Source: Candidatus Thioglobus autotrophicus (lineage in GTDB: Bacteria > Pseudomonadota > Gammaproteobacteria > PS1 > Pseudothioglobaceae). Taken from it: a stretch of DNA of 64,000 nucleotides. Within the stretch, counting starts at the first letter, position 1. Each line of letters begins with the position of its first letter. The DNA is taken from the NCBI GenBank assembly GCA_022448455.1, contig JAKUUR010000002.1, positions 10,241-74,240 of the forward strand, read 5' to 3'. The notes under the pieces are model-generated. The model ran no database searches, was not told where the DNA came from, and saw only the letters and a list, made by a program, of their open reading frames with translations. The translations under genes were made by a program, and so were the position numbers. This document shows positions 1 to 64,000 of this stretch, piece after piece.

Positions 1-906
1 CTTAATCAAACCACCGACCGCATGGTAGGCTGCATCCGAAAACTTACCATTCTTTCCTTCAAATATATTTTTACTGTTCGCAGTACTCGTTAAGCTTAAA
101 TTAATGTGAGCACCAGAACGCCAATCTCCAATTGTTGGTTTCGGCATAAAAGTAATAAACATGCCGTGATTTTTTGCAATCTCTTTGAGCAAAACCCTTA
201 AAAATACCAAACGATCAGCCATTTGAAGTACGTTTGTATAAGTAAAGTCGAGTTCAAACTGAGAATATCCTCCCTCGCAAACAACATCCTTCAAACCCCA
301 ACCTAATTCATTGAGAGTATCAATCATTTCTCCCAAAAATTCCATAGAGTCAATGCTATATTCCACATCATATCCAAAGGCTTGGCGGCGTGGTCGTAAA
401 CCTTCACCGGGTAAAGGGTCGTCATCAAAAGCTTTGACAGGTTGACCGTTTTCCCAACGCATTGCTATAAATTCGGGTTCAATACCACAAAAAGCTCTAT
501 ATCCAGCATCCTCAGCATTCTTCACAGCTCTTTTTAGTGTTTGACGGGGACATAAATTGTAAGGTTTACCCTCCCACCACAAATCAGAAAAAACCCAGGC
601 ACAGGTTTTATCCCAAGGACAGATCATCAAACTATCAAGATCTGGAACTGGAATCTGATCAGAGTCATTTGGCCCTAATTCTGGAACGAAAGAAACAGAA
701 TGAACAGCAAATTGAGGGCCTTTTCCAGCACACAACAACTCAAACTCAGATATGGGGATAGGTTTAGTTTTAGGAATGCCTAGAAGGTCTATCCAGCATG
801 AAAGAATATACTTAACACCTGCCTTTTCAAGTTTTGCTTTGGCTTCATTAACGCGCTTTTTATCTGGAAGTGCCTCTGACATTAATGTTGGATATATGTT
901 TGCCAT
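1..906 (-). CDS. Glutamine synthetase-family gamma-glutamyl-amine ligase, GmaS/GlnT-like clade (3' end runs off the window; absent from the ORF track)
   Basis: Manual translation from ATG at 906 (AGGAG RBS at about 913-917) is open to base 1: MANIYPTLMSEALPDKKRVNEAKAKLEKAGVKYILSCWIDLLGIPKTKP...PWDKTCAW...CPRQTLKR...FCGIEPEF...LGW...CEGGYSQFELDF...TFMPKP..DWRSGAHINLS. It has the GS E-x-E, E..E, FMPKP and H motifs. Confidence 0.9.
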   Translation of the reverse strand, partial: MANIYPTLMSEALPDKKRVNEAKAKLEKAGVKYILSCWIDLLGIPKTKPIPISEFELLCAGKGPQFAVHSVSFVPELGPNDSDQIPVPDLDSLMICPWDKTCAWVFSDLWWEGKPYNLCPRQTLKRAVKNAEDAGYRAFCGIEPEFIAMRWENGQPVKAFDDDPLPGEGLRPRRQAFGYDVEYSIDSMEFLGEMIDTLNELGWGLKDVVCEGGYSQFELDFTYTNVLQMADRLVFLRVLLKEIAKNHGMFITFMPKPTIGDWRSGAHINLSLTSTANSKNIFEGKNGKFSDAAYHAVGGLIK

Positions 907-922
907 TATTGACTCCTTTTGA

Positions 923-954
923 GGTATAGTTTGTTGAAAAAAAATCACTATACC
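923..954. promoter_or_regulatory. Inverted repeat in divergent intergenic region (putative operator)
   Basis: GGTATAGT (923-930), 16-nt spacer, ACTATACC (947-954), lying between the divergent GS-like and Rieske genes. Confidence 0.4.
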
Positions 955-1003
955 ATATTATTAATGATTATTTTATTTTGATAATAGCAAGAGATCTCTA
1001 CTG

Positions 1004-2374
1004 ATGAAAGATACTAAAGATAAAAATGAAACTGATTTGAAAGGTTTTGCTGGCCATAGTGTTACACTTTCAAACAAGATCGATGATGAAATAACAAGAA
1101 TTGGCCGAGGAACGCCAGCTGGTGAGTATCTTAGGCGCTACTGGCAACCAGTATTTATTTCTTCTGATTTAGCAGAACTCCCTGTTGCAATAAAAATACT
1201 TGGAGAAGAGCTTGTCTTGTTTCGAGATAAGAGCGGTCAGTTAGGACTAGTTCACAAACACTGTCCACATAGACAGGCCTCTCTGGAATTTGGAATTTGT
1301 CGTGAAAAAGGCATCCAATGCTGCTACCACGGCTGGCACTTTGATGTCGATGGCACATTGATCGAAGTTCCTGGTCAGCCAACCGCCACCGCAGATATTA
1401 TAAAAAATAAGGTGCGTCTAGGCGCTTATCCTACTTTCGAGTTTAAGGGGCTTATCTTTGCATATTTAGGCCCAATTGATGAAAAGCCAGAATTTCCAAT
1501 CTATGACAGCCTCGAATTTGAAGATATGGAAATGGTTCCTTACAAAGCACCCTTTAATTGTAACTGGCTTCAAGTACTCGATGCAATCGTTGATCCTATT
1601 CATACCGCCTTTCTTCACTCCAATATGAGTCGTCAACAATTTTCGGAAGGCTTTGGAGAGGTAGGTCAGATGGACTTCTTCGAGCGAGATAACTGGATAT
1701 TAGGCTGCAACACGCGCAGAGTTGGTGACAACGTTTGGTTTCGAATCAATGAAGTTGTTTTGCCAAATTTTACTCAAGCGGGAGCAGCCTTTTCTGCTGA
1801 TGGCACGAAACAAATCTTTTATGGGCGAAGCTCTTTCAGTCGTTGGGTAGTACCAATTGATGATGAAACGACCATCTGTTATGCTTGGGCTAATTTCGGT
1901 AAACGTGGTGATCCCCAAGCATATAACACGCCAGAAGGTCCAGAGCTGATTGAACAGGGTGAGGTTTTCGATCGACCATATGAAGAACGACAGAGGTTCC
2001 CTGCAGATAGAGAGGCTTGTGAAGGTATTGGTGCCATTAACATTCATAAAAATGAACAACTAGTGCGAAGTGACCGCGGCGTTGCTATGATGCGTCAACG
2101 AATAAGGAAGCAAATTAGAACCGTAATTGCTGGAAATCAACCCTACCTCGCCTCAAAAATTGCGGGAATGCCGATCCCCACTTATGGCGGTGACTCTGTT
2201 CTTTCTATCCCTAAAAATGAAGAAGGTGATGATGCATCTTTACTCAGTAAACTTGCACACGAGTTCGTTGACATTCAGTTTCAAGTTGATGGCAAATCGG
2301 AACAACAAAGAATTAAAATTGTAACTGCAGGATTGAAGGAAATGCAGTCAAGGCATAATTCAAAGATTAAATAA
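1004..2374 (+). CDS. Rieske non-heme iron oxygenase alpha subunit (phthalate 4,5-dioxygenase/LigXa-like family)
   Basis: N-terminal GRGTPAGEYLRRYWQP; Rieske ligands CPHR...CCYHGW; mononuclear iron motif DPIHTAFLH. Confidence 0.9.
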   Translation: MKDTKDKNETDLKGFAGHSVTLSNKIDDEITRIGRGTPAGEYLRRYWQPVFISSDLAELPVAIKILGEELVLFRDKSGQLGLVHKHCPHRQASLEFGICREKGIQCCYHGWHFDVDGTLIEVPGQPTATADIIKNKVRLGAYPTFEFKGLIFAYLGPIDEKPEFPIYDSLEFEDMEMVPYKAPFNCNWLQVLDAIVDPIHTAFLHSNMSRQQFSEGFGEVGQMDFFERDNWILGCNTRRVGDNVWFRINEVVLPNFTQAGAAFSADGTKQIFYGRSSFSRWVVPIDDETTICYAWANFGKRGDPQAYNTPEGPELIEQGEVFDRPYEERQRFPADREACEGIGAINIHKNEQLVRSDRGVAMMRQRIRKQIRTVIAGNQPYLASKIAGMPIPTYGGDSVLSIPKNEEGDDASLLSKLAHEFVDIQFQVDGKSEQQRIKIVTAGLKEMQSRHNSKIK

Positions 2375-2398
2375 ACAAATAAGGTAGGTATTGATAGC

Positions 2399-3427
2399 AT
2401 GCTAGAAGAGAGAAAAGTAAAAGTGCATTTCAAGAGCAATCATGCAGACCCTAAGTCCTTTCCTCCGACAATAGAAGGGGAATCTGTTTTCGCCTTTACG
2501 GAAGCAAGATTTAACGAAGCTCTTGAAAATTACCCCGACTTGAAAGGAAAAATTGAGCCAGTATTTGACTGGGATTTGGATAACTTTTATGAATCAATGA
2601 AAACAGCAGAGGTACTCGTATGTTGGGATTTTCCTACCGAAAACCTTGCCGAAATAGCACCTAATCTTCGTTGGATTCATATCACTGGTGCTGGTGTTGA
2701 GCACCTCTGCCCAATGGATTGGCTTCCTAATAATGTTTCTGTTGTCAACAATAGAGGTGTGCATTCAGAAAAAGCGGGTGAATTTGGCTTGATGAGTGTT
2801 CTTATGCTGCACACTCATATGCCACAGATCATTGCAAATCAACATAACAACCACTGGGAATCACTTTACTCTACTCTCATAAAGGGCAAAACTTTGTTGG
2901 TTATTGGCGTTGGAAATATTGGCTACTCTGTGACAAAAAAATGCAAAGCACTTGGAATGAATGTTATTGGTGTCAGTCGCCACGGAAAAACTTTAGAAGA
3001 TGTAGATGAAATGGTATCAGCTGATCAATTGGACGAAGTATTACCAAAAGCAGATTATATTTTTATGGCCACCCCAAATACCACTGAAACTCATAACTTA
3101 TTGGATGGAAGACGGCAATCATTAATGAAACCTGGCGTTGGTATTGTTAACGTAGGTCGCGCTGCTACAATAGACTATGTAGCCCTGGTTGATAACCTAA
3201 ATTCAGGTCATATTGGGGCTGCAATTATCGATGTATTTGACCCAGAACCGCTACCCAAAAACTCACCTTTATGGTCTGCTCCTAACCTCATGGTTATGCC
3301 ACATATTTCTGCAGATGATGGTGACACCTACATTCTACAGACTCTCGAATTGGTTCTGATGAATATGCGTCGCTACCTTGCCAACCAAGAACTCAAGAAC
3401 CTAGTGAGGCCTGATTTAGGCTACTAA
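2399..3427 (+). CDS. D-2-hydroxyacid dehydrogenase (NAD(P)-binding; glyoxylate/hydroxypyruvate reductase-like)
   Basis: GAGVEH, Rossmann GVGNIG, VNVGRA, DVFDPEPL and catalytic MPHIS motifs. Confidence 0.9.
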   Translation: MLEERKVKVHFKSNHADPKSFPPTIEGESVFAFTEARFNEALENYPDLKGKIEPVFDWDLDNFYESMKTAEVLVCWDFPTENLAEIAPNLRWIHITGAGVEHLCPMDWLPNNVSVVNNRGVHSEKAGEFGLMSVLMLHTHMPQIIANQHNNHWESLYSTLIKGKTLLVIGVGNIGYSVTKKCKALGMNVIGVSRHGKTLEDVDEMVSADQLDEVLPKADYIFMATPNTTETHNLLDGRRQSLMKPGVGIVNVGRAATIDYVALVDNLNSGHIGAAIIDVFDPEPLPKNSPLWSAPNLMVMPHISADDGDTYILQTLELVLMNMRRYLANQELKNLVRPDLGY

Positions 3428-3457
3428 CTGGATAGTCCTATCTTGTAAGCTTACTGC

Positions 3458-4591
3458 CTAGTGGTGATCTCTGAAATATTTGGCAGCACTAATAGAAGCA
3501 AGGGTGATACTTTCAGATGGATTTGCCAATGCCTGTTCAAGTGTTAACTGTTTTGAGACAACACTGAAGACTCTATCAATGTCGTGTTTATGAATTAGTC
3601 TTTCATCATCTTCAACCGAGCCAGCAATCACAAATACTAGACATCGATTCCTCTTAGCGCATTTAGCAACGCCAATAGGTGCTTTTCCTCTTATGCTTTG
3701 ACTATCAAAACGACCCTCACCTGTGATAACTAAATCAGCGCCTTTAATATGATGCTCAAAATCCATGGCATCCAAAACGATATTGATGCCACTTTTGAGT
3801 TCCGCATTTAAAAAAGCAAGAAAAGCTGAGCCTATTCCTCCAGCTGCGCCAGAACCTGGAACTTCTGAAACATCTTTTTTTATTGTGCTAGTTAAAATGT
3901 CAGAATAACGTGTCAGATTGGCGTCCAGTTGAGCAATCATTTCACTATTAGCGCCCTTTTGTGGCGCAAAAATCACTGAAGTGCCTTGTGGACCAAGCAG
4001 TGGATTATCAACATCGCACGCTACCTCAAAGCTGACGCCTTGAAGACGAGAGTCTATTGCACCAGAGTCAATACTACTAAGAGCACTTAAACTGCCACCA
4101 CCTCGGTTCAGTTGGTTTCCTGAAATATCAAGTAGACGAACACCTAGAGCTTGTAACAAACCTGCACCACCATCATTACAAGCACTTCCGCCTAAGCCAA
4201 CAATGATGTGATTAGCGCCCTCATTCACTGCTGCCAATATGAGCTCTCCTACCCCATGACTGGTTGCAATCATTGGGTTACGATTTTCTAAAGGCACCAA
4301 GCTCAAACCACAAGCTTTGGCAACCTCAATGACTGCTGTCTTCGAATTACCAAGCATACCCCAACTTGCATTAATGACTTCTCCCATTGGATCCATCACT
4401 TGCGCCGAAAAATAATGACCCTGGGTAGCAGATATAAGCGCTTCAGTTGTGCCTTCACCGCCATCTGCAACAGGCAATTTGAGTATTTCAGCGTTTGGGA
4501 AGACGTCAACAAATCCTGCTTCTATAGCATTGGCAACTTCACTGGCAGAAAGGCTTTCCTTGAATGAATCTGGTGCTATGACTATTCTCAT
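3458..4591 (-). CDS. glxK: Glycerate kinase (GlxK/GarK family)
   Basis: MRIVIAPDSFKESLSA, PVADGGEGT, GLGGSACNDGG, GAAGG and ITGEGRFDSQS motifs. Confidence 0.95.
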   Translation of the reverse strand: MRIVIAPDSFKESLSASEVANAIEAGFVDVFPNAEILKLPVADGGEGTTEALISATQGHYFSAQVMDPMGEVINASWGMLGNSKTAVIEVAKACGLSLVPLENRNPMIATSHGVGELILAAVNEGANHIIVGLGGSACNDGGAGLLQALGVRLLDISGNQLNRGGGSLSALSSIDSGAIDSRLQGVSFEVACDVDNPLLGPQGTSVIFAPQKGANSEMIAQLDANLTRYSDILTSTIKKDVSEVPGSGAAGGIGSAFLAFLNAELKSGINIVLDAMDFEHHIKGADLVITGEGRFDSQSIRGKAPIGVAKCAKRNRCLVFVIAGSVEDDERLIHKHDIDRVFSVVSKQLTLEQALANPSESITLASISAAKYFRDHH

Positions 4592-4630
4592 ATCAAAGTA
4601 TTCACTTAACTATCAAAATAGAATCTGCTT

Positions 4631-5035
4631 TTAATTTTTTGGCATGTCCTCTGGGTCAATGCCAGGAACAAAAGTAATTCCTGCTTGTTGTTTCCAGTCA
4701 TGCGGATAGGCGGCATAGAAAATGACACACTTTTCATCACATTCGTATGCGATTGAATTGTCCTTAGGTATATACAAAACATCTCCAGGCGTACAAACAT
4801 ATGACTCTCCATCACAGGTCAATCTAAAGGTGCCTTCCATGCAATAAATAATTTCATCACAAGTTAATTCCCAAGGTACTGAAACTTGATTTAAAAAATT
4901 GAGACCACCACACATAGTGTCACTGACAGCACTGGTGACAAAAGGCTTGATATAGGTTTGTCCTGGCTCTAAAGTATGTAAACGGTGCTCTATATCGCTA
5001 AATTTATAGAGTTTTGGTTTATTATCTTCCATCAT
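4631..5035 (-). CDS. EutQ-like cupin protein
   Basis: Cupin signature MCGG...W.LTCDEIIYCMEG...PGDVLYIPK...FYAAYP, resembling EutQ. Confidence 0.75.
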   Translation of the reverse strand: MMEDNKPKLYKFSDIEHRLHTLEPGQTYIKPFVTSAVSDTMCGGLNFLNQVSVPWELTCDEIIYCMEGTFRLTCDGESYVCTPGDVLYIPKDNSIAYECDEKCVIFYAAYPHDWKQQAGITFVPGIDPEDMPKN

Positions 5036-5040
5036 TTTCC

Positions 5041-5466
5041 TTATTGAGTTAAGTTAAGTTTTTCATTCAATTCAACAACATAGCCATCCGGATCTTCTAT
5101 AAATGCAAGGATACGGGTTCCAGCATTCATCGGTTTAGCTGGAGTGATAATCTTTGCTCCTTGAGCTTCGAGGTCTTCAACAGCTTTATAAACGTCAGGT
5201 GTTTCGATACAGATATGACCCCAGCCATTACCTTTGTCATAATGCTCTTTTTGATCCCAGTTATATGTCAACTCCAATGCGGGGAATTCAGTCTCGGGCC
5301 CATAACCTACAAATGCATTGGTGTAGCTACCGCCAGGATAATCAGTTCTTCTCAAGACTTGCATACCCAGAATGTCACAATAAAAATGGATTGATTTTTC
5401 TAGGTCTAGCACTCTTATCATTGTGTGAGCTAATCTATAGCCATTATCATTACTTTCAGTAGACAT
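5041..5466 (-). CDS. gloA: Lactoylglutathione lyase (glyoxalase I)
   Basis: HTMIRVLDLEKSIHFY, LELTYNW, GNGWGHICI and AFIEDPDGYVVEL motifs. Confidence 0.92.
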   Translation of the reverse strand: MSTESNDNGYRLAHTMIRVLDLEKSIHFYCDILGMQVLRRTDYPGGSYTNAFVGYGPETEFPALELTYNWDQKEHYDKGNGWGHICIETPDVYKAVEDLEAQGAKIITPAKPMNAGTRILAFIEDPDGYVVELNEKLNLTQ

Positions 5467-5476
5467 ATGTCCTCCT

Positions 5477-6589
5477 TTAAATGTTTTTTGATGTTTTCAT
5501 TACAGCCTCTGCGATCATTGTTTGGAATGCACGAACGCTATCTTCCCAATGAGGCGACAGAAAGCCACCTTCCTTTGCTACTGGTGAGGCACGACCGAGT
5601 TGCATTCTTTCACAAATTGCATGGTCTTCTTTATGCACATCCCACCATAATTTTTTCATTGCATCAACTTCTTCTTTTGATAGAGTTTGTCCCTCAGTCG
5701 TATAAATAACTCTTTTCTGCTGAGTGTGCCCAGAGTCAACTGGAACATTCAAGTAGACCCCAATCTGGTCAGGGAAATATCGACCAATAATAAAGTTAGG
5801 AAATAGCGTGAGGTATCTCGAGCTGACAGAAAGGCTGCCTTTCACTTTGTCTTCTTCATCCAGTTCAATAGCGCTTCCTAGACAAACATCATCAACGATA
5901 GTGTAGTGGTCTTTGAGTGGTTGATTTGTTGTCGTACGATGAACAAACTGAACATGGTAAGGTTCAATAAAGTTTTCCATTAGAAACTTCCAATTGGTTG
6001 AAATTTCACCAAAATCAAGTGTCGCAACTGGTTTGACTTGTTCAAAGTTGATATCATCAAAATACTTAATCAAGGGTGCTGAATACTCCTCAAATTCTGG
6101 CGCATCGGCACTTAGGTTAACGAAAATCCAGTCATGCCAGATAGCCAGTCTTACTGGCTTTAGGCCATGTTTAGATAACTCAAAACCCTCAACCTGATGT
6201 TCTTCTCCAGCAAAAAAAGGAGTTGCGCAAAGCTCACCATCCAAATTATAAGTCCAAGAATGATACGGGCAACGCAACTTAGTTCCCACATTTTTTGGTT
6301 CATCAACCAATTTTAGGCAACGGTGTCTACAGGCATTATGAAAGGCGTTGATTTCACCAAGCTTGTTCTTAATAAGAATCAAGGGTTGACCGGCAACCGA
6401 ACATGTAACAACATCACCAGGCTTTTTGAGTTCATGAACAAATCCCACAAAAACCCAATTCTGAATAAATACGGTTTCGGATTCAATTTTCCAGAACTCA
6501 GAATTATTATAAGCTACAGCAGGAAGCCCATGAGCAGGTACGCTGTTCTTCAAAAAATTTGATAATAAAATGTCTATTCTTTCATTCAT
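5477..6589 (-). CDS. Rieske oxygenase alpha subunit, choline monooxygenase/CntA-like (quaternary-amine group)
   Basis: CRHR...CPYHSWTY Rieske motif; NWKFLMENFIEPYHVQFVH with Glu at the bridging position; EDHAICERMQ.G iron ligand. Confidence 0.85.
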   Translation of the reverse strand: MNERIDILLSNFLKNSVPAHGLPAVAYNNSEFWKIESETVFIQNWVFVGFVHELKKPGDVVTCSVAGQPLILIKNKLGEINAFHNACRHRCLKLVDEPKNVGTKLRCPYHSWTYNLDGELCATPFFAGEEHQVEGFELSKHGLKPVRLAIWHDWIFVNLSADAPEFEEYSAPLIKYFDDINFEQVKPVATLDFGEISTNWKFLMENFIEPYHVQFVHRTTTNQPLKDHYTIVDDVCLGSAIELDEEDKVKGSLSVSSRYLTLFPNFIIGRYFPDQIGVYLNVPVDSGHTQQKRVIYTTEGQTLSKEEVDAMKKLWWDVHKEDHAICERMQLGRASPVAKEGGFLSPHWEDSVRAFQTMIAEAVMKTSKNI

Positions 6590-6604
6590 AATGACACCTT
6601 AAAT

Positions 6605-7471
6605 TTAATCATATTTTTTACCCCATCGCTCAAGAGAAATTGTAGCTAACAAAATTATTAGCATGCCTAGCCACTGAGAATAGCCGAGTACATTTTGGAG
6701 TAGCATAACGCCAAGAATGATAGTAAAAACTGGCTCCATGTACATTACATTAGACGTGCGAACAGGACCAATTTTTGCAATAGAGTGGAAGAAAAAGTAA
6801 AAACCGCCACTCATACCTATAGCTGAAGCAATACCCCACATTAACATCGGTGCAGTCACTGATGCTATGGGTGCTGCAGTAGTCATAAAATAAATTAATA
6901 CAAAAACCGTTGCAGGTAACACCATAATATATTTAATTAAGCCCCATCCTGGCGTCACACTCTCGTGACGAGATAGAATGTTAACAAACACCTGTGCAAC
7001 TGATGCAAACAAACCCCAAAACACACCCCACAAATTCCAGTCACTAGTATCACTCTGAACCAGCACCCATATGCCCAGCAAAGAAGCCAATAGAGCCAAA
7101 ACCGATAACACATCAATTGACCTACTTTTCATTAATGAATTAGCGAAAAAAGTAATGATTGGAAACGTGTAAATTACAACCACAGCCAAACTTAAAGGAA
7201 TCAGTTTGATGGAATACATGTATGAGCCAACAAATATTGCTTGAAATATACTAATTAACACTAACCTTATACGAGCTTCCTTAGTTCTTTGTTTTTTGGG
7301 TGACTTATCTAAAACGCTAGACAAGGATAGGGTGAAAATATAGCGCACACTAAGCAACAAGAAAATGCTACCTCCTACTTTGTAAAAGTACGGAACAGCT
7401 GCCGCTGCAAGCGAGAAGCTAAAAGCTGATATTATGGCTGCAAGGACATTTGTAGAGAATTTATTGCTCAT
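6605..7471 (-). CDS. DMT/EamA family transporter
   Basis: About 10 hydrophobic segments in two EamA-like repeats; YTFPI and MEPVFTIILG motifs. Confidence 0.85.
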   Translation of the reverse strand: MSNKFSTNVLAAIISAFSFSLAAAAVPYFYKVGGSIFLLLSVRYIFTLSLSSVLDKSPKKQRTKEARIRLVLISIFQAIFVGSYMYSIKLIPLSLAVVVIYTFPIITFFANSLMKSRSIDVLSVLALLASLLGIWVLVQSDTSDWNLWGVFWGLFASVAQVFVNILSRHESVTPGWGLIKYIMVLPATVFVLIYFMTTAAPIASVTAPMLMWGIASAIGMSGGFYFFFHSIAKIGPVRTSNVMYMEPVFTIILGVMLLQNVLGYSQWLGMLIILLATISLERWGKKYD

Positions 7472-7532
7472 TGAAAATACAAATTTGCCTTGAAATGAAA
7501 GCCTGCATTTTATAACCCATTAAGAGTTATCG

Positions 7533-8258
7533 TCAAGAAGTAAATTTAATTGAAAGCTGTTGCCTTAAATAGCCTGGCTTGTTTGTTGTAATTGAAGTCG
7601 CCCCCCACTTCAATAATTGTTCAGCAGTTTGTATGTCATCAATAGCCCATGAGTGGTACTCAAAACCAGCTTTGGTGATACTGTTGACAAGTTCTTGAGA
7701 GTTTTTATTGTTTGAGCCAAGACCGTCGGCCTTGATATCTCTTAAAAAATCTAGCAACTCGTGGCTACTGACTGGCTCATTCACGTCATATAACCAGTGC
7801 GCTTTAATATGAGGCGCAATTGATTTAAAGGCTTTAATTACATGATTATCAAATGCTATGATTGAAATTTGTTCCTTTCGAAGATTCGAATTTACTATCC
7901 AATTGATCAGAGTAGGAACGATTTCAGGACCACATTTAACCTCGATAAAAATACCCTTATTGTTAGGTATTGTTTTAAAGACTTCGCTAAGTAAAGGGAT
8001 TGATTGTGGGGCTAAATCACCTTTATAGTATGTAGATGCATCGAGTTTACTTAATTCAGCATAAGTGCTTTCTGCAACAATCAGTTTTTCATCACAGGTG
8101 CGAGAGGTATCCTCATCATGAATGCAGACAATCTGCTCATCTTTGGTAAGACGAAAATCACCCTCAATCGCATCAGCGTTCTGCGACCAAGCTAAGCGAA
8201 ATGCCTCAAGAGTATTTTCTGGTGCATCATCGGAAGCACCTCTGTGAGCAACAATCAT
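7533..8258 (-). CDS. Glycerophosphodiester phosphodiesterase (cytoplasmic, UgpQ-like)
   Basis: AHRGAS..APENTL.AF, EGDFRLTKD...VCIHD, IEVK and ITTNKP motifs; no signal peptide. Confidence 0.92.
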   Translation of the reverse strand: MIVAHRGASDDAPENTLEAFRLAWSQNADAIEGDFRLTKDEQIVCIHDEDTSRTCDEKLIVAESTYAELSKLDASTYYKGDLAPQSIPLLSEVFKTIPNNKGIFIEVKCGPEIVPTLINWIVNSNLRKEQISIIAFDNHVIKAFKSIAPHIKAHWLYDVNEPVSSHELLDFLRDIKADGLGSNNKNSQELVNSITKAGFEYHSWAIDDIQTAEQLLKWGATSITTNKPGYLRQQLSIKFTS

Positions 8259-8360
8259 TTATCAATCTCTATAAATACTTTAATTATAAACTCTGTGATT
8301 TATAGTTGATTCTTAACGCGCTCTTAAACTACTTAGGCAATTTGCCTGATGTTTGATTTT

Positions 8361-9809
8361 TTAAAACAAAGAAATAGCCAATTCCATCCAGTAGCTTGGC
8401 ATTAAACCAAGAACTAGAATCAAAGCTCCATTGATGGAAAGAATAATGCGCATGTCCAAGGGGGCTGTTACCGTAATTTCTTTTTCAGCATCATCAAAGT
8501 ACATTGTTTTGATGATTTGGAGGTAGTAATATGCACTGATAACTGCAAATACAACTGCAGCAACCGCTAAATAAATATAGCCTGCTGAAACGACTTGCTG
8601 AAGAATAAACAGCTTAGAATAGAAGCCAATGAATGGAGGTACACCAGCCATTGAAAGCATAACAAATAGCATTAACAAAGCAAACCAAGGTGAGTGTTTG
8701 CTCAAACCTCTAAAGTCAACAATTTGATCTGCTTCAAATCCTTGTTTATTCAAAGCAATAATAATGCCAAAAGCTGTCAAACTCATTAATACATAAGCCA
8801 AAACATAGAAGGTAGCAGCGCCATAGCCTTCAACGACACCTGTTATAAAACCAAGCAAAATAAAACCGATATGGGAAATAGTTGAGTACGCCAACAAGCG
8901 TTTTATATTTGTCTGCATCAAAGCAACTAATGAACCTAGGCCGATAGAAAGAATTGCAAGAATTATGAACAAATCTGCCCAATAAGCTTGCAGTCCACCA
9001 AGACCATCGATTAGTAGGCGCACCAACATAGCAGTTGCAGCAAACTTCGGCACAGTGGATAAAAACATTGTGACTGAAGTTGGTGCACCCTGATAAACAT
9101 CTGGTACCCACATATGAAATGGAACAGCACCGAATTTGAAGGCAATACCAATTACTAAGAACACTAACCCAAAGTTGAGAATAAGTACTTGCTCAGAGTT
9201 CAAGTTTGCACCCGTTGCAAATGCCGCAATTTGGCCAATATCTAGACTACCAGTAATACCGTAAATCATCGACATGCCATAAAGTAGCAACCCTGATGCG
9301 ATTGCACCAAGCACGAAATACTTTAACGCTGCTTCTACCGCGACAGCTCGATCTCTAGCGATCGCTATAAGTGTGTACAAAGACAATGACATGATCTCTA
9401 AACCTAAGTAAATCGTCAGCATACTGTGGGCAGAAACCATAACCATCATGCCAAGCACTGAGAGCAGGGATAGAATAAAGTATTCACCTTTCAATAAATT
9501 ATGTGCTCTTAAATAATGTCGAGAATAAACCAAAGCCACTATGCTAAAGACCATCATAAAGACTTTGAAATAAGAGCCGATAGTGTCAAGTACATAAGTG
9601 CCATCAAAAATAACAGCCGATTCACCAATTAGATTAAATGCAAAGTAACCGGTGATAGCTAGTGTGGATTGAGTTAAGTAATAAGTAAGATTTTGGAAGC
9701 GCTCAGAGACAAACAAGTCAAGTAGTAATATTAATGCAATAGCAGCTATCATAAACAACTCTGGAAGAGCAAAAAATAAGTCAGCAGTATTGAATTGATA
9801 ATCCATCAT
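8361..9809 (-). CDS. nuoN: NADH-quinone oxidoreductase subunit N
   Basis: EAALKYFVLGA, FKFGAVPFHMWVPDVYQGAP, KRLLAYSTISH motifs; last gene of the nuo operon. Confidence 0.97.
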   Translation of the reverse strand: MMDYQFNTADLFFALPELFMIAAIALILLLDLFVSERFQNLTYYLTQSTLAITGYFAFNLIGESAVIFDGTYVLDTIGSYFKVFMMVFSIVALVYSRHYLRAHNLLKGEYFILSLLSVLGMMVMVSAHSMLTIYLGLEIMSLSLYTLIAIARDRAVAVEAALKYFVLGAIASGLLLYGMSMIYGITGSLDIGQIAAFATGANLNSEQVLILNFGLVFLVIGIAFKFGAVPFHMWVPDVYQGAPTSVTMFLSTVPKFAATAMLVRLLIDGLGGLQAYWADLFIILAILSIGLGSLVALMQTNIKRLLAYSTISHIGFILLGFITGVVEGYGAATFYVLAYVLMSLTAFGIIIALNKQGFEADQIVDFRGLSKHSPWFALLMLFVMLSMAGVPPFIGFYSKLFILQQVVSAGYIYLAVAAVVFAVISAYYYLQIIKTMYFDDAEKEITVTAPLDMRIILSINGALILVLGLMPSYWMELAISLF

Positions 9810-11353
9810 AACGCCGCCGGTAGTTTGGTTGTGAGTGCTTGCTCAAGCAGGTTAACCATTGAAACATGCATCACTTCAATCAAAGGTTGAGGATAGACGC
9901 CAACAACTAAGACAGCTACTGCTAGAACCGCCAATACAAAGAACTCTCGAGTGTTGATGTCACTTAAAGTACTAACATCTGAATTCACTATAGGACCCCA
10001 GAAAACTCTCTTCACCATCCACAATGTATACGCTGCGCCTACTATTAAAATCGTTGCCGCAAAGAAGGCGTACCAGAAATTTGCTTGAAGTGAACCTAGA
10101 ATCACCATAAATTCACCTACAAAGCCTGAAGTACCTGGAAGACCTGCATTTGCAAGGGCAAACAAGACTGCAAAGCCAGTAAATTTTGGCATTGAATTAA
10201 TCACACCGCCGTAGCTAGAAATTTCTCTTGAATGTAATCTTTCATAAAGAACACCGACAACCAAAAACAGTGCTGCTGAAATAAAACCGTGAGATATCAT
10301 TTGAATCATTGCACCCTCAAGACCAAGATAAACACTTTCAAGGCTACCACCAGCTATTGAGTATATTTGACCGTCTGTACCCATCTTAACAATTGAAAAT
10401 AATGCGAAGACACCTAACGTTACAAAGCCCATATGCGAAATAGAAGAGTAAGCAATAAGTTTCTTCATGTCTTTTTGCACGAGTGCAACAAATCCAATAT
10501 AGACAATTGCAATCAATGAAAGAACAATCACTACAATTGCAAACTCTGATGAAGCGTCAGGTGTTATGGGCAATGAGAAACGGAAGAAACCGTAGCCACC
10601 CATCTTCAACATAATTGCAGCAAGAATGACTGATCCACCTGTTGGTGCTTGTACGTGAGCATCAGGCAACCAAGTGTGCACTGGAAACATTGGTACTTTG
10701 ACTGCAAATGCTAAGAAGAATGCCCAAAAAATCCAACTTTGCTCAGTGAGTGACAATGGTAGCTCATTTAGCACATCCAGAGAGAACGAGCCACCTTGAA
10801 TGTACATGTATATTAGTGATACCAGCATGAATACTGAACCTAGGAAAGTATAAAGGAAAAACTTGATTGCAGCGTAAACACGGTTCTGACCACCCCAAAT
10901 ACCGACTATGAGTAGCATTGGTATGAGAGACGCTTCCCAAAAAACATAGAACAGTATTGCGTCCAGCGATGAGAATACACCAATGATTAGACCTTCCATT
11001 ATCAAAAATGCTGCCATATAGTCGGCCGCCCTATTTTGAATAACTTCCCAACCGGCAATAATGACCAAGAAAGTTGATAAAGTCGTCAATAAGATAAGGA
11101 GCATCGAAATACCGTCAATGCCAATATGGTAGTTGATATTGAACTGAGATATCCAGGCAGTGTTTTCAACAAACTGCATTCCTTGGGTTGAGGTGTCAAA
11201 GCCGTTCCAAAGATTCAATGACAGTGCAAACACAATAATGGAAACTGCAACACTTACCCAGCGGGCTAAATCGCTGCGATTGTTACCAATAACTAGGACC
11301 GAAATACCTCCTACTATTGGCAACCAAATTAACAAACTAAGTAGCGATTCCAT
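9806..11353 (-). CDS. nuoM: NADH-quinone oxidoreductase subunit M
   Basis: FYVFWEASLIP, KVPMFPVHTWLPDAHVQAP, LPGTSGFVGEF motifs. Confidence 0.97.
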   Translation of the reverse strand: MESLLSLLIWLPIVGGISVLVIGNNRSDLARWVSVAVSIIVFALSLNLWNGFDTSTQGMQFVENTAWISQFNINYHIGIDGISMLLILLTTLSTFLVIIAGWEVIQNRAADYMAAFLIMEGLIIGVFSSLDAILFYVFWEASLIPMLLIVGIWGGQNRVYAAIKFFLYTFLGSVFMLVSLIYMYIQGGSFSLDVLNELPLSLTEQSWIFWAFFLAFAVKVPMFPVHTWLPDAHVQAPTGGSVILAAIMLKMGGYGFFRFSLPITPDASSEFAIVVIVLSLIAIVYIGFVALVQKDMKKLIAYSSISHMGFVTLGVFALFSIVKMGTDGQIYSIAGGSLESVYLGLEGAMIQMISHGFISAALFLVVGVLYERLHSREISSYGGVINSMPKFTGFAVLFALANAGLPGTSGFVGEFMVILGSLQANFWYAFFAATILIVGAAYTLWMVKRVFWGPIVNSDVSTLSDINTREFFVLAVLAVAVLVVGVYPQPLIEVMHVSMVNLLEQALTTKLPAAL

Positions 11354-11354
11354 A

Positions 11355-13328
11355 CTATGACCCTAACTGAATGAGTGGGTTTTCGCCAACAACAAGCACC
11401 CAAGTTAAAACAAGCATTAGACCGATAATCATAAAAAAGGCGTAATGATAAAGGTAGCCAGTTTGAACTGGCCGAATAACCGAACCCATGAAACGCATTA
11501 ATCTTGCACTGCCATTAACAACAAACTGGTCAATAATTGTCATGTCCGAAATACGCCACAAAAATTCGCCTAGCTTTCTGGAGCCATTGGCAAAGACAAT
11601 ATCGTTCAAACGGTCAAAGCCATAAAGTGACTCCAATACATAGTTTGTGCGATGGAAACGTTCTTGAATTTTCTTAGCCCAATCTGTGCGATAAAGCGAA
11701 AATACCCACGCCGCCAAACTACCACCAACCATCATCCAAAAAGGAACAGTGACAATTGAATGTTGTAACAAACCAAAGGCTGAATGGAAATGCTCTTTCA
11801 GAGCAGCTACAGATCCATGCACGCTAGCATCAATATAGATAGAGTTGTCTAACCAGCCTGTGAATAACATTGGTTCAATTGTTAAATATCCAATAATCAC
11901 AGAAGGTATTGCCAAAACAATTAACGGCACAGTAATCGATAGCGCAGGTTCGTGTACATGCTCTTCTGCATGTTGGTCAAGACGGGATTCACCATGGAAC
12001 ACGATAAAAAACATACGTAACGAATAGAAAGCGGTAATAAACACACCAAAAACGACCGCGTAATAAACCCAATCAGCAAACGGTAAATTAGAGAAATGGA
12101 CCGCTTCAATAATCATATCTTTTGAATAAAAACCTGCAAAACCCGGGAAACCAATCAACGCAAGCGTTCCTATCAAAGCCGTAATATAGGTAATTGGCAT
12201 TTTCTTTCTGAGTGCACCCATTTTTCGAATATCTTGTTCGTGATGCAAAGCAACAATCACTGAACCTGCGGCCAAGAATAATAAAGCCTTAAAGAAAGCA
12301 TGTGTCATCAAGTGAAAAATAGCCACTGAGTATGCACTAACACCTAAGGCTACTGTCATGTACCCTAACTGAGAAAGTGTTGAGTAAGCAACAACACGCT
12401 TGATATCATTCTGAACGATACCCAGTAAACCCATGAATATTGCCGTAATCGCTCCAACCACCATCACAACAGTCAATGCCACATCGCTGAGTTCGAAAAT
12501 AGGCGACATACGAGAGACCATAAAAATACCAGCCGTTACCATTGTTGCTGCATGGATCAGTGCTGAAATAGGTGTCGGACCTTCCATTGAGCCTGGTAGC
12601 CAGACATGCAATGGTACTTGCGCTGATTTACCCATAGCGCCTATAAATAAAAGCAGACAAATAACAGTAATTACTGAAATATCACCAAAGATTGTTTGAC
12701 CGTTTACTTGATTAGCCAGTGTAAATACTTCTACATAATCCATGGTACCAAAAAACATTAGCAAAACCGCTATCCCTAATAGGAAACCGAAATCTCCCAC
12801 TCTGTTAACCAAGAAGGCTTTGAGGCTTGCTTCAACTGCTGATTCTTTATGGTGCCAAAAGCCAATTAATAGATAAGAAACAAGACCTACAGCTTCCCAA
12901 CCAAAAAATAACTGCATAAAATTGTTCGAGATCACTAGCATAAACATTGCAAAAGTGAACAGAGAGATATAGCTAAAAAACTTGGTGTAACCTTCGTCCT
13001 CTTGCATATAGCCAATGGTATAAATGTGCACCATTAAAGATATAAATGAGACCACAAGCAACATCACCGAAGTAAGGTTATCTACGAGAAAGCCAACACT
13101 CATATTAAGACCACCAACCTGCATCCAGGTGTAGATGTTTTCATTAAATACTTCAGCTCCCTGGAGTACATGATGATTGAAGACATAAAGTGCCAAAACC
13201 GTTGAAACTGTAACACCTAAAATGGCAATAGAATGAGACAAGGTTCGACCCAATCTATGACCAGCAAGACCAACTATGATTGCACCAATAAGTGGCGCTA
13301 GAACAATTGTTAAATAGGTATTTTCCAT
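11355..13328 (-). CDS. nuoL: NADH-quinone oxidoreductase subunit L
   Basis: FFGWEAVGLVSYLLIGFW, KSAQVPLHVWLPGSMEGPTP, HAFFKALLF motifs. Confidence 0.97.
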   Translation of the reverse strand: MENTYLTIVLAPLIGAIIVGLAGHRLGRTLSHSIAILGVTVSTVLALYVFNHHVLQGAEVFNENIYTWMQVGGLNMSVGFLVDNLTSVMLLVVSFISLMVHIYTIGYMQEDEGYTKFFSYISLFTFAMFMLVISNNFMQLFFGWEAVGLVSYLLIGFWHHKESAVEASLKAFLVNRVGDFGFLLGIAVLLMFFGTMDYVEVFTLANQVNGQTIFGDISVITVICLLLFIGAMGKSAQVPLHVWLPGSMEGPTPISALIHAATMVTAGIFMVSRMSPIFELSDVALTVVMVVGAITAIFMGLLGIVQNDIKRVVAYSTLSQLGYMTVALGVSAYSVAIFHLMTHAFFKALLFLAAGSVIVALHHEQDIRKMGALRKKMPITYITALIGTLALIGFPGFAGFYSKDMIIEAVHFSNLPFADWVYYAVVFGVFITAFYSLRMFFIVFHGESRLDQHAEEHVHEPALSITVPLIVLAIPSVIIGYLTIEPMLFTGWLDNSIYIDASVHGSVAALKEHFHSAFGLLQHSIVTVPFWMMVGGSLAAWVFSLYRTDWAKKIQERFHRTNYVLESLYGFDRLNDIVFANGSRKLGEFLWRISDMTIIDQFVVNGSARLMRFMGSVIRPVQTGYLYHYAFFMIIGLMLVLTWVLVVGENPLIQLGS

Positions 13329-13330
13329 AG

Positions 13331-13636
13331 CTAGCCTTTCAAACTATTGGTCACATCAACATCAATCGAGCCACGATTTCTGTACATCAATGTCAGAATA
13401 GCCAGACCAATAGCAACTTCCGCCGCTGCAACCGTCAAAATAAAGAAGACAAATATCTGACCCGCCACATCCGAGGAGTAATAAGAAAAGGCAATAAAGT
13501 TTGTGTTCACTGCTGCGAGGATCAGTTCAACACACATCAACAACATGATGATATTAGTCCTGTTGATAAAAATACCTGCCAAACCAATACAAAAAACAAT
13601 GGCACTCAAAATCAGATAATCAGATAGTGCAATCAT
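13331..13636 (-). CDS. nuoK: NADH-quinone oxidoreductase subunit K
   Basis: [21 protein letters not shown] motifs; 101 aa. Confidence 0.97.
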
Positions 13637-14247
13637 TTAGGCTTCTTAGTCTTGGTTGACGAAATAGAAGCCAAACGCACCCTGTCTGATGCCTGAACAC
13701 TAACCTGTTCAGAAATATTTTGCCTCTTGCTTCTGCTCTCTTTACGGTGCACAAGGGTAATCGCGGAGATAATCGCAATTAGTAATAAGACAGCTGCAAG
13801 CTCAAATGGATAGACATAGGTGGTATATAAATCACTTGCCAACTCGGTGATATTGCTATAGCCAGCAATATGCCTAGCAGGCTCCTCAACAGTTTCAAGA
13901 TCAAACTGTCCAGCACTTAAAACAAGCGCCATTTGAGCAATAACAACCATCGAAACAAAGATTCCAAGTGGCAAGTATGTAGTAAATTTTGCTCGAATCG
14001 TTGACTGATCAATGTTGAGCATTTTTATGACGAATAAGAAAAGCACCATTACAGCGCCTACATAGACTAGGATCAATGTGATCGCTAAAAACTCAGCTTC
14101 TAACAATAGCCACAAACTTGCCACACTGAAAAAAGACAAAATTAAAAGCATTGCTGCTTTCAGGGTATTTCTTGCAATCACCAACATCGCCGAACTTGCA
14201 ACGAAGCAGAAACCAAACACATAAAACAAAATTGATGAAAATTCCAT
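13633..14247 (-). CDS. nuoJ: NADH-quinone oxidoreductase subunit J
   Basis: [18 protein letters not shown] and [11 protein letters not shown] motifs. Confidence 0.96.
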
Positions 14248-14256
14248 AATCAGCCT

Positions 14257-14748
14257 TTATCTGTACTTCGAATCTGCTTGTCTGGCTTTACTGATAGCCT
14301 TTTCGTGCTTATCACCAACTTCCAGCAAACCTTCTTTGTCAATAATACTGCCCTCTCTAGTCTCAAATGCGTAGTCGAAGATGTGGGTCCCAACGATGGC
14401 ATCTACGGGACAAGACTCTTCACAAAAGCCACAGAAAATACACTTAAACAAATCAATATCATATTTCGTTGCTCTGCGCGTTCCATCGTCCCTCATTTCG
14501 GACTCAATGGTAATGGCATTTGCAGGACACACCGCCTCACACAATTTACAAGCGATACAACGCTCCTCACCATTAGGGTAACGACGCAGCGCAAGTAAAC
14601 CTCTAAACCTAGGCGAAATCGGTGTTCGCTCTTCAGGAAACTGAACGGTAATTTTGTCATTGGTTAACTGTTTTCCAGTAATCTTCATCCCTGCACGAAT
14701 CTCACTTAATCCAAAGTCTTTAAAAATTTTTTTAATTTTATTAATCAT
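14257..14748 (-). CDS. nuoI: NADH-quinone oxidoreductase subunit I
   Basis: Two 4Fe-4S motifs [12 protein letters not shown] and [12 protein letters not shown]. Confidence 0.97.
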
Positions 14749-14762
14749 TACTTATTTCCTCC

Positions 14763-15830
14763 CTAGAACCAAGGTCCTAAATGAAGTTGAGTCATCAATG
14801 CCACAACCATAATCCAAGCAATAGTGAGCGGTAAAAACACTTTCCAACATAGGCGCATAATTTGGTCATAACGATATCTTGGGAAGGTTGCCCTAATCCA
14901 TAAATAAAGGAAAAGAAAAAAGCTCATTTTCCCAAGCAACCACATTATGTCTGGCACAAATGCAAAGAATTCTTGCAAATATGGCACACCCTCAAATGGA
15001 GAATGCCAACCTCCAAAAAACATCAATACAGCAAGCGCTGCCATCATAATCATGTTGATATATTCAGCCATAAAGAATAATGCAAAACACATTCCTGAAT
15101 ACTCAACATGAGTGCCACCCATAATTTCTGATTCGCCTTCGACGACATCAAATGGAGCACGGTTAGTTTCTGCTAATGCAGAAATCCAGAAAACAATCAT
15201 CATTGGAAATAATGGGATCCAGTACCAATTCCAAATGCCGCCAGACTGGCTTGAGACGATTTCGTTTAAATTTACAGAGCTTGCTGCCATCACCACGGTA
15301 ACAGCTACAAATCCAACCACAATTTCGTATGAGACCAATAATGAAGCACTTCTTAATGCCCCCAATAATGGGTATTTTGAGTTAGAAGCCCATCCCGCTA
15401 AGATGATGCCATAAATACCAACAGAGCCAATCGCTAGAACATAAAGCAGGCTGATATCCAGGTTGGTGATGTAGAAGTCTTGCCCCAGAGGTATAACTGC
15501 CCATATCGCAATTGCGGGTACAAAAGCTAATATCGGCGCCAATACAAACAAATAAACATTGGCCTTGGTTGGAAAAATGATTTCTTTAAACATCAATTTG
15601 AATACGTCAGCAAATGGCTGCAATAGGCCTATTGGGCCGACTCGGTTTGGACCAATTCTAAGCTGCATATAGCCAATAACCTTGCGTTCAGCATAAGTCA
15701 TGTAAGCCATCATGATAATGAGTGGCAATATTAGAGCGACTCCTTTAATTAGGATGATGAGTACAACTGCTAGCCCACCATCAAACCATGGTACATATTG
15801 ATAAACAAAATCTACAAAACCTTGCCACAT
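14763..15830 (-). CDS. nuoH: NADH-quinone oxidoreductase subunit H
   Basis: [41 protein letters not shown] motifs. Confidence 0.97.
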
Positions 15831-15844
15831 AATCTATACCACTC

Positions 15845-18079
15845 CTAACACTGTCTCGGCAGATGAGTGTGAACAAACACACAACCTTCCGCTACTGATT
15901 CGTTAATATTGACTGGAACACCCTTATACAAGTCACCTTCTGAGAGTTCTAATAATTTTGCGGTTGCCTTGCAAACCGAAGCCTCACTTATCTGTCCAAT
16001 CCGTGTCTGTTGTAATGAAGATGCATGACGAACAACTACATCACTAGCATAGGGTGTGTATTGCCAAACAGTAGTAATATTCGGCATTTTAGAATTGCTA
16101 ATAGGAACTTCGATCTCGGAGGTATTAGGGGTTAAAGATAATGCTTTATCAGCTATCTGGGATGAATCCGTAAAGTCAAAACCTTGGAGATTGAGCAAGT
16201 CCGCTAAAACTTTAATTACCTTCCACCCTGGTTTGGATTCTCCAGCACTCTTAACCGAGGCGCTATAGGACTGAGCAATATTGTCTACATTAATGTGCGT
16301 ACCAGAAGTTTCATAGAAACTCGCAATTGGTAAAATTACGTTTGCACAATTCAAAACTGATTCATCATCAAAACTATTCATGGCAACAACAAATGCATCA
16401 TCATGACTCAAATGTTCAATTGCATTTTCTGAGTCAATACAGTCAAAAGTCGGGTAAACATCGAACAAAACAAATGCAGTAAAATCAGATGAAAGGATTT
16501 GTAGCGCATTTTTACCGTTTTCAGGCTTAAAATTTACCCTTTCTGCAGAATGTGCATTGCCCGTTAAACTTGCATTTAGAGTTTTTGCTTCTGAAGCTTT
16601 AGCGATTTCAGAAACCAGTGTAGCGACTTGATCCGAGCATTTATTACCATTCACATGCTCTCCAAGTACAACTACTGGATGCTCGGCATTTAATAGCGCA
16701 TTAGCTATATCTATATGTGTTTGATGAACACTGACAGAATTTAAATAATCAGGCAAAGTTTGTGAATTTTTATCAAGTAACGCTTTTAAGACACCTGAAA
16801 GAGTAGCTACAGTATTTTGTGGGGATGTCAATACAGAATGACTAATGCGATAATTGAAATCGAAAGCCTTCGCATTTATAGTTGAAACGCTTGCACCATT
16901 TAAAGTCGCCTTTCTAATACGATGATTGATCATTGGCTGCTCTAAGCGTAAATATGAATTTACAATAAGTGCGTGATCAATGGTTTCTAATTCAGTTAAA
17001 GAAATATTTGACTCTAATACCTTTGCGTTACTCGGATTAGCAGCATCTAGCCGATAATCAAGGTTATCTGACCCTAGGCCTCTTGTAAATTTTTGTAGCA
17101 AATATAACTCTTCAAGAGTTGCGTTTTTCGATGCAAGAGTGCCAATTTGTGACCCCTCTTTAGCGTGTTTTTTTATGCCGTTTGCTGCAAAATCTAGTGC
17201 ATCATCCCATGAAGTATCTTGCCATTCACCTTTAATTTTGATCTTAGGAATCAAGATACGATTGTCACTGTTAAGCCCTTGGTATGAAAAACGGTCTCTG
17301 TCTGAAATCCAAGTCTCATTGATGTTTTCATTATCTCTGGCAACTACACGCTTGACTTTACTTTCGTGTGTTTGAGTAAAGATATTTGAACCCACTAGGT
17401 CATGACGTGCAATGGTCTGAATCGAGTTCATCTGCCAAGATCTAACTCCATAACGGAAAGGCTTAGAAGTTAATGCTCCGACCGGACATACATCAATCAT
17501 GTTGCCCGAAAGTTCTGACTGAATCCCTTCTGATAAAAATGGTTCAATTTTCAAATCTTCACTTCGACCCGTAGCACCCATTTCAACTATGCCTGCAACT
17601 TCTGCACCAAATCGAACACAACGTGTACAGTGAATACAACGCGTCATATCTGTTTGAATCAGGGCGCCTATCTCCTTATCATCAACAATACGCTTGCCTT
17701 CAGTAAACCTTGATATGTCAGAACCAAATTCCATAGCCACATCTTGTAACTCACATTCACCACCTTGATCACAAATTGGACAATCCAGTGGGTGGTTGAT
17801 TAACAAAAACTCCATAACAGCCTTTTGCGCAGTTTTGGCTTTTTCATTTTTGGTATGAACTTTCATCCCAAAAGAGCTTTGTGTTGAGCATGCAGGTTGA
17901 GGGTTTGGATTACCCTCTATATCCACCAAACACATTCTGCAGTTTGCTGCGACAGATAGTTTTTTGTGGTAACAGAATCGAGGAATGTCGATACCCTCTC
18001 TATCCGCAATTGAAATAACAGTCTCACCTGAGTATCCATGTACAACTTTACCGTCGATTTCGATTTCAATATCAACCAT
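15845..18079 (-). CDS. nuoG: NADH-quinone oxidoreductase subunit G (start revised to ATG 18079; track gives 18199)
   Basis: [41 protein letters not shown] motifs. [11 protein letters not shown] start overlaps the nuoF stop by 8 bp; the extra 40 codons lie inside nuoF. Confidence 0.95.
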
Positions 18080-19346
18080 CGTTTTCCACCATACTTTTCC
18101 CGTGCTTGATGTAGTACTCAAACTCTTCTCTAAAATGTGTAATAAAACTCTCAACAGGCATCGCTGCGGCATCACCCAATGCGCAGATCGTATTACCAAT
18201 TATCTTATCCTGCACAGAAAGTAAAAGCTTTAAGTCTTCACTCTTACCCTGACCATCCATAATGCGTTTTAAGACTCGATACATCCAGCCTGTACCTTCT
18301 CTGCATGGGGTACACTGGCCACAAGACTCATCGTAATAAAAATGCGCTAAGCGCGTCAAAGCCTTCACCATGCAGGTTGTATCATCCATCACAATAACTG
18401 AGCCAGCACCAAGCATTGACCCTGCCTTTTCAATGGAATCATAATCCATCGTCATTTTCATCGCCTCTGCTGCAGGAATTACTGGGGTAGATGAACCTCC
18501 AGGAATTACCCCTTTAAGAGTTCTACCTTCCCTTAAACCGCCAGCCAATTCTAATAAATCACTAAAAGGTGTTCCCATTGGGATTTCAAAATTAGCGGGA
18601 TTCTTGACATTACCAGTTACCGAAAAACACTTTGTACCACCTGAATTTACCACACCTAGATCAGCAAACCATTGGCCGCCTCGAGAAAGAATTTCAGGTA
18701 CTGATGCAAAACTCTCGGTGTTATTGATGGTTGTTGGTTTGCCATATAGTCCTACATTTGCTGGATACGGCGGCTTAAATCTTGGTAGTCCTTTTTTACC
18801 CTCAAGCGACTCCAATAATGCAGTCTCCTCACCACAAATATAAGCGCCTGCCCCCAGATGAGAATAAAGATCAAAACACACCTTACTGCCTTTAATGTTA
18901 GTACCCAACAAACCAGCATCATAAGCCTCTTTCAAGGCTTCTTCAAAACGGTAATAAGGCTCCATGAACTCACCACGAATATAGTTATAACCAACTGTTG
19001 CATTCATCACATAGCCTGCAATTGCCATCCCTTCAATGACTGAGTGTGGATTAAATCTTAAAATGTCACGATCATGACAAGTGCCTGGCTCGCCTTCGTC
19101 AGAATTACAAACTACGTACTTCTGCCCCTCTTGATTGCGCGGCATAAAACTCCACTTTAAGCCCGTTGGAAAACCCGCACCACCGCGCCCCCTTAGACCT
19201 GAAATCTTTAACTCTTCAAGAATTTTCTCAGGTGATAGCTCGCCATGAAGAATTTTGTGCCAAACTTTATAGCCACCCATGGTTTCATAAGTCGCAAGAC
19301 TTGAAGGGTTATCTTTATCTATACTTTTCAAACAAACGTTATTCAC
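18072..19346 (-). CDS. nuoF: NADH-quinone oxidoreductase subunit F
   Basis: [54 protein letters not shown] motifs. Confidence 0.98.
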
Positions 19347-19816
19347 GTTAGACCCTCCAAAATCTCATCAATGCCTTTTTTTGTCAGGTTTTCATAATAT
19401 TGGTCTCCAATTTGACACATTGGCCCGCCCACACAAGCACCCAAACATTCAACCCTTTTGACGCTCACTAGACCATCCTTACTTATCTCTCCCGTTTTGA
19501 CGTCCAATTTTTCCTCTAAATAAGAGATTAACTCATCCGAGCCGTTTAGCATGCATGATATATTGTGACAAAAGCGAATCACATGTTTTCCTACCGGCTT
19601 GTTGTTATAGTTCTCATAAAATGTGGCTACCTCTTGAACGCTAATTGTGGGCATTTCAAGGTAATCTGCGACAGCTTGTTTTAACTCATTTGTTAAACTC
19701 CCACCATTTTCCTTTTGAACAATCGTCAGCGCCTGCATAACAGCAGAGCTTTGCCTTCCTTCTGGGTATTTTGCTACCCAAATGTCAATTTCTTTTTTCG
19801 CTTGATCCGAAATCAT
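19343..19816 (-). CDS. nuoE: NADH-quinone oxidoreductase subunit E
   Basis: CHNISC and ECLGAC 2Fe-2S ligands. Confidence 0.97.
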
Positions 19817-21066
19817 CTATCAATTTCTCCAAAAACAATGTCCTGGGTACCAATAATTGTCACCACATCCGAGAGCATGTGTCCTTTTGCCATTTCATCT
19901 ATGGATGCTAAATGGGGAAAGCCAGGAGCTCGAATTTTGATACGGTATGGTTTGTTGGCACCATCAGAAACTAAGTAGACGCCAAACTCACCTTTAGGGG
20001 CTTCAACAGCTGAATATACTTCACCCTCAGGCAGGCAATATCCCTCAGTGAATAATTTAAAGTGATGGATCAATGACTCCATGTCATCTTTCATATCACC
20101 CCGGTTAGGGGGAGACACTTTATGGTCATCAGACATAACGGGGCCAGTGTTAGATTTTAACCATCTCACGCATTGTTTAACAAGGTGGCATGACTGACGC
20201 ATTTCTTCCATGCGCACTAAATAACGGTCATAGCAGTCACCTGTGACACCTACAGGAATGTCAAACTCTAATTGATCATAAACTGAATAAGGTTGGGTTT
20301 TTCGAAGATCCCACTCAACACCCGACCCACGCAACATAGGTCCAGTAAAACCGAGCTGTTTTGCACGATCTGCAGTAACTACGCCAATATTGACTAGGCG
20401 TTGTTTCCAAATTCTATTGTCTGTCAAGAGGCCAGAATACTGATCAATGCTTTCTGGAAAATTGTTAGCAAAATCTGAGATAAATTCGAGCAACGATCCT
20501 TGACGATTTTTATTCATCTCCTTCAGTTCTTCTTTACTACGTAATTTTGATTCAAGGTATTGAGGCATTTTATCTGGCAAGTCACGATAAACACCACCTG
20601 GACGATAATAAGTCGCGTGCATCCTTGAACCACTGACCGCCTCATAACAATCAATTAACTTCTCACGTTCTCTAAAGGCATAAAGGAAGACACTCATTGC
20701 ACCAACATCAAGCGCATGCGTACCTAACCACAACAAGTGATTAAGGATACGAGTAATTTCATCAAACATCACCCGAATGTATTTTGCGCGCTCTGGCACC
20801 TCTAATCCAAGCATCTTCTCAATCGCCATCACATAGGCATGCTCGTTACACATCATGGAAACATAGTCGAGTCTGTCCATGTAACCAATCGACTGGTTGT
20901 AGGGTTTTGATTCTGCTAATTTCTCAGTACCTCTATGCAAAAGCCCAATATGCGGGTCAGCACGCACTATCACTTCTCCATCCATCTCAAGAATAAGTCT
21001 CAATACGCCATGTGCCGCAGGGTGTTGTGGCCCAAAGTTAAGGGTGTAATTGCGCATCTCAGACAT
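19813..21066 (-). CDS. nuoD: NADH-quinone oxidoreductase subunit D
   Basis: [23 protein letters not shown] and C-terminal DIVFGEIDR. Confidence 0.98.
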
Positions 21067-21068
21067 AG

Positions 21069-21683
21069 TTATTTCCTTATAACCCTAGGAACGCTGATGT
21101 TCGGCTCTATACTTACGGGTTCATAAACCACTCTGCCTAATTCTTCGTCGTATCGCATTTCGACTTCACCAATCATTGGAAAGTCTTTTCTAAGTGGATG
21201 GCCGACAAAGCCGTAATCCGTCAAAATTCTGCGCAAATCGGTGTGGTTCTCAAACAAGATACCAAATAAATCAAAGGCTTCTCTCTCATACCAATCGGCT
21301 GAATTCCAAATCCCTGTGACAGACTTAATCATCAGCGAGTCATCTGGAAGAAGCGCTTTTACTCGTAGACGATTATTGTTTGAAACTGACAGTAAGTGGT
21401 AAACAACAGCAAATCGATTGTTTTGTTTTTTTTCAGAAAGTTGTAACTCACGGGCGCGACCGTAACCAGAAGAGCTAGCGTTACCGTCCCAATCTGATTC
21501 TCCATAAGATAGGTAATCGATACCACACAAGTCAATCAAAATATCAAAATTAAACTCATCTCTTAGTTGAGTGCAGATCTTTACAACACTGCCGCTATCG
21601 ATCGTCAACGTCAACTCATTAAAAGAGTCGTTAACGCTTTTTCTGCCAAATGCTTTGATTAATTGTTGTTTTAATTTTTTCAT
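21069..21683 (-). CDS. nuoC: NADH-quinone oxidoreductase subunit C
   Basis: [35 protein letters not shown] motif. Confidence 0.97.
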
Positions 21684-21686
21684 ATA

Positions 21687-22166
21687 TTAGCTTCTAGCAA
21701 TGGTATTGGTGCGACGTATTTTATCTTGCAGTTGAAGTATTCCATACAACAGCGCTTCTGCAGTAGGTGGGCAGCCCGGCACATAGATATCAACCGGCAC
21801 AATTCTGTCACAACCCCGCACAACCGCATAAGAGTAGTGGTAATAACCACCGCCATTAGCGCAGGACCCCATAGATATGACATACCTTGGCTCTGGCATC
21901 TGATCATAAACTTTGCGAAAAGGAGAGGCCATCTTGTTAGTTAAGGTTCCTGCAACAATCATCAAGTCAGATTGTCGAGGTGATGGCCGGAAAACGATGC
22001 CAAAGCGGTCGAGATCATATCGTGACGAGCCAGCCTCCATCATTTCAACAGCGCAACAAGCCAAACCAAAGGTCATTGGCCAAAGAGACCCAGTACGCGC
22101 CCAGTTGATTACCTTGTCCAGCGAAGTGGTAACAAAGCCCTCTTTCATTAAACCTTCAATAGCCAT
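21687..22166 (-). CDS. nuoB: NADH-quinone oxidoreductase subunit B
   Basis: [27 protein letters not shown] motifs. Confidence 0.98.
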
Positions 22167-22178
22167 AATAAATTCTCG

Positions 22179-22535
22179 TTACTCCCACTCTAGCGCACCT
22201 TTCTTCCACTCGAAAATAAAACCTACCACAAGCAACAACAAGAAAACAGACATTCCTATAAAGCCAAACCAGCCAAGTTTCGATTGAACGACTGCCCATG
22301 GGATAAAAAAGGCAACCTCTAGATCAAACAGAATGAACAGAATCGCTACTAGATAATAACGCACATTGAAGTGCATTCGTGAATCTTCAAATGCAGGGAA
22401 ACCGCACTCAAACTGGGAATTTTTCTCTTCATCAGGTTTGCTGGGTCCAAGAAGATAGCCGACAAGTGTTAGACCCACACCGAAAGCGATTCCTAAGAAA
22501 ATAAAAACGATAATAGGTAAATAATTTTCTAGCAC
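22179..22535 (-). CDS. nuoA: NADH-quinone oxidoreductase subunit A (probable GTG start at 22535; track gives 22559)
   Basis: [29 protein letters not shown] motifs; 118 aa from GTG (MLENYLPII). Confidence 0.95.
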
Positions 22536-22630
22536 TTTTTTTGTTAGTTTTAACCACAAGAGATTATAACAACTTAATCACAAAAAACTAGAAAAAAGTA
22601 CTCAAAATCAGCAAAAGAAGAGGTATTAAC

Positions 22631-24055
22631 CTACATATTTAACTGTGTACCTCCAACAGTCAGCATATCAACCTTCAAACTAGGCTGACCAACACCAACA
22701 GGAACATTCTGACCTTCTTTACCGCAAACGCCAACACCTGGATCCATCTTAAGGTCATTGCCAACCATAGAAATCTGATGTAGTACCTCGTCACCTGACC
22801 CAATCAATGTGGCTCCCTTAATGGGCTTCGTTATCTTGCCAGCTTTGATCAGATAAGCTTCATTGGCTGAAAAAACAAATTTTCCAGAGGTAATGTCAAC
22901 CTGTCCACCTTCAAAATTTTTTGCATAAATACCACTCTCTACTGACGAAACCATATCCTCAAAATGATCTTCACCATTTAGCATGTAAGTGTTGGTCATT
23001 CTTGGCATAGGTATGTGGGCGTAGGATTCACGTCTAGCATTACCAGTGCTAGGCTGACCCATGAGGCGACCATTTAGTTTGTCTAGCATGTACCTTTTTA
23101 ATATGCCACTTTCTATTAATACCGTCTCTTGAGTTGGCGTACCCTCATCATCAATTGTCAAACTTCCACGATGGTTTGCTAGCGTTCCATTGTCAACAAT
23201 GGTGCACTTTTCACTGGAGACTTGTTCGCCAATTCTGTTACTAAAAACGGAACTGCCTTTGCGATTAAAGTCACCCTCGAGTCCATGTCCGATCGCTTCG
23301 TGAAGCAGCACACCTGGCCAACCAGAGCCAAGGATAACAGGCATCTTCCCTGCAGGCGCCTCTTCTGATTCTAGCGCCACTAACGCTAGTCGAATGGCCT
23401 CCTTGGTATAAGTATTAGCCAAAGAGTTGTTGACAAAGTATTCATAGTCATAGCGACCGCCTCCGCCACTTGAAGCCTGCTCGATTCTACCATTATGCTC
23501 CACAATAACAGTCACATTAACTCTTACCATGGGACGGCAATCTATCTGATAGACGCCATCCGTAGAAGCAATTAAAACCTCGGTGTAAGAGCCAGAAAGT
23601 GACGCACTGACCTCAACCACTTTAGGTTCTTTTCGAGCGATCGAGTTAATCTGTCTAAGTAAGTCAACCTTTTCTTTTGAGGTTAAACTCTCTAGCGGAC
23701 TTAAAGCTGGATACTTAGAAGGATAATCTATGCTTTTTAGAGGACTTGAGTTTTGACCTTGAGGGCTGTCAGATATTCCTTTTGCAAAATCAATGGCGCC
23801 TTGGATTGCCTTAAGGTTTAGTTCATCTGAATAGGAAAAACCCGTCTTATCTCTTCTAACACACCGAGCACCAACACCGTGGTTGATACTATATGAGCCA
23901 TCCTTGACGATACCTTCATCCAACAACCATGACTCTGCTATTGAGTGCTGAAAATATAAATCAGAATAGTCAGAGCCAGTTTCAGATAGGCAATTCAGTA
24001 ACCCATAAATCCCATCTTTAGTAATACTATGATCATTAAGTAATTGATTTATCAT
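22631..24055 (-). CDS. tldD: Metalloprotease TldD
   Basis: GWPGVLLHEAIGHGLEGDFNRKG, PRMTNTYM, CGKEGQNVPVGVGQP motifs; follows yhdP-like gene. Confidence 0.96.
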   Translation of the reverse strand: MINQLLNDHSITKDGIYGLLNCLSETGSDYSDLYFQHSIAESWLLDEGIVKDGSYSINHGVGARCVRRDKTGFSYSDELNLKAIQGAIDFAKGISDSPQGQNSSPLKSIDYPSKYPALSPLESLTSKEKVDLLRQINSIARKEPKVVEVSASLSGSYTEVLIASTDGVYQIDCRPMVRVNVTVIVEHNGRIEQASSGGGGRYDYEYFVNNSLANTYTKEAIRLALVALESEEAPAGKMPVILGSGWPGVLLHEAIGHGLEGDFNRKGSSVFSNRIGEQVSSEKCTIVDNGTLANHRGSLTIDDEGTPTQETVLIESGILKRYMLDKLNGRLMGQPSTGNARRESYAHIPMPRMTNTYMLNGEDHFEDMVSSVESGIYAKNFEGGQVDITSGKFVFSANEAYLIKAGKITKPIKGATLIGSGDEVLHQISMVGNDLKMDPGVGVCGKEGQNVPVGVGQPSLKVDMLTVGGTQLNM

Positions 24056-26574
24056 AAAACTTTAACACCATCTAGTTTTTCGATTATGGGCTCAGACCAA
24101 GGTCCTGTAATGACAAAGGTAACCTCAACAAAATTATCAAACAAGCTGCCAATAATTTCGCCACCAAAAAGCATCTTATCAGCAGCCCAAATACCAAAAC
24201 CAGCCCAGCCACCACCGGCTAAATAAGTCGCCAAGGGTATGGTGTCAGCAATTGAAGGCTGGACATTTGCTGCTAAATTGTAATCACGCTCAATTAAATC
24301 AATATAGCCCGTCAATTCAATGTCGCTTTCCTCACTCTCGACTTGAAAATAATCAACCTTGGCCTTACCATTGTTAACTAACAATTTAACATTAATTCGG
24401 TCATACACAAAGCCCTGCTCCCTCAGTTCACTTCTTGACATCCTCATCCTATTCGCGATCGACTCTAAATTAATAAATGAGAGTAGCTTGAAGAAGCTTG
24501 GATCCTGATTGGTGAAAACACCTTCCTCAATATTGGTTGTAATAAAACCGCTTATTTTTGGTACCGTTGCCTCCCAGGGATTGCAGTCGCAAAATAGACG
24601 TACATCCGCTGTAAATGCGCCACCGCTGACCGGTTCATCTACTCCAAATTTGACTAAGAAGTCAGATAGGTTTTGATGCGAAGCATTTGCTCTTAGTGCT
24701 GTCCGACCATCCAACCAGTTGCCATTAAATATCAAGTCCTGTTCACTCAGCCCAACGTTTTCAAATATCAGGTTACTAATCTCCATGACTGGACCATGAC
24801 TGATCAAATCTACCTCAAGGTTTGGAACAGGTTTTCCATTAATTACAGCATCCTTCGATATTAAGTGAAAGCTTGGAAAATTTTCTGGAGAAATTTTCCA
24901 AGGAATATTGATTTCGTCGATAGATGTTATATTGAGGTCGCTCAATTCGACAATAATTGAACCATCATCACGTACTGCTAAATCAACACCCACTTGAAGG
25001 TCTTTTGATTCAATTTGAGTGTGCCATTCATCACGCATTTTCTTACTAATGTAGGCATCTATGTTACCATCTGTATGACTCATTTTCACCCTCAGTGTTG
25101 AAGATTTGTCCTTAATCCAATCACTAGGGTTTAAGGCTAATTCAAATAATTCGCCACCTATTACACCCTGACCTTTTGTTTGTATGAGGCCATCATGGTA
25201 TGAAATCTGTGAGTTATATTGTTTAACGGAAAAATTTTCATCGAATAGGCTTAATGTATTGTCGGTTACATACATGTCGAAATCAACCTCAAATTTTTTC
25301 TTTGTATCCTCTTGTAATGGTGTAACAATAGTGACATTACCCCAAACATCGCCGCTCAGTTCAAATTCATTTAGGTAGTCTTTAACTCGCACTGGAACAG
25401 GTGACTGTTTTATAAATTGAGAAATTGTCTCGCTGTTTGAATTAAATCTGCCATCTAATACTAATTTAGCTTCGGGTTTATTAAAATTGCGAATAGAAAT
25501 ATTTAAGTAGCTCAAATCAATGCCTTCGAGCTTAGCATTTTTTCCAGTTATATTGACATAATCATTAGAAAATGTCACCTTTGCATTTAGATCTGTTATA
25601 GGTGCCCAACCAGAATTCACATTTAACTTAGCATCCTGAAGGTTGGCTGAAAACTTTGTATTTGGAGTCTCAAGGTCTCCAGATATATTAAATCGTGTCG
25701 TCAGCATGATGTCTGACAAAACGCCCTCCGCTATAACTTTATCCAGCCACTCGGTACTTTGTGTATTGGCAAGCGCTTCGGGAATATTTTGATTGATTTT
25801 AGTGACATCAATCTGATCAATATAGCTTTGAAACTCTAGATAAACTTTGTCTTGTTGTGAAAAAATTTTTAGTTGAGCTGAAAGATTGAAATCTTCATTT
25901 TTTATTGTAAATGGAATAACGGCCACCCGATCAGCTCTAGCCCTGGCAACGTCAATACTGGTTTTGATGTTTACTGTGTTACCGAGTTTTGGCATCTCAG
26001 AGTCAATGACAATTGGCTGACTCACCATCGACAGCACAATCTTCTCTTTGTTCCTTTTTAATTCTATGGGTGCGAGTTGGACTGACTCATCACCAATAAG
26101 CACTGTACTATTCACTGACAGAGATTGAAGTGCTAATATTCCTGACAAACCCAAATTAGAAAAGACTGAGTCTGCATTGATAATGGATATATATTCATCA
26201 ATAAAAGATGTATCAATAACCAATTCATTGATATCGATGTGTCCAGGAATCTCAATCCCTCTATAGAGTGCCAATAAATTAGCATCCCATCGCAACACGT
26301 CAATTGATGCTATTGGATTTAACCCAGCAGCACCGATATTAACTCCCCTAACTGCCAATAACAGTTCATTGTCTTGAAATTCTAATGACAATTTTTCAAC
26401 GCTGACTTCTAGGCCACTGATTTCGGAAAGTCTTTCTTCTAGAGACTCTTTTATTGATTGAGGGAAGGTGATTAAAAATGCAACAATCAACAACAAAAGC
26501 ATTGAAATTATGGCTGTTATCCAGGTGCTTATTTTTAGTAAATTAAGACTTCTGAGGAGGTTTTTTTTAAGCAT
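24052..26574 (-). CDS. yhdP: YhdP/AsmA2-like bridge lipid-transfer protein (short, 840 aa)
   Basis: Single N-terminal TM helix; beta-rich body; AsmA_2-like C-terminus (GFVYDRI...IELTGYIDL..RDYN...V.P); directly upstream of tldD as in the usual yhdP-tldD order. Confidence 0.7.
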   Translation of the reverse strand: MLKKNLLRSLNLLKISTWITAIISMLLLLIVAFLITFPQSIKESLEERLSEISGLEVSVEKLSLEFQDNELLLAVRGVNIGAAGLNPIASIDVLRWDANLLALYRGIEIPGHIDINELVIDTSFIDEYISIINADSVFSNLGLSGILALQSLSVNSTVLIGDESVQLAPIELKRNKEKIVLSMVSQPIVIDSEMPKLGNTVNIKTSIDVARARADRVAVIPFTIKNEDFNLSAQLKIFSQQDKVYLEFQSYIDQIDVTKINQNIPEALANTQSTEWLDKVIAEGVLSDIMLTTRFNISGDLETPNTKFSANLQDAKLNVNSGWAPITDLNAKVTFSNDYVNITGKNAKLEGIDLSYLNISIRNFNKPEAKLVLDGRFNSNSETISQFIKQSPVPVRVKDYLNEFELSGDVWGNVTIVTPLQEDTKKKFEVDFDMYVTDNTLSLFDENFSVKQYNSQISYHDGLIQTKGQGVIGGELFELALNPSDWIKDKSSTLRVKMSHTDGNIDAYISKKMRDEWHTQIESKDLQVGVDLAVRDDGSIIVELSDLNITSIDEINIPWKISPENFPSFHLISKDAVINGKPVPNLEVDLISHGPVMEISNLIFENVGLSEQDLIFNGNWLDGRTALRANASHQNLSDFLVKFGVDEPVSGGAFTADVRLFCDCNPWEATVPKISGFITTNIEEGVFTNQDPSFFKLLSFINLESIANRMRMSRSELREQGFVYDRINVKLLVNNGKAKVDYFQVESEESDIELTGYIDLIERDYNLAANVQPSIADTIPLATYLAGGGWAGFGIWAADKMLFGGEIIGSLFDNFVEVTFVITGPWSEPIIEKLDGVKVL

Positions 26575-26655
26575 ATTTATGTTGCATTCGGCTGCAAGCC
26601 ATTATAACCAAATGTATAATATGCCGGAATTTAATCTGATAACAAGGAAGATACA

Positions 26656-27117
26656 ATGAGTCGAGGTTCCAAAGGCTCTACAAAATTAATGATTGCCGTC
26701 TGGGCTATTGTTATGCTGTTTATTGGCTTTAAAGCCTTTAATGCCTCTAGCGATGATTCAGCTAGCAAAGATTCTCAAGTCGATAGTGCAACATTAGAGC
26801 GCATCAAGCAAATTGGAGAGGTCAGGATTGACAGTAATATCGCTGTCGCATCATCTGAAACTTCAGAACAAGTTGAGCGTTCAGGTGAAGAAGTTTATAA
26901 CACTAAGTGTCAAGTTTGCCACAGCTCTGGAATGAATGGTGCTCCTAAGTTCGCTTCTCTTGAAGATTGGGCACCAAGAATCGAACGTGGTATCGATGAT
27001 CTTCTTATGGTAGCTATTGCCGGTAAGGGCGGCATGCCACCAAAGGGGACTTGTATGGACTGTTCAGACAATGAACTTAAGTCCGCCATTCAATACATGA
27101 TTGATAGCGCCAAATAA
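26656..27117 (+). CDS. Cytochrome c5 (membrane-anchored monoheme)
   Basis: N-terminal anchor; CQVCH; GAPK...DWAPR; GGMPPKGTCMDCSD.EL..AI.YM c5 signature. Confidence 0.92.
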   Translation: MSRGSKGSTKLMIAVWAIVMLFIGFKAFNASSDDSASKDSQVDSATLERIKQIGEVRIDSNIAVASSETSEQVERSGEEVYNTKCQVCHSSGMNGAPKFASLEDWAPRIERGIDDLLMVAIAGKGGMPPKGTCMDCSDNELKSAIQYMIDSAK

Positions 27118-27131
27118 ACTTTGATCATTAA

Positions 27132-27623
27132 TTAGGAGATTAGTGACTGAAAGATGCCCAAGCTCCTATTTTTTTCTACATCGTTCCATGGCAGTATTCG
27201 TCCATTCATGGCAATATAGACGCCCGCTTTTAACAACTGAACTGAACCTAAAGCACAACCAAAATTAAAAAAGGCATCAGAACCATTGACTACATAAGGC
27301 ACCATCGATCCAAACAAAACGATTGTCTTGTCAATAGAGCTTTCACCCAATAGCTTGGCCGTTTCGCACATTGTGTCTGTTCCATGTGTAATTAGGATGT
27401 ATTTTTCTTCACAATTAATGCATTTCTCTAAAATTAACTCGCGGTCAGCACCAACCATGTCCAAGCTATCTATTAATAGCAATTGTTCTATCAATAAATC
27501 TACTTCTATTCTAGCTCTTGAGAGTATTTCTGGAAAATGAGTCTTATCAAATTCAAGCTCACCGTTTGATTGATTGTAAACCTTGTCAATGGTACCACCG
27601 GTAATAAATAATCTAATTTTCAT
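27132..27623 (-). CDS. Short-chain (single-domain) L-asparaginase (start revised to ATG 27623; track gives 27638)
   Basis: TGGTIDK, DSLDM, HGTDTM and GVYIAMNG motifs; no C-terminal domain. Confidence 0.85.
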   Translation of the reverse strand: MKIRLFITGGTIDKVYNQSNGELEFDKTHFPEILSRARIEVDLLIEQLLLIDSLDMVGADRELILEKCINCEEKYILITHGTDTMCETAKLLGESSIDKTIVLFGSMVPYVVNGSDAFFNFGCALGSVQLLKAGVYIAMNGRILPWNDVEKNRSLGIFQSLIS

Positions 27624-27671
27624 AATGTCATCTCGCATCAGACGTTTGCATTTCGTTAAATCTTTTGTATA

Positions 27672-28312
27672 TCAATTATATTCCCTCTCACCAAAAATAT
27701 CGGCGCCAACCCTAATAAAAGTGGCGCCTTTCTCTATTGCCAACTCCAAATCAGCAGACATCCCCATAGAAAGAGTATCCAAATCAGGATATTTTGAGAG
27801 TAATTCAGCCATTTTAGTAAAACTGTCAGCAGAATTATCTGGATTTGGTATGCACATAAAACCTCTTAAAGAAATGTTTGGTAACTTTTTTATTTCCGGA
27901 ACAATTTCGTCAATATCTTCTAGAAAAAAACCAGACTTGGTTTTTTCTCGGTCGATGTTTACCTGCAATAGGACATTCAATTGACCCAGCTTAGGATGCC
28001 TTTGGTCACTCAGCCTCTTCGCAATCTTGAATCTTTCAATACTGTGAACCCAATCAAATTTTTCCGCAATACTTGCAGTTTTGTTTGACTGTATCGGACC
28101 AATAAAATGCCAAATCAGATTTTTTCCTTCAAGCGAATCAATCTTATCTAGAGACTCTTGCAGATAATTTTCTCCAAATTGCATTTGACCTGCATCTACA
28201 GCTTGTTGAATTTCAGTGACTGAGCGAGCTTTACTAACAGCAATCAACTCAACTTGTTGATCGTGCTTAACCGAATCGATTCGTGACTTTACTTTTTTAA
28301 GATTCTCAGCAA

Positions 28313-28316
<4 letters not shown>
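27672..28316 (-). CDS. yggS: PLP homeostasis protein (YggS/PLPBP)
   Basis: LIAVSK, FGENYLQE, WHFIGPIQSNK, LSMGMSAD, IRVGADIFG motifs. Confidence 0.96.
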
Positions 28317-30044
<1,728 letters not shown>

Positions 30045-30089
30045 CTATACATTTGTAAAAACTAGCGAGTATTTTAACAGCCAGTTCAA

Positions 30090-30518
30090 CTAATGACAGA
30101 CTTTACCTAATTTTTTTAATCGCCAATAATTGAAGGGCCATGGGGTTATAAATCCAAAAAATAAGGCTATCGGTAATACTGACCATTGAAATATCGCTCC
30201 CCCCGTGAACAAATAATCGACCAAATTCATTGCCAACTCCATTGACAACATAGAAATCAAACTCATCCCTAAAGCAGTTCTAATGGCATTCCCAAATCTG
30301 ATCGATTGCCGCATCAACATGTATGTTTCTAGAAGAATACTGGTAATGATGCCATTCAGCATCGCCAAGGCAAAGATTATTATTACTGACACACCGCTGT
30401 CTTGCATGACTGCGATGGTACCAAAATCACCGATAGCACAGCCAATCAAGCACCACTTGGTGTTATTAGCACTAACCCTCCAAGTTTTTTTTCAGGACCA
30501 AAAATTATCACTGATAAT
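30090..30518 (-). CDS. DUF4396-like membrane protein with an interrupted or recoded 5' end (track ORF 30090-30449 covers only the 3' part)
   Basis: WCLIGCAIGDFGTI, SILLET, A..TALGMS.ISMLSMELAMN..D, GF..PWPFNYWRLKK.GK.CH. The frame continues upstream as SDNFWS-TGA-KKTWRVSANNTKWC, with no ATG/GTG/TTG before TAG at 30521. The 5' boundary is uncertain. Confidence 0.6.
30456..30484 (-). promoter_or_regulatory. Stem-loop just downstream of the in-frame TGA/A8 run (SECIS-like or frameshift-stimulator candidate)
   Basis: CTTGG/CCAAG lower stem, AGG/A internal loop, GTTA/TAAC upper stem, 7-nt loop GTGCTAA; first loop G is 20 nt after the TGA at 30494-30492. Confidence 0.35.
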
Positions 30519-30607
30519 CTAACCTGAAATATTATATTTTTTTGTTGCATTAGGCCATAGACTGTAAATATAGTCAAGCAAAGCCCAATGAAATCTTCAA
30601 ATGACTA

Positions 30608-31732
30608 TCACAAAAATATTTCCTGCAATTCATTTAAAAAATTGAAACCCTTTGTGGTCGGTTTAATCCATTTTTTTTGGATTTCTATTAAATCCAAATC
30701 AATCGCTTTGTCAAGTTTGGAACTTAACACTTGAAATGGTTGACCTGTTCTTGTCTCAAATAATTCGACATTAAAGCCATCCTTTAATCTAAGACTATTG
30801 AGCATAAACTCAAAGGTTATATTATCAACAACCTTGACAGATGATTCACTGTCATTGTGTTGAAATTGGACTAAGTAGTCCCTGGGAGATTTGGGCTTTA
30901 ATGTTCTAAATACCTTTTTTCCCTTAATGTCTGTAATTTTTCCGTGAGCACCTGCACCAATCCCAATATAGTCACCAAACTCCCAGTAGTTGATATTATG
31001 CTGTGAAGGTGTTTTGCCATAGGCTGATATTTCGTATTGCTCAAAACCACTATTCTGTAACAGCGCTGCGCCTTTTTCCCCCATCTCCCAGATGTTGTCT
31101 TCTGCAGGTAGTTTAGGGGGATATTTTGCAAACAAAGTGTTTGCTTCAAGTGTAAGCTGATAGAAGGAAATATGGCTTGGTTGAAGTGCAATAGCGCAAC
31201 TCAAGTCTTCCATACAGAGCTCAGTGGTTTGATCCTTTAAGCCATACATGAGATCTATATTGATGTTATCAAAGCCAACTTTTTGAGCTTCCCTAATAGC
31301 TTGGATTGCTTCCTCACTACTATGTATCCTACCCAAAAATTTTAAGTTTTTATTATTAAAAGACTGCACACCAATCGACAAACGATTGATACCAACCTCT
31401 CTAAACTGGGCGAACTTATTGGCATCAAATGTACCGGGATTTGCTTCAAGAGTGATTTCAATATTTTTAGGTATTGATAGTTTCTGTCTTAAGCCTTTGA
31501 ATAATTCTTTTGCATCATTGACACTCATTAAACTTGGAGTACCGCCACCGATAAATATCGAATGTATCTGTCGGTTTTGAAGATATTTTAGATCACAATC
31601 CAAGTCTCTAATTAATGCAGCAATATAATCAGCTTGTGGGTCACCCTCATGTGAATTAAAGTCACAATAGGGGCACTTCTTGACACACCAAGGGTAGTGG
31701 ATATATAGGGAAATTGGTGGTAATGCTAACAA
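30608..31732 (-). CDS. hemW: Radical SAM heme chaperone HemW
   Basis: LYIHYPWCVKKCPYCDFNS, IFIGGGTPS, NRLSIGVQSF, YEISAY motifs; downstream of rdgB. Confidence 0.94.
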   Translation of the reverse strand: MLALPPISLYIHYPWCVKKCPYCDFNSHEGDPQADYIAALIRDLDCDLKYLQNRQIHSIFIGGGTPSLMSVNDAKELFKGLRQKLSIPKNIEITLEANPGTFDANKFAQFREVGINRLSIGVQSFNNKNLKFLGRIHSSEEAIQAIREAQKVGFDNINIDLMYGLKDQTTELCMEDLSCAIALQPSHISFYQLTLEANTLFAKYPPKLPAEDNIWEMGEKGAALLQNSGFEQYEISAYGKTPSQHNINYWEFGDYIGIGAGAHGKITDIKGKKVFRTLKPKSPRDYLVQFQHNDSESSVKVVDNITFEFMLNSLRLKDGFNVELFETRTGQPFQVLSSKLDKAIDLDLIEIQKKWIKPTTKGFNFLNELQEIFL

Positions 31733-31733
31733 A

Positions 31734-32321
31734 CTATTCGAAAGATAAAAGGTGCTTTAAGATTTCTTGTAGTGCTTGACCACGATGTGATCGCCGGTTT
31801 TTTTCCTTTGCTGAGAGTTGTGCAGAAGTGCAATTCAGTTCAGGCAAATAAAAGATAGGGTCATAGCCAAACCCATTTTTACCTTTAAGTTCACGCAATA
31901 TTTGACCCTCCCAAGATTTTTCAACAATTATCGGTTCAGGGTCATTGGCATAACGAACAAAAACCATTGCACACCAAAAACTTGCTCTACGGTCATCCTG
32001 ATCACCCATACGAGAAAGTAGTTTAACAATATTGTCTTTGTCTGTCGCGTTTTCACCAGCGTATCTAGCAGAATATATTCCCGGCTTACCGTTCAGTGCG
32101 TCAACAACAAGTCCGGAATCATCAGCAAGCGCTGGAAGCTGGCTTTGAGCAGATGCGTTTCTAGCTTTAATGAGTGCATTCTCAATTAAACTGGCACCAG
32201 TTTCTGCCACCTCTTCTACTTTCATATCAATTTGAGAGACAACATTGTAGTGACCCTTTAGCATTGTATTTAGTTCTCTCACTTTGCCTTGATTGCTTGT
32301 AGCGAGGATTATTTTTTTCAT
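31734..32321 (-). CDS. rdgB: dITP/XTP pyrophosphatase (start revised to ATG 32321; track gives 32369)
   Basis: LATSNQGKVREL, ADDSGL, PGIYSARYAG, GFGYDPIF, SHRGQAL motifs. Confidence 0.96.
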   Translation of the reverse strand: MKKIILATSNQGKVRELNTMLKGHYNVVSQIDMKVEEVAETGASLIENALIKARNASAQSQLPALADDSGLVVDALNGKPGIYSARYAGENATDKDNIVKLLSRMGDQDDRRASFWCAMVFVRYANDPEPIIVEKSWEGQILRELKGKNGFGYDPIFYLPELNCTSAQLSAKEKNRRSHRGQALQEILKHLLSFE

Positions 32322-32360
32322 AGTGTATAATCTTTTTGAACTGAGAAAATAGAGCAAAAG

Positions 32361-33023
32361 ATGACCCAAGACGAAATGAAAATTGAGGTGGCAAAGGCTG
32401 CACTCAAGTATGTCGTTCCTAACTCTATTATAGGCGTAGGAACAGGGTCAACAGCAAATTTTTTTATCGATGAATTGGCAACAATTAAAGAACGCATCAA
32501 AGGTGCAGTGGCAAGCTCAGTTGCTACAGCAAATCGCCTTGAAGACCATGGTATTAATGTATTGGATTTGAATGATGTTGAAGAGATTTCAGTCTACATT
32601 GATGGTGCTGACGAGTCAGACAAACATTTAAACTTGATTAAAGGTGGTGGTGGTGCCCTCACCCGTGAGAAAATTGTTGCAGCAGTTTCTAACCAGTTTG
32701 TTTGTATAGCGGATGAATCTAAACTTGTAAGTGTGTTGGGGGCGTTCCCTTTACCAATCGAAGTTATACCGATGTCTACTAGCTACGTTAAACGTCAAAT
32801 TGTTAAAACGATTGGTGGCTCACCAATTTTAAGAGAAGGCTTCACTACCGACAACGGAAATCTAATACTGGATATCCATAACCTTAAAATTGAAGACCCG
32901 AAAAGACTTGAAAATCAACTAAACAACGTCGTGGGTGTAGTTACAAATGGCCTATTTGCTGGTCGGAGTGCTGACATTCTTCTTTTAGGCACTGCTAATG
33001 GAGTTAAAACAATAAAGCTCTAG
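32361..33023 (+). CDS. rpiA: Ribose-5-phosphate isomerase A
   Basis: [39 protein letters not shown] motifs. Confidence 0.97.
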
Positions 33024-33210
33024 TCATTTTTGTCTCTAAGTTTCGATTTATTTAGAATATATTTTTATTGACTTAGTGTTTTATTGAAATATTAGTGCTA
33101 TTTTTTTAAACTTAAATTATTGTTCACTGTACTTGGTATATAAAGCTTATCCACTTTAATTGAAAATTGACTCTTTAATCCTAGAGGAATAAAATCGACT
33201 GACGACTACC

Positions 33211-33660
33211 ATGAATAACTTCACACCAATTAGTGCCTTAGCAGGCGGAATAATGATAGGACTGTCAGTAGTGCTTTATTTCTACACTACAGGTAGACTG
33301 GCAGGAGTCAGTGGTATAGTCGAAAACGCTATAACTAAAAAAGCCAATAGATTATCTAATATCTTTTTCCTATTAGGACTAGTACTAGGGCCGTTACTGT
33401 ATGGCATCACTAAAGAACCTATAGCTATTGCATTTACCCTACCTGATCATTCCTTTGCTATAACTGACTCATACCCATTAATCATTATAGGTGGACTTTT
33501 AGTAGGTCTTGGAACACGACTTGGTGGTGGCTGTACATCTGGTCATGGTATATGCGGCATTGGCAGACTATCGAGTAGCTCTATAATAGCTACAGTAGTC
33601 TTTGTTGGCGTTGGAATGCTTACAGTTACAATTCTTCAACAATCTGGGATTTACTTATGA
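33211..33660 (+). CDS. YeeE/YedE family half-transporter (PmpA/B-like; sulfur compound transport)
   Basis: GRLAGVSGI and GGLLVGLGTRLGGGCTSGHGICG motifs. Confidence 0.88.
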   Translation: MNNFTPISALAGGIMIGLSVVLYFYTTGRLAGVSGIVENAITKKANRLSNIFFLLGLVLGPLLYGITKEPIAIAFTLPDHSFAITDSYPLIIIGGLLVGLGTRLGGGCTSGHGICGIGRLSSSSIIATVVFVGVGMLTVTILQQSGIYL

Positions 33661-34121
33661 ATGATAAAGTAATCTCATTATTATGCGGAGTTATATTTGG
33701 CTTAGGACTCGTTGTATCAGGCATGACAAACCCATCAAAGGTAATCGGCTTTTTAAGTATTACACATAACTGGGACGCTTCTTTAATATTTGTTATGGGC
33801 GGCGCTATATTAATTTTCGCACCATTCTTTTACTTCTTAAAGAATAGAGAAGCGTCAGCACTAGGTTTTGAGATTGAATTACCTTCTAAGCAAGAGGTAG
33901 ATAGAAGATTAGTAATCGGTTCGGCTTTGTTTGGAGTGGGTTGGGGTCTTGTAGGATTATGTCCCGGTCCGTCAATATCCGCCTTAACCAGTCCGGGAAT
34001 ATCTGGCTTAGCTGTCTTCGATCCTATTGTAATAATATTTTTATTATCTATGGCAATAGGTATAGTAGTTAATAAAAACTTACTGCAGAAAACAATTCAG
34101 AATAAAAAATTAAATGTATGA
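33657..34121 (+). CDS. YeeE/YedE family half-transporter (DUF6691-type partner)
   Basis: FGLGLVVSGM.NPSKVIGFL...WDASL.FVM and LFGVGWGLVGLCPGP motifs. Confidence 0.86.
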   Translation: MNDKVISLLCGVIFGLGLVVSGMTNPSKVIGFLSITHNWDASLIFVMGGAILIFAPFFYFLKNREASALGFEIELPSKQEVDRRLVIGSALFGVGWGLVGLCPGPSISALTSPGISGLAVFDPIVIIFLLSMAIGIVVNKNLLQKTIQNKKLNV

Positions 34122-34136
34122 TTTTTCGGAGGCTGT

Positions 34137-34361
34137 ATGCCACATAAAACTTTAGATATGTGTGGGTATAACTGTCCTATGCCTATTTTAAAAACAAAGC
34201 AGGCACTTGCAAAAATGGACATTAAAGAGACGATTAAAGTGATATGTACCGACAAAGGCTCAAAAAAAGATTTTGTTGCTTTTTGTAATCAGTTGGGACA
34301 TACATTAATCTCTCAAGAAGATGAAGGTGACAAGTTCATTTTTTATATCGAAAAAAACTAA
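34137..34361 (+). CDS. tusA: TusA-family sulfurtransferase
   Basis: LDMCGYNCPMPILKTK (CPxP persulfide site); 74 aa. Confidence 0.9.
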   Translation: MPHKTLDMCGYNCPMPILKTKQALAKMDIKETIKVICTDKGSKKDFVAFCNQLGHTLISQEDEGDKFIFYIEKN

Positions 34362-34375
34362 CAAACTGGAGATTT

Positions 34376-34891
34376 ATGTCTGAATCTAATGAAATGACAC
34401 TTATTGCCTCTAAGGGCACACTTGACTGGGCCTATCCTCCACTAATTCTGGCCTCTACTGGTATTGCAATGGGAAAAGAGGTGTCTGTCTTTTGTACTTT
34501 TTATGGTTTAAATCTTTTACTTAAAGACTTATCACATCTTCGAATATCGCCTCAAGGAAATCCAGATATGCCTATGAAAATGCCGTTTGGACCTAAGTGG
34601 TTTCAAGGAATTAATTTTGGACCAAAAATTCCTAACATTATGTGGAACATTCCTGGTTTAGAGTTATTTGCAACCGCAATGATGAAAAAAACCATGAAGA
34701 ATAACGGCATCGCTACCATTGAGGAGTTGAGAGAGATTTGCATCGAAATGGGTGTTAAATTCATCGCCTGCGAGATGACAATTGGCATGTTCGGATTTGC
34801 AAGAGAGGACTTTATTGAGGGTATAGAATTTGCCGGTGCTGCCACCTATCTTGATGTCGCTCATACCTCCAATCAGGACTTATTTATTTAG
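34376..34891 (+). CDS. DsrE/DsrF-like (DsrE2-type) sulfur-trafficking protein
   Basis: SKGTLDWAYPPLILAST, FCTFYGL, G.A..EELRE.C...GVKFIACEMT, GAATYL motifs. Confidence 0.85.
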   Translation: MSESNEMTLIASKGTLDWAYPPLILASTGIAMGKEVSVFCTFYGLNLLLKDLSHLRISPQGNPDMPMKMPFGPKWFQGINFGPKIPNIMWNIPGLELFATAMMKKTMKNNGIATIEELREICIEMGVKFIACEMTIGMFGFAREDFIEGIEFAGAATYLDVAHTSNQDLFI

Positions 34892-34892
34892 G

Positions 34893-35546
34893 CTACCTCC
34901 AGTTCAAAATATCCCAACCTTTCTTTTGGGCAATTTTTGTTAATATTTTGTCGGCATTAACAGCCACCGGATTGTCGACCAACCCTAGAAGTGGAAGGTC
35001 GTTGTGGGAATCAGAATAAAAGGTTGATCCAGTTAATGACTCTCCATTTTTTTGAAGCCAGGGCAGCAGTTTATCAATTTTCCCCGCTTGAAAACACGGT
35101 ATACCTGACACTTTTCCTGTATAACGACCCGCTTTAATTTCAGGCTCAGTAGCAAGCAATTGATTAATCCCATATTTTTTGGCGATCGGTGCCGTAACAA
35201 AACTATTTGTCGCGGTAATGACAAGAACTGTGTCGCCCCTTTCTTTATGTCGATCAATACAATTTTGAGCTTTATCTAACATAATAGGCTCAATTTTTTG
35301 AATCATAAATTGATGATGAAATGCTTCTAATTCTGTCATAGAATAACGAGAAAGTGGTTCTAAACTTAACTCTAACCAAGCATAAATGTCCAATACCCCT
35401 AAATCGTATTGCTGGTAAAAATATTCATTCTTTTCACGATACGCATTGGCGTCAACTACACCTTCTTCACCTAATAATTCACCCCACAAGAAGTCACTAT
35501 CCCCACCAATTAGAGTGTTATCTAAATCAAATATAGCTAAAGACAT
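34893..35546 (-). CDS. HAD-IB family hydrolase (SerB-like/histidinol-phosphatase-like)
   Basis: IFDLDNTL motif I, ITAT motif II, GK motif III, FYSDSHNDLPLL motif IV. Confidence 0.9.
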   Translation of the reverse strand: MSLAIFDLDNTLIGGDSDFLWGELLGEEGVVDANAYREKNEYFYQQYDLGVLDIYAWLELSLEPLSRYSMTELEAFHHQFMIQKIEPIMLDKAQNCIDRHKERGDTVLVITATNSFVTAPIAKKYGINQLLATEPEIKAGRYTGKVSGIPCFQAGKIDKLLPWLQKNGESLTGSTFYSDSHNDLPLLGLVDNPVAVNADKILTKIAQKKGWDILNWR

Positions 35547-36139
35547 CAACTCTCCTTCACAATACTAACAATCTCATCGATTGAATCAACCACGTTGATC
35601 AACTCCAAGTGTTCTCTATTCACATAGGCCATATCAACTAATTGCTCAAACCATAATAGCAAAGGTTTCCAAAAACTTGAACCATATAAAATTAATGGTA
35701 TCGGTTTCATTTTCTGGGTCTGCAGTAAAGTTAATACTTCCATCAATTCATCAGCTGTCCCATAGCCACCAGGAAAACAAACACAAGCGCTGGCATTCTT
35801 AACCAGCATCACTTTGCGCGAAAAAAAATACTCAAAGGTTATGACTTCATCCAGATAAGGATTAATATATTGCTCTTGAGGTAAATCAATATTAAGGCCA
35901 ATGCTTTTAGATTTTCCTTCATAAGCACCCTTATTAGTAGCCTTCATGATGCCTGGACCAGCTCCAGTAAAAACATTATAACCAGCATCCGACAATCTCT
36001 TTCCCAGCTCATAAGCTTGTTGATATAAAGGGTCTGTATCCTTTACTCTTGCCGAGCCAAACACTGTAATATTGTTATGATAAGAGGCGAGGCGCCCTTT
36101 TGCAGCCAATAACTCAGGACCCGCATTAACTAAACTCAT
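35546..36139 (-). CDS. LOG family nucleotide phosphoribohydrolase (TIGR00730-like)
   Basis: [32 protein letters not shown] motifs. Confidence 0.9.
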
Positions 36140-37419
36140 AACTCAGAAAAAGCAGTTAGTGCAGCATTGATCGTTTGATCAAGCTCATTTTTACCATGTG
36201 CAGCTGAAAGAAAACCACACTCATAAGCTGAAGGTGCAAGATAAACTCCCTGCTTTATCATTGATTTATAAAACTTCTTGAATAACTCAATATCACAATT
36301 AGAAACTTGAGAAAAATTAGTTACTTTTTCTTCGGAACTAAAGAATAACCCGAACATCCCACCAACGTTATTACTTGTCATTGAGACATTGCTCGTACTA
36401 GCAGCAGACACAATACCATTGACCAAATACTCTGTGCTGTCGCTTAAGTTTTGATAAAACGAATCATCTGCCTCTAAAATACTAAGCATCGCAAGACCCG
36501 AAGCCATGGACAATGGATTACCCGAAAGTGTTCCTGCCTGATAGATAGGACCAAGAGGTGCTATTTGGTTCATGATTTCTCGCTGACCACCAAAAGCTGC
36601 AACAGGCAAACCACCACCGATCACTTTGCCTAAGGTTGTAAGGTCAGGTTTAACTTGGTAGTAGGCCTGTGCACCACCTAACGCAACACGAAAGCCTGTC
36701 ATCACTTCATCGAAGATAAGTACACTACCATAATCATCACAAAGCTTACGCAGACCCTGAAGAAATCCTTCTTTAGGGAGTATACAATTCATATTGCCTG
36801 CCACTGGCTCAACAATAATACATCCAACCTCCTCACCCATCTTGGAAAACAGTGCTTTGACAGAATCCAAATTGTTGTATTCAAGCGTTAAAGTGTGTTT
36901 TGCCAAATCACTTGGGACACCTGGGGAGGTAGGCACACCTAAAGTGAGCGCACCTGAACCAGCTTTAACCAATAAAGAATCAGAATGGCCATGGTAACAA
37001 CCTTCAAACTTTACAATTTTGTCTCGTTTTGTATAGCCGCGAGCCAACCGGATAGCGCTCATGGTTGCCTCGGTACCTGAGCTAACCATACGAACCAGTT
37101 CGATAGAAGGCATCAGCTGACAGATTTTTTTTGCAAGCGATGTCTCAATCTCAGTAGGTGCACCAAAACCTAAACCTTTATCCAATTCAGCCCTAACGGC
37201 ATCAACAATAAATGGATTCGAATGTCCCAAAATCATTGGTCCCCAAGAACCAACGTAATCAATATATGCATTTCCATCTACGTCATAAAGATAGGCTCCT
37301 TCACCTCGTTCAAAATAGATAGGCTCTCCCCCAACCCCTTGAAAGGCACGAACTGGGGAATTAACGCCTCCAGGAATATAATTTTTGGCTTCATTGAATA
37401 AAGTCGACGATCGTTCCAT
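36136..37419 (-). CDS. hemL: Glutamate-1-semialdehyde 2,1-aminomutase
   Basis: [51 protein letters not shown] motifs. Confidence 0.97.
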
Positions 37420-38459
37420 TAAATGTCCTGTGAATTAATAATAATTGGATACTGTTTTAAGTGGGTAATATGAGACCAAACAATGAGGATATTATCCAAT
37501 AATAATTTCATATTTACGGTCGTTTGTGACATTGAAATAGCACGACTAATATCATCCAATAATTTAAATAAATAGTTAGTAGGTGTCTTCGTGATAATTC
37601 TATTAAGTTCTAGTTGAGCGCCCTCATGTTTAATTGCTTTTAATCTTATGCCTTCCGTGACTAGTTGCTGCAAACAGTTCAAAACTTGTAATTCGTTACC
37701 ATTAAATATTTCAGTTTCAGTGGCCTTTGATGGATTGAGTGCTATCTCTAATAAAAGATCTTGCCAATTTTGATACTGAAAAAAATAATCCCCTTGAAGA
37801 TCTTCAACTGCCTTAAATGGAACGCCATGGGCACTCTCTAATAATTGAACCGCATCAAAATCATCTCGATTAGCTTCATCAATATGTTGCGATAACCATT
37901 TCACACTTTCTTTACTATATGTTGGACTAATATGAACGGCCTGACAACGAGAAAGTATTGTAGCTGGAAGTGCATTTGAATTGTGTGCCAATAGAATAAT
38001 AAGAGTATTGTCACGTGGCTCTTCTAAAGTTTTTAGCAGGCTATTGGCTGCATTTATATTCATTTGATCAGCATAGAAAATCATCCCAATCTGGAGCTCT
38101 TCTGCTGTCTTCCCTAAAGACTCACAGAACGCACGCACTTGATCAACTCTAATCTCTTTAGACAACGCGCCTGACTCATTTAACTCAGAACAACAATAAA
38201 TTAAATTTGGATAATGTGATCGTCGAATTAACGTACTATAATCCAACAACTCTCTTGGATTGTCTTTTTTTAAAGCTCGACAATAGCTACATTCTCCGCA
38301 AGAATCCTCCTTACAAAGGAGGGTTTGAATGAGTTGCTCTGCAAGTTCAAATTTACCGATTTTTTCAACACCAGTAATTAATAGTGCATGCGGAAGATGA
38401 TTTTGATCAATCATTTTTCTGAGCTCTGAAAAAGCACTTTGATGCCAAGGCAAAATCAT
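37419..38459 (-). CDS. holB: DNA polymerase III subunit delta'
   Basis: [15 protein letters not shown] zinc site, [19 protein letters not shown]; follows tmk. Confidence 0.92.
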
Positions 38460-39073
38460 AGAGCCTCTATGAATAATTGAATTTGTTGCTGGACTTGTTC
38501 AATTGACTGAGACGCGTCAATTAATTTAATCCGCTCAGGATAGAGCTTCGACCTATCAATAAACACAGATCTAACACGCTCAAAAAATTCACGCTCCTCT
38601 TTTTCAATTCGATCTTTTGATTTTCGAGATTCAATTCTAGTCATGCCAATATCAACACCTACATCCAACAACAACGTCAAATCCGCTTGAAATTTACCCT
38701 GAACCCAAGATTCAAGCTCAGAAATACGATCTAAATTGAGAAGTCTTCCACCACCTTGGTAGGCGAATGATGCATCTGTAAAGCGGTCACTAACGACCCA
38801 TTTACCCTCAGCTAATGCAGGCTTGATTTTGTTTTGTATGAGTTCATTGCGCGCACTAAACATTAATAATAACTCTGTATCGCTGTGCATTCCCTCGTTA
38901 TCAAGGCCCAACAATAGAGACCGTATTTTTTCCCCTAAATCAGTTCCACCAGGTTCACGAGTTTTTACAACATCAATGCCTTTTCGATGCAAATAGTCAC
39001 AAATAAAAGCAATTTGAGTACTTTTACCGGCACCTTCGACACCGTCTATGGTAATAAATTTTCCTTTTTTCAT
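38456..39073 (-). CDS. tmk: Thymidylate kinase
   Basis: FITIDGVEGAGKSTQ, TREPGGT, SDRFTDASFAYQG motifs. Confidence 0.97.
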   Translation of the reverse strand: MKKGKFITIDGVEGAGKSTQIAFICDYLHRKGIDVVKTREPGGTDLGEKIRSLLLGLDNEGMHSDTELLLMFSARNELIQNKIKPALAEGKWVVSDRFTDASFAYQGGGRLLNLDRISELESWVQGKFQADLTLLLDVGVDIGMTRIESRKSKDRIEKEEREFFERVRSVFIDRSKLYPERIKLIDASQSIEQVQQQIQLFIEAL

Positions 39074-39088
39074 AACGTTAATTTTAGA

Positions 39089-40072
39089 CTAGATATTATT
39101 TGAATACCTCTTGATGTTATCTTTATGTTCTTCATAATTTGATGCAAATGCATGGCTGCCATCCTTTTTTGAAACAAAGTATAAGTCATTACCTACATTT
39201 GGATGAAATGCCGCATACAAAGATTCATAGCCAATTGAAGAAATTGCACCTGGTGGCAAGCCATCATATTTGTAGGTGTTATATAAACTGTCGACTTTTA
39301 AATCACTTTTCTTGAGTGGTGCTTGGTAAGCATCACCTAAGGCATAAATAACTGTTGGATCACTTTGAAGACGCATCCCTTGCTCTAATCTGTGGATAAA
39401 AACGCCGGAAATTAAAGACTTTTCTTGGTCAAGCGCTGTCTCTTTCTCAATCAGAGAAGCTAAAATTATTGCCTCGTAGGGAGATTTATAAGGAAGATTA
39501 TTAACTCTATCGTCCCATAATTCACTAACCTTACCTTGCATCACTTGAAACGACCTCGCTAACACATTTCTGACACTTTCACCATAGTTAAACTGATAAG
39601 TTTCAGGATAAAACCAACCATCATGAGGCGCCTTAATGCCAAGCGATTGCATAATTTCTTCAAGTGTATCTTCTGATCTCAGACTTGGATCTGAGCTCAA
39701 CTGCTCAAAGTAATGATTGAGTGTCTTTCCCTCTACAAGTGTTACCTTCGTAGTGACTACATTGCCACTTGAAATATTCTTAATAAAAGTCATAACATCC
39801 ATATTTGGATCAATTTGATAATAGCCTGATTGAAGTTTTTTATTGGCCCCTAGAAGCTTGCTCAATGAATTAAAAAATAGTTCAGAATTAATCCATTTTT
39901 TATCACCCAAATCTTTAGCAACAGTACCTATGGATGCACCATGATTGACCTGATAGATTTGCTTTTCTTTGACGAGCATATCCTTTGATGTCCAGATCCA
40001 AATACTAATCACTAAGAGAATGACCAAAGCCAATAATCTTGAATAAGTTTTATTTATTGTTGCTAAATGCAT
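39089..40072 (-). CDS. mltG: Endolytic transglycosylase MltG
   Basis: GWFYPETY, ILASLIEKET, MRLQSDPTVIY, YNTYKYDGLPPG motifs; pabC-mltG-tmk-holB order. Confidence 0.95.
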   Translation of the reverse strand: MHLATINKTYSRLLALVILLVISIWIWTSKDMLVKEKQIYQVNHGASIGTVAKDLGDKKWINSELFFNSLSKLLGANKKLQSGYYQIDPNMDVMTFIKNISSGNVVTTKVTLVEGKTLNHYFEQLSSDPSLRSEDTLEEIMQSLGIKAPHDGWFYPETYQFNYGESVRNVLARSFQVMQGKVSELWDDRVNNLPYKSPYEAIILASLIEKETALDQEKSLISGVFIHRLEQGMRLQSDPTVIYALGDAYQAPLKKSDLKVDSLYNTYKYDGLPPGAISSIGYESLYAAFHPNVGNDLYFVSKKDGSHAFASNYEEHKDNIKRYSNNI

Positions 40073-40896
40073 TGCCAAGAATTACTGTCTTCCCTTTTTT
40101 CCTCAAAGGCATCTTTAATTTTCTTTGTTATTGGACTTTCACCAAAACTAATATCACCTATCTGGCTGATGGACTGAATTCCTATAATACTATTAGAGAT
40201 AAAAACTTCATCAGCTTGGCCTAATTCTTTCACAGAAAGAGTGTCAACTTTTACCTTAATGCCTAGAGGTTTAACCAAATCCAAAATAACAGCTCGTCGA
40301 GTGCCTTCCACGCCACATTTGTCCAATTTAGGAGTAATCAGTGTATTACCATGAATTGCATAAATATTACCTTGAGTTACTGATATAACGTTATTATTTT
40401 CATCCAACATAATGCCTTCGTCACTTTTTATGCCTGCTCGAGCCAATACTTGCTCTAATCGATTGCAGTGCTTTATTCCTGCCAATTTGAGATTCGAATC
40501 ATAGCCACTTTGGCAATACTCTAGACAAAATGAATTATTAAGGGTGACTTTTTGCAATTCTGAGACAATAACAGCACGAACTGGCTTGATATCATCCTTA
40601 AAGCCATAACCTCTTAAGGATTCTCCACGAGATAGAATTAACTTAACAACACAGCGATCGTAACCGCACAAAAATAGCGCTTTTTTAACATCACTTAACC
40701 AAACCGACTCATTAACCTTGCTTATTTTTAGCTGTTCACAACCTCTATTTAGGCGAGCAAAATGATTTACCCAAAAAAGTATTTTTTTATTTTCAACTAC
40801 ACAAGTTTCGAACAATCCGTCGCCGAACTGTATGTTGCGATTAAAGATGCTAATCTTAGATTGCTGTGCACCATTAATTAAAACAATTGGGGTCAT
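40063..40896 (-). CDS. pabC: 4-amino-4-deoxychorismate lyase
   Basis: FGDGLFET, LAGIKHCNRLEQ, GVEGTRR, ADEVFISNS motifs. Confidence 0.93.
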   Translation of the reverse strand: MTPIVLINGAQQSKISIFNRNIQFGDGLFETCVVENKKILFWVNHFARLNRGCEQLKISKVNESVWLSDVKKALFLCGYDRCVVKLILSRGESLRGYGFKDDIKPVRAVIVSELQKVTLNNSFCLEYCQSGYDSNLKLAGIKHCNRLEQVLARAGIKSDEGIMLDENNNVISVTQGNIYAIHGNTLITPKLDKCGVEGTRRAVILDLVKPLGIKVKVDTLSVKELGQADEVFISNSIIGIQSISQIGDISFGESPITKKIKDAFEEKREDSNSWQCI

Positions 40897-41008
40897 ATCA
40901 TGAGAGAGTTAGTGGCTTACACAATCCATTATAAACAAAGTGTAAGAGAGCTTGGCACTACCTCTACAGGTTTATAATAGATGAAACAATTAAGAAAGTA
41001 AAACAGAC

Positions 41009-41743
41009 ATGGATGGTGTGCTTAGAAGGCTTGCGAATAACTTGCTTGAAAGCTGCAAAGACTTACTTCCAATTGTTTTAGTAGTCGCTTTTTTTCAAAT
41101 CATAGTACTTAAGCAAGCCATTCCTGAAATAGGCTCCATACTTTTAGGAACCTTGTCAATTCTTATTGGTTTGACTTTTTTTGTTTCTGGTCTTAGGTTG
41201 GGACTTTTCCCTATAGGAGAAAACCTTGCCCATTCTTTTGTAAACAAAGGTTCATTGTTTTGGTTACTATTGTTCGCTTTTGCACTCGGCTTTGGATCAT
41301 CCATAGCAGAACCTGCACTCATGGCTGTATCACAAGAAGCTGCAATTGTTGCTAGTATCGGTGGCATTATTGAAAACAATGAATTGGCTATCAATAAATA
41401 TTCACTTCAACTAAGGTTGACCGTTGCGCTTGCTGTTGGTTTCTCAGTCATGCTCGGTGTTGTAAGAATCTTAAAGGGCTGGCCCTTACACTGGTTGATT
41501 ATCCCAGGGTATTTTCTAGTGATGGCTATTACATTTGTCTCTCCTGACTGGATTGTTGGTGTTGCTTATGACTCTGGTGGAGTGACAACATCAACGGTTA
41601 CAGTGCCTTTGGTAACCGCTTTAGGTATTGGATTAGCGAGTAGCATTCGAGGTAGAAATCCGCTTACTGACGGATTTGGAATGATTGCAATCTGCGCACT
41701 CTCACCGATTATTGCAGTTCTAATTTTTGGGATAGTTTTATGA
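41009..41743 (+). CDS. DUF1538 family membrane protein (paralog 1)
   Basis: LFPIGE, AEPAL, AYDSGGVTTSTVTVPLVTALGIGLA, DGFGMIA motifs. Confidence 0.88.
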   Translation: MDGVLRRLANNLLESCKDLLPIVLVVAFFQIIVLKQAIPEIGSILLGTLSILIGLTFFVSGLRLGLFPIGENLAHSFVNKGSLFWLLLFAFALGFGSSIAEPALMAVSQEAAIVASIGGIIENNELAINKYSLQLRLTVALAVGFSVMLGVVRILKGWPLHWLIIPGYFLVMAITFVSPDWIVGVAYDSGGVTTSTVTVPLVTALGIGLASSIRGRNPLTDGFGMIAICALSPIIAVLIFGIVL

Positions 41744-42471
41744 TTATTCTTCAACCTTTCATTTCTATGTTTTGGGATATAGCTCCTATCATTGGAATGA
41801 TATTAATTTTTCAGCTATTTATTATCAAAGAAAAAATACCAAATCTAACTCAAACTTTATTTGGCATCTTTATGGTTTGGATAGGACTAACTTTATTTAT
41901 TGTCGGGCTAGAAAAAGCACTATTTCCAATAGGAAAAATGATGGCCATTCAATTAACTTCGCCAGATTTTCTTGGTAAAACCCAACTGAACTGGAATGAC
42001 TACTATTGGGTATATTTATTTGCAGCAAGCATGGGCTTCTCAGCAACCATTGCTGAGCCCTCTCTTTTGGCTATATCAATTAAAGCTAATGAGGTTTCAG
42101 GCAACTCAATCCGAGTTTGGCCTTTGAGAATTACAGTTGCCCTTGGTGTGGCGATTGGTATCGCACTTGGGAGTTATCGAATTGTTGTCGGTCTACCTCT
42201 TCATTACTTTATCATTGTTGGCTATGGGATAGTCATCGTACAAACTTTTTTCGCTCCGAAGCAAATTATCGCACTAGCTTATGACAGCGGCGGTGTCACA
42301 ACTTCAAGTGTTACTGTGCCTTTGGTAGCTGCTTTGGGACTTGGCCTAGCAAGCACAATAGAAGGTAGAAATCCACTCATTGACGGATTTGGGCTGATTG
42401 CCTTTGCAAGCCTATTTCCTATCATGGGAGTATTAGCTTATGCTCAAATTAAACATTTAATTAACAAATAA
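41740..42471 (+). CDS. DUF1538 family membrane protein (paralog 2)
   Basis: LFPIG, AEPSL, AYDSGGVTTSSVTVPLVAALGLGLA, DGFGLIAFASLFP motifs. Confidence 0.88.
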   Translation: MIILQPFISMFWDIAPIIGMILIFQLFIIKEKIPNLTQTLFGIFMVWIGLTLFIVGLEKALFPIGKMMAIQLTSPDFLGKTQLNWNDYYWVYLFAASMGFSATIAEPSLLAISIKANEVSGNSIRVWPLRITVALGVAIGIALGSYRIVVGLPLHYFIIVGYGIVIVQTFFAPKQIIALAYDSGGVTTSSVTVPLVAALGLGLASTIEGRNPLIDGFGLIAFASLFPIMGVLAYAQIKHLINK

Positions 42472-42481
42472 GGAGGATGTA

Positions 42482-42832
42482 ATGCACTTTAAATTAATAA
42501 TCGCTTTTGTTGATAGCGCTAAAACCGATAAAATTTTGTCTGCGGCACGCGAACATGGAGCTACAGGTTCAACTGTTATTTCTCAGGCAAGAGGTGAAGG
42601 TGTTCATGACAAGAAAACTTTTTTAGGATTGCATATTGAAACACAAAGAGATGTACTCTTTCTTTTAGTGGAGCAACATAATGCTCTAAATATTCTTGAA
42701 ACTGTTAACGAGGTAGGAGCCTTCGACAAAGAGTCACATGAAGGTATTGCCTTTCAAATTGATGTTGAAGATGCAGTTGGTGTTATGCATCAAATTGAAA
42801 TACTAAGTAAAAACATAGAGGAGGAAATATGA
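42482..42832 (+). CDS. PII-like signal transduction protein (non-canonical)
   Basis: KLIIAFV, GATGSTV..ARGEG, GIAFQIDVEDAVG; strong AGGAGG RBS upstream. Confidence 0.85.
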   Translation: MHFKLIIAFVDSAKTDKILSAAREHGATGSTVISQARGEGVHDKKTFLGLHIETQRDVLFLLVEQHNALNILETVNEVGAFDKESHEGIAFQIDVEDAVGVMHQIEILSKNIEEEI

Positions 42833-43233
42833 AAAATGAATTACTAGTAAAAGATGTAATGTGGAAGGATGTTGATATTGTAGATCGTAATCTGAGTGTT
42901 CAGGATGGCTTAGATACTATGCAGTACAAAAAAACAAAAATGCTAATAGTTGATAAGGCTCACGAAAACGATGAGTATGGTGTAGTTTTAATTGCCGATA
43001 TTGCAGCAAAGGTGATTGCTAAAAATAGATCTCTAGATCGAGTTAATGTTTATGAAATAATGAATAAACCTGCCATTTCGGTTCACTCGACAATGTATAT
43101 TCGTTACTGTGCTAGGCTGCTGACTCGTATGAATATATCACGTTGTCCAGTCATTGATGAAGGCAAATTGGTTGGAGTCGTTAGTCTTACAAGTATAGTA
43201 TTTAGGAATAATGAACTCAGAATGGAGAAATAA
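42829..43233 (+). CDS. Stand-alone tandem CBS-domain protein
   Basis: VKDVM...YGVV...DI and V.EIMNKP...PV..EGKLVGVVSLT CBS pair. Confidence 0.88.
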   Translation: MKNELLVKDVMWKDVDIVDRNLSVQDGLDTMQYKKTKMLIVDKAHENDEYGVVLIADIAAKVIAKNRSLDRVNVYEIMNKPAISVHSTMYIRYCARLLTRMNISRCPVIDEGKLVGVVSLTSIVFRNNELRMEK

Positions 43234-43270
43234 TTTGTAGCCACATTGTGAAATGTAGAAATCAATATTC

Positions 43271-44698
43271 TTATATTTGCTCCATAATATATTGCGTTAA
43301 AAGAGCTACCGGTCGACCTGTTGCCCCTTTTTTTGAACCACCAAGCCAAGCAGTACCCGCAATATCTAGGTGAGCCCATCGATAGTCTTTGGTAAAGCGA
43401 GCAAGAAAACAAGCAGCTGTTACAGTACCAGCTTCCCGGCCACCAATATTCGCCATGTCTGCAAAATTAGACTTCAGTAACTCATCATACTCCTCATCCA
43501 AAGGCAATTGCCAGACCGTATCCATCGCATCACTGCCAGCCTTTTTCAAGTCATCTGCTAAAGCTTGGTCATTTGCCATTAATCCAGAGTGGTGCTTACC
43601 TAATGCGATAATCACAGCTCCAGTAAGTGTTGCAATATCAATCACAACTTTTGGACTAAACTTTTCACAATAAGTCAATGCATCACAAAGAATAAGCCTT
43701 CCTTCAGCATCTGTATTTAGAATCTCGACTGTTTGACCCGACATACTTTTAACAACATCGCCAGGCTTAGAGGCATCATGGGCAGGCATATTTTCAACGG
43801 TAGGCACCACAACGGTAAGGTTAACTTTAAGATTCATCTCAGCAACCGCACTCATAACACCTAACACCGATGCTGCTCCACACATATCAAACTTCATTTC
43901 ATCCATCTTGGCGCCAGGTTTTAATGAAATTCCGCCACTGTCAAATGTCACTCCCTTGCCTACCAACACAACTGGCTGATCCTTACCTGCATTATTGTAA
44001 CTAACACTAATCAACTTCCCAGGCTCAGAAGAGCCTTTAGATACTGAGAGCAAAGAATTCATACCTAATACTTCCATTTCGGACTCTTCTAGAACTTCAC
44101 ACTCAAGATTATATTTCTTGGCCAACGACTTTGCTGTTTCGGCTAAGTAACTAGGTGTACAAATATTAGACGGCAAGTCTCCCAACCTTCTAGTCAAAGC
44201 CATACCATTAGCAATCGCCAAGCCTTTATTAATTTCTACAGCGTCATTGTTTTCTGAATAAATACTTACTGCTTCTAGAGTGCCTTTTTCATTTGCCTCC
44301 TTAGCGTCAACTTTTTCGACTTGATAGCTTGCATTTTTTAATACACGCGCTGTCGTTAATTGCACCCAAGACTCATCACGATTATCAATTTGAATATCTG
44401 GTATCACTACATTTTTTACCTTCGCATCAGACAAAGCTGATGAAAGTGAATGAAGCACTTTAATGTAGTTCTTTTCATTGAGTGATGAATCACCTAAGCC
44501 GACAATCAACAATCTCTTTGTTTTATAACCACTCACCTGACTGAGCATCAAAGTTGCTCCAACGATTGCGTCAAATCGGTTCAATTCTAATAGTTTCTGA
44601 AGGTCCTTATTTTGATGAGTTTTGTCCTTGAAAACAAATGCTACGGCACAGTCACCGCTGTAATGTTCTACCGTCTGATGTGTGACAAAAAATTCCAT
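43271..44698 (-). CDS. pepA: Leucyl aminopeptidase (start probably ATG 44698; track gives 44737)
   Basis: GKGVTFDSGGISLKP, MKFDMCGAA, NTDAEGRLILCD, HLDIAG motifs. Confidence 0.96.
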   Translation of the reverse strand: MEFFVTHQTVEHYSGDCAVAFVFKDKTHQNKDLQKLLELNRFDAIVGATLMLSQVSGYKTKRLLIVGLGDSSLNEKNYIKVLHSLSSALSDAKVKNVVIPDIQIDNRDESWVQLTTARVLKNASYQVEKVDAKEANEKGTLEAVSIYSENNDAVEINKGLAIANGMALTRRLGDLPSNICTPSYLAETAKSLAKKYNLECEVLEESEMEVLGMNSLLSVSKGSSEPGKLISVSYNNAGKDQPVVLVGKGVTFDSGGISLKPGAKMDEMKFDMCGAASVLGVMSAVAEMNLKVNLTVVVPTVENMPAHDASKPGDVVKSMSGQTVEILNTDAEGRLILCDALTYCEKFSPKVVIDIATLTGAVIIALGKHHSGLMANDQALADDLKKAGSDAMDTVWQLPLDEEYDELLKSNFADMANIGGREAGTVTAACFLARFTKDYRWAHLDIAGTAWLGGSKKGATGRPVALLTQYIMEQI

Positions 44699-44777
44699 TG
44701 CCTTTCCCGCAAAATTATAATCTTGGTATTCTACCAAAAATCTGTAAAATTTACTTCTTTAATAATGAATTTTCACT

Positions 44778-45497
44778 ATGTATAAGTCACTTTTGTTCTT
44801 GTTTTTGTTATTTGCAAACTCTGCCTATGCAAATATCGAGGAAATCATTAACCGATTACAGCCATATTTCCCGAATATCAGTGCCGAACAAATAAATGAG
44901 TCACAACTAGATGGGTTTTATGAAGTGATCATTACTCAACCCAGGATAGACGTCATGTATATATCTTCTGATGCCCGATATGTTTTGCAAGGTACTGTGA
45001 CAGATTTAATTACAATGTCCAATCTTTCTGCAATTAGAATCAATGCTACAAGAAAGCGGATACTTGATAATATTGATGAAAACAGCAAGATTGTCTTTAA
45101 AGCAGGGAATGAACAGTATATTGTTCATGTTTTTACAGATGTCGATTGCCCTTTTTGCGCAAAATTGCATGCCAATATGGCAGAAATGAATTCCTTGGGC
45201 ATAACAATAAAATATTTAGCTTCACCGCTAGAACAACTACATCCTCAGGCACAAAGTGCTATGGAAAAAATTTGGTGTGCAGAAAACAGGAACCTAGCCA
45301 TACATAATTATAAAACAAAACGTATTTTGCCAGTCAGTGAAGATTGTGAAAATCCTGTAGCTCAACAATTAGCGATTTCAAAGCAATTAGGAGTCAATGG
45401 TACACCTTCAATATTCTTAGAAGATGGCACCAACATACCTGGCTACCAAGATCCAGAAGAGCTTCTTCAAAACATTAAACAAACTCTTGCTCAATAA
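44778..45497 (+). CDS. dsbC: Thiol:disulfide interchange protein DsbC
   Basis: Signal peptide; VFTDVDCPFCAKLH; GVNGTP cis-proline loop. Confidence 0.9.
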   Translation: MYKSLLFLFLLFANSAYANIEEIINRLQPYFPNISAEQINESQLDGFYEVIITQPRIDVMYISSDARYVLQGTVTDLITMSNLSAIRINATRKRILDNIDENSKIVFKAGNEQYIVHVFTDVDCPFCAKLHANMAEMNSLGITIKYLASPLEQLHPQAQSAMEKIWCAENRNLAIHNYKTKRILPVSEDCENPVAQQLAISKQLGVNGTPSIFLEDGTNIPGYQDPEELLQNIKQTLAQ

Positions 45498-46755
45498 AAC
45501 AAACGCTAGAGCCATTGCTCACCAAGCAATTTGTTCAATTGTTTTAAACAAACAATCTCTCTCTGAAGGCATTTTTCCAATTGATTCTGATGATTTGTCT
45601 TTTGCGAAATCTTTAACTTTTGGCTCAATTCGGTTTTATCATCACCTTAACGACGTTATAACACCTCGCTTAAAAAGGCCATTGGAAAAAAAGAATCTTG
45701 ACATTCATTGCTTACTTATTCTGGGTGCATATCAACTTATTCATTCAGATACCCCAATCCATGCAGCAATCAACGAAACCGTAGGTGTTGCCGAGATTAT
45801 CGGAAAACCATGGGCAAAAGGTTTTATTAATGCAATACTTAGAGGCATTGATCGAGACCGAGAGATTATTGAAAATACAAAACATTACTCTCACCCAAGT
45901 TGGCTGATCAAAAAACTAAAGCAAGATTATCCAAAAAACTTTCAAGAAATTCTCATTGAAAACAACAAAAAGGCTCCGATGACGATTCGCGTTCATCCAT
46001 CCATTCAGCGGGATGATTACCAACAGCAGTTACAAAAAATTAATATCTTTAGTCAACCTTCCACTATAGCGCCTCAAGCTTTAATTCTTAATGATGCTGT
46101 TGGTGTGACTAAGTTACCTGGGTTCGAAAATGGCTCTTGTTATGTGCAAGATACTTCTGCACAATTAGCAGCACAATTGATTTCACCTAAAAAAGGTGAA
46201 CTCATTCTAGACGCATGTTGTGCCCCAGGTGGAAAGACAACACACCTAGCTGAACTTTGCTCAGAAGCTAATATCATCGCACTGGACAGTGACAAACAAA
46301 GACTCTCAAAAGTTCGAGAAAACCTTGATCGGTGCAAAAATCATAACATCACTATTCAACAAGGGGATGCAAGAGATCAAGAATGGTGGGATGGTAAGCT
46401 CTTTGATAAAATTTTGCTAGATGCACCTTGCTCAAGTACAGGAGTTATTAGAAGACATCCCGATATTAAGTTACTAAAAAAACCGAAAGATATATCCCAA
46501 ATTACCAAAACTCAATCTTTAATTCTTGGAAATCTCTGGGGACTTTTAAAGCCAGGCGGCCATTTACTGTATGCAACTTGCTCAGTACTAAAGGATGAAA
46601 ATGTTCACCAGATTAGTCAATTCCTAGATAGATTTGAGGATGCAAAAAATGAAAAAATAACACTTCCTTGGGGAGATGGCGATATTGGGAGACAGCAACT
46701 ACCTCAAAAAGAATATGACGGCTTTTACTACGCCAAGCTCAAAAAGGATCGCTGA
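45487..46755 (+). CDS. rsmB: 16S rRNA m5C967 methyltransferase (start probably TTG 45487; track gives 45424)
   Basis: NusB-like N-domain (AAINETV, GFINAILR), VQD.SAQ, LDACCAPGGKT, LLDAPCSSTG..RRHPD, LYATCS motifs. Confidence 0.93.
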   Translation: MLNKTNARAIAHQAICSIVLNKQSLSEGIFPIDSDDLSFAKSLTFGSIRFYHHLNDVITPRLKRPLEKKNLDIHCLLILGAYQLIHSDTPIHAAINETVGVAEIIGKPWAKGFINAILRGIDRDREIIENTKHYSHPSWLIKKLKQDYPKNFQEILIENNKKAPMTIRVHPSIQRDDYQQQLQKINIFSQPSTIAPQALILNDAVGVTKLPGFENGSCYVQDTSAQLAAQLISPKKGELILDACCAPGGKTTHLAELCSEANIIALDSDKQRLSKVRENLDRCKNHNITIQQGDARDQEWWDGKLFDKILLDAPCSSTGVIRRHPDIKLLKKPKDISQITKTQSLILGNLWGLLKPGGHLLYATCSVLKDENVHQISQFLDRFEDAKNEKITLPWGDGDIGRQQLPQKEYDGFYYAKLKKDR

Positions 46756-46770
46756 TAATTCTATTCCTAG

Positions 46771-49107
46771 TTACTTCTCAAGTGCAATATCTAGAACTTG
46801 ATCGATCCATTTCACTTTTATAATTTCGAGGTTACCTTTAATCTTGTCTGGCACTTCAGAAAGTTCACGTTCATTATCATCAGGAATGATTACAGTTTTA
46901 ATCCCGCCCCTCAAAGCAGCAAGTAGTTTTTCTTTTAGACCCCCGATTGGTGTAATCTCACCTCTAAGTGTAATTTCCCCCGTCATAGCTACAGCCGCCT
47001 TTACTTTTCGACCTGTTAATACAGAAACTAAAGCGGTACACATTGCCGCACCAGCACTGGGACCATCTTTTGGTGTGGAGCCATCTGGAACATGAATATG
47101 AATATCAAGTTTTTCATGAAAATCTTCGGCAATTCCTAAGACATCTGCGCGCTGACGAGTGACCGACATTGCAGCTTGAATAGATTCCTTCATAACATCA
47201 CCCAATTGACCAGTGTAATTTAGCTTACCCTTTCCTTTGTAAGCAGAAGCTTCAATAGTCAACAGATCTCCACCTACCGTTGTCCACGCAAGACCAGTCA
47301 CTTCACCAATCTGGTTATGTTCTTCTGCCAAGCCGAAGCGATACTTTTTCATTCCTAAGAATTTTGGCAAACTCTTAGAATTAATTATTGCTTTTGCCTT
47401 ACGCTTTTTGAGAGTTAGATCCTTAACTACCTTTCGACAGATACTGCCAATTTCTCTGTCAAGGTTACGGACACCAGCTTCTCTAGTGTAATAACGGATA
47501 ATGTCCATTATTGCGGAATCTTTAAAAACGATTTCGCTATTTTTGACACCATTATTATTCATCTGTTTTGCAATCAAATGCTGTTTAGCAATTTGCAATT
47601 TTTCATCTTCCGTGTATCCAGAAATCTGAATTACTTCCATACGGTCTACCAGTGCTTGGGGTAGATCTAGAGAGTTCGCAGTTGCTACAAACATTACTTG
47701 TGATAGGTCATAATCGACCTCTATGTAATGGTCATTAAAGGTATGGTTTTGTTCAGGGTCTAACACCTCTAACATTGCTGATCCAGGATCACCTCTAAAG
47801 TCGGATGCCATTTTATCGATCTCATCTAGTAAGAAAAGTGGGTTCTTGACTTTAATTTTCTGCATTTTTTGCACAATTGAGCCTGGCATAGCACCGATAT
47901 AGGTTCGTCTATGACCACGAATCTCTGCCTCATCTCTCACCCCGCCTAGTGCCATTCGAATATATTTCCGATTTACCGATCTGGCAATAGACTCTCCCAA
48001 CGAAGTTTTTCCAACTCCAGGAGGACCAACCAAACAAAGAATATTTGCTTTATTATGCGTGACACGAGTTTGAACAGCCAAGTGCTCCAATATTCGTTCC
48101 TTAACCTTATTTAAACCATAATGATCATCATCCAATATTTTTTGCGCTTTAATTAAATCTTGACTGATTCGTGTCTTTTTACTCCAAGGCACTGAACACA
48201 AATTCTCGATATAGGTTCTGATGATAGAGGCATCAGAAGATTGGGAAGACATTCTCTGTAACTTATTCAGTTCTCCTTGCGCTTTATCTTTGGCTTCTTT
48301 TGGCATTTTTGCTTTGTTGATGCTTGCTTGCAATTCCTCAATCTCATTTTCATCATCAAGGGTGCCAAGCTCTTTCTGAATGGACTTCATTTGTTCATTC
48401 AAATAATAGTCTCTCTGATTAGATTCCATTTGCTTACGAACTCGACTTTGAATTTTTTGTTCAGCACCAAGAACATCTAGCTCACCTTCAAGAATTGTAA
48501 GAATTGCTTCTAATCTATCTTTAGCAAGGGTACTCTCTAGGAGTTCCTGCTTTTCTTCAATTTTAAGATTAATGTTTGCAATGATGACATCACTAAAACG
48601 TTCAATGTCTGTAATCTCTTTAAGTACTTTATATACTTCCTCTGGAATTTTTTTGCTGAGTTTTATATATTTTTCAAAATTTTCTAGAGCCAGACGCATC
48701 ATTGCTTTGATTTCTGTGTCATTCTCGAAGCTTAATGTGCAGTCACTCAGAATAACTTCAGTATGTTCTCCTAAGTCAACAAACTCTTCAATTCTCGATC
48801 GCTTAACTCCCTCAACTAAAACTTTTATAGTTCCATCAGGCAGTTTAAGCAACTGCAGGATTGTCGCCAAAGTGCCAACCTTGTGAAGATCTTCATTTTT
48901 AGGGTCTTCAATAGCTTCATCTTTTTGAGTGACCAAGAAAATATGCTTATCTGCTTCCATGGCATGGGTAATTGCATGAACTGAAGATTTTCTACCAATA
49001 AAAAGAGGGATAACCGTATGTGGAAAAACAACCACATCTCTCAGCGGTAGTAGAGGTATTGATTGCCTCTCTATGCCATTTGACTCTGTTGTGATTTCTG
49101 TTCCCAT
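46771..49107 (-). CDS. lon: ATP-dependent protease La
   Basis: PLLPLRDVVVFP, GPPGVGKTS, LLDEIDK, PKDGPSAG (catalytic Ser), IGGLKEK motifs. Confidence 0.98.
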   Translation of the reverse strand: MGTEITTESNGIERQSIPLLPLRDVVVFPHTVIPLFIGRKSSVHAITHAMEADKHIFLVTQKDEAIEDPKNEDLHKVGTLATILQLLKLPDGTIKVLVEGVKRSRIEEFVDLGEHTEVILSDCTLSFENDTEIKAMMRLALENFEKYIKLSKKIPEEVYKVLKEITDIERFSDVIIANINLKIEEKQELLESTLAKDRLEAILTILEGELDVLGAEQKIQSRVRKQMESNQRDYYLNEQMKSIQKELGTLDDENEIEELQASINKAKMPKEAKDKAQGELNKLQRMSSQSSDASIIRTYIENLCSVPWSKKTRISQDLIKAQKILDDDHYGLNKVKERILEHLAVQTRVTHNKANILCLVGPPGVGKTSLGESIARSVNRKYIRMALGGVRDEAEIRGHRRTYIGAMPGSIVQKMQKIKVKNPLFLLDEIDKMASDFRGDPGSAMLEVLDPEQNHTFNDHYIEVDYDLSQVMFVATANSLDLPQALVDRMEVIQISGYTEDEKLQIAKQHLIAKQMNNNGVKNSEIVFKDSAIMDIIRYYTREAGVRNLDREIGSICRKVVKDLTLKKRKAKAIINSKSLPKFLGMKKYRFGLAEEHNQIGEVTGLAWTTVGGDLLTIEASAYKGKGKLNYTGQLGDVMKESIQAAMSVTRQRADVLGIAEDFHEKLDIHIHVPDGSTPKDGPSAGAAMCTALVSVLTGRKVKAAVAMTGEITLRGEITPIGGLKEKLLAALRGGIKTVIIPDDNERELSEVPDKIKGNLEIIKVKWIDQVLDIALEK

Positions 49108-50402
49108 AATAATGAAACACCTTGCTTACCTAATAATCTCTTTAGATAGTGTCGAGTAACGTTAATTTCAAGTAGCCACTGACCAAATTCATTCATTTTT
49201 TCTTTCTGAATAAAGCCGACTTTATGAATCTCACTTCTAATATAAGCTGACTGAACATCTAACTGAATGCCAGCATAAGTCATCATACCACTCAGACGTT
49301 CAGATAAGGCTTGATAAAGCAAATCTATACCCTCTCCGGTATGAGCTGAAAGCCATACACGGTATATATTTCCTGCATAGTCTTTATCTACTTTTGGATG
49401 AAAATCACTCATTTCATCAATCTTATTCATCACAATTATGCTTGGAATTTCTTGTGCCCCTATTTGTTCAATAATATCTTCAACCTGTTCAATTTTGTCA
49501 CCATTATCATTATCTGAAGCATCAACAACATGAAGAAGAATGTTAGCCTGACGGGTTTCTTCAAGAGTTGATTTGAATGCGGCTACAAGCTCATGAGGCA
49601 AGTCTTGGATAAAACCAACCGTATCTGCAACAACTGCCTCTCCTGCAGCTGGAAGGATAATTCGACGAATAGTAGAATCCAGAGTTGCAAAAAGCTTATC
49701 GTCGGCATAAACATGTGAATTAGTTAACTGGTTGAACAATGTCGATTTTCCGGCATTTGTATACCCGGCAAGTGAAATCATAGGAAGGTCTTTTTTGCGT
49801 CTTGATTTTCGACCCAGGTCATGCTGCTTGTGAACCTTTTCGAGACGCTTGCTAAGATATTTAATACGTTTTGAAATTAATCGCTTATCTGTCTCAAGCT
49901 GAGTTTCACCTGGCCCACGTAGACCAATACCGCCTTTTTGTCTTTCTAAGTGCGTCCAACCCCTGACCAGGCGAGTTGATAAGTGACGTAATTGTGCCAA
50001 TTCGACTTGTAACTTACCCTCAAATGACTTCGCTCTAAGCGCAAAAATGTCTAGAATTAAACCAGTTCTATCCATCACTTGGCATTTTAAGGTTTTTTCT
50101 AGATTGCGCTCTTGTGTGGGTGAAAGTTGAAGCGAAAAAATTACTAAATCAGCTTCATTAATGCTCACAATGGAAGCTAACTCCTCAACCTTTCCTTTGC
50201 CAATGAAGAATTGAGCTCCGATAGAGTTTCTTTTAACTTTGATGGTTTGAACAATGTTGAGCCCAGATGACAGAGCAAGTTGCTTGAACTCATCCATTCC
50301 ATTGGTTTGCTGGCGATTTGAAGTAAGCTCAACATTCACTAATACCGTTCGTTCACCTTGACCTACGGCATCTTTTTGACGGCTAAATAACTCCATAGGC
50401 AT
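49071..50402 (-). CDS. hflX: Ribosome rescue GTPase HflX (alternative start ATG 50396)
   Basis: EGKLQVELAQL, GPGETQLETD, GYTNAGKSTL, DTVGF, NKID motifs. Confidence 0.96.
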   Translation of the reverse strand: MPMELFSRQKDAVGQGERTVLVNVELTSNRQQTNGMDEFKQLALSSGLNIVQTIKVKRNSIGAQFFIGKGKVEELASIVSINEADLVIFSLQLSPTQERNLEKTLKCQVMDRTGLILDIFALRAKSFEGKLQVELAQLRHLSTRLVRGWTHLERQKGGIGLRGPGETQLETDKRLISKRIKYLSKRLEKVHKQHDLGRKSRRKKDLPMISLAGYTNAGKSTLFNQLTNSHVYADDKLFATLDSTIRRIILPAAGEAVVADTVGFIQDLPHELVAAFKSTLEETRQANILLHVVDASDNDNGDKIEQVEDIIEQIGAQEIPSIIVMNKIDEMSDFHPKVDKDYAGNIYRVWLSAHTGEGIDLLYQALSERLSGMMTYAGIQLDVQSAYIRSEIHKVGFIQKEKMNEFGQWLLEINVTRHYLKRLLGKQGVSLLWEQKSQQSQMA

Positions 50403-50435
50403 TATTGAGTCATCTGCATAAAAAAGTGAAAGTCA

Positions 50436-51701
50436 TCAACTAGCTTTTCTAATATTATTTATTTTTTTTTCAGGTAAATAAAGAACCATCGGTTGTTTTT
50501 CCCCTTCAACCACTGCCTTATCAATAATAACCTCTTTTGCACTTGTAGTTGACGGCATTTCATACATAGTATCCAATAATAGATTCTCCAAAATAGCTCG
50601 TAAGCCTCTAGCACCTGTTTTTCTTTTAACGGCAAGCTTTGCAATAGCTACTAATGCAGTTTTTCTAATCGTTAGCTTCACACCTTCGATTGCAAAAAAC
50701 TGTTGAAATTGTTTGACAACGGAATTTTTCGGTTTTGTAAGAATCTCTACCAAATCATCCTCATCAAGTGCACTAAGCGAAGTATGAACAGCTAGACGTC
50801 CAACCAGTTCAGGAATTAAACCAAATTTGATTAAATCGCCTGGCTCCAACAATCTGTATAGTTCAGCGAGTGTTTTTTCACTTTGCTCATCTTTGACATT
50901 TGCAGCAAACCCAATGCCAGTTGCTTTTTCAACTCGTCTGTCTATAACTTTTTCTAAACCATCAAATGCCCCGCCACATATAAACAATATTTTTGAGGTA
51001 TCGACGTCAATTGTTTCCTGGTTTGGATGCTTTCTACCACCCTGTGGAGGTACGGAAGCAATGGTACCTTCTATCAGTTTTAGCATTGCCTGCTGGACAC
51101 CTTCACCAGAAACGTCCCTAGTAATAGAAGGGGAGTCAGATCGGCGTGAAATTTTATCAATTTCATCAATAAAAATAATTCCTTGTTCAGCTTTGTTTGG
51201 ATCAAAGTCACACTTGGCGAGCAAGCTTTTAATAACATTCTCTACGTCGTCACCGACATAACCTGCTTCCGTTAATGTTGTCGCGTCAGCTACAGAAAAA
51301 GGAACATCCAGAAAACGCGCCAGGGTTTGCGCAAGAAGGGTCTTGCCACTACCAGTAGGACCAATCAGTAAAATGTTTGCTTTATCCAACTCAACTTCGT
51401 TGGAGATGTGATCAGTCTTTAAACGCTTATAGTGGTTGTAGACAGCGACTGACAAAACTTTTTTAGCATGAGATTGACCAATAACATATTCGTTCAAGAA
51501 ATTAAATAACTCTTTTGGAGTGTAATTCCAGTCCTGATGTTGGTCTTTTTTCTCTTTATTCGTTTGTTCTTGAACAAGGCTATAACAGGAATCTATACAT
51601 TCGTCACAAATGTAGACCCCAGGTCCGGCTATTAAGCGGGACACCTCATCTTTGTGTTTAGAACAAAATGAGCAATTCAGGTCTTGTGTATTTTGTGCCA
51701 T
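50436..51701 (-). CDS. clpX: ATP-dependent Clp protease ATP-binding subunit
   Basis: CSFC...ICDEC zinc finger, [23 protein letters not shown] motifs. Confidence 0.98.
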
Positions 51702-51715
51702 AGATAAACTAAAAG

Positions 51716-52312
51716 TTATCGTTTTGTAAGTACTTTGTCAATGAGTCCATATTTTACGGATTCACTAGCTGACATAAAATTATCTCGATCAGTGTCCTTT
51801 TGAATAGCCTTCATGCTTTGACCGGTATGTTTTTTTAGAATTGAATTTAACTTGTCTCTGGTCTTAAGAATCTCTTGAGCATGAATATCGATATCGCTGG
51901 CTTGACCAGAAAAACCTCCTAAAGGTTGGTGAATCATGCACCTGGAGTGTGGCAGAGAAAATCTTTTACCTTTTGCTCCAGCAGTTAGCAACAAAGTACC
52001 CATACTTGCAGCTTGGCCAATACAAAGTGTAGAAATATCAGGCTTGATGAACTGCATAGTGTCATAGATAGCTAAACCAGCTGTGACAGAACCGCCTGGT
52101 GAATTGATATATAAATGAATATCTTTATCGGGATTTTCAGATTCTAGAAAAAGAAGTTGAGCGACAACAACATTTGCCGCATAGTCCTCTATAGGGCCTA
52201 CCATAAAAACAACACGCTCCTTTAGTAATCGGGAATAGATGTCGTAAGCTCTTTCAGTTCTACCAGAACTTTCAATTACCATAGGGATTTGATGTAGGTT
52301 TTGTATTGACAT
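51716..52312 (-). CDS. clpP: ATP-dependent Clp protease proteolytic subunit
   Basis: [34 protein letters not shown] motifs. Confidence 0.98.
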
Positions 52313-52314
52313 AT

Positions 52315-53613
52315 TTAACTTTGTGGGTTCATAATTTCTTGAAAAGTCTTTTCAGTAACATTGACTTTGGCTTCAAGTGCAACATGTTTAGCTACAAGCT
52401 CTTCAACAACAATCGACTCAACACTTGCCAACCTTGAAGGGTCAGAGTTATGCCAATCAATCATTTGTTGCGCACTTTCACCATATTGCATAGACATTTC
52501 CTTTAGTTTAGCATCAACCTGCTCTTTTTCAGGCTTGATTTCTCTATCATTTGCAATTTTATTGACTAGTAGACCCAACTTTACTCTTCTTGAGGCCTCT
52601 TCTTGAAACATGGCTTCAGGAAAATTACCTTTTGAAGGTATACCCTGTTGTTCCATCCTTGCCTCCATATCTTGTTGCAACTTTATTGCCTCTGTACTAA
52701 TGCTGCCCTCGGGAACTTCAAAGTCATTTGCAGTTAAAAGCGCAGTAAAAGCAGCATCTTTGTTTTGCTGAACTACACGAGAACTTAACTCCATCTGCAT
52801 TTGGTTAGACATGTGACTTTTCATCGTCTCGAAATCTTTTTCACCATATTTTTTAGCAAATTCGTCGTCACGCTTCATTTCTTTGGGTGAACCCACTTTG
52901 TTAATCTTTACTTTAAATACAGCTTCCCTTCCAGCTAAATTTTCAACGTGATAATCTTCAGGGAATGTTGCTTTAACTTCTACCGTCTTGCCTGCAGAGA
53001 CATCAATGAGACCTCGCTCAAACCCTTCAATCATTGCACCACGTCCGAGAACGATTTCAAATCCCTCTGCCGCACCACCTTCAAATGACTCGCCATCTAG
53101 CAATCCCTCAAAATCAATTATCAAACGGTCACCATTTTTAGATTTACGTTTAACGGTTTTGTATTCAGTCGCCCTATCTTGTAAATCTTGCAATGCCCTT
53201 TCTTCATCTTCATCAGAAACTGTTGCACTTATTTGATCAATACTCAGGCTCGATAATGGTGCCACACTAACTTCAGGGTACACCTCAAACTCAATTGTAT
53301 AGCTAAAGTTATCACTATTTTCTGTGTCTACAGTGGTTAAAGAGGGTTGCGCAGCTGGAGAAACGTCAGCGTCTGCCAATGCCTCTGCCAACGTTTCACT
53401 CACTACCTCGTTTGTGGCATCTGCTTTGGCACTGGCACCGAAGCGTTGACGCAGAATTGTTGCTGGTATCTTGCCCTTTCTAAAACCATCAATGCGGACT
53501 TTTTTGGCAAGGCTTTGTAAAATAGTGTCCGTTTTCTGGTTGAAAGTATCTATAGGCAATTCAACTGTGAGTGATCTTTTTAACCCTTCAAGTGTGCTTA
53601 ATGAGGTCTTCAT
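52315..53613 (-). CDS. tig: Trigger factor
   Basis: GFRKGK ribosome-binding loop; FKBP domain (MIEGFE..L); upstream of clpP. Confidence 0.96.
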
Positions 53614-53674
53614 CTATCTAATCCGTATCTAGTATAAAAAAAACAAGAAATTATACAGGATTTTGCTGTCTAAT

Positions 53675-53699
53675 AAAAAAGGGCAGTTACTGCCCTTTT
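53675..53699 (-). terminator. Intrinsic terminator after the enolase-superfamily gene
   Basis: Minus strand reads AAAA GGGCAG TAA CTGCCC TTTTTT. Confidence 0.8.
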
Positions 53700-53715
53700 A
53701 GTAAAAAAAACTCAA

Positions 53716-54825
53716 CTAAAAGCGTGAGCCCATGTAGCTCACCTGGTACTGCGCCTGAGACAACCATTCTGGGTTTACCTCTAGACCCCAACCCGGTTTA
53801 TGATCCATTAATAGCCGACCTTCAACTATTTTGAAGCTTGGCGAAAATATATTGTCTTGCCAGGGGTAATAATCTAAACCCTCAATTGAAAACTCTAAGT
53901 ACTTACCTGCGTTAGGGATAGAGCCCATAATGTGTGCAGAAAACAATGTCACCAAGGATAAGTTAGCCGAATGTAGAGTTACAGGTAAGTGGGCTTGTTT
54001 GGCTAACTTAGCAACCTCTAAGGTGCGAGTAACACCTCCCATATAACAGACATCGGGCTGTACAATATTCACCACCTGGGTATCTATCATGTGCTTCCAG
54101 ATACGCATATCGTTATCCTGCTCTCCACCACTTATATCAATATTTAATGCATCTTTAACTTGACGGGTCCAGTCAGGTTCCCAGTATGGACAAGGTTCCT
54201 CGAAATGGCTGACACCATAATCTTGTAACATGTGTCCAACCTCAATAGCTTTAGCTGGCGTGTACGCGCTATTGGCGTCCACCAGTAGTGCTACATCATC
54301 ACCTAAAACCTTGCGCACTTGTTTCACAATAGCCTCTGTACGACCAGGCCATTGATCCAAGTCATGACCACATTCTCTCCCTACACGAAATTTGAAGGCT
54401 TTATAACCATACCTCTCTTTGAGATCTAGAAAACGTTCAGCTTCAGCTTCAGGGGTGATTTCACGCTGCATACTCGAAGCATACACTGGCACAGAGTCAG
54501 TATTACCACCCAAAAGTTGACACACACTCTTGTTAGCTTTCTTGGCGTGAATATCCCAAAGCGCAGTATCTAAGCCACACAAACCACGATAAAGATAGGT
54601 TCCAGGGAACTTATGTTCCCGCTCTAACACCTCTCGGTTTAAATCAGTTATGTCGAGACCACTCCAGCCTAGTACATGAGGAGCCACTTGTCGGTGTACT
54701 ACTTGAGCACTTATGTCGGCATTGTAGGCACTAGTTTGTCCCCAACCCTCATCACCTTCGTCGGTACGCACTCGGACCAAACCAATGTATTCGTTGGTAA
54801 AGGTTTCTATGCTAATAATTTTCAT
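53716..54825 (-). CDS. Enolase superfamily enzyme, mandelate racemase subgroup
   Basis: K.FKFRVG; metal ligands VDAN, FEEP, GGEQ; QPD...H acid/base dyad; YLEF; PGWG motifs. Confidence 0.9.
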   Translation of the reverse strand: MKIISIETFTNEYIGLVRVRTDEGDEGWGQTSAYNADISAQVVHRQVAPHVLGWSGLDITDLNREVLEREHKFPGTYLYRGLCGLDTALWDIHAKKANKSVCQLLGGNTDSVPVYASSMQREITPEAEAERFLDLKERYGYKAFKFRVGRECGHDLDQWPGRTEAIVKQVRKVLGDDVALLVDANSAYTPAKAIEVGHMLQDYGVSHFEEPCPYWEPDWTRQVKDALNIDISGGEQDNDMRIWKHMIDTQVVNIVQPDVCYMGGVTRTLEVAKLAKQAHLPVTLHSANLSLVTLFSAHIMGSIPNAGKYLEFSIEGLDYYPWQDNIFSPSFKIVEGRLLMDHKPGWGLEVNPEWLSQAQYQVSYMGSRF

Positions 54826-54850
54826 AATTAATCTCGGTTTAGCTAACTCT

Positions 54851-56482
54851 TTATTTAGATATATCAGCCAAAATCAGGTCCGAAGCCTTTTCACCCACCA
54901 TAATTGTAGCGGCATTAATATTACCACATATAAGCTGCGGGAATATTGAGGCATCTGCCACTCGAAGTCCTTCTATTCCATGCACTTTAAGATTACTATC
55001 AACGACATTTTTGAGCGGATCAGGGCCCATACAGCAAGTACAAGCAGGGTGGAAAACAGTCCATGCATTGTCTCTAATATCTTCTATCATTTGAGCGTCT
55101 GATTTACACTCAGGCCCAGGTCGAAACTCATCAAGAATGACCTTGCTAAAACTCTCAGTTTGAGCTAATTGCCGCAACAACTTGACGCCCTCTAACAAAT
55201 CTTGGACATCATCGTCATGAGATAGATAGTTAGGCTCAATTATTGGCGCAACAGTTGGATCACCACTCTTTATTCGAATCTGCCCTCGTGAATTTGATTT
55301 ACAGTTTGATACCCCTAACAACATAGCTGAAAAAGGGTCTGGACTTAGCATAGCGCGCCTTCCAGGCGACTCAAGAGTATAACTTACAGGTGAAAAATAA
55401 AGTTGAATATTCGGCCCTGTAAGTCCATCCCGAGTTCGCACAAAACCACCCGACTGGTTGACACTTAAACTTAACGGACCAGTCCTAGTCAAGACATATC
55501 GAATACCTTGCCATAACTTTCCCCACCAAGGTCTCAGCTGATTATTCAAGGTTCGCACTTTACTTTTATAAATATAGTTCACCCCAAGATGGTCCTGGAG
55601 GTTTTTTCCAACGGCAGGGCTGTCATGGATAACTGAAACATTAGCTTCCTTTAGAAGTGAATCCGGGCCTATTCCAGATAACTGAAGAAGTTGTGGTGAG
55701 TTTACTGCACCAGCGCTTAATATCACTTCACGCTTGGCATTTGCTTGGTAAAGTTTGCTTGCTTTTGTGTATTCCACGCCAACAGCGCGCTTACCTTCAA
55801 ATAGAATACGAGTGACGAGAGCCTTGGTAATCACGGTAAGGTTAGAACGCTTCATAACGGGACGTAAATAAGCTCGCGAAGCAGACATACGTTGTCCCTT
55901 ATACGTGGTTATCTGGTAATGACCAACACCTTCCTGAATCTCACCATTCATGTCACCATTAAAACTGATTCCTAATTCTTCAGCTGCTGAAACAAAAGTG
56001 TCACTCAAGGGATGCAGCTGATCTGTAACGTCTGAAACATTTAGTGGCCCTCTACTACCCCGATATTGGTCGTCGCCATGTTGCCAGGTTTCCATACGTT
56101 TAAAATAGGGAAGCAAATCATTGTATGACCAGCCAGGATTACCAGCCTTTTGCCAGTCGTCAAAATCTTGAGGATTGCCTCGAACATGGACCAAAGCATT
56201 AATCGAACTAGAACCACCCAATAATTTACCTCGTGGCCAATAACTGGAACGATTATTAGCGCCGGGGCTCGGCTCCGCCATGTACATCCAGTTAACCTCT
56301 TTTTGGTAGTAGGTTTTGCCATAGCCGATAGGCATTTGTACATAAAAACGACGGTCTGTACCACCTGCTTCTATGAGTAATACTTTGTTAGAAGAATCCT
56401 TGCTGAGCCTATTGGCAAGAACACAACCTGCTGAGCCTGCACCGATAACAATAAAATCGTAATTATTCAAAAGACCAGCCAT
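54851..56482 (-). CDS. GMC-family FAD oxidoreductase (choline/alcohol dehydrogenase-like)
   Basis: GAGSAG, RGKLLGGSSSIN, SAGAVNSPQLL.LSGIG, G.NLQDH, FHPACTC, GNINAATIM motifs. Confidence 0.92.
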   Translation of the reverse strand: MAGLLNNYDFIVIGAGSAGCVLANRLSKDSSNKVLLIEAGGTDRRFYVQMPIGYGKTYYQKEVNWMYMAEPSPGANNRSSYWPRGKLLGGSSSINALVHVRGNPQDFDDWQKAGNPGWSYNDLLPYFKRMETWQHGDDQYRGSRGPLNVSDVTDQLHPLSDTFVSAAEELGISFNGDMNGEIQEGVGHYQITTYKGQRMSASRAYLRPVMKRSNLTVITKALVTRILFEGKRAVGVEYTKASKLYQANAKREVILSAGAVNSPQLLQLSGIGPDSLLKEANVSVIHDSPAVGKNLQDHLGVNYIYKSKVRTLNNQLRPWWGKLWQGIRYVLTRTGPLSLSVNQSGGFVRTRDGLTGPNIQLYFSPVSYTLESPGRRAMLSPDPFSAMLLGVSNCKSNSRGQIRIKSGDPTVAPIIEPNYLSHDDDVQDLLEGVKLLRQLAQTESFSKVILDEFRPGPECKSDAQMIEDIRDNAWTVFHPACTCCMGPDPLKNVVDSNLKVHGIEGLRVADASIFPQLICGNINAATIMVGEKASDLILADISK

Positions 56483-56622
56483 GTTTAAGTCAAATAATGA
56501 CTATATAAAATTCACACTATTGTATAAGTAATCTTTAATCATTGCTTAAATATTTTTTTAGCATTATTCACTTACAAAAAAAATTACATTTGTTCAGTGT
56601 GAAAATAAGATAAACTAAGATG

Positions 56623-56645
56623 AGCCCTCACGTGTGAGGGTTTAA
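56623..56645 (+). promoter_or_regulatory. GC-rich hairpin with T-rich tail in the leader of the ABC substrate-binding gene
   Basis: AG CCCTCA CGTG TGAGGG TT followed by TTTAATGTTTTT, ending about 30 nt upstream of ATG 56671 (RBS AGGAG). Confidence 0.45.
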
Positions 56646-56670
56646 TGTTTTTAAAATCTTAGGAGAAAAA

Positions 56671-57687
56671 ATGAAACTAATAAATAAAGTATTAGCTGTC
56701 TCAGCTATTTCACTCAGTCTTATGCCTGCATTAGCCAGTGCTGACTGTGGAAAAGCAAGGCTGGCTGATTTTGACTGGAATAGTGCAAATGTCCATACTG
56801 GCATTGTACAATTTATTCTTGAGCATGGCTATGGCTGTGAAGTTGAGACGACAAGAGGAAGTACGACACCTATTATGGCTGCTCACTATGATAGCCAACT
56901 AGATATCGTTACTGAGCTTTGGTATGACAATATTGTAACCCAGTATGATGCTGTTGAAGCGTCTGGGGTGATTAGAAATATTGGAATCAACACACCAGAC
57001 TCTCAGCAAGCGTTTTACGTGGACAGAAATACAGCTGATAAGTACAGCATAAAATCTGTATTAGATATGAACAATCCAGAAATTGCTGCATTGTTTAGTG
57101 ATCCAGAAAACCCTGATATGGGTAGAATGGTAAGCTGTATTGGAGGCTGGACTTGCTACACTATTAACCATGTCAAGCAGCGTGTCTATGGACTAGATAA
57201 GTTCTATACTAACTTTGATCCAGGTTCTAGTGGCGCATTAGCTGCAGAAATTGCAGGCGCATTTGCTAAAGATCGACCGATCTTTACCTACTACTGGGCA
57301 CCAACAGCATTGATGGGTAAGGTTGACTTAGTAAGATTAGTTGAGCCACCTTACGATGCAGCATGTTGGGGAGCAATGATGGATGTTGTTGAAGACATAA
57401 AGGCTAACGGAAAAGATGTATACAAGCCTACTTGTGCAACTGAATACAAAGACATGTCTCTAGATAAGTCTGTACTGACTGCATGGGCGGATACGCATCC
57501 AGAAGAGACAGCTTTCTTAGAAGCATATAGCATACCAACCGCAACGGTGAACAAGCTGCTAGCTTTCTATGAAGGCGAGGCTGACGGCGATATGGAGCTT
57601 CTTGCAATGGAATACTTGCAGAATAATTCTGAATGGAAGTCTTGGGTTTCAGCAGAAGTTGCTGCCAAGGTTTCAGGAGCACTATAA
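56671..57687 (+). CDS. ABC transporter substrate-binding protein, glycine betaine/proline/histidine (ProX/OpuAC) family
   Basis: Signal peptide (ASA-DC); DFDWNSA, ILEHGYGC, ELW, CIGGWTC, DPGSSGAL, YYWAPT motifs. Confidence 0.88.
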   Translation: MKLINKVLAVSAISLSLMPALASADCGKARLADFDWNSANVHTGIVQFILEHGYGCEVETTRGSTTPIMAAHYDSQLDIVTELWYDNIVTQYDAVEASGVIRNIGINTPDSQQAFYVDRNTADKYSIKSVLDMNNPEIAALFSDPENPDMGRMVSCIGGWTCYTINHVKQRVYGLDKFYTNFDPGSSGALAAEIAGAFAKDRPIFTYYWAPTALMGKVDLVRLVEPPYDAACWGAMMDVVEDIKANGKDVYKPTCATEYKDMSLDKSVLTAWADTHPEETAFLEAYSIPTATVNKLLAFYEGEADGDMELLAMEYLQNNSEWKSWVSAEVAAKVSGAL

Positions 57688-57701
57688 GCTAGATTTAATA
57701 T

Positions 57702-57733
57702 AAAAAAAAGAGCTCATTCGTGAGCTCTTTTTT
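57702..57733 (+). terminator. Intrinsic terminator/stabiliser hairpin between SBP and permease
   Basis: AAAAAA GAGCTCA TTCG TGAGCTC TTTTTT (UUCG tetraloop, U-tract). Confidence 0.85.
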
Positions 57734-57754
57734 CTTATTTTCTGAATTAGAATC

Positions 57755-58759
57755 ATGATAAAAAAGTTATTCACATATTTGGCCTTACCAGTTATTTTTA
57801 TTTGGCTGTTGATAACGAGCTTTAATGCTTCAAGATTTAGACCAGATAGCGCTGCGGAACTTTTAACGGATGCAAGCTGGCTATATAATTGGCCAAGGTG
57901 GCTAGACATCCCATTGATGAAATGGATCAATGATTGGTTTAGAGTCTTTAATCAAGAGTACGGAATGTACTTCGAGGCAGTCAATAATTTCCTTCTTGGA
58001 GCAATCCTTTCCCTGAAGAAATTCTTAATGATGTTGCCATGGCCACTTGTGATTGCTCTCGTTGTAGCGATTGTTTTCTTTTCCAGTGGTCGAAAACTAG
58101 GTACCACCGTTTTTGTTGGAATTTGTACATTTTTTATTGGCTTTCTTCACCCAAGATTTTGGGACAAAGCGATTGAAACAACCTCTATTATGATAATTGG
58201 AATACTGTTCTGTATTTTAATTGGAATACCCTTAGGAATAGCCATGTCTCGAAGCATTAGAGTTCGAAATGCCACTCTTCCTGTTCTTGACTTAATGCAG
58301 ACAATACCAAGTTTTTGTTATCTCATTCCTGGAATTATGCTTTTTGGATTAGGCGCTGTACCGGCAATCATTGCAACAGTTATTTATGCGGTTCCACCTT
58401 TAGTGCGTTTAACAGACCTTGGAATTCGCTTAGTTGACACTGAAGTCATTGAAGCAGCTGAAGCATTCGGAGCGAGTAAAAAACAAAAGTTACTAGGGGT
58501 TCAACTACCACTAGCACTTCCTAATATTATGCAGGGAATCAACCAATGCACAATGATGGCACTAGCTATGGTTGTTATTGCTTCTATGATTGGAACCAGA
58601 GGTCTTGGTGATGAAGTTTTACTTGGACTTCAACAGCTTAACGTCGGCAAGGCAACTGAAGCAGGACTTGCGATTGTACTTTTAGCAATTGTTCTAGATA
58701 GAATTACTCAAGCCTACGGTCAAAAAGTCCAAGATAGAAATAAGCCACCAGAAAAATAG
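57755..58759 (+). CDS. ABC transporter permease, ProW-like
   Basis: PVLDLMQTIPSFCYLIP, EAAEAFGAS..Q.L..VQLPLALPNIMQG EAA loop. Confidence 0.92.
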   Translation: MIKKLFTYLALPVIFIWLLITSFNASRFRPDSAAELLTDASWLYNWPRWLDIPLMKWINDWFRVFNQEYGMYFEAVNNFLLGAILSLKKFLMMLPWPLVIALVVAIVFFSSGRKLGTTVFVGICTFFIGFLHPRFWDKAIETTSIMIIGILFCILIGIPLGIAMSRSIRVRNATLPVLDLMQTIPSFCYLIPGIMLFGLGAVPAIIATVIYAVPPLVRLTDLGIRLVDTEVIEAAEAFGASKKQKLLGVQLPLALPNIMQGINQCTMMALAMVVIASMIGTRGLGDEVLLGLQQLNVGKATEAGLAIVLLAIVLDRITQAYGQKVQDRNKPPEK

Positions 58760-58769
58760 CCTTTAATCA

Positions 58770-59801
58770 ATGTCAAAAATAGAAATAAGAAATATTTATA
58801 AGATATTTGGAAACCATCCTGATCAAATTTTACCCATGGTAAAAGAGGGTGCAAATAAAGAGCAGGTCATGGAAGAAACTGGCCACACTGTTGGCCTAGA
58901 CAATGTCTCTATATCAGTCAAAGAAGGTGAAATTTTTGTTTGTATGGGATTGTCTGGTTCAGGAAAATCAACTTTAATTAGACATATTAATAGACTCATT
59001 GACCCTACTGCAGGTCAAGTTACAGTTGACGGTGTTGATGTACTAAGTTTAGATGACAAGGAAATATTAGATTTCCGAAAAAAGACAATGAGTATGGTTT
59101 TCCAGCGTTTTGGACTTTTTCCTCATAAAACAATTATTCAAAATGTTGCTTATGGCCTTGAAATACAGAAAGTACCTGAGGATCAGAGAATAGAAATTGC
59201 CCAAGGCCAAATAGATTCGGTTGGATTACAAGGTTTTGAGAATCAATACCCTGCTCAACTATCTGGAGGCATGCAGCAAAGGGTCGGTCTAGCAAGAGCT
59301 CTTGCAACAGACCCTCAAATCCTTTTAATGGACGAAGCCTTTAGTGCATTGGACCCTCTAATTAGAAGTGATATGCAAAAACAATTAATAGAGCTTCAAT
59401 CTAAACTCAAAAAAACCATTGTCTTTATTACTCATGATCTTGATGAATCCCTGAAATTAGGGGACCATATAGGAATATTAAATGGCGGAAGATTAGTTCA
59501 AGTCGGTCGCCCAGAAGATATTATCATGAATCCTGCTGATGACTACGTTAAAGCATTTGTTAAGGATGTTAATCGCTCTAAAGTGTTGAGAGCTCAAACA
59601 GTTATGACTAAAAAGGATCAGTTTGATACAACAAATATCAACCCATCCACTATATACAAGATAGATGAAAATACTGTGATTGAAGAGATCATCCCTAAAG
59701 TATTAAGAGAGAGATGCACTATGAATGTAGTCGATAAGAGTGGCAATACAAAAGGGTATATTACATCTGATGAGTTATCTAAGGCTTTAACGAAACATTA
59801 A
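58770..59801 (+). CDS. ABC transporter ATP-binding protein, ProV-like
   Basis: GLSGSGKST, LSGGMQQRVGLARAL, DEAFSALDP, ITHD motifs; short CBS-like tail. Confidence 0.94.
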   Translation: MSKIEIRNIYKIFGNHPDQILPMVKEGANKEQVMEETGHTVGLDNVSISVKEGEIFVCMGLSGSGKSTLIRHINRLIDPTAGQVTVDGVDVLSLDDKEILDFRKKTMSMVFQRFGLFPHKTIIQNVAYGLEIQKVPEDQRIEIAQGQIDSVGLQGFENQYPAQLSGGMQQRVGLARALATDPQILLMDEAFSALDPLIRSDMQKQLIELQSKLKKTIVFITHDLDESLKLGDHIGILNGGRLVQVGRPEDIIMNPADDYVKAFVKDVNRSKVLRAQTVMTKKDQFDTTNINPSTIYKIDENTVIEEIIPKVLRERCTMNVVDKSGNTKGYITSDELSKALTKH

Positions 59802-59806
59802 GTTAG

Positions 59807-60595
59807 ATGACTCAAAATAAGCCTCCTGGCAAAAACATTATAATTTCAGCTGCTGCCGATGGAATTGGTTGGAGTATAGCCAGTTTATCTTTAGATAAAG
59901 GCTACAACGTTTATTTGTCAGACATCAATCAAAAAAGAATTGATGAAATTAACGAGCATCCATTGATAAACGAAAAACTATTTATAGACAATGTCGATGC
60001 CAAAAATCCAAACTCTGTAGAAAAATATTTTTATTCACTGAAAGAAAGAATTGCAAGCATTGATGCCCTCATTAATAATGTCGGCATAGCCGGACCAACC
60101 GGACCGATTGAAAGTCTATCGATTTCAGACTGGAGAAACACAATAGACATTAATCTTAACAGTCATTTTTATTTTACTAAACACTCTATACCTTTGTTAA
60201 AAAATAATAAAGGTGGATCCATTATCAATATCTCTTCAACTGCGGGCTTGTTTGGACTTCCTCTCAGAACACCTTATGCTGCAAGTAAGTGGGCTGTTAT
60301 TGGTGTGACTAAGTCACTTGCAATGGAACTGGGGGAATTTAACATAAGAGTCAACGCTATTTGCCCAGGATCGGTATCGGGAGATAGGATGAAAAGAGTC
60401 ATAGAAGCAAAAGCAAAATCTACAGGGGTTTCAGAAGAAGAATTGCAAAAAGATCATGAATCAATGGTGTCACTTAAGACTTTTGTGAGCAAAGAAGACA
60501 TTGCCAATATGGCCTTATTCTTACTTTCAAATGAAGCCCATAAAATATCTGGTCAAGTCATGACTGTAGACGGTAACACCGAAAGAATGAACTAA
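59807..60595 (+). CDS. Short-chain dehydrogenase/reductase
   Basis: SAAADGIG, NNVG, SS, YAASK catalytic motif, VNAICPG. Confidence 0.92.
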   Translation: MTQNKPPGKNIIISAAADGIGWSIASLSLDKGYNVYLSDINQKRIDEINEHPLINEKLFIDNVDAKNPNSVEKYFYSLKERIASIDALINNVGIAGPTGPIESLSISDWRNTIDINLNSHFYFTKHSIPLLKNNKGGSIINISSTAGLFGLPLRTPYAASKWAVIGVTKSLAMELGEFNIRVNAICPGSVSGDRMKRVIEAKAKSTGVSEEELQKDHESMVSLKTFVSKEDIANMALFLLSNEAHKISGQVMTVDGNTERMN

Positions 60596-60612
60596 CTACA
60601 GGGATGTAGTTA
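60593..60612. terminator. Hairpin between convergent SDR and cytochrome c4 genes
   Basis: TAACTACA GGGA TGTAGTTA; AT-rich stem, no clear U-tract. Confidence 0.4.
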
Positions 60613-60648
60613 TTCAGTTGTAATGCTTAAAAGTTACCAGCAAAGGAT

Positions 60649-61296
60649 TTAGTGAAGACCAGCAATATACTCGGCTAAAGCTTCAATTTCAATAGTTGTC
60701 AGACCTTTGGCAACATTTCTCATCATCCCTTCATAATCATTATCTCTAGCAACCTCGTCAGAACCAGTCTGTTCATTGATAGAATATTGACGGAATGCCT
60801 TTAACTGTGCGGCTATATATTCAGCATGCTGAGCACTAAGAGCAGGAAATTTTGCACTCGGAATACCTAAACCCTTAGGACCATGGCAAGCAATACAAGC
60901 AGTGGTTTTCGTATCTTTCTTACCACCAAGATAAATCTTTCGAGCTAATTCGATTGTTTTTTCATCTGCCTTAGCGCTATTTTCACTTATAGTTTGAATT
61001 GAGTAATATGCTGCAATATCCATCATATCTTGTTCCGATAGTAAGGATGCGACACCCCCCATTATTGCATTGTCTCTTGCACCTGATTTAAATTCCTGTA
61101 GTTGCTTCAAAATATAACCCTCACCTTGACCGGCAAGCTTAGGAAAATTTGGCATGGTGCTATTACCAGCAAGACCATGGCAACCCATACATATTGCAGA
61201 TTTAGCTTGACCTGCCTCAGCATTTCCAGAGGCTAGACTAGTTGCGCTAAGAGTTGCAAGTACAATTGATACAAAAATAATAATGCTCTTTTTCAT
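60649..61296 (-). CDS. Di-heme cytochrome c4
   Basis: Signal peptide; CMGCH and CIACH; PKLAGQ...Y..KQL and P.LS.QHA.Y...QL repeats. Confidence 0.93.
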   Translation of the reverse strand: MKKSIIIFVSIVLATLSATSLASGNAEAGQAKSAICMGCHGLAGNSTMPNFPKLAGQGEGYILKQLQEFKSGARDNAIMGGVASLLSEQDMMDIAAYYSIQTISENSAKADEKTIELARKIYLGGKKDTKTTACIACHGPKGLGIPSAKFPALSAQHAEYIAAQLKAFRQYSINEQTGSDEVARDNDYEGMMRNVAKGLTTIEIEALAEYIAGLH

Positions 61297-61379
61297 TCTA
61301 AATCTCCAAAAAATTCCACGAAGTTATACTTGAATATTAACGGTTCCATTAACTTTTATTTATCAAGATAACGGAAAAA

Positions 61380-61700
61380 CTACTCTCTAATCCCTTGAGT
61401 AGAAAGGTATTCGGCAATAGAGTCCTCAAACCCTTCTGCCATTGGAGCCATAGCATTCATAATCGCATTTTGACGTTCGCCTGACTGAAATTGCTCTAAT
61501 TGTTGCACTATCCATTCGGCATCTCTGCCAGCTAGCGAAGGAACATCTTCATCGGTTGAATTCCCTCCCGGACCGTGGCAACTAGAACAGCCCAAAGCTT
61601 CAAACATAGCCTCACCTTCGCTCTTTGCTTCTTCTGATATAGAGCCCAGTGAAAAAGCTAATGCCATTATAGAAAGGATTAACAATAAAATCTTTTTCAT
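61380..61700 (-). CDS. Monoheme class I cytochrome c (c553/c554-like)
   Basis: Signal peptide; CSSCHG; PSLAG; IMNAM axial Met. Confidence 0.9.
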   Translation of the reverse strand: MKKILLLILSIMALAFSLGSISEEAKSEGEAMFEALGCSSCHGPGGNSTDEDVPSLAGRDAEWIVQQLEQFQSGERQNAIMNAMAPMAEGFEDSIAEYLSTQGIRE

Positions 61701-61785
61701 TACGTATGCACTTTAGCTTTCTATTTATTTTCGTTAAATTATACACACATCTGTTTTATCCAGTGTGAACAGGATTCATGGAGAG

Positions 61786-62571
61786 CTATTTCCCTTTCCA
61801 TTTGGGAGGACGCTTCTCAGAAAAAGCAAGCGGTCCTTCCTTGGCATCCTCAGATTTGAGCATTTTTTGATAAGCCTTAATTTGACCAGAGCGCATAGTT
61901 TCATACGCAGATTCTAAATCCATTTGATCTGTCTCTCTAATGACGGCTTTAATTGCCGCCAATGAAAGGGGGGCAGACTGAGCGATTTCATGCGCCCACT
62001 CAATGGCTTGCTTTTTTAACATTTTTAATGAACAACTTCTGTTCACCAAGCCATATTTTTTTGCCTCGTCTACACCCATTCTCCTACCGGTCATAAGCAT
62101 TTCCATCGCAACCGCTCTAGGCAAGCGACGTGGCAATCTCAAAACTCCTCCGCTATCAGGAATAATCCCTAGAGTAGCTTCAGGCACAAAAAACTCAGCT
62201 GTGTTGGCTGCAATAATTAGGTCAGCTGCAAGTGCCAACTCAAAACCACCTCCAACTGCTAAGCCATTAACTGCAGCAATAACAGGCTTATCCAAATCCC
62301 ACAATTCAGTAAGTCCAGCAAAACCACCCGGGCCAAAGTCTGCATCAACTGCCTCCCCCTCAGATGCTGCTTTTAAATCCCAACCACCACAAAAAAACCG
62401 TTCACCTGCACCGATAATAATAGCTGCCCTTAAATCAGCATCATCTCTAAAAGAGATGAAGGCATCGCCAAGCGCGTGACTTGTTGTCGCATCAATCGCA
62501 TTAGCTTTAGGGCGATCAAGCGTAATTAGCAGCACTTCGTTATACACCTCACAAGTGACACTTTTTTTCAT
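61786..62571 (-). CDS. caiD: Crotonase-family hydratase, carnitinyl-CoA dehydratase (CaiD-like)
   Basis: [53 protein letters not shown] motifs. Confidence 0.8.
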
Positions 62572-62610
62572 AAAATCTTCCTTAATTTTGAGATTATTAT
62601 CATGTTACTA

Positions 62611-64000
62611 CTAATTCAGTTTAACCAAAGCATCAACGGCAATTGCACCTTTTCCCTGAGGCAAAACTAGTAGCGGATTTATATCAAATTCAATGACTTC
62701 ATTTGAATTAATTAAATCGACCGCTGACATCACAGCATCAATCACAGCATCAATATCTCCAGCTGAGTGTCCACGATAACCTTCAAGTATCGGATATAAC
62801 TTCAACTCAGAAAGTGCTTCCAAAACACTATTTCTCTCAACCGGTAACAGCAATGGAATACTGTCGCTTAATAACTCAACCAAAACTCCGCCACTACCAA
62901 TTATCAAATATTTTCCAAATAAAGGGTCACAATTGGCACCGATAATTAATTCTGCTATAGCGCCCTCTATCATTTCTTCAACCAATAATGAAGGTCCAAT
63001 TTGTAGTAGCTCAGATACTGCTAATTTGAGCATCTCGGCATCTTTAATGTTAACTCTAATAGCCCCTGAATCACTCTTATGAACTAAGGCTTCACTTGAC
63101 ACCTTGACAGTGACTGGATAGCTCAACTTTTCTGCAGCCCTCAATGCACCTTCAATACTAGAAACTAACCCACCTTGAGGTATTGATAAGCCATACTTTG
63201 CCAATAATCGCTTTCCATCAAACTCAGTAAGCGTTTTATTGGTTTGCATTTTGCTTGAAACTGGAATGGAAACCTCTATAGGAGCTGAAGAGGTTCCATT
63301 AAAAGCTTGACCACACCTGTATGAATGATGTAGCGATTTTAGACAGGAATCCAAACCAATCATTGGCGCAATGCCACGTTTTTGGCATTCATCAATGATC
63401 CTTTTAGGCATACAATCGGCCATAGAAGCGAGAACGATAGCTTTTTTTCCTGTCTCTGTCGCTGCATCACACAGTGCATAGAAAGTATTATCCCAATCTT
63501 GTTGGCTAATTTTGTCAGTTCTTGGCCAATCTAACAGTAGCATGGTTGCGGCAAAGTCTCCACTCATCATTTGTTTAAAACAAGCCGCTGTACGATGACG
63601 ATCTCCCCAAACAAAAGTATGGTAATCTAAGGGATTATCTACTTCAACAAACTCATTCAATGTGTTTTGAATTCGCTCCTTGTGGTCATTTTTAAGACCT
63701 GAAAAACAGATATCTAAACCATCAATTAAATCAGCCATCATTCCCGCTTCTCCTCCTGAACAGCTCATTGATGCCACACCATTATGATCAATTGTGCCCA
63801 AAATGCTGAGCAACTTTAAAGTCTCTAAAAACTCAGGAACGGTATCAACTCTTGCTATTCCGAGACGATCAAATAAAACATCAAACAATTGATCTGCTCC
63901 CGTCAATGAACTAGTGTGGCTAAGAGCAATTTTGGAAGAGGTATTTGTTCGGCCAGTTTTAATAACGACGATAGGTATCTTTTTTTCTAACGCTCGGTGT
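62611..64000 (-). CDS. ADP-forming acyl-CoA synthetase (CoA-binding + ATP-grasp); 5' end outside the window
   Basis: Frame stays open from 63906 to 64000 (…KKIPIVVIKTGRT…IALSHTSSLTGADQ…), with the SH phospho-His motif; SCSGG, NPLD, HKSDSGAI, VEEMI, EFDINPLLV ATP-grasp motifs. Confidence 0.9.
   Translation of the reverse strand, partial: HRALEKKIPIVVIKTGRTNTSSKIALSHTSSLTGADQLFDVLFDRLGIARVDTVPEFLETLKLLSILGTIDHNGVASMSCSGGEAGMMADLIDGLDICFSGLKNDHKERIQNTLNEFVEVDNPLDYHTFVWGDRHRTAACFKQMMSGDFAATMLLLDWPRTDKISQQDWDNTFYALCDAATETGKKAIVLASMADCMPKRIIDECQKRGIAPMIGLDSCLKSLHHSYRCGQAFNGTSSAPIEVSIPVSSKMQTNKTLTEFDGKRLLAKYGLSIPQGGLVSSIEGALRAAEKLSYPVTVKVSSEALVHKSDSGAIRVNIKDAEMLKLAVSELLQIGPSLLVEEMIEGAIAELIIGANCDPLFGKYLIIGSGGVLVELLSDSIPLLLPVERNSVLEALSELKLYPILEGYRGHSAGDIDAVIDAVMSAVDLINSNEVIEFDINPLLVLPQGKGAIAVDALVKLN

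Follow-up and report, generated by a model that had tools for sequence, protein, structure and literature searches.

The locus and its genes

The window, a 64,000-nucleotide stretch of a contig of Candidatus (Pseudo)thioglobus, begins inside a minus-strand gene, here named GSx, whose translation comprises 302 stop-free codons and is open at the left edge (Table 1). ORF lists miss GSx because its reading frame runs off the window edge. The glutamine synthetase (GS)-fold gene that an earlier note had placed there despite its absence from the ORF list is nevertheless present: the product matches Pfam Gln-synt_C (E 1e-39 to 9.8e-39) and has 100% identity to the N-terminal part of public 472-aa proteins (P0001). 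An AAGGAG Shine-Dalgarno sequence, 7 nt ahead of the ATG start codon at position 906, favours the 472-aa start over a 486-aa GTG call.

The divergent region between GSx and Rieske456 has exactly the length previously given, and its promoter-like hexamers are consensus matches only, the region overall having fewer promoter-like sites than shuffled sequence. Both plus-strand genes had been correctly called. Rieske456 (Rieske domain, 65 bits) is an alpha-only member of the phthalate family whose best solved relatives are the phthalate 4,5-dioxygenase alpha subunits 7fhr and 7fjl (E ~1e-41, ~146 bits), and the dehydrogenase HADH342 is of the D-2-hydroxyacid type. The adjoining glycerate kinase gene varies among close strains, and an RNA contig joins positions 3431 and 4633, on either side of it. 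Farther along, the cupin is unusually well kept, with 85–91% identity where GSx has 63–67%. No reductase for Rieske456 or Rieske370 was found within the window.

Leftward extension of the contig, which had been proposed as a way to look for a glutamine amidotransferase and a reductase, yielded neither; the genes there encode a canonical GmaS, CsaA, and an alpha/beta hydrolase of the MetX-like kind. The GmaS passes TIGR03105 with a score of 662 (cut-off 470) and reaches 629 bits against RhGmaS (7cql). The hydrolase, which has the alpha/beta-hydrolase fold and MetX architecture of MetX-like esterases/acyltransferases, scores 429–456 bits against PRK07581 (cut-off 332) and 195–201 bits against PDB 5d6o and 5e4y, which we take to be CgHle and MekB, but does not reach the thresholds set for true homoserine O-acetyltransferases (154 vs 500); its family is annotated "hypothetical protein".

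Table 1. Features of the GSx locus, in window coordinates
Feature	Position	Strand	Description
GSx, residues 1–302 of 472	1..906	-	GS-fold ATP-dependent carboxylate-amine ligase (predicted), "Arg-swap" clade (R263/G320, V209)
Divergent intergenic region GSx/Rieske456	907..1003		97 bp; overlapping promoter-like hexamers (+ 934–961, - 984–957)
Rieske456	1004..2374	+	456 aa, alpha-only Rieske non-haem-iron oxygenase, phthalate-dioxygenase/MdpJ-like; CxH...CxxH, DxxHxxxxH
HADH342	2399..3427	+	D-isomer-specific 2-hydroxyacid dehydrogenase; PF02826, 169 bits; 24 bp 3' of Rieske456
Glycerate kinase	3458..4591	-	Present or absent among close strains (absent L002, L007, L010)
EutQ-like small cupin	4631..5035	-	Conserved GSx-operon member; synteny
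Glyoxalase-I-like VOC protein	5041..5466	-	Conserved GSx-operon member; TIGR00068, 138.8 bits vs cut-off 120; synteny
Rieske370	5477..6589	-	GbcA/Stc2/CntA-type alpha-only Rieske monooxygenase; the Rieske co-varying with GSx across lineages

Family placement and active site of GSx

Full-length GSx scores below the cut-offs of all three NCBIfam models used, namely TIGR00653 (GlnA; 302 vs 429), TIGR03105 ("type III glutamate--ammonia ligase", GmaS/GlnT; 376 vs 470), and PuuA (194 vs 650). The earlier view that it is neither a true GlnA nor a true GmaS is thus borne out and extends to PuuA. The top PDB matches are 9qur, "glutamate--methylamine ligase" (243 bits), and 7cql (217 bits); by these scores, GSx is a member of the GS superfamily nearest to GmaS-type enzymes. 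It shares with GmaS the fold and length class as well as the equivalents of Lys30' (K48) and Tyr147 (Y179), adjoins a true gmaS, and forms one operon with mgsABC in sister species. However, it is 32% identical to the neighbouring GmaS over the full length, has ~11 additional residues ahead of the Y179 loop, and is also found in genomes and operons lacking the N-methylglutamate pathway. The motif differences quoted in the earlier note are real: GSx reads GKGPQFAVHS and WRSGAHIN where the neighbouring GmaS has DGAGFAGFA and GNGCHSH.

GSx residues were mapped onto RhGmaS, with residue roles taken from PMC7948447. The metal, ATP, and phosphoryl-transfer residues are all retained (E143, E145, E211, E218, H267, E361, R347, R352, R363). 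Substitutions comprise D177 to V209, Q175 to D207, G231 to R263, R288 to G320, and H237 to N269, with further changes in the amine pocket (N188 to D, W189 to F). In RhGmaS, D177 is the residue proposed to deprotonate methylamine, and G231 and R288 hold the alpha-amino/alpha-carboxylate end of the glutamate analogue (PMC7948447). GSx therefore has a valine in place of the amine-deprotonating aspartate, and the arginine for the glutamate alpha-carboxylate has moved. The coupling between positions 263 and 320 is perfect among 229 aligned GS-family proteins (115 "R..G", 114 "x..R", 0 mixed), and the complete GSx signature is unchanged down to about 54–60% identity. Judged from these alignments, the Arg swap and the Asp-to-Val change both mark out a distinct clade.

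Gene neighbourhoods of GSx across lineages

Partners were counted when located within 10 kb of GSx in 13 lineage clusters. Rieske370 was present in 7 of the 13, mostly in the same operon, the MetX-like hydrolase (ABH) in 7, the VOC protein in 6, the cupin and an AsnC regulator in 5 each, and Rieske456 in 2. A compact operon, AsnC-Rieske-VOC-cupin-GSx-ABH, occurs at two loci (L091/L092), and the same set is found at three others (L087-89) and on a Leisingera thetidis plasmid, with a TauT/NitT-type ABC transporter inserted. Genes of the N-methylglutamate pathway or of the sarcosine-oxidase type are often intercalated: the order is Rieske370-VOC-cupin-AsnC-GSx-mgsA-mgsB-mgsC-gmaS-ABH in the Pseudothioglobus sister species, cupin-Rieske370-VOC-GSx-soxB/D/A/G-like (sarcosine/NMG-oxidase-type) in Arenicellales, and GS1-mgsABC..gmaS(-)-Amt-GATase1-GSx-ABH in HIMB59 (~40 SAG loci). 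The HIMB59 loci combine GSx with the hydrolase but have no Rieske, VOC, or cupin gene within 10 kb, suggesting that the oxygenase step is not universal. On Roseobacter plasmids, the GSx operon lies among guanidino-compound/osmolyte genes together with a TauT/NitT-type importer, a context that speaks for uptake of an organic substrate and against volatile methylamine.

Like GbcA, Stc2, and CntA, monooxygenases that N-demethylate glycine betaine and proline betaine or cleave the C-N bond of carnitine, Rieske370 is an alpha-only protein of ~370 aa with Rieske and Ring_hydroxyl_A domains. It is most similar to GbcA (160 bits, over the N-terminal half), 3n0q, Stc2 (3vca), and CntA (6y8j, residues 7–331). 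It is, however, far under the GbcA cut-off (160 vs 670) and has no adjoining GbcB/CntB-type reductase, except in lineage L032.

The head-to-head arrangement of GSx and Rieske456, on which the earlier note had built, is not conserved: it is confined to loci with 93–100% GSx identity, that is, the window's own sublineage, and is missing in sister Pseudothioglobus species, and Rieske456 is absent within 10 kb of GSx in 11 of the 13 lineages. Rieske456 and HADH342 instead constitute a conserved module of their own. On a plasmid of Alisedimentitalea (Roseobacter), the pair is kept (54.5% and 54.8% identity, respectively), is AsnC-regulated, and is followed by a 2-hydroxy-3-oxopropionate (tartronate-semialdehyde) reductase. 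The closest annotated relative of Rieske456 (41%) is a plasmid Rieske protein of M. petroleiphilum PM1 (Methylibium) that precedes a PDR/VanB reductase; judging from annotation and gene order rather than a locus-tag match, these two are probably the tert-butanol hydroxylase MdpJ/K. Unlike MdpJ, Rieske456 has no neighbouring reductase; its partner is a D-2-hydroxyacid dehydrogenase, accompanied by tartronate-semialdehyde reductase or glycerate kinase, suggesting a C3 hydroxy-acid product. A looser metabolic link between GSx and Rieske456 is conceivable, given that the two modules are never more than ~4 kb apart in Pseudothioglobus, nor more than 15 kb apart on the plasmid of Alisedimentitalea and its near-duplicate in strain M382, and that, in the unrelated lineage L032, a 2-hydroxyacid dehydrogenase (29% identical to HADH342) is encoded 28 bp upstream of GSx.

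Expression

GSx is expressed: marine metatranscriptome contigs span it as well as Rieske456 and HADH342. Contig depth, which reflects expression only poorly, was compared in three metatranscriptomes and amounted to 178–224, 21–66, and 106–171 for GSx and 204–284, 67–74, and 113–119 for the cupin and VOC genes; GSx depth was 3–5 times that of Rieske456 and resembled that of cupin/VOC.

Candidate functions of GSx

Amine catabolism through glutamylation is known from PuuA/PuuD (putrescine), IpuC-IpuD (isopropylamine), and AtdA1/TdnQ/NpaA1, which act with aniline-type dioxygenases. The GSx operon resembles these systems in combining a GS-like ligase and an oxygenase in one catabolic operon, and masking of the amine as an amide before oxidation is its most economical reading. 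The resemblance has limits: besides its low PuuA score, GSx is ~29% identical to plasmid-borne aniline-type GS-like genes; its operon lacks a PuuD/AtdA2-type hydrolase, a beta subunit, and a dedicated reductase; its oxygenase belongs with GbcA/Stc2/CntA rather than with aromatic ring dioxygenases or P450s; and the VOC, cupin, and MetX-like hydrolase have no counterpart there. Our literature search found no paper describing the GSx operon.

The reading closest to the known systems, analogous to the aniline (AtdA/TdnQ) and isopropylamine (Ipu) routes, would unite the window's head-to-head genes in one pathway, with the amine glutamylated by GSx, the conjugate hydroxylated by Rieske456, and the product oxidised by the dehydrogenase. 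The common 97 bp with promoter-like hexamers on both strands, the proximity of the modules in Pseudothioglobus and on the two plasmids, where each module has an AsnC sharing ~50% identity with the one AsnC of Pseudothioglobus, and the L032 dehydrogenase all fit such a route. So does the likeness of Rieske456 to the probable MdpJ, which hydroxylates methyl groups of small alcohols, a type of reaction that IpuD carries out on gamma-glutamyl-isopropylamide. We nevertheless consider it quite unlikely, in view of the restricted adjacency, the independence of the Rieske456-HADH unit with its own regulator and tartronate-semialdehyde reductase, the lack at the locus of an amidotransferase, a PuuD/AtdA2-type hydrolase, and a reductase, and a GSx metatranscriptome depth that follows cupin/VOC, not Rieske456. 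D-2-hydroxyacid dehydrogenases, moreover, take free 2-hydroxy acids rather than amide-linked alcohols as substrates. Nor does anything support the earlier suggestion of a possibly aromatic or heterocyclic amine, the closest annotated relative of Rieske456 being probably MdpJ and the conserved Rieske partner of GSx being of the N-demethylase type.

Two further readings concern the ligase itself. Its identity to the adjacent GmaS, the 9qur match, the intact phosphoryl-transfer and metal residues, the operon shared with gmaS and mgsABC in Pseudothioglobus, and a flap glutamate (E329) kept as in GlnA would suit a second GmaS/GlnT isozyme, or a true glutamine synthetase, for monomethylamine or ammonia, retained for kinetic or regulatory reasons. 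This, too, is quite unlikely: GSx falls under every curated equivalog cut-off, the counterpart of D177 is valine and the amine pocket also differs at Q175, N188, and W189, the alpha-carboxylate arginine is relocated, and GSx occurs in operons without any gmaS; the altered pattern stays the same from 100% to about 55% identity alongside bona fide GmaS, which argues for a distinct, selected specificity. Because the swap affects the alpha-end of the glutamate site (G231 and R288 of RhGmaS), the acid that GSx takes may be something other than glutamate, and GSx could use another carboxylate (the intermediate of the catabolic route itself, or e.g. N-methylglutamate, beta-glutamate, or aspartate) as an amide synthetase or in an amidase-bypass step rather than as a gamma-glutamylating enzyme. 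The perfect coupling in 229 sequences is consistent with this, as are the lack of a PuuD-type gamma-glutamyl hydrolase (the HIMB59 neighbour being a generic class-I amidotransferase), the position of a Rhodococcus GS + PuuD pair outside the Arg-swap class, and a conserved downstream partner that is an esterase/acyltransferase-type hydrolase, not an amidase. We regard such a substrate as unlikely, however: E145, matching the residue in contact with the amino group of glutamate, is conserved, as is R363, the arginine for the gamma-carboxylate; the pocket arginine is kept and could bind the same alpha-carboxylate from another loop; and a gamma-glutamyl product would agree with the linkage to mgsABC, whose substrate is a gamma-glutamyl amide.

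Overall, the best explanation, to which we assign a probability of roughly 60%, is that GSx is the ligase of the Rieske370-linked catabolic operon, a diverged GmaS paralog forming its own subfamily. GSx would be an ATP-dependent carboxylate-amine ligase acting via an acyl-phosphate, encoded in a compact operon of AsnC, GbcA/Stc2/CntA-type Rieske, glyoxalase-I-like VOC, cupin, GSx, and MetX/MekB-like hydrolase that, in streamlined marine bacteria, is physically intermixed with genes of the N-methylglutamate pathway (in Pseudothioglobus and HIMB59 mgsABC-gmaS, in Arenicellales a soxBDAG-type set). A small aliphatic amine, not monomethylamine, would be joined to the gamma-carboxyl group of glutamate or of a closely similar acid; Rieske370 would then hydroxylate the carbon beside the amide nitrogen, and the carbinolamide would collapse to an aldehyde and a simpler gamma-glutamyl amide or glutamine. 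The aldehyde side might be handled by VOC and cupin, and the nitrogen-bearing product would enter glutamine or N-methylglutamate metabolism; the roles given to VOC, cupin, and hydrolase are guesses. In the window sublineage, the Rieske370-VOC-cupin block has moved off and AsnC and mgsABC have been lost locally, a rearrangement that left GSx head-to-head with the unrelated Rieske456-dehydrogenase module, which, with the adjoining glycerate kinase, may make or consume a C3 hydroxy-acid.

On the strength of family placement, residue pattern, and synteny, the GSx clade is a distinct, previously uncharacterised branch of the GS family carried by abundant marine bacteria, in which GSx most likely turns a small non-aromatic amine into an amide, within a pathway linked to the catabolism of methylated amines.

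Sequence searches and synteny analysis

GSx, the gene for a glutamine synthetase (GS)-fold ligase cut by the left edge of the window, was used as a 302-aa fragment in a homolog search, which returned 120 near-identical (≥96%) Thioglobus proteins and no diversity; its diversity was obtained from a search of representative proteins, a search seeded with the protein P0125 and a genome scan. An exhaustive representative search and a second homolog search yielded 229 full-length GS-family proteins, which were aligned with MAFFT. GSx residues were mapped onto RhGmaS through a HMMER alignment, with residue roles taken from PMC7948447. Synteny was scored by tblastn and Pfam in 80 loci, which came from a scan that took a single genome for each GTDB species, and also in additional contigs and three plasmids from cultured Roseobacters. 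A GSx operon was defined as GSx with residues R263/G320/V209 and at least two of the following partners within 10 kb: a GbcA-type Rieske protein, a GloA-like VOC protein, an EutQ-like cupin, a PRK07581 hydrolase and an AsnC regulator. Clustering of GSx at 80% identity gave 13 lineages, in which partners were likewise counted within 10 kb. An N-methylglutamate (NMG) pathway locus was defined by gmaS together with the NMG synthase genes mgsABC (GATase_6, GXGXG, Glu_synthase).

The GSx gene and its surroundings

The names of near-identical proteins at NCBI, and the origin of related loci in Pseudothioglobus genomes and SAGs, identify the host as a heterotrophic SUP05 relative, Candidatus (Pseudo)thioglobus. 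An earlier note on this DNA had described a GS-fold gene divergent from a phthalate-family Rieske oxygenase and a 2-hydroxyacid dehydrogenase, and all of these features, including the spacer, were confirmed in full (table). The part of GSx inside the window encodes the N-terminal two-thirds of the 472-aa protein P0001, with a Shine-Dalgarno sequence (AAGGAG) 7 nt upstream of the ATG at 906 and a match to PF00120 (Gln-synt_C) of 133.8 bits (cut-off 24, E=1e-39); public annotation calls it only “glutamine synthetase (family protein).” In the spacer, divergent promoter hexamers are plausible, but a promoter scan found fewer sites than in shuffled sequences (12 vs 20.4) and thus carries no weight.

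Features of the window and of compared loci. Positions refer to the window unless a locus is named.
Feature	Position	Strand	Description
GSx	1-906	-	302 codons without a stop, running past the window edge
GSx/Rieske456 spacer	907-1003		97 bp
Rieske456	1004-2374	+	456 aa; best solved relatives are phthalate 4,5-dioxygenases
HADH	2399-3427	+	D-2-hydroxyacid dehydrogenase; starts 24 bp after Rieske456
Glycerate kinase	3458-4591
Cupin	4631-5035	-	EutQ-like, 134 aa
VOC	5041-5466	-	GloA-like
Rieske370	5477-6589	-	GbcA/Stc2/CntA-type Rieske protein
EamA and phosphodiesterase genes	6605-8258		EamA-family transporter, glycerophosphodiester phosphodiesterase
Second osmolyte-type locus	53716-63906		Last gene cut by window end
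Left neighbour 1	Past left edge		Canonical GmaS, 437 aa; TIGR03105 662.3 bits (cut-off 469.6); RhGmaS 7cql 629 bits; GAGFAGF and GNGCHSH motifs
Left neighbour 2	Past left edge		MetX-like alpha/beta hydrolase; NCBIfam PRK07581 429 bits (cut-off 332)
Left neighbour 3	Past left edge		CsaA, tRNA-binding protein
Beyond CsaA	Further left		ABC exporter, MOSC protein, methyltransferases
mgsA-mgsB-mgsC	L016 11521-14427		Between GSx and gmaS
Interval set against it	L001 11461-11567		Just left of the window
Three GS-family paralogs	L043 266-12394		HIMB59-type SAGs
Neighbourhood of a distant Arg-swap gene	L090 1-12564		Devosia contig
ALDH-Rieske-DUF1116/AllG set	L099 6252-13069; L085 16535-21382		Includes Rieske456-like gene

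Public contigs carrying the identical GSx gene reach 3.5-9 kb further to the left. The glutamine amidotransferase and reductase that the earlier note had proposed to look for on this side are not there; GmaS, the MetX-like hydrolase and CsaA occupy the position instead. On the other side, the EamA and glycerophosphodiester phosphodiesterase genes border the island in all Pseudothioglobus loci, where they separate the nuo operon from the catabolic genes. The second osmolyte-type locus contains an enolase-superfamily (MR/MLE) protein, a choline-dehydrogenase-like GMC oxidoreductase, a betaine ABC transporter of the OpuAC type (binding protein, permease and ATPase), an SDR, an enoyl-CoA hydratase and finally an ATP-grasp_5 acyl-CoA-ligase-type protein.

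GSx family membership and active site

GSx belongs to the glutamine synthetase superfamily, with a catalytic-domain score above the gathering cut-off and the metal and ATP ligands kept, and, as the earlier note had proposed, it is neither a true GlnA nor a true GmaS. Full-length P0001 scores 302.2 bits against GlnA type I (TIGR00653, cut-off 429.15), 375.9 against GmaS/GlnT (type III glutamate--ammonia ligase, TIGR03105, cut-off 469.6) and 194 against PuuA (NF045547, cut-off 650), compared with TIGR03105 scores of 662.3 for the GmaS paralog next door, to which GSx is 32% identical, and 639.7 for a HIMB59 GmaS.

The GS core is intact and the substrate pockets are altered. The alignment to RhGmaS shows that the metal ligands, the phosphoryl-transfer arginines and the gamma-carboxylate arginine are kept (E143, E145, E211, E218, H267, E361, R347, R352 and R363), along with Y179 and K48. 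Amine-pocket and catalytic residues of RhGmaS are replaced (Y174 by K206, Q175 by D207, D177 by V209, N188 by D220), as is W189 (F221); D177 is the residue proposed to deprotonate methylamine (PMC7948447). The pattern K206/D207/V209/D220 is invariant across the GSx clade, and the adenine contact H237 is N269 in GSx. At the alpha-end of the glutamate site, the glutamate-binding pair of GmaS is not kept: G231 and R288, which we take to be the equivalents of G265 and R321 of E. coli GlnA, are R263 and G320 in GSx. These two positions are perfectly coupled among the 229 aligned proteins, with 115 of the “R..G” type, 114 of the “[GANST]..R” type and none mixed, and in a neighbour-joining tree the proteins with this Arg swap lie within a single clade of 125 leaves.

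Between 100% and ~60% identity the complete signature, KEEY[HK]DVEEDFYRSGHNSNGERRER, does not vary, and down to 54% it is still present with minor changes. The 1.8 billion representatives include only one full-length protein more than 50% identical to GSx (56%), after which scores drop fast into generic GS space; the closest relatives lacking the swap are 43-46% identical and keep the Asp. On these sequence grounds, the GSx clade is a sharply defined sister family, with a putatively relocated substrate-binding arginine, that falls outside GlnA, GmaS/GlnT and PuuA. Because the catalytic core is kept, the pockets are altered and the signature is constant within the clade, GSx is almost certainly a functional ATP-dependent ligase whose specificity differs and has been selected. 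A literature search found no description of this clade or of its operon.

A more distant Arg-swap gene (39% identity, Asp kept at position 209) lies on a Devosia contig between a Rieske oxygenase and a cluster that encodes two creatininase-family proteins, one of the DDAH/arginine-deiminase family, DUF1989 proteins and an ABC transporter of the NMT1 type; this neighbourhood suggests that members of the wider Arg-swap clade act on guanidino- or methylamine-releasing compounds. A GSx homolog (54-55%) and another GS paralog also occur in L070 and L071, two MAG records under the title “Bifidobacterium breve”; the label looks wrong, since L069, which groups with them, is an Actinomycetota MAG.

Conservation of the GSx operon

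The window contains a GSx operon in the sense used here, with GSx, Rieske370, VOC and cupin inside it and the hydrolase just past its edge, and the same set occurs in L016, L085, L087, L091 and L095. No Rieske reductase, AsnC, mgsA, mgsC or sox gene was found within the 64-kb window. In other Pseudothioglobus species (GSx identity 83-86%, two complete genomes included), the genes for glycerophosphodiester phosphodiesterase, EamA, in some cases an AMP-ligase, glycerate kinase and the HADH-Rieske456 pair on the minus strand are followed on the plus strand by Rieske370, VOC, cupin, AsnC, GSx, mgsA, mgsB, mgsC, gmaS, hydrolase and CsaA. Given this ordered operon in the other species, the window lineage has relocated the Rieske370-VOC-cupin block, now at 4631-6589 on the minus strand, and has lost AsnC and mgsABC at the locus.

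Beyond Pseudothioglobus, a 2-Mb contig carries a compact operon of the order AsnC-Rieske375-VOC-cupin-GSx-hydrolase that lacks methylamine genes, and in another lineage the same genes are spread across 8 kb. On the plasmid of Leisingera thetidis BMJM1, GSx and the hydrolase are separated by an inserted ABC transporter of the TauT/NitT type. Counted over the 13 lineages, Rieske370 (≥45% identity) and the hydrolase are each found near GSx in seven, VOC in six, cupin and AsnC in five each, and gmaS/mgs in two, which are the largest. Rieske456 is likewise near GSx in 2/13 lineages, and its head-to-head arrangement with GSx occurs only in L001-L010, where GSx is 93-100% identical, so that the ligase-Rieske456 adjacency on which the earlier note had built is not conserved.

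The VOC protein is glyoxalase-I-like (TIGR00068, 138.8 bits; cut-off 120). When Pseudothioglobus is compared with distant lineages, the cupin retains 85-91% identity, against only 62-67% for GSx, the Rieske protein and the hydrolase taken together and 63-67% for GSx alone; for so small a protein this constraint is unusually strong.

The GSx operon is expressed in the sea, and metatranscriptome contigs from several marine studies cover GSx, Rieske456 and HADH. By contig depth, a rough measure only, GSx (178-224, 21-66 and 106-171 in three runs) is close to cupin/VOC (204-284, 67-74 and 113-119) and several-fold higher than Rieske456 (38-88, 8-19 and 16-35).

Linkage to N-methylglutamate pathway genes

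The GSx operon is repeatedly joined, physically, to NMG-pathway or sarcosine-oxidase-type genes. In 16-17 loci of sister Pseudothioglobus species, which have AsnC upstream of GSx, mgsABC lies between GSx and gmaS. In L001, gmaS is just outside the window, and mgsABC is absent both from the window and from L001-L010, the loci to which this statement applies; with mgsABC missing at the locus and across 64 kb, the window sublineage has a gmaS without an adjacent NMG synthase. In Arenicellales, cupin-Rieske370-VOC-GSx is followed directly by a soxB/D/A/G-type heterotetrameric oxidase.

About 40 loci of HIMB59-type SAGs show the order GS1-mgsABC..gmaS(-)-Amt-class-I amidotransferase-GSx-hydrolase, followed by housekeeping genes, with no Rieske, VOC or cupin gene within 10 kb of GSx. 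Three GS-family paralogs thus lie within 12 kb (L043): the GmaS-like GS1 adjoining mgsABC, a bona fide GmaS (TIGR03105, 640 bits) and GSx, together with an Amt transporter and a stand-alone class-I amidotransferase. Two “glnT” genes are present in SAR11_1304-1317 of Ca. P. ubique (PMC3870248). A gamma-glutamyl product would be favoured if a PuuD-type hydrolase went with the GSx clade. Of the two candidates considered, the amidotransferase next to GSx in HIMB59 is of the generic class-I kind, and the other, a PuuD in Rhodococcus opacus, is paired with a GS that is not of the Arg-swap class.

The Rieske456-HADH pair

Rieske456 has the marks of a phthalate-family Rieske protein (CPHRQ..CCYHGW and DPIHTAFLH; PF00355, 65 bits; E about 1e-41 against 7fhr and 7fjl) and is alpha-only, with no adjacent beta-subunit gene. 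A tblastn search of the window with a Fer2-FNR reductase query for a PDR/FNR-type partner gave only a weak 97-residue match at 28.8-29.1 kb. HADH has a PF02826 NAD-binding domain above cut-off (168.8 bits); no equivalog was assigned, because the best NCBIfam model (D-2-hydroxyacid dehydrogenase) reaches 182 bits against a cut-off of 400.

The two genes are a conserved unit in their own right. On an Alisedimentitalea scapharcae plasmid, orthologs of Rieske456 (54.5%) and HADH (54.8%) stand side by side behind their own AsnC and are followed by a 2-hydroxy-3-oxopropionate reductase, 15 kb from the GSx-hydrolase-AsnC genes of that plasmid. Glycerate kinase goes with the pair in Pseudothioglobus but is a presence/absence polymorphism in near-identical strains: it is missing from L002, L007 and L010, and one metatranscriptome contig joins window position 3431 directly to 4633. 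Rieske456 is also 41% identical to a Methylibium petroleiphilum PM1 plasmid Rieske protein that precedes a PDR/VanB reductase; by annotation and gene order, with no tag match, this is probably the tert-butanol hydroxylase Mpe_B0555/B0554, MdpJ/K. With the 2-hydroxy-3-oxopropionate reductase and glycerate kinase as neighbours and the likeness to MdpJ/K, the module looks like one for hydroxylation of a small aliphatic hydroxy compound toward glycerate, and not like an aromatic dioxygenase.

A Rieske456-like subfamily (41-42%) forms part of a conserved ALDH-Rieske-hypothetical-hypothetical-DUF1116/AllG set, followed in Ruegeria conchae by an amidase and adjoining sarcosine-oxidase genes in both Ruegeria conchae and Arenicellales. 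This is an uncharacterised cluster in its own right; its Rieske genes belong to a different gene set, are probably not orthologs of Rieske456 and so lend no strong support to a link with GSx.

Proposed role of GSx

Taken together, we consider it somewhat probable (roughly 0.6) that GSx is the ligase of the Rieske370 operon and is tied to methylated-amine metabolism, its adjacency to Rieske456 being incidental. Comparative genomics does not bear out the tight three-gene ligase-Rieske456-dehydrogenase pathway of the earlier note. The two modules may still be loosely linked in metabolism, since they are neighbours both in Pseudothioglobus and on the plasmids of Alisedimentitalea and M382, have paralogous AsnC regulators and, in L032, a distant 2-hydroxyacid dehydrogenase and a Fer2-FNR reductase flank GSx.

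In its way of working, GSx may resemble the GS-like ligases that serve the Puu, Ipu, Atd/Tdn and GmaS routes. Its reaction would join a small aliphatic amine other than methylamine, through an amide bond, to the gamma-carboxyl of glutamate or a close analogue, and the Rieske monooxygenase would then hydroxylate the carbon adjoining the amide nitrogen; Rieske N-dealkylation at amide nitrogens has precedent in the caffeine and phenylurea demethylases. The carbinolamide would release an aldehyde, to be handled by VOC, cupin and glutathione chemistry, and the nitrogen would stay as glutamine or as gamma-glutamylmethylamide usable by MgsABC. Any specific substrate is much less certain than this general picture.

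A Rieske protein, a VOC protein, an alpha/beta hydrolase and a GS-like ligase could also be read as an aromatic meta-cleavage pathway of the aniline type, with an extradiol dioxygenase and an MCP hydrolase. The aniline systems (AtdA1-A5, TdnQTA1A2B) combine a GS-like protein with a GATase-like protein, an alpha/beta Rieske dioxygenase and a reductase, whereas neither the window nor the 7-9 kb past its edge holds such a GATase, beta subunit or reductase, and GSx is ~29% identical to GS-family genes, presumably tdnQ-type, on Delftia and Achromobacter plasmids. We reject the meta-cleavage reading because VOC scores above the cut-off of the glyoxalase-I model, the hydrolase resembles MetX (and BphD at E=1e-3 only) and Rieske370 groups with GbcA, Stc2 and CntA.

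A narrower version of the amine route would have GSx and the GbcA/Stc2-type Rieske protein act on dimethylamine or another small secondary or branched alkylamine: GSx would make gamma-glutamyl-dimethylamide, which the Rieske monooxygenase would N-demethylate to gamma-glutamylmethylamide and formaldehyde, the former feeding straight into MgsABC. The position of GSx immediately upstream of mgsABC-gmaS, the Asp-to-Val change in its amine pocket, the formaldehyde/glutathione-type neighbours (GloA-like VOC; GFA or GST in some loci) and the DDAH-family gene adjoining the Devosia paralog are consistent with it. However, it gives no account of the Arg swap at the glutamate site, of the hydrolase or of the cupin, and it sits poorly with HIMB59 loci that have no nearby Rieske gene and with the TauT-type importer of the Roseobacter versions and their setting among ureohydrolase, arginine-deiminase-family and osmolyte genes; for these reasons we regard it as unlikely. 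SAR11 and abundant marine Gammaproteobacteria lack dmmDABC despite having tmm, tdm and gmaS, a metabolic bottleneck, and tmm and tdm sequences have been attributed to Ca. T. singularis (PMC5520151). If true, the route would supply the “missing” dimethylamine step in such bacteria, the carriers concerned being Pseudothioglobus, HIMB59 and perhaps SAR11 relatives.

For the preferred assignment of GSx to the Rieske370 operon, the wider lesson is that a divergent gene pair in a single strain can be a recent rearrangement, with comparative synteny reassigning the partner. GS-like amide ligases are the entry point of several amine catabolic routes, and gmaS serves as an ocean marker for methylamine use. 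The GSx family is found in Pseudothioglobus (SUP05 heterotrophs), the HIMB59/AEGEAN-169 group, Arenicellales and Roseobacters; because the clade is sharply defined in abundant marine bacteria, the label “glutamine synthetase family protein” hides a distinct, expressed function, and GSx could mislead surveys that rely on gmaS or glnA. Complete sequences exist for at least three carriers in culture, and the link to N-methylglutamate genes makes methylated-amine processing by bacteria lacking dmmDABC testable.

Follow-up and report, generated by a model that had tools for sequence, protein, structure and literature searches.

The conserved unit of this locus is a three-gene cassette that encodes a Rieske oxygenase, a glyoxalase I and an EutQ-like cupin. 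Around it there is usually a larger module with genes for a GmaS-like ligase, for a MetX-like alpha/beta hydrolase and for an AsnC/Lrp regulator. To these are often added gmaS and mgsABC-like genes, and some lineages also have a second Rieske gene paired with a 2-hydroxyacid dehydrogenase (2HADH) gene. Abundant ocean bacteria keep the cassette next to methylamine-assimilation genes. No characterised counterpart was found, in agreement with the original prediction that the gene combination is not a characterised pathway, and a literature search found no paper on that combination. The preferred reading, to which we give a substantial probability somewhat short of even, is that a small methylated ammonium compound would be cleaved oxidatively into an amine, taken up by GmaS-type ligases, and a 2-oxoaldehyde, taken up by glyoxalase I.

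The window analysed is a stretch of 64,000 nucleotides and the locus is of the SUP05/Arctic96BD-19 type of Gammaproteobacteria. Five open reading frames follow one another on the minus strand, in the order EamA/DMT permease (DMT), Rieske oxygenase, VOC protein, cupin and glycerate kinase (GK), separated by gaps of 15, 10, 5 and 39 bp. The five co-oriented genes with short gaps are exactly where the original prediction placed them, and its domain calls (EamA; Rieske and Ring_hydroxyl_A; Glyoxalase; EutQ; Gly_kinase) are upheld. The five genes are co-transcribed, because metatranscriptome contigs cross the DMT/Rieske (e.g. 5777-6858 and 6114-7037), Rieske/VOC (5426-6224) and cupin/GK (4323-4763) junctions, and the arrangement exceeds chance as a transcription unit. 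A pattern scan found no terminator-like sites between the five genes. Directly upstream of DMT, on the minus strand at 7507..7536, a consensus scan placed a sigma-70-like promoter-like site (TTGACG-18-TAAAAT), which is a pattern match only, with 10/12 positions in agreement. The cassette is transcribed in ocean metatranscriptomes together with the GmaS-like ligase gene ('GS472'), both with contig depths among the highest of the region in 6/8 runs. The local string is a composite operon that joins the conserved cassette to lineage-specific additions.

The comparison set comprises 80 genome loci from SUP05, SAR11, roseobacters and Hyphomicrobiales, all of which contain the Rieske gene by construction. 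Gene order was counted in the 75 loci with enough sequence and neighbours in the 49 with enough flank (15 SUP05, 34 other). In 73 of the 75 loci the Rieske gene is immediately followed by the VOC gene, and in 65 the cupin gene comes after the VOC gene. A GS-like gene is placed within 8 kb of the cassette in 44/49 loci. Outside SUP05 the GS-like gene is found in 29/34 loci, the AsnC gene in 25/34, the hydrolase gene in 24/34 and the mgsABC-like genes in 14/34. Even beside a Rieske relative with 49% identity, the AsnC, GS472 and hydrolase genes are still divergent from the Rieske-VOC pair. In SAR11 loci the cassette lies behind Amt genes, and in two loci of the roseobacter group (Rhodobacterales), one of them from Ruegeria (L051), a BCCT transporter gene is inserted. 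Remoter relatives (37-38% identity) adjoin DMGDH, FMN-oxidoreductase or BHMT/MetE-like genes, which are genes of methyl-ammonium metabolism.

The Rieske gene (5477..6589, minus strand) encodes a non-haem-iron oxygenase of 370 aa with Pfam Rieske and Ring_hydroxyl_A domains, present as the alpha subunit only. The motif ENFIEPYH, with Glu rather than Asp at the bridging position as originally read, covers residues 205-212 and places the bridging residue at Glu209. Across 32 homologues there is no variation, or next to none, at the cluster ligands C87/H89/C107/H110, the bridging E209, the iron ligands H212/H217/D322 and the aromatic F207. The quaternary-ammonium oxygenases of clade Va, which include CntA, choline monooxygenase and OxyBAC, are defined by a diagnostic aromatic residue two positions before the bridging Glu (PMC7948474). 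This residue is Tyr203 in CntA, Tyr in choline monooxygenase and Phe in OxyBAC, and it is Asn in clade Vb (PMC7948474). Read against this definition, and judged from its residues, the Rieske protein carries the clade Va signature, Glu209 with Phe207. In PDB and Foldseek searches it comes closest to Stc2, 3n0q and CntA, which bears out the original placement as CntA-like within the quaternary-amine group.

The Rieske protein is, on the other hand, not an orthologue of any characterised enzyme. Orthology to GbcA was rejected at 160 bits against a cut-off of 670 for the NCBIfam equivalog, with only residues 11-219 aligned. Orthology to CntA was rejected at 98 bits and approximately 22% identity. 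Since the catalytic domain searched alone gives no significant PDB match, and residues 208-261 of the AlphaFold model are of low confidence, this domain is too divergent for residue-level inference. The carnitine monooxygenase CntA/YeaW (PDB 6y8j; PMC7948474) shares with the cassette protein the alpha-only architecture of approximately 370 aa, the bridging Glu, the 2-His-1-Asp iron site and an aromatic residue at the diagnostic position. However, the Rieske gene has no adjoining CntB-like reductase gene, and in place of genes for handling malic semialdehyde it has those for glyoxalase I, cupin and GmaS-like ligase as partners. The clade Vb enzymes GbcA/BmoA (glycine-betaine monooxygenase) and Stc2 (stachydrine demethylase) provide the best NCBIfam, PDB and Foldseek matches and share the bridging Glu and the link to methyl-ammonium metabolism, whereas they carry Asn in place of Phe and have a GbcB/Stc3-like partner that is missing here. 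Plant choline monooxygenase and OxyBAC share the published Va signature with the protein, but the context of the cassette (glyoxalase I, GmaS-like ligase) suits neither betaine synthesis nor benzalkonium degradation.

The VOC protein (5041..5466, minus strand) is a bona fide glyoxalase I (lactoylglutathione lyase), typical in its sequence and predicted to be of the short Ni-type. It reaches 138.8 bits with TIGR00068, above the cut-off of 120, and aligns with E. coli GlxI (1f9z) at 125 bits, with H14/E65/H84/E132 matching all four metal ligands. The original call therefore holds, and from this assignment a 2-oxoaldehyde product is reasonable to expect. The retained ligands and the equivalog score are shared with the GloA/GloB system; unlike GloA, the VOC protein is embedded in an oxygenase operon and has no linked GloB (metallo-beta-lactamase) gene, a MetX-like alpha/beta hydrolase gene being found instead. 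The third cassette gene (4631..5035, minus strand) encodes a small EutQ-like cupin of 134 aa (PF06249, 64 bits) that lacks the HxH metal motif and matches the EutQ structures 4axo and 2pyt. The cupins of Gamma- and Alphaproteobacteria are 84-95% identical, and 49% of the positions are invariant in an alignment of 55 sequences.

The original prediction left out several neighbouring genes. GS472 runs from 906 on the minus strand off the left end of the window, which cuts it to its N-terminal 302 codons (1..906), and is divergent from the second Rieske gene. It encodes a GmaS-like gamma-glutamyl ligase with 84% identity (tblastn) to a homologue of 472 aa. The complete gene in locus L005 scores 373 bits with TIGR03105, under the cut-off of 470, and has the glutamate-methylamine ligase 9qur (237 bits) as top PDB match. 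The second Rieske gene (1004..2374, plus strand) encodes a phthalate-dioxygenase/LigXa-like protein of 456 aa (Pfam Rieske and a weak LigXa_C; PDB 7fhr, 146 bits) with the motifs CPH..CCYH and D197-PIH-TAFLH, the bridging residue being Asp. It is paired with the D-isomer-specific 2HADH gene (2399..3427, plus strand; PF02826, 169 bits), the convergent dehydrogenase of the original prediction, which is a real gene. The pair is accessory to the module and occurs in 13/15 SUP05 loci, in Hyphomicrobiales, in a SAR11 SAG and in another bin. The third omission is a glycerophosphodiester phosphodiesterase (GDPD) gene (8258-7533, minus strand; PF03009, 121 bits) between the nuo operon and DMT, with the lowest transcript depth of the region.

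In the preferred reading, a small quaternary or methylated ammonium compound would be taken up, possibly by the EamA permease in SUP05; Amt, BCCT, TRAP or MFS transporter genes lie near the cassette in the other lineages. The Rieske protein, as a homotrimer-type monooxygenase, would hold the ammonium head through a pi-cation contact with Phe207 and hydroxylate the chain carbon adjoining the nitrogen, as clade Va enzymes do. The hemiaminal would then collapse into a methylated amine and a reactive carbonyl. This carbonyl would be, or would become, a 2-oxoaldehyde (glyoxal, methylglyoxal or a relative), which glyoxalase I would turn into an S-(2-hydroxyacyl)glutathione thioester. Subsequently, the thioester would be hydrolysed and the D-2-hydroxyacid oxidised by the 2HADH, and the GmaS-type ligase(s), with the N-methylglutamate genes, would capture the amine nitrogen. 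We infer all these chemical steps from the reactions that CntA, OxyBAC and choline monooxygenase catalyse and from the kind of substrate that glyoxalase I accepts; what the cupin does, and what the MetX-like hydrolase does, perhaps in the thioester hydrolysis, are guesses.

Several points weigh against the preferred reading. One is the divergence of the catalytic domain described above. No reductase or ferredoxin gene is conserved beside the Rieske gene across the surveyed neighbourhoods, unlike in cntAB and gbcAB. The cassette glyoxalase I could be the sole housekeeping copy of the genome. CntA-type cleavage of the common beta-hydroxy quaternary amines, choline and carnitine, would yield 2-hydroxyaldehydes, which are not glyoxalase I substrates, so that the scheme only works with a beta-oxo substrate or with a further oxidation step. 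GmaS-type ligases cannot act on a tertiary amine such as TMA, so the link to the ligase may be indirect.

A different order of events is unlikely, though credible. The GmaS-like ligase would first gamma-glutamylate a small primary amine (aminoacetone, methylamine or an alkanolamine), and the Rieske enzyme would hydroxylate the resulting gamma-glutamyl amide at its N-alkyl carbon. The carbinolamide would break into glutamine and an aldehyde, and thus the nitrogen would enter metabolism directly as glutamine. The tight linkage of the GS-like gene, maintained at 49% Rieske identity, and the similar transcript depth of GS472 and cassette favor this order. There are precedents: in the degradation of aniline and 1-naphthylamine a GS-like ligase supplies a Rieske oxygenase (PMC11335346), and ethanolamine is gamma-glutamylated in a marine roseobacter (PMC10132767), systems in which the ligase is likewise genetically coupled to a small-amine oxygenase or dehydrogenase. 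However, the Phe207 signature points to a cationic, typically quaternary head, which an amide does not have. The surveyed neighbourhoods also lack the GATase-type gamma-glutamyl hydrolase of these systems and the beta subunit and own reductase of the two-subunit aniline-type dioxygenase.

The full model of the original prediction retains a small chance. In it, DMT imports a trimethylammonium or alkanolamine compound, the Rieske enzyme cleaves it, and the aldehyde passes through glyoxalase I, perhaps with the 2HADH, to glycerate, which GK feeds into glycolysis, for example from hydroxypyruvaldehyde via S-glyceroylglutathione to D-glycerate. Glyoxalase I accepts hydroxypyruvaldehyde. The co-transcription is in favor of this model, as is GK (3458..4591, minus strand; TIGR00045, 505 bits), which lies within the locus in 11/15 SUP05 genomes, either here or between DMT and 2HADH, and is convergent with the 2HADH in both arrangements. 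The five genes nevertheless fail as a module in the co-occurrence test: DMT (6605..7471, minus strand; PF00892) and GDPD occur in 15/15 SUP05 loci, but these two and GK occur in 0/34 loci outside SUP05, and the EamA gene found close to the cassette in SAR11 shows no relationship to DMT (E=1.6). These three are SUP05-only neighbours and not members of the conserved module. GK is moreover missing from this position in relatives 94-96% identical (L002-L004), GK-less RNA contigs join 3431 directly to 4633, and its transcript depth is 3-25 times below that of the cupin/VOC stretch in 7/8 metatranscriptome runs. GK is a strain-level indel, a strain-variable passenger that is co-transcribed here but lies outside the conserved module. 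Its distribution therefore leaves the aldehyde-to-glycerate route without comparative support; the original interpretation is supported in part, by the quaternary-ammonium Rieske group and the glyoxalase I.

There is a slight chance that the Rieske enzyme is an O2-dependent N-demethylase, which would fill a gap in methylated-amine use in SAR11 and SUP05 in place of DmmDABC or N-methylglutamate dehydrogenase (MgdABCD). In 24/49 well-flanked loci the cassette has gmaS (a true gmaS, TIGR03105 666 bits) and mgsABC-like genes beside it, and no mgd-like cluster recurs within 8 kb across the 49. The nearest NCBIfam model, GbcA, is that of a demethylase. SAR11 lacks dimethylamine monooxygenase (Dmm), and tmm and tdm genes of Thioglobus-like type are on record (PMC5520151). 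On the other hand, the demethylases of clade Vb carry Asn at the position that Phe occupies in this family, and a formaldehyde product leaves the near-universal glyoxalase I partner unexplained. The N-methylglutamate pathway (GmaS, MgsABC, MgdABCD) is related to the module, whose own ligase is a GmaS paralogue, but as described it has no Rieske, glyoxalase or cupin genes, and the lineage of the window (L005) has lost the mgsABC-like genes.

It is improbable that the Rieske protein is a bacterial choline monooxygenase making betaine aldehyde for glycine-betaine synthesis beside unrelated nitrogen-metabolism genes. Choline monooxygenase belongs to clade Va, and a choline-dehydrogenase-like GMC gene and an OpuAC-type ABC transporter lie 47 kb away in the window. 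The JGI name of the family is 'choline monooxygenase', but this label is automatic; no betaine-aldehyde dehydrogenase gene recurs in the neighbourhood, and the fact that glyoxalase I and cupin are so tightly conserved just behind the Rieske gene speaks for a common pathway. Finally, a chance assembly of a housekeeping glyoxalase I with unrelated genes is very unlikely: streamlined genomes do pack unrelated genes into operons, and GK and DMT are indeed incidental, but Gammaproteobacteria and several alphaproteobacterial orders share the Rieske-VOC-cupin order, with a few bases between the genes.

The five co-oriented genes lie on the minus strand of the window, each an open reading frame with a Pfam/NCBIfam domain: an EamA/DMT gene (7471-6605), a Rieske oxygenase gene (6589-5477), a VOC/glyoxalase gene (5466-5041), a gene for an EutQ-like cupin of 134 amino acids (5035-4631) and a glycerate kinase gene (GK, 4591-3458). 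The gaps between them measure 15, 10, 5 and 39 bp, respectively. Reading frames, gaps and domains confirm the gene string of the original prediction. Upstream of the DMT gene stands a glycerophosphodiester phosphodiesterase gene (GDPD, 8258-7533), with the nuo operon beyond. Downstream, a D-2-hydroxyacid dehydrogenase gene (2HADH, 2399-3427) is convergent with GK. A second, phthalate-dioxygenase/LigXa-like Rieske oxygenase gene (1004-2374) is divergent from a GmaS-like gamma-glutamyl ligase gene, GS472, of which codons 1-302 run from position 906 off the left end of the window. Pattern matching places a promoter-like site upstream of the DMT gene. The five genes most likely form a single transcript in this strain, because metatranscriptome contigs span the DMT/Rieske, Rieske/VOC and cupin/GK junctions and a sequence scan found no terminator-like site between the genes. 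The host is placed in the SUP05/Arctic96BD-19 group, and its Rieske protein is 92-96% identical to those of the loci of SCGC AAA007-O20 and AB-629-P17 (gamma proteobacterium) and of Candidatus Thioglobus single-cell genomes.

The Group V Rieske oxygenases act on quaternary ammonium compounds and comprise two clades (Quareshy et al., PMC7948474). Clade Va contains CntA, the choline monooxygenases and OxyBAC, which hydroxylate a chain carbon, whereas clade Vb contains the demethylating GbcA/BmoA and Stc2 (PMC7948474). Clade Va is marked by an aromatic side chain (Tyr203 in CntA, Phe in OxyBAC) that precedes the bridging Glu by two positions and contacts the ammonium group through a pi-cation interaction; clade Vb has an Asn at this position (PMC7948474). 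In CntA the bridging residue is E205, just ahead of the first iron-binding His, and the Y203F mutant retains activity (PMC7948474).

The window Rieske protein contains the [2Fe-2S] motif CXH-X17-CXXH, with C87, H89, C107 and H110 invariant among 32 homologues. The same 32 sequences keep the bridging E209, within the motif ENFIEPYH (residues 205-212), and the iron ligands H212, H217 and D322 of the 2-His-1-carboxylate site. The E209 motif aligns with ECYH of CntA, and D322 with its ED. Phe207, two residues ahead of the bridging Glu (E-N-F207-I-E209), is kept in at least 90% of homologous sequences, and 236 of the 256 motif-bearing relatives retrieved have Phe or Tyr there. Since both Glu209 and Phe207 are present, the protein can be assigned by sequence to clade Va, which upholds the predicted CntA-type quaternary-amine oxygenase with a bridging Glu.

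Within this clade, the protein is an orthologue of no characterised member. The closest solved relatives by sequence are 3n0q, Stc2 and CntA (approximately 100-109 bits), with the alignment mostly within the Rieske domain; the catalytic domain alone gave no significant PDB match (CntA, E=1.2). CntA, the carnitine monooxygenase, is rejected on that value, on 98.5 bits against the structure 6y8j and on a Foldseek identity of about 22%. GbcA is likewise rejected: the equivalog NF058607 scores 160.5 bits, far below its cut-off of 670, and aligns with residues 11-219 only. Orthology to an enzyme such as GbcA had been named beforehand as a finding that would overturn the idea of a new module, and neither score shows it. 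The AlphaFold model is of limited confidence (pLDDT 64.7, and below 50 over residues 208-261), and its top Foldseek matches, Stc2, 3n0q and CntA, rank the protein at fold level only.

A clade Va oxygenase is expected to have an adjacent gene for a dedicated reductase. On the other hand, no reductase or ferredoxin gene of CntB/YeaX type is conserved beside the window-type Rieske gene among the neighbour families found in at least 8 of 80 related loci. At 28313-29176, 22 kb away and beside a gene for an amino-acid kinase, the window encodes a PyrK-like reductase that binds FAD/NAD(P) and carries a [2Fe-2S] domain at its C-terminus; this protein may serve the orphan Rieske oxygenases as a generic electron donor.

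The VOC protein is predicted to be a typical short glyoxalase I. It scores 138.8 bits against TIGR00068, above the cut-off of 120, and 125 bits against the E. coli GlxI structure 1f9z. The four metal ligands of this structure (H5, E56, H74 and E122) have H14, E65, H84 and E132 as their counterparts in the window protein. The family score and the complete ligand set support the glyoxalase I assignment made originally. The cupin is a EutQ homologue without the usual His metal motif. It matches PF06249 (EutQ) with 64 bits over profile positions 50-151 only and the EutQ equivalog PRK15457 with 56 against a cut-off of 193, and there are no eut genes near it. Cupins of Gamma- and Alphaproteobacteria share 84-95% identity, whereas the Rieske proteins share only about 60-65%; in 55 cupin sequences, 49% of positions are invariant. 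A constraint from protein-protein contacts or from a cofactor may lie behind this high conservation.

One genome per species was scanned, yielding 407 relatives, and the best 80 of the 407 (58-96% Rieske identity) were compared by tblastn and ORF clustering, with flanking genes counted within 8 kb. Where enough sequence was available, the VOC gene lies directly downstream of the Rieske gene in 73 of 75 loci and the cupin gene follows it in 65 of 75; one Paracoccaceae sub-lineage has only a divergent ORF at the cupin position. A chance adjacency of the genes is thus extremely improbable. Outside SUP05, the surroundings of this three-gene cassette contain a GS-like ligase (29 of 34 loci), an AsnC/Lrp regulator (25/34), a MetX-like hydrolase (24/34) and an mgsABC-like trio of GATase, GXGXG and FMN glutamate-synthase domains (14/34). 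DMT, GDPD and GK genes were each found within 8 kb in none of these 34 loci. The proposed co-occurrence of all five genes therefore fails for two of them, because DMT and GK are confined to SUP05 and GK varies even there. The core idea of an uncharacterised CntA-like amine-cleaving module survives; the roles given to the transporter and the kinase were overstated, and the real partners, among them GS472, AsnC and the MetX-like hydrolase, were missed.

The usual SUP05 order is nuo, GDPD, DMT, GK, opposite-strand 2HADH and second Rieske, followed by Rieske, VOC, cupin, AsnC, GS472, mgsABC, gmaS and hydrolase; in the window's lineage the cassette has moved to between DMT and GK. At 49% Rieske identity the module is retained, with AsnC, GS472 and hydrolase genes divergent from Rieske-VOC. 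It is lost at 37-38%, where the neighbours are DMGDH and FMN oxidoreductase, MetE-like/BHMT-like or TauD/HalD genes. The transporters depend on the lineage, EamA in SUP05 and TRAP or MFS elsewhere. One or two Amt genes lie directly upstream of the cassette in the SAR11 single-cell genomes L042 and L055, and a BCCT gene is inserted in two roseobacter-group clusters (L051, Ruegeria; L079, Paracoccaceae). The Amt family comprises ammonium/methylammonium transporters; in L055, umuDC-like genes follow the cassette. The pairing of the second Rieske gene with 2HADH is constant, and the pair sits beside the cassette in SUP05, some Hyphomicrobiales, a SAR11 single-cell genome and a Marinimicrobia-labelled bin. 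The second Rieske protein uses Asp, not Glu, as bridging residue.

GK is a strain-level presence/absence indel among near-identical strains. In the loci L002-L004 (94-96% identical) 2HADH directly follows the cupin gene and GK is missing there. RNA contigs of the metatranscriptome runs X26 and X30 join position 3431 to 4633, from the end of 2HADH to the end of the cupin gene, and omit GK, with 88 other letters between the two positions in the X30 contig. The route originally proposed, in which the released aldehyde is carried to glycerate, has the kinase and the convergent 2HADH beside the cassette in the window; given the indel and the 34 loci, it is considered quite unlikely. Elsewhere in the window (7516-8138), one X26 transcript contig omits 621 bases within GDPD, a sign that some of the population may carry a deletion variant of this gene.

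Many marine metatranscriptomes contain the Rieske gene. Transcript depth was taken from assembled contigs, a poor measure in which strains are mixed. In six of eight runs it peaks over GS472 (1-900) and cupin/VOC (4800-5400), takes middle values across the Rieske gene and is lowest over GK, DMT and GDPD. This pattern is only indicative; it agrees with synteny on which genes belong together.

The nitrogen side of the module is seen at L005, a related locus (94% identical). Its GS472 homologue is a 472-aa paralogue of glutamate-methylamine ligase, with 9qur as best PDB match (237 bits) and a TIGR03105 score of 373 bits, under the cut-off. Behind it come a true GmaS, with 666 bits against TIGR03105, and a MetX-like alpha/beta hydrolase, with 425 bits against NF005757. 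In many relatives gmaS and mgsABC-like genes adjoin the cassette; the window's lineage retains gmaS without mgsABC, and the window ends before these genes. The complete N-methylglutamate cluster (gmaS, mgsABC and mgdABCD) does not occur at the cassette loci, since no mgd-like family recurs in them. Four large ORFs suspected of being Mgd/Tdm proved to be a shadow ORF (c722), DNA polymerase I (c300), a helicase (c219) and an unrelated secreted protein (c436).

Full-text literature searches and the closest papers yielded no description of this gene combination, in line with the original view that it matches no characterised pathway. The homarine operon homABCDER encodes different proteins and has no Rieske gene. 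Dmm is an oxidative N-demethylase of haem/PAS (HODM) type. The paper on DmmABC, the characterised dimethylamine monooxygenase, makes no mention of a Rieske centre, and that on SAR11 nitrogen limitation none of the neighbouring loci. The gamma-glutamylation route for ethanolamine in a roseobacter relies on dehydrogenases and involves no oxygenase (PMC10132767).

A general scheme, which claims no substrate, links an amine-cleaving Rieske oxygenase to glyoxalase I and to GmaS-type nitrogen assimilation; it is held tentatively, at somewhat less than an even chance. The oxygenase would bind the cationic methylated ammonium head through Phe207, and the neighbouring chain carbon would be hydroxylated. 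Collapse of the hemiaminal would then release an amine and a carbonyl compound, probably a 2-oxoaldehyde, given that a glyoxalase I gene invariably comes next. Such a product would therefore call for a beta-oxo substrate, or else for an extra oxidation step. Candidate substrates are betaine aldehyde, which would give glyoxal, and trimethylaminoacetone/aminoacetone-type compounds, which would give methylglyoxal. The thioester would be hydrolysed, perhaps by the MetX-like hydrolase, and the D-2-hydroxyacid oxidised by 2HADH. The amine nitrogen would pass to glutamate/glutamine through GS472, GmaS and the mgsABC-like genes. The specific version, an aerobic C-N lyase-type oxygenase that frees TMA or another methylated amine by cleaving a quaternary amine of beta-oxo or choline type, such as betaine aldehyde or trimethylaminoacetone, and hands glyoxal or methylglyoxal to glyoxalase I, is unlikely as it stands.

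Glutamylation may instead precede oxygenation, as in the aniline/1-naphthylamine (PMC11335346) and roseobacter ethanolamine (PMC10132767) systems. The conserved GS-like ligase is shared with the aniline-dioxygenase type, but the latter adds a GATase-like hydrolase, a two-subunit Rieske dioxygenase and a reductase, whereas the cassette loci carry only the ligase and a single-subunit Rieske gene; the chance of this order is small. A demethylase that stands in for Dmm or Mgd, which SAR11-type genomes lack (PMC5520151), is disfavoured because Phe207 and the glyoxalase I partner are both present, and is decidedly improbable. A plain choline monooxygenase would share the clade Va signature and is very unlikely beside the partners described here.

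The conserved association of a clade Va-type Rieske oxygenase with glyoxalase I, an EutQ-like cupin and a GmaS-like ligase is unprecedented in the literature searched. Its carriers (SUP05/Arctic96BD-19, SAR11 and roseobacters) include some of the most abundant ocean heterotrophs. The cassette occurs commonly in metagenomes (1,205 member sequences in the nearest protein cluster alone), and it is transcribed in situ within a methylated-amine gene neighbourhood where the SAR11 pathway has a known gap. As precursors of aerosols, methylated amines are relevant to climate. If the release of a methylated amine is correct, SAR11, SUP05 and roseobacters hold a previously unknown oxic source of these compounds, coupled directly to GmaS-type nitrogen assimilation. 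A new clade Va oxygenase that feeds glyoxalase I would add a substrate and a carbon route to marine dissolved-organic-nitrogen cycling. A vague five-gene guess has become a defined, clonable gene set, and culturable carriers exist for genetics: Ruegeria lacuscaerulensis, Hoeflea sp. TYP-13 and Roseibium sp. SCP14.

Several other features were recorded. A separate cluster (53716-60595) encodes an SDR, an OpuAC-type ABC transporter for betaine/choline, a dehydratase-like protein of the enolase superfamily and a choline-dehydrogenase-like GMC oxidoreductase that scores 619 bits against PRK02106 but falls short of the BetA equivalog cut-off. No betaine-aldehyde dehydrogenase is in view there; this cluster may supply a quaternary-amine aldehyde. 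Positions 1-9000 of the window contain no riboswitches, and the only match in six related loci is a SAM-V riboswitch in the SAR11 single-cell locus L046 (2873-2938). This element precedes a gene for a BHMT-like methyltransferase; about 7 kb separate it from the cassette, and genes for an MFS transporter and for an EamA permease of unrelated type lie in that interval. At 33657-34891, DUF6691 and DsrE/DsrF-like genes encode sulfur-transfer-type proteins, which fits a SUP05-clade genome. Two long nuo-operon ORFs (15845-18199 and 18072-19346, within 15845-19346), called from TTG and GTG, have 128 bases in common, and the mechanical start of the first, the downstream gene on the minus strand, is probably set too far upstream.

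Follow-up and report, generated by a model that had tools for sequence, protein, structure and literature searches.

A conserved operon joining UmpAB-type DUF1538 membrane proteins to a divergent PII-like protein and a CBS pair in a marine SUP05 bacterium

Few signal processors are as widespread as the PII proteins, and in the GlnK-AmtB and SbtB-SbtA pairs the PII-type protein plugs a neighbouring transporter via its T-loop. To our knowledge, few direct transporter targets of PII are understood, namely AmtB, SbtA and some ABC systems. Among the proteins with CBS domains, CBS-CP12 and the plant CBSX are small regulatory proteins that sense AMP. As for membrane proteins of the DUF1538 family, UmpAB of Halomonas zhaodongensis was published in 2017 as a two-component Na+(Li+,K+)/H+ antiporter (PMC5484666). 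Both genes were found to be required, a heterodimer was revealed by co-immunoprecipitation, and antiport was observed in everted vesicles (PMC5484666). Seven transmembrane segments were predicted for each subunit, the relative orientation of the two was not discussed, and the two membrane genes alone were tested, with PII and CBS unmentioned (PMC5484666). Functional data on the family come from one laboratory and consist only of complementation tests in E. coli KNabc and of dequenching in vesicles, an assay by which Na+/H+ antiport has been assigned to several unrelated families. UmpAB homologues have also been reported from several saltwater cable-bacteria lineages, where they were proposed to aid in adapting to higher salinity.

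The operon described here belongs to a marine SUP05 bacterium and lies on the + strand at positions 41009-43233 of the window (the whole stretch of DNA that was analysed, 64,000 nucleotides). Its four tightly packed open reading frames encode two DUF1538 membrane proteins, subunit A of the UmpA type (41009..41743, +, 244 aa) and subunit B of the UmpB type (41740..42471, +, 243 aa), followed by a divergent PII-like protein (42482..42832, +, 116 aa) and by a stand-alone CBS pair (42829..43233, +, 134 aa), the gene of which is translationally coupled to that of the PII-like protein. Inspection of the reading frames and junctions bore out the first-pass annotation, which had placed four overlapping or near-abutting genes at these coordinates: A and B overlap by 4 bp (ATGA), the PII-like and CBS genes do likewise (4 bp, ATGA), and the 10-bp gap between B and the PII-like gene contains a GGAGG ribosome-binding site. 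The operon is bordered upstream by a divergent pabC-like gene and downstream by a convergent pepA-like gene, and a scan of the locus for promoters and terminators gave counts not above those of shuffled sequence.

Subunits A and B match PF07556 (DUF1538) over the full length of the model (222.4 bits for A and 224 for B; cut-off 22.6) and are true paralogues, as had been claimed (45% identity over 235 residues, E = 4e-63). Their initial description as an uncharacterised transporter of unknown solute is outdated, given that the two types bear the names UmpA and UmpB in NCBIfam and that cation/proton antiport has been published for the family, whereas the heterodimer that had been expected agrees with the UmpAB co-immunoprecipitation (PMC5484666). 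In this line, A reaches 340.7 bits with the UmpA model NF041627 (180.7 with UmpB) and B 310.4 bits with the UmpB model NF041628 (207.8 with UmpA). The gene order also fits UmpAB, with the UmpA-type gene first and overlapping the UmpB-type one, and the two systems have in common adjacent paralogues of ~250 aa each with the same conserved motifs. They differ in that A and B score well under the equivalog cut-offs of 490 and 500 bits, respectively, so the same function as UmpAB is not assured. These cut-offs were reached by none of 400 sampled gammaproteobacterial genomes, which shows the two equivalog models to be narrow. Halomonas was absent from the matches both of a search of the order around the top UmpA scorer and of a protein search with a homologue from Pseudomonadales, and a search of a plasmid collection returned distant DUF1538 genes only.

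A first indication of how the two subunits are arranged comes from the distribution of positive charges. Lys and Arg are biased to alternate loops in A-type proteins (7.9 vs 1.9, in 49/49 sequences) and, with the opposite sign, in B-type proteins (2.9 vs 9.6, in 46/46 sequences). Subunit A is thus predicted to cross the membrane seven times with its N-terminus in the cytoplasm and its C-terminus outside, and B is predicted to lie the other way round, with the N-terminus outside and the C-terminus in the cytoplasm. Since the bias is opposite in every pair examined, it indicates at the level of sequence that A and B form an antiparallel heterodimer, an orientation that goes beyond the published description of UmpAB. 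The situation resembles that of the EmrE-family heterodimers (EbrAB, YdgEF) and of Fluc/CrcB, in which adjacent paralogous genes with opposite positive-inside bias are expected to assemble head to tail and which, like the DUF1538 pair, are fused into a single chain in other lineages. The DUF1538 subunits are, however, much larger, with ~7 crossings and two broken helices each, and unrelated to them in sequence and fold. In the fused form, the two halves are joined by a 26-residue linker that contains neither Lys nor Arg.

One of these fusions, a homologue of the A-B pair, was used for structure modelling with an alignment built from natural fusions only; a paired alignment from split A and B sequences was dropped because the B sequences were aligned by MAFFT to the N-terminal half. 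The AlphaFold model of the fused homologue (pLDDT 84, pTM 0.84) shows helix breaks at an AEP motif, between two short helices, and at VTTST. The first of them corresponds in subunit A to the break of a discontinuous TM3 around E101 (41306..41314, +), as placed by model and conservation, and the Glu and Pro of AEP are invariant across both families. The second falls in the long motif AYDSGGVTTS...GRNPL.DGFG, which had been quoted from both proteins and is indeed found in A at residues 186-227 (41564..41689, +) and in B at residues 180-221 (42277..42402, +); in the fused-homologue model it spans the break of a discontinuous TM6, the following loop and the start of TM7. Its reading as a helix-breaking motif holds in that model, but the proposal that GGVTT resembles a re-entrant loop is not supported: the charge bias alternates across the motif, which fits better with a discontinuous helix that crosses the membrane and is broken here.

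Several polar residues of these elements are strongly conserved. D188, T194-T198, R216 and D221 (A numbering) are present in >=95% of both families, and charged positions invariant in both paralogues (A/B) are E101/E106, D188/D182, R136/R130 and D221/D215, which together make a candidate ion site. The arginines R136/R130 and R153/R147 are invariant and lie inside predicted membrane helices. As regards the overall fold, for which a transporter-like architecture had been anticipated, the model is plainly that of a polytopic membrane protein but matches no known carrier. A search of it against the PDB gave no hit at E <= 0.001, the best TM-scores being 0.11-0.23, and NhaA, LeuT, MFS, TrkH/KtrB, GltPh and other known transporter folds were not matched; a sequence search of the PDB with the DUF1538 proteins gave no match either. 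That no fold relative supports a mechanism counts against reading the pair as an antiporter. Two further ideas were discarded, namely that the four glycine-rich breaks of A and B correspond to four P-loops as in TrkH/KtrB/KdpA, for which no such fold match was obtained, and that the DUF1538 domain contains an internal repeat, none being detectable by hhalign (residues 18-116 vs 117-235, probability 0.3).

The third gene encodes a protein of the PII fold. It matches PF00543 with 40.2 bits (cut-off 25), its model (pLDDT 81.5) has the order E-H-E-(loop 37-55)-E-H-E, that is, a PII fold with T-loop, and Foldseek relates it to GlnK1, TTHA0516, CPII and SbtB with probability 1.0 and a TM of ~0.6. 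The T-loop is full-length and reads GEGVHDKKTFLGLHIETQ, within which KTF(L/F)GL is conserved; it has no Tyr, so the Tyr51 (or Ser49) site is absent. This loop is the best-conserved part of the family, even at 27-33% overall identity. At the C-terminus a helix takes the place of the RxRTGE tail. The first-pass annotation had noted the lack of both the YRGAEY tyrosine and RxRTGE, and the contrast holds within the genome itself, in which a second PII, on contig C1, is canonical, with ELYRGSEF in the T-loop and an RxRTGE. Nor is the canonical site for ATP, ADP and 2-oxoglutarate retained, as Glu39/Gly40 stand for Arg38/Gln39, Ile89 for Lys90 of the B-loop Gly-Asp-Gly-Lys90 and Gly100-Val-Met-His103 where the canonical protein has RxR (Arg101/Arg103); of the canonical ligand residues only Arg56, at the Lys58 position, is kept. 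With Lys90, Arg101/103 and Arg38/Gln39 missing, the PII-like protein may bind no adenine nucleotide.

As in GlnK-AmtB and SbtB-SbtA, the gene of a PII-fold protein with a full-length, highly conserved T-loop lies next to that of a transporter and co-occurs with it. On the other hand, the partner here is a DUF1538 heterodimer of unrelated and unsolved fold instead of a trimeric Amt or SbtA, the canonical ATP/ADP/2-oxoglutarate site has been lost together with Tyr51, and a second regulator of the CBS type accompanies the first. The cargo is probably Na+/H+ and not a nutrient; the PII-gated transporters known so far carry nutrients (NH4+, HCO3-), not Na+, which counts against an antiporter. As to stoichiometry, it is not obvious how a PII trimer and a CBS dimer would match a pseudo-twofold carrier, a point that speaks against such a regulated antiporter.

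The fourth protein matches PF00571 with 63.4 bits in two stretches, as tandem CBS motifs do. Its best relative in the PDB, over residues 7-129, is CBS-CP12 (5nmu, E = 6e-20), a protein that in Microcystis aeruginosa is specific for AMP and regulates the soluble enzyme PRK (PDB 5nmu; PMC6142219). Both CBS-CP12 and CBSX are, like it, small regulatory proteins, and the similarity extends over the full CBS pair. Unlike CBS-CP12, the protein lacks a CP12 tail and is thus not expected to form a hexamer, and its gene context is a transporter operon instead of thioredoxin or the Calvin cycle. From its likeness to AMP-specific CBS-CP12, and from this likeness solely, it would bind an adenosine nucleotide; against this, only half of the ribose/phosphate motif is kept in each site, as judged by eye from the translation. 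Proteins of the PII-like and CBS kinds are also the classic receptors of c-di-AMP, as in PstA/DarA and CbpB/DarB. This ligand was rejected for the present organism because no cyclase with a DAC domain (PF02457) was found in the 95%-complete genome, in a search whose control was positive in 11/14 reference genomes; moreover, the CbpB model matches the CBS protein weakly (23 bits against 125).

The linkage of the four genes, which the first-pass annotation had described at this locus, is conserved. In species loci collected via the PII gene, DUF1538 genes adjoined it in 80/80, these and not SbtA being the partners, so the protein does not class with SbtB; the full A-B-PII-CBS order was found in 79/80. 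Of 79 loci, 61 show a 4-bp overlap between the PII and CBS genes and 69 an overlap of 4 or 1 bp. Among 400 evenly sampled gammaproteobacterial genomes, the UmpA-type gene was present in 106, the PII-like gene in 106 and both in 104, adjacent in 96 of these, with most of the other 8 broken at or near contig ends. The order is retained in split, fused and rearranged forms, the fused A-B versions still being accompanied by PII and CBS, and in Neptuniibacter the four genes recur at identical sizes in independent gene calls. Dedicated PII-like partners are also found in a second DUF1538 subfamily, as in Paraclostridium (WP_021431977/WP_021431978) and in a fused 590-aa form of other Gammaproteobacteria. 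In these modules with double or tandem PII, too, the dedicated PII-like protein or proteins directly follow the DUF1538 carrier, but a further PII-like domain takes the place of the CBS pair as second soluble partner. The near-obligatory pairing of an UmpAB-type carrier with PII-like and CBS proteins is widespread and apparently undescribed.

Altogether, the operon is best read as a regulated UmpAB-type monovalent-cation/proton antiporter that is gated by the energy state of the cell through the PII-like and CBS proteins, a reading to which we assign a probability of about 0.6. The oppositely oriented DUF1538 paralogues would pair as an antiparallel heterodimer, in which four discontinuous helices, broken at AEP and DSGGVTTS, would bring invariant Glu and Asp residues together in a likely site for ion and proton. 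The PII-like and CBS proteins would be dedicated cytoplasmic regulators produced at a constant ratio to the carrier. The trimer of the PII-like protein would probably dock by its conserved T-loop KTF[L/F]GL and the CBS dimer would probably report AMP, that is, energy charge; between them the two would turn Na+(K+)/H+ exchange on or off. We infer the substrate in this organism, the binding of PII-like and CBS proteins to the carrier, their ligands and the direction of regulation.

The strongest alternative, possible though distinctly less probable, keeps the same architecture and gives it another physiological cargo, be it K+, bicarbonate, another anion or some other ion or small nutrient, the Na+/H+ exchange of UmpAB being then a side activity of over-expression. 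Besides the sub-threshold equivalog scores, the invariant intramembrane arginines could bind an anion, and GlnK, SbtB and probably CPII, two of which are among the structural matches of the PII-like protein (CPII and SbtB), gate the uptake of NH4+ or inorganic carbon. Many carriers of the module are chemolithoautotrophs (Thioglobus, bivalve symbionts, Chromatiaceae, Nitrosomonas, Gallionellaceae, Sulfurovum, Persephonella), but heterotrophs carry it too (Vibrio, Shewanella, Neptuniibacter, Woeseiaceae, Pirellulaceae, Myxococcota). A search of the module loci for a recurring neighbour that might point to the cargo found none: the flanks hold housekeeping genes (nadC, ampD/ampE, FKBP, tmk, mltG) and never carboxysome, RuBisCO or nitrogen genes. 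The sole experimental result on the family is, moreover, cation/proton antiport. Regarding the antiporters of this genome, no NhaA, NhaB, NhaC, CPA-type or Mrp antiporter was found in it. One NhaD already serves Na+/H+ exchange, a point for another cargo; that the module has been kept in a genome of 1.7 Mb that has only this one NhaD and none of the antiporters just named speaks, conversely, for the antiporter.

It is improbable that the PII-like and CBS proteins are merely co-expressed with the DUF1538 pair and have their targets elsewhere in the cytoplasm, or in one another, instead of gating it. The regulation of soluble PRK by the closest solved CBS relative would fit such an arrangement, as would the activity of UmpAB alone in E. 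coli and one lineage that has lost the CBS gene and retained A, B and PII. Against it stand the almost one-to-one co-occurrence across the 400 genomes, the gene order kept through split, fused and rearranged forms, the PII-like partners of the second subfamily, and a T-loop conserved above the rest of a diverging protein; such a pattern of linkage, order and T-loop conservation is what dedicated partners show. That the DUF1538 pair is no transporter and serves a PII/CBS signalling complex as its membrane sensor or anchor is hardly credible, for although it has no structural relative among known transporters and the transport role of this clade is read from sequence, the antiport published for homologues, the pair of discontinuous helices in each subunit, with their invariant acidic residues, and the inverted-pair architecture are typical of ion-coupled carriers.

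The family was already known as a sodium/proton antiporter; what is new is the linkage, the orientation, the fold and the features of the PII-like and CBS proteins. The annotation "P-II family nitrogen regulator" is misleading for the PII-like gene. A carrier that has no solved structural relative, is an apparent antiparallel heterodimer and has natural fused descendants offers a clean case for the origin of inverted-repeat transporters and a good target for cryo-EM. If the PII-like and CBS proteins gate the carrier, the published work on UmpAB would have tested the unregulated core only, and a new route would exist by which sodium and pH homeostasis is matched to the energy state in bacteria that include the abundant SUP05 of the ocean, animal symbionts and members of other phyla. 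More tentatively, and with doubt outweighing confidence, the operon might represent a third paradigm of PII-controlled transport, in which a structurally new-fold carrier of two oppositely oriented subunits is jointly gated by a PII-like protein acting as T-loop plug or adaptor, its own nucleotide/2-oxoglutarate site being lost, and by an AMP-sensing CBS dimer that provides the signal. Were this true, Na+/H+ (pH, sodium) homeostasis would be tied directly to energy charge in 104 of the 400 genomes and in several other phyla.

Four plus-strand genes lie within positions 41009-43233 of the window. The first two, A and B, encode membrane proteins of 244 and 243 residues that match Pfam DUF1538 (222 and 224 bits, respectively), share 45% identity over 235 residues (E = 4e-63) and both carry the AYDSGGVTTS...GRNPL.DGFG motif. 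They are followed by the genes of a PII-like protein of 116 aa (Pfam P-II, 40.2 bits) and a CBS-pair protein of 134 aa (Pfam CBS, 63.4 bits), which bears out the four-gene order described in the first-pass annotation. An ATGA overlap is found at both the A/B and the PII/CBS junctions, and the 10-bp spacer between B and PII contains a GGAGG ribosome-binding site. Since the upstream neighbour, a pabC-like gene, is divergent and the downstream one, a pepA-like gene, is convergent, the four genes make up a unit of their own. Two terminator-like hairpins inside B (42039-42057) and the PII gene (42669-42688) equal the shuffle expectation in number, and are probably due to chance.

The same annotation regarded the membrane pair as uncharacterised, a description that has to be abandoned, as A scores best against the NCBIfam model of UmpA (NF041627, 340.7 bits vs 180.7 for UmpB) and B against that of UmpB (NF041628, 310.4 bits vs 207.8 for UmpA), both falling below the narrow equivalog cut-offs of these models (490 and 500, respectively), and the corresponding antiporter is already published. 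The umpAB genes of Halomonas zhaodongensis were cloned via complementation of E. coli KNabc, and their function requires both genes, whose products form a heterodimer by co-immunoprecipitation and, in everted vesicles, carry out a Na+(Li+,K+)/H+ antiport that depends on pH (PMC5484666). In the cloned Halomonas fragment umpB was the last gene, and neither PII nor CBS is mentioned in that paper (PMC5484666). UmpAB homologues have also been reported in several lineages of saltwater cable bacteria, with a proposed role in adaptation to higher salinity. The best-supported reading of the operon is that of an UmpAB-type cation/proton antiporter, whose activity would be set by a dedicated PII-like protein together with an AMP-type CBS sensor.

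Regarding the architecture of the carrier, A found no match among PDB sequences, and no internal repeat was detectable within one DUF1538 domain. A natural A-B fusion homologue (P0121) gave a confident AlphaFold2 model (pLDDT 84.3, pTM 0.84) with nine helices per half, where short helices meet at two breaks, AEP and DSGG-VTTST. The fold search against known transporters proposed earlier returned nothing at E <= 0.001 (Foldseek, PDB to April 2026; TM-scores <= ~0.2), and the modelled fold is thus one without a solved relative. When Lys and Arg were counted in the loops, the 49 A-type and the 46 B-type proteins showed strictly opposite biases: in A, the N-terminus together with the loops post-TM2, 145 and 200 carries 7.9 such residues versus 1.9 elsewhere (49/49), and for the same sets in B the counts are 2.9 versus 9.6 (46/46). 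The 26-residue linker of the fusion contains neither Lys nor Arg. The positive-inside rule thus predicts A as N-in/C-out and B as N-out/C-in, with seven crossings each, and such opposite orientations would make the pair an antiparallel heterodimer. In this topology both motifs are placed in discontinuous membrane-crossing helices, and not in re-entrant loops as had been suggested for GGVTT. Invariant residues of A/B, which comprise E101/E106 (AEP), D188/D182 (YDSGG), R136/R130, R153/R147, R216/R210 and D221/D215, are plausible candidates for ion and proton ligands.

The PII-like protein was modelled (pLDDT 81.5) with the PII double beta-alpha-beta core, a C-terminal helix and a T-loop (residues 37-55) of full length, though poorly defined. 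It matches GlnK1, TTHA0516, CPII, SbtB and many GlnB structures (probability 1.0, TM ~0.6, 15-26% identity). As anticipated, the GlnB/GlnK signature is missing: in a profile alignment Tyr51, Arg38/Gln39, Lys90 and Arg101/Arg103 are all replaced, so that the canonical ATP/ADP/2-oxoglutarate site is lost. Conservation across both clades is highest at KTF(L/F)GL in the T-loop, a pattern that a docking loop would show. The host keeps a canonical GlnB/GlnK-type PII on another contig (C1:134435-134758; L135:1501-1845, plus strand), with a YRGSEF T-loop, a GDGKIF B-loop and a RIRTGE tail. Its neighbour is a ferrochelatase-like gene, and the operon copy is therefore an extra paralogue of this PII. The CBS protein aligns over its full length to the CBS pair of CBS-CP12 (5nmu, E = 6e-20), which binds AMP and not ADP, ATP or cAMP (PMC6142219). 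The c-di-AMP also considered as a ligand is ruled out in this host, whose genome (95% complete) has no diadenylate cyclase.

The conservation of the linkage was confirmed in two samples. A PII-like profile searched against one genome per species found at least 548 stretches with a relative; among the 80 loci kept, the PII gene lies directly 3' of the DUF1538 genes in all, and the order A-B-PII-CBS occurs in 79. Among the organisms are Gamma- and Betaproteobacteria, Desulfuromonadales, Pirellulaceae, Myxococcota and Eiseniibacteriota. Between PII and CBS the overlap is 4 bp in 61 of these 79 loci and 1 bp in 8, and independent gene calls in Neptuniibacter gave DUF1538(233)-DUF1538(262)-P-II(116)-CBS(134). 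In 400 evenly drawn gammaproteobacterial genomes, a strong UmpA-type match and the PII-like protein were each present in 106, and both in 104. In 96 of the 104, PII begins at a median distance of 809 bp from the end of A, corresponding to one B gene, most of the other 8 breaking at or near contig ends. Among the 30 best loci of this sample, PII is followed by CBS in every one whose flank extends far enough. The lone locus without CBS (L012:6340-6900) belongs to a 1.5-Mb gammaproteobacterial MAG (OZ244962.1), where tblastn found no CBS remnant 3' of PII; this lineage has lost CBS, which at least one reduced genome can therefore do without. No description of the DUF1538-PII-CBS module was found in the literature, and its PII/CBS linkage is apparently unreported, the known kinds beneath it being the PII-regulated transporter and the UmpAB antiporter.

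Natural A-B fusions of ~500 aa exist in Thiohalorhabdus, Sulfurovum, Sulfurimonas and Persephonella, and PII-like (27-33% identity to that of the operon) and CBS genes adjoin the fusion in all six gammaproteobacterial loci fetched, one of them from Thiohalorhabdus. A second, more distant DUF1538 subfamily of other Gammaproteobacteria (L128, L130, L131, L132), fused (~590 aa) and with an AWDCGAVTTGP motif, has two separate PII-like genes behind it (123-150 and ~112 aa) in place of PII and CBS. In a Paraclostridium plasmid a fused DUF1538 gene overlaps a gene of 222 aa whose annotation reads "P-II family nitrogen regulator". Altogether, DUF1538 genes come with a PII partner in nearly all lineages examined, and a CBS partner is the mark of the UmpAB clade. 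Structural variants at L120 (G292), L119 (G200), L122 (G110) and L109 (G148) are a duplication of B (A-B-B'-PII-CBS), 1.4 kb of DNA inserted between B and PII, a weak PII-like gene flanked by two fused A-B genes, and an A-type gene standing alone on one contig with B and PII on another. A conserved frame of housekeeping genes surrounds the module in many Gammaproteobacteria other than Thioglobus: divergent nadC and FKBP isomerase genes lie upstream (L071:103-942), and ampD (Amidase_2) and ampE, transcribed in the direction of the module, come immediately downstream (L032:6761-7324, L074:7456-8346), ampD starting at the CBS stop codon in some loci.

These flanks (nadC, FKBP, DUF1631, ampD/ampE, or pabC/mltG/tmk) are housekeeping genes and give no clue to the cargo. 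The main rival keeps the same architecture with a cargo other than Na+/H+, and it draws on the sub-cut-off scores of A and B, the permissive E. coli KNabc assay, the arginines within the membrane region and the numerous autotrophs among the carriers of the module. Altogether, the earlier interpretation as a nucleotide-gated heterodimeric transporter is partly supported, its gene linkage and divergent PII being retained and its unassigned solute giving way to the antiporter as the best-supported cargo reading. The host, a SUP05/Candidatus Thioglobus-type gammaproteobacterium, has no match to NhaA, NhaB, NhaC, CPA-type (PF00999) or Mrp (MnhG) in its 95% complete genome, and besides the UmpAB-like pair a sole NhaD was found (C21:15511-16605; L134:1324-2700, minus strand; NF038006, 576 bits). 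A marine genome of 1.7 Mb, with few other Na+/H+ antiporters, that has kept this module fits the reading as a cation/proton antiporter.

Follow-up and report, generated by a model that had tools for sequence, protein, structure and literature searches.

A twelve-gene island around two divergent operons

The window analysed here, a 64,000-nucleotide stretch of Candidatus Thioglobus autotrophicus DNA, holds six open reading frames that lie exactly where an earlier, sequence-only reading had placed them, and Pfam and NCBIfam confirmed the family of every one. When sister contigs are considered together with the sequence, the setting of these six genes is a 12-gene island bounded by tig and yihA and built of three modules: an importer (module A), a CoA module (module B) and a GMC-enolase pair (module C). 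The cluster as first drawn was therefore right in its six genes but too tight at its right-hand boundary, since genes of related function run to the end of the window and past it, where the sister contigs carry genes for an ACAD and a betainyl-CoA-thioesterase-like protein. The features are as follows.

53716..54825, minus strand: enolase-superfamily protein, 369 aa (Pfam MR_MLE_N and MR_MLE_C)
53724..53742, minus strand: weak terminator-like hairpin, 7-bp stem at 53742-53724, overlapping the last enolase codons (consensus scan only)
54851..56482, minus strand: GMC flavoprotein oxidoreductase, 543 aa, BetA paralogue, 25 nt upstream of the enolase gene (GMC_oxred_N/C)
56483..56670, no strand: divergent intergenic region, 188 bp, separating the GMC and binding-protein genes
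56621-56644, plus strand: stem-loop and T-run just ahead of the binding-protein ribosome-binding site (hairpin scan)
56671..57687, plus strand: periplasmic substrate-binding protein, DmpX-like, OpuAC fold (PF04069)
57704..57733, plus strand: hairpin with 13-bp stem in the gap between binding-protein and permease genes (hairpin scan)
57755..58759, plus strand: ABC permease, ProW/ChoW type (BPD_transp_1; TIGR03416 266 bits, ProW 244 bits)
58770..59801, plus strand: ABC ATPase, ProV/ChoV type (TIGR01186 proV subfamily, 372 against a cut-off of 327)
59807..60595, plus strand: classical SDR, 262 aa (adh_short)
60649..61296, minus strand: dihaem cytochrome c4 (Cytochrom_C, twice)
61380..61700, minus strand: monohaem cytochrome c (Pfam)
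61786..62571, minus strand: crotonobetainyl-CoA hydratase, CaiD orthologue (62% identity to E. coli CaiD; NF002936)
62611..64000, minus strand: ADP-forming acyl-CoA synthetase, cut by the window end (frame open to base 64000; full length 684 aa in sister contigs)

The SDR gene starts 5 nt past the ATPase stop in a ProXWV-like operon, as had been described, and the gene caller used on the sister contigs starts the permease 8 codons later. The strand and order of the GMC and enolase genes also stood, but the terminator said to close them needs qualifying: the hairpin 3′ of the enolase gene is a weak match to the terminator consensus only, and the scan returned 11 such sites where 6.6 +/- 2.7 were expected, a count not above expectation. 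The two cytochrome c genes, which stand between module B and the remaining island and are linked to the enolase gene in Thioglobaceae only, are probably housekeeping neighbours outside the pathway. The pair presumably resembles an ancestral cc4-cc5-yihA neighbourhood and, if so, the adjacency of modules B and C in Thioglobaceae could reflect two independent insertions.

The GMC-enolase pair is a widely conserved orphan module

We counted linkage across 83 enolase loci, 46 of which were well flanked (at least 6 kb on both sides). A GMC gene lies in the enolase flank at 39 of the 83 loci and 28 of the 46, in both Alpha- and Gammaproteobacteria, making the pair a widely conserved orphan module. 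GMC, enolase and ALDH genes form an overlapping operon, in that order, in P. inhibens and a cluster in R. pomeroyi. An ALDH often accompanies the pair, and models for betaine-aldehyde and aminobutyraldehyde dehydrogenases gave these ALDHs their highest scores. Linkage of the enolase gene to the SDR (7 of the 46 loci) and to the importer (6 of the 46) is confined to Thioglobaceae. The sequence-only reading had staked itself in part on the SDR and enolase being linked in other genomes; that linkage holds within this clade and fails outside it, as does that of the importer. Two relatives, L001 and L009, keep SDR-GMC-enolase and have no importer, and elsewhere the enolase is accompanied by PotD-, Opp- or MFS-type transporters. 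Some members of the enolase family have no GMC neighbour and are found in a tight CGL-enolase-CBS operon, or alongside HIBADH, Zn-ADH and a second enolase.

That the GMC oxidoreductase is unlike BetA held up, but the N-terminus on which this had partly been argued did not. MPIGYGKTY spans residues 50-58; the true N-terminus is MAGLLNNYDFIVIGAGSAGCV, in which the canonical GxGxxG motif for FAD binding is found, and alignments with homologues and solved structures begin at residue 5-7. Alignment with relatives marks MPIGYGKT as a signature of this GMC subfamily. The protein passes the cut-off of the PRK02106 ‘choline dehydrogenase’ subfamily (619 > 605) but falls short of the TIGR01810 betA equivalog (532 < 732); it is 42% identical to E. 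coli BetA, and 59% and 47% identical to the enolase-linked GMCs of R. pomeroyi and P. inhibens, respectively. These scores support the view that it is not a bona fide BetA, and marine BetA-like GMCs have been stated to be unassigned (Lidbury 2015). As in choline oxidation by BetA/BetB, the flavoenzyme is of the BetA-containing subfamily and would follow an alcohol to aldehyde to acid logic, and its relatives elsewhere pair with a betaine-aldehyde-dehydrogenase-like ALDH. It differs in its distinct loop signature, in the lack of betB, betI or betT at the locus, and in the enolase-superfamily gene that always lies directly after, or close to, the GMC gene.

The enolase-superfamily protein has the metal ligands D183/E209/E235, together with K145-x-R147 (in FKFRVG), N185, Q256-P257-D258 and H285, and a D258/H285 dyad. 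The MR-subgroup features first read from the sequence, K-x-R in FKFRVG and the QPD/H dyad, are thus present, and the active-site and capping-loop residues are invariant across all contexts in 12 homologues of 52 to 93% identity. Arg69, Lys72, Arg80, Arg147 and the MR-like Asn185 are likewise invariant. We take the D183/E209/E235/D258/H285 spacing to be identical to that of D195/E221/E247/D270/H297 in mandelate racemase. The protein is ~63% identical to PDB entries 3T8Q, 3U4F, 3TCS and 3T9P, four structures that carry no functional name and are probably isofunctional with it. It is at most about 30% identical to any enzyme of known function, and no NCBIfam equivalog scores near its cut-off; the best named matches are gluconate, galactonate and arabinonate dehydratases, the top one at 133 bits against a 750-bit cut-off. 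Our literature search found no published function or experiment for the family. These features support its placement in an MR-type family without assigned function, characterised by K-x-R and a His/Asp dyad.

MR-subgroup acid-sugar dehydratases such as galactonate dehydratase resemble this enzyme in fold, in Mg2+ ligands and in having a His/Asp dyad on strands 7 and 6, but have K-x-K, whereas here the second Lys is Arg; its partners, moreover, are flavoprotein/aminoaldehyde-type oxidoreductases and nitrogenous-solute transporters, not sugar-pathway genes. HpbD (4R-hydroxyproline betaine 2-epimerase), the analogy first drawn, is likewise an enolase-superfamily enzyme in a betaine-type catabolic context beside a ProX-family transporter. 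HpbD reportedly epimerises with two Lys bases, from K-x-K and a Lys on strand 6, in contrast to the K-x-R and single His/Asp base here, and our enzyme scores only 77 bits against the HpbD-related cis-3-hydroxy-L-proline dehydratase model. With K-x-R and one base, the racemisation first proposed as one option is unlikely, and the active site argues for beta-elimination instead.

A DmpX-like importer with abundant binding-protein mRNA

The best solved relative of the binding protein is RnDmpX (7YLE; E 1.7e-28, 30% identity). Its predicted pocket, W36/T65/W84/Q113/W160/T161/Y207/W209, aligns with W35/T64/W84/E113/W152/A153/Y200/W202 of RnDmpX, sharing six of eight residues; the four Trp are all kept, as is the Tyr that cannot be mutated without loss of binding. 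By this comparison the protein is closest to DMSP-binding DmpX and not to a hydroxy-betaine binder, which argues against the hydroxy-betaine-type ligand originally envisaged. Characterised DmpX binds DMSP and has little affinity for carnitine or glycine betaine (PMC10030565); if that specificity is true here, the importer would not feed module B. Li et al. (2023, PMC10030565) include Ca. Thioglobus itself among the organisms that carry DmpX and give very high transcript levels. In common with the DmpXWV systems of Ruegeria pomeroyi, Roseovarius nubinhibens and SAR11 (PMC10030565; 7YLE), the importer has the X-W-V three-gene architecture, the OpuAC fold, the four-Trp cage with Thr64 and Tyr200 equivalents, and very high transcript abundance. 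It differs in its 30% identity, in the changes Glu113 to Gln and Ala153 to Thr, in the SDR gene at the 3′ end of its operon, and in a genomic context that suggests gamma-butyrobetaine or carnitine as an alternative predicted ligand.

Expression was gauged by RNA word depth per contig, a crude measure, in runs X1, X2 and X4. Depth in X1 was flat and DNA-like. In X2 and X4, respectively, it was 22,000-31,000 and 2,400 over the binding-protein gene, about 2,000 and 165 over the permease, 190-900 and 60-130 over the ATPase, 40-77 and 9-15 over the SDR, and 2-47 and 0-5 over the GMC and enolase genes, placing binding-protein mRNA ~1000-fold above these last two, its neighbouring catabolic genes. 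Depth drops about 10-15-fold across the hairpin at 57704..57733, which is likely an attenuator or mRNA stabiliser. The stem-loop upstream of the binding-protein gene keeps its position in 8 loci while its sequence differs, and it matched no Rfam family. The allele history of the binding protein differs from that of the flanking genes.

A carnitine-type CoA module lies beyond the SDR gene

The hydratase matches E. coli CaiD over all 261 residues and NF002936 at 390 bits (next family, 243), and its gene lies near that of the enolase in Thioglobaceae, Kiloniella, SAR324 and a deltaproteobacterium. In Kiloniella, a BKACE-CDH/TE-ACAD-ACS-ECH order adjoins GMC-LysR-enolase-ALDH. Our ACAD is 64% identical to the Kiloniella enzyme, the synthetase 43% identical to its carnitine-cluster counterpart, and the thioesterase 54% identical to the C-terminal domain of the Kiloniella carnitine dehydrogenase, matching NF005716 positions 336-491 (E 4e-49). 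By homology, then, the genes past the SDR read as a CoA module of the carnitine/gamma-butyrobetaine type, and the carnitine-like substrate listed among the early candidates gains support from them. S. meliloti reportedly has such a cluster, described by Bazire et al. in 2019, a study cited in PMC12482172, for the CoA-dependent conversion of gamma-butyrobetaine via L-carnitine to glycine betaine, and Kiloniella shares its layout. The ACAD, ADP-forming synthetase and hydratase follow Kiloniella’s order. Carnitine dehydrogenase carries a homologue of the thioesterase as a fused domain; here, by contrast, the thioesterase is free-standing and the SDR is the only candidate dehydrogenase. Modules B and C are each incomplete at this locus: neither the 64-kb window nor the ~6 kb of extended contigs contains an ALDH, a HADH-type carnitine dehydrogenase, a BKACE or a thiolase.

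The SDR carries NNVG and YxxxK motifs and Asp39 after beta2, the last of which suggests NAD+ as cofactor. Among NCBIfam families it scores highest against FabG and 3-hydroxybutyrate dehydrogenase, with no family reaching its cut-off, and a 42% identical Thalassospira homologue lies directly upstream of BKACE. It is probably a 3-hydroxy-acid or 3-hydroxyacyl-CoA dehydrogenase, likely serving the CoA module.

A proposed three-module island for methylated onium solutes

What the data show directly is which genes are present and their orthology, how often they are linked, which residues are conserved and how abundant the transcripts are. On this basis we favour, with doubt and confidence about evenly balanced, a 12-gene island that handles methylated onium solutes (DMSP, gamma-butyrobetaine, carnitine-type), has this stretch at its centre and consists of three separable modules; we infer what the importer binds, what the SDR does, in which order the steps of module C run and which group leaves. 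Module A would be a DmpXWV-type high-affinity ABC importer whose four-Trp cage holds the onium head group, and whose binding-protein mRNA, bracketed by hairpins, accumulates far above the operon remainder. Its ligand would be a small onium carboxylate, for which similarity points to DMSP and context to gamma-butyrobetaine or carnitine. Module B, half of it past the window, comprises the thioesterase, ACAD, ADP-forming synthetase and CaiD hydratase, and would activate gamma-butyrobetaine or crotonobetaine and carry it to L-carnitinyl-CoA. The 3-hydroxy oxidation that this set lacks most likely falls to the NAD-type SDR, on carnitine or carnitinyl-CoA, and a housekeeping thiolase or distant BKACE, with the betainyl-CoA-type thioesterase, could complete the route to glycine betaine. 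In module C, the BetA-like GMC would oxidise the primary alcohol group of a solute, probably a charged one (a cation or zwitterion), acting elsewhere with the betaine-aldehyde-dehydrogenase-like ALDH and here alone or with a distant one. The enolase would bind the resulting carboxylate on Mg2+, His285/Asp258 abstracting the alpha-proton and the beta-substituent (hydroxide, amine/ammonium, sulfonium or sulfite) being expelled. This cationic-alcohol model does not obviously account for the GMC-free enolase contexts.

The original proposal was a single pathway for one hydroxylated zwitterion, with ProXWV uptake, GMC oxidation, racemisation or dehydration by the enolase and a final redox step by the SDR. 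The divergent operons 188 bp apart, the close SDR, families all plausible for betaine chemistry and an arrangement kept in 6-8 Thioglobaceae genomes speak for it, but clade-limited linkage, importer-less relatives, other transporters beside the enolase elsewhere, the ~1000-fold spread in transcripts and the separate allele history of the binding protein now make it unlikely.

We also find it improbable that the island is dedicated to DMSP, with DmpXWV import, a DddX-type synthetase yielding DMS and acryloyl-CoA, an AcuH-like hydratase forming 3-hydroxypropionyl-CoA, a thioesterase releasing 3-HP, a DddA-like GMC or the SDR oxidising 3-HP to malonate semialdehyde, and the ACAD as acryloyl-CoA reductase. 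The DmpX-like pocket fits this scheme, as do the GMC family membership of the 3-HP dehydrogenase DddA and the best NCBIfam match of the ACAD, acryloyl-CoA reductase AcrC (264 bits against 194 for CaiA). DddX (7CM9) is the top solved match of the synthetase, at 231-249 bits, about equal to the 4HB-/3HP-CoA ligases. Like DddX and DddX-like ATP-dependent DMSP lyases (PMC8163506, PMC13543886), the synthetase belongs to the ADP-forming acyl-CoA synthetase superfamily and retains the phospho-His; it has a likely Trp at the 391 position and an acidic residue at 432, and ABC betaine-type transporters, which adjoin dddX in some genomes, lie near. Yet the synthetase scores 231 bits to DddX and 228 to 4HB-CoA ligase, Glu432 is Asp and Phe435 is Asn, and its orthologue sits in the carnitine dehydrogenase/BKACE cluster with the orthologous Kiloniella ACAD-ACS-ECH set. 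The thioesterase is a carnitine-dehydrogenase-type domain, and the scheme has no role for the enolase. The CaiD-like hydratase scores only 135 bits against 5XZD, which we take to be AcuH.

A sulfonate reading of the GMC-enolase pair is similarly improbable: DHPS or cysteinolic acid would be oxidised to sulfolactate or cysteate, the enolase, as a sulfo-lyase that needs no PLP, would release pyruvate and sulfite (with NH3 as well from cysteate), and a TauE/SafE permease would export the sulfite. At 7 Thioglobaceae loci GMC-enolase has a divergent TauE/SafE gene beside it, and at L006 the pair follows a DeoC/LacD aldolase, HIBADH, ALDH, Dak1/2, a TIM-barrel isomerase and a second enolase, recalling sulfo-sugar pathways. 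In Alphaproteobacteria the pair is found with MocR regulators and DAO-type flavoenzymes, and the PALP/CBS protein of the CGL-enolase-CBS operon, in another clade, scores 255 bits against a cysteate synthase model. The invariant Arg and Lys residues with Asn185 would suit a 2-substituted 3-sulfo acid, and sulfite departs without a general acid, which fits the single base of the enolase. However, the partner ALDH scores 479 bits as betaine-aldehyde dehydrogenase against 372 as SSADH or SLA-dehydrogenase, sulfite-handling genes were not found in the R. pomeroyi or P. inhibens clusters, the window has no TauE at the equivalent site, TauE-family permeases are generic, and the Trp cage of the importer suits a methylated onium, not a primary ammonium or sulfonate.

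Least probable is an ordinary choline dehydrogenase beside a choline or glycine betaine importer and a chance-placed, unrelated acid-sugar dehydratase, since the PRK02106 score and the dehydratase matches that favour it are outweighed by the betA equivalog shortfall, low identity to E. coli BetA, the absence of betB or betI from the window and extended contigs, GMC-enolase adjacency in two classes (one overlapping operon included) and the 133-bit score.

Under the three-module reading, an abundant marine SUP05-type bacterium has a DMSP/betaine-type importer, very highly transcribed, next to a CoA pathway of the carnitine type. The widely conserved orphan GMC-enolase pair, sited next to that importer, is therefore a good target in the search for a new osmolyte-degrading reaction.

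Layout of the island

Pfam and NCBIfam upheld every family that the sequence-only reading had assigned to six open reading frames, and the positions it gave were exact.

Genes of the island within the window (coordinates, strand, product, basis)
53716–54825, minus, enolase-superfamily protein, Pfam and NCBIfam
54851–56482, minus, GMC oxidoreductase, Pfam and NCBIfam
56671–57687, plus, OpuAC-type binding protein, Pfam and NCBIfam
57755–58759, plus, permease, Pfam and NCBIfam
58770–59801, plus, ATPase, Pfam and NCBIfam
59807–60595, plus, short-chain dehydrogenase (SDR) starting 5 nt past the ATPase stop, Pfam and NCBIfam
61786–62571, minus, crotonase-family hydratase, family search

These six genes are the middle of a larger island, in which the minus strand then carries two cytochromes c, the hydratase and an ADP-forming acyl-CoA synthetase whose reading frame is still open at window base 64000. 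Gene order beyond the window edge was read from contigs of the same organism that encode an identical hydratase, and there the remainder of the synthetase (684 aa), an acyl-CoA dehydrogenase (ACAD, 385 aa) and a 4HBT_2 thioesterase (177 aa) precede the unrelated GTPase YihA. The order of the island is therefore yihA / thioesterase-ACAD-synthetase-hydratase-cytc-cytc4 / SDR-ProV-ProW-ProX / GMC-enolase / tig. Its nearest relatives among genomes are Gammaproteobacteria of the SUP05, Thioglobus and Pseudothioglobus type.

We read this arrangement as a composite of three modules, and put the chances of that reading at about even. Module A, the importer, would bring in an onium carboxylate; module B, the CoA enzymes, would together with the SDR carry gamma-butyrobetaine, crotonobetaine or carnitine towards glycine betaine at the CoA level; and module C, the GMC-enolase pair, would oxidise a charged alcohol and then eliminate its beta-substituent.

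Two details of the earlier annotation changed. The peptide MPIGYGKTY, taken for the GMC N-terminus, is residues 50–58 of a protein whose true start is MAGLLNNYDFIVIGAGSAGCV; this carries a normal FAD-binding motif, and the alignment with solved GMC structures runs from residue 7. The terminator thought to close the enolase gene reduces to a weak match with a 7-bp stem, in a scan whose total was no higher than chance; a promoter scan of the window likewise gave matches at chance level.

The two cytochrome c genes resemble a housekeeping cc4/cc5/yihA neighbourhood. For that reason, and because their linkage to the enolase is found only in Thioglobaceae, they were set aside as electron acceptors for the GMC. 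Contigs of two sequencing runs, X1 and X2, join 60595/60596 straight to 60649/60650 and leave out the 53-nt spacer (60596–60648) where the SDR and cytochrome c4 genes converge; because the DNA-like run X1 shows the gap too, it looks like a population indel. On the other side of the island, 46771–53613 holds tig-clpP-clpX-hflX-lon, with GTPase HflX between clpX and lon, an order kept in 11–12 Thioglobaceae loci. Further off, a cluster at 1004–7471 contains two Rieske-type oxygenase genes (1004–2374 and 5477–6589, the latter resembling glycine betaine monooxygenase GbcA in its N-terminal half, 160 bits), a D-2-hydroxyacid dehydrogenase, glycerate kinase, an EutQ-like cupin, glyoxalase I and a DMT-family transporter, and is followed by a glycerophosphodiester phosphodiesterase (7533–8258). 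It may be another small-solute catabolic locus.

Expression and linkage of the modules

Public metatranscriptome contigs were mapped on 52300–64000, with the word depth of the contigs as a crude measure of expression.

Contig word depth by gene in runs X2 and X4
Binding protein: X2 22,360–30,757; X4 ~2,400
Permease: X2 ~2,000; X4 ~165
ATPase: X2 194–896; X4 59–134
SDR: X2 40–77; X4 9–15
GMC and enolase: X2 2–47; X4 0–5
Hydratase / synthetase: X2 4–64; X4 2–46
tig: X2 12–178; X4 10–61

The DNA-like run X1 gave a flat profile (depth 2–22). By this crude contig-depth measure, the binding protein and the GMC-enolase pair differ by some three orders of magnitude; the importer is expressed on its own, not together with GMC-enolase, and its operon ends weakly in the SDR. 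A hairpin with a 13-bp stem (57704–57733) sits at the first depth step, where RNA depth falls 10–15-fold. Directly before the binding-protein ribosome-binding site lies a stem-loop with a T-run (56621–56644), which is kept in eight loci with differing sequences (stems across loci include GCCCTCAC/GTGAGGG, ATCCT/AGGAT and ATCCAC/GTGGAT). The two hairpins flanking the binding-protein coding region may stabilise a processed mRNA. Rfam gave no match across the window and no credible match in the importer leader.

We counted which genes lie near the enolase in 83 enolase-anchored loci, and in the subset of 46 whose flanks each extend for 6 kb or more.

Genes near the enolase (all loci; subset with long flanks)
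GMC: 39/83; 28/46
Hydratase: 17/83; 14/46
Synthetase: 14/83; 13/46
Aldehyde dehydrogenase (ALDH): 13/83; 12/46
DAO-type flavoenzyme: 17/83; 12/46
MocR regulator: 17/83; 13/46
ProX: 8/83; 6/46
SDR: 9/83; 7/46

The importer, GMC, enolase and SDR (53716–60595) had been proposed to form one osmolyte pathway. Adjacent as these genes are in the window, the importer and SDR are both confined to Thioglobaceae among the 83 loci, and we consider the single pathway improbable. Two loci (L001 and L009) keep the SDR beside GMC-enolase with the importer absent, on which evidence the SDR is part of the catabolic island and the importer is the variable insert.

The importer resembles DmpXWV

Among solved structures, the one closest to the binding protein is 7YLE (E 1.7e-28), the DMSP-specific binding protein RnDmpX, with E. 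coli ProX and TmoX far behind. The chain numbering of RnDmpX agrees with that in Li et al. 2023 (PMC10030565), and its pocket W35/T64/W84/E113/W152/A153/Y200/W202 maps onto W36/T65/W84/Q113/W160/T161/Y207/W209 in the window. Thus 6/8 residues of the DMSP pocket are identical, including all four Trp and Tyr200, with E113 replaced by Q and A153 by T, in proteins that share only 30% identity over 297 positions. SAR11 DmpX is itself ~35% identical to R. pomeroyi DmpX, yet bound DMSP at 100 nM; Y200 mutants lost binding; R. pomeroyi DmpX had little affinity for carnitine, betaine, choline or TMAO; and DmpX homologues occur in Ca. Thioglobus, Oceanospirillales and SAR324, with transcripts reaching 700% of marker genes (PMC10030565). 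Taken with the 7YLE match and the pocket map, these findings suggest that the importer is most simply a DmpXWV relative and belongs to a known kind. In view of the E113Q and A153T substitutions and of the genomic context, gamma-butyrobetaine and carnitine are further candidate ligands.

Among the matches listed in the homologue search, identity to the binding protein was at least 95%, with no distant contexts among them; plasmid-borne matches belong to a family with diverse onium ligands, as in a hut-like cluster in Agrobacterium. In a SUP05 single-cell genome the binding protein is 94% identical to that of the window and the other island genes just 63–92%, whereas in the closest relative it is just 80% identical and the other genes 88–96%. 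This pattern suggests that the binding-protein gene (56671–57687) alone underwent allele exchange or diversifying turnover.

The CoA module and the SDR

Along its full length of 261 residues the hydratase shares 62% identity with E. coli CaiD, and its best NCBIfam model is crotonobetainyl-CoA hydratase NF002936 (390 bits, below the cut-off of 500; next family 243). The thioesterase matches positions 336–491 of the carnitine 3-dehydrogenase model (E 4e-49) and is 54% identical to the C-terminal domain of the Kiloniella carnitine dehydrogenase; ACAD and synthetase are 64% and 43% identical to their Kiloniella counterparts. All four enzymes lie together on contigs of the same organism, at 43–64% identity to the Kiloniella set. 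Kiloniella shares with a MAG labelled Halopseudomonas the order beta-keto acid cleavage enzyme (BKACE), carnitine dehydrogenase/thioesterase, ACAD, synthetase and hydratase, directly followed by SBP_bac_3, GMC, LysR, enolase, ALDH and an Opp-type ABC system. The same five-enzyme set in S. meliloti has reportedly been shown to turn gamma-butyrobetaine into glycine betaine. By tblastn against the window and six contigs or loci (L091–L093, L002, L016 and L009), we found no BKACE and no HADH domain, the thioesterase domain alone being matched; the HADH-type dehydrogenase and BKACE may lie elsewhere in the genome. Module B is of a known kind, the cluster leading from gamma-butyrobetaine or carnitine to glycine betaine, in a variant that locally lacks the canonical dehydrogenase and BKACE.

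An alternative is that this is an island for DMSP, DddX and 3-hydroxypropionate, with the synthetase as a DddX-type DMSP lyase, given that DddX is the top solved match of the synthetase. Its 231 bits are, however, no better than the 228 bits of 4-hydroxybutyrate-CoA ligase. His292 is kept; the catalytic Glu432 is replaced by Asp and Phe435 by Asn, and Trp391 aligns only by way of a 4-residue insertion. We regard this alternative as quite improbable. An ‘acetate-CoA ligase’ that adjoins the R. pomeroyi GMC/enolase cluster was rejected as a synthetase orthologue, being just 25% identical.

The SDR is a classical member of its family (motifs SAAADGIG, NNVG, ISSTAG and YAASK; Pfam adh_short, E 8e-48), and the Asp that follows beta2 suggests a preference for NAD+. 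Its nearest NCBIfam families are 3-hydroxybutyrate dehydrogenase and FabG, below every cut-off. One homologue, in Ensifer (47% identical), adjoins a GlxA-family regulator; another, in Thalassospira marina (42%), lies directly upstream of BKACE, behind an ABC importer. In place of the HADH-type enzyme, the SDR would oxidise the 3-hydroxyl of carnitine or carnitinyl-CoA. The T. marina plasmid cluster itself (L088, 2909–10754) comprises a GntR regulator, a LIV-type ABC importer, SDR, BKACE and a divergent 3-hydroxyacyl-CoA dehydrogenase, and looks like an uncharacterised pathway of beta-hydroxy-acid and beta-keto-acid cleavage.

The GMC-enolase pair

From its supposed N-terminus the GMC was said not to look like BetA, and this held: it is 42% identical to E. 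coli BetA, failed the equivalog TIGR01810 (532 < 732), passed the cut-off only for the broad subfamily PRK02106 (619 > 605), and has no bet operon context of betB, betI or betT. No BetB-like ALDH was found in the window or extended contigs, where the GMC’s neighbours are the enolase and the importer. Enolase-linked GMCs of R. pomeroyi and P. inhibens are 59% and 47% identical to it, the MPIGYGKT loop being common to all. On P. inhibens pPGA1_262, GMC, enolase and ALDH form an overlapping operon alongside a LysR regulator and an MFS transporter; the R. pomeroyi megaplasmid carries LysR-GMC-DAO-PotD-type ABC-DAO-MocR / enolase / ALDH. The highest-scoring models for the partner ALDHs are those of betaine-aldehyde and aminobutyraldehyde dehydrogenases. 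Unassigned BetA-like GMCs have been noted in marine heterotrophs, two of them in R. pomeroyi (Lidbury et al.). A literature search by locus tag (SPOA04xx/SPOA039x and PGA1_262p002x) found nothing on these clusters, a published R. pomeroyi transporter screen did not cover the GMC/enolase cluster, and the homarine operon homABCDER was rejected as a match to it, the gene set being different.

GMC-linked enolases occur in Thioglobaceae, Oceanospirillaceae (esterase/PepS15-GMC-enolase with an Opp-type ABC system), Kiloniella, Dongia, Pseudolabrys, Pelagibius and others. SAR324 and a deltaproteobacterium carry HalD-HIBADH-ACAD-ACS...ECH-ZnADH-enolase, with a second enolase present. Because the enolase is repeatedly and independently co-located with a CaiD-type hydratase, synthetase and ACAD in three lineages, we argue for a functional link between modules C and B. 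In another context the enolase belongs to a tightly packed CGL-enolase-CBS operon, and a molybdopterin oxidoreductase is often close by. In these loci (L021–L038, L083 and L096–L098), from another gammaproteobacterial clade and a MAG labelled Planctomycetota, an enolase 67–70% identical and with the same active site lies between genes like those of cystathionine gamma-lyase (CGL) and cystathionine beta-synthase (CBS) at gaps of 11–30 nt, the oxidoreductase (~700 aa) usually adjoining; L097 also has split CaiB/DddD-family CoA-transferase and M24/creatinase-like open reading frames.

The enolase has MR_MLE_N and MR_MLE_C domains and the motifs first noted, FKFRVG (K145-x-R147), QPD (D258) and H285. 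We aligned twelve sequences from most genomic contexts, 52–80% identical to the window enolase. Invariant throughout are the metal ligands D183, E209 and E235, together with N185, D258, H285, K145 and R147, the capping-domain loops G27-W-G-Q30, R69-E-H-K72 and Y77-L-x-R80, and, in the EFSIEGxDYYPW motif, E311, S313-I-E-G316, Y319, Y320 and W322 (F312 and P321 nearly so). Judged by these residues, invariant across contexts, the family looks isofunctional.

The spacing of metal ligands and dyad is that of mandelate racemase (MR), and on it rests the assignment of H285 to strand 7 and D258 to strand 6. The enolase shares the two-domain fold, metal ligands and His/Asp dyad of the MR subgroup and differs from it in K-x-R for K-x-K, the second Lys (the MR opposite-face base) being the invariant Arg147. 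It also differs from the HpbD/cis-3-hydroxyproline dehydratase type (NF043002, 77 bits against a cut-off of 500) in having a His/Asp dyad, not a strand-6 Lys. Racemisation, one of the activities first proposed, is opposed by K145-x-R147 and the single His/Asp base, which make a two-base racemase unlikely. Because of the K-x-R, the single base and the MR-like Asn185, we infer that the chemistry is most likely alpha-proton abstraction followed by beta-elimination; the many invariant aromatic and basic residues fit an onium distal group as well as an anionic one. Glycine betaine has no beta-leaving group, and we therefore rejected it as the metabolite unifying all enolase contexts, for want of a mechanistic basis.

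A sulfonate route from DHPS or cysteinolate through sulfolactate or cysteate to pyruvate and sulfite is a further alternative; we rate its probability as low as that of the DMSP island. A TauE/SafE permease gene (245 aa) is divergent from GMC-enolase in seven Thioglobaceae loci (L004, L005, L009, L013, L015, L016 and L076), with the GMC gene on one side of it and the binding-protein or SDR gene on the other. It is absent from the window at 56483–56670, and the same organism has a TauE gene ~5 kb past the island (L091, 560–1348). That an ordinary BetA and a sugar dehydratase are adjacent by chance is highly unlikely given the GMC scores and the recurrent pairing. In one locus (L006) the enolase is surrounded by a sugar-like gene set.

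Implications

Much of the C, N and S passing from phytoplankton to bacteria travels as methylated onium compounds and sulfonates, from which the climate-relevant gases DMS and TMA also arise. The orphan GMC-enolase(-ALDH) module has solved structures, a wide distribution (thousands of metagenomic homologues, roseobacter model strains, soil Alphaproteobacteria) and no reaction assigned. Its enolase is ~63% identical to four structural-genomics structures bearing no functional name, and the many marine metagenomic homologues (67–93% identical) have generic names only. Searches on the four PDB codes returned nothing relevant, a search joining enolase superfamily, carnitine and GMC returned unrelated papers only, and the family goes unmentioned in the portions covered of a PNAS 2025 paper on glycine betaine and of its proteomics supplement.

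We tentatively propose, as an unlikely candidate, that GMC-(ALDH)-enolase is a PLP-independent route for breaking a charged algal osmolyte, with the enolase a new C-N, C-S or C-SO3 beta-lyase. The flavoenzyme would make the carboxylate, and the enolase would free trimethylamine, dimethyl sulfide or sulfite along with a central metabolite, for example pyruvate, fumarate or acrylate. Candidate substrates would be homoserine betaine (via aspartate betaine), beta-alanine betaine, DMSP, D-carnitine, cysteinolic acid (via cysteate) and DHPS (via sulfolactate). If true, this would be a new enzyme superfamily for marine TMA, DMS or sulfite output in the SUP05 clade, roseobacters and Oceanospirillaceae, and would give a function to the four orphan crystal structures. 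As module B has neither the canonical dehydrogenase nor the cleavage enzyme, it suggests that glycine betaine is reached by a variant route, and assigning the GMC-enolase(-ALDH) reaction would close an annotation gap in marine and soil osmolyte turnover and widen the chemistry of the enolase superfamily.
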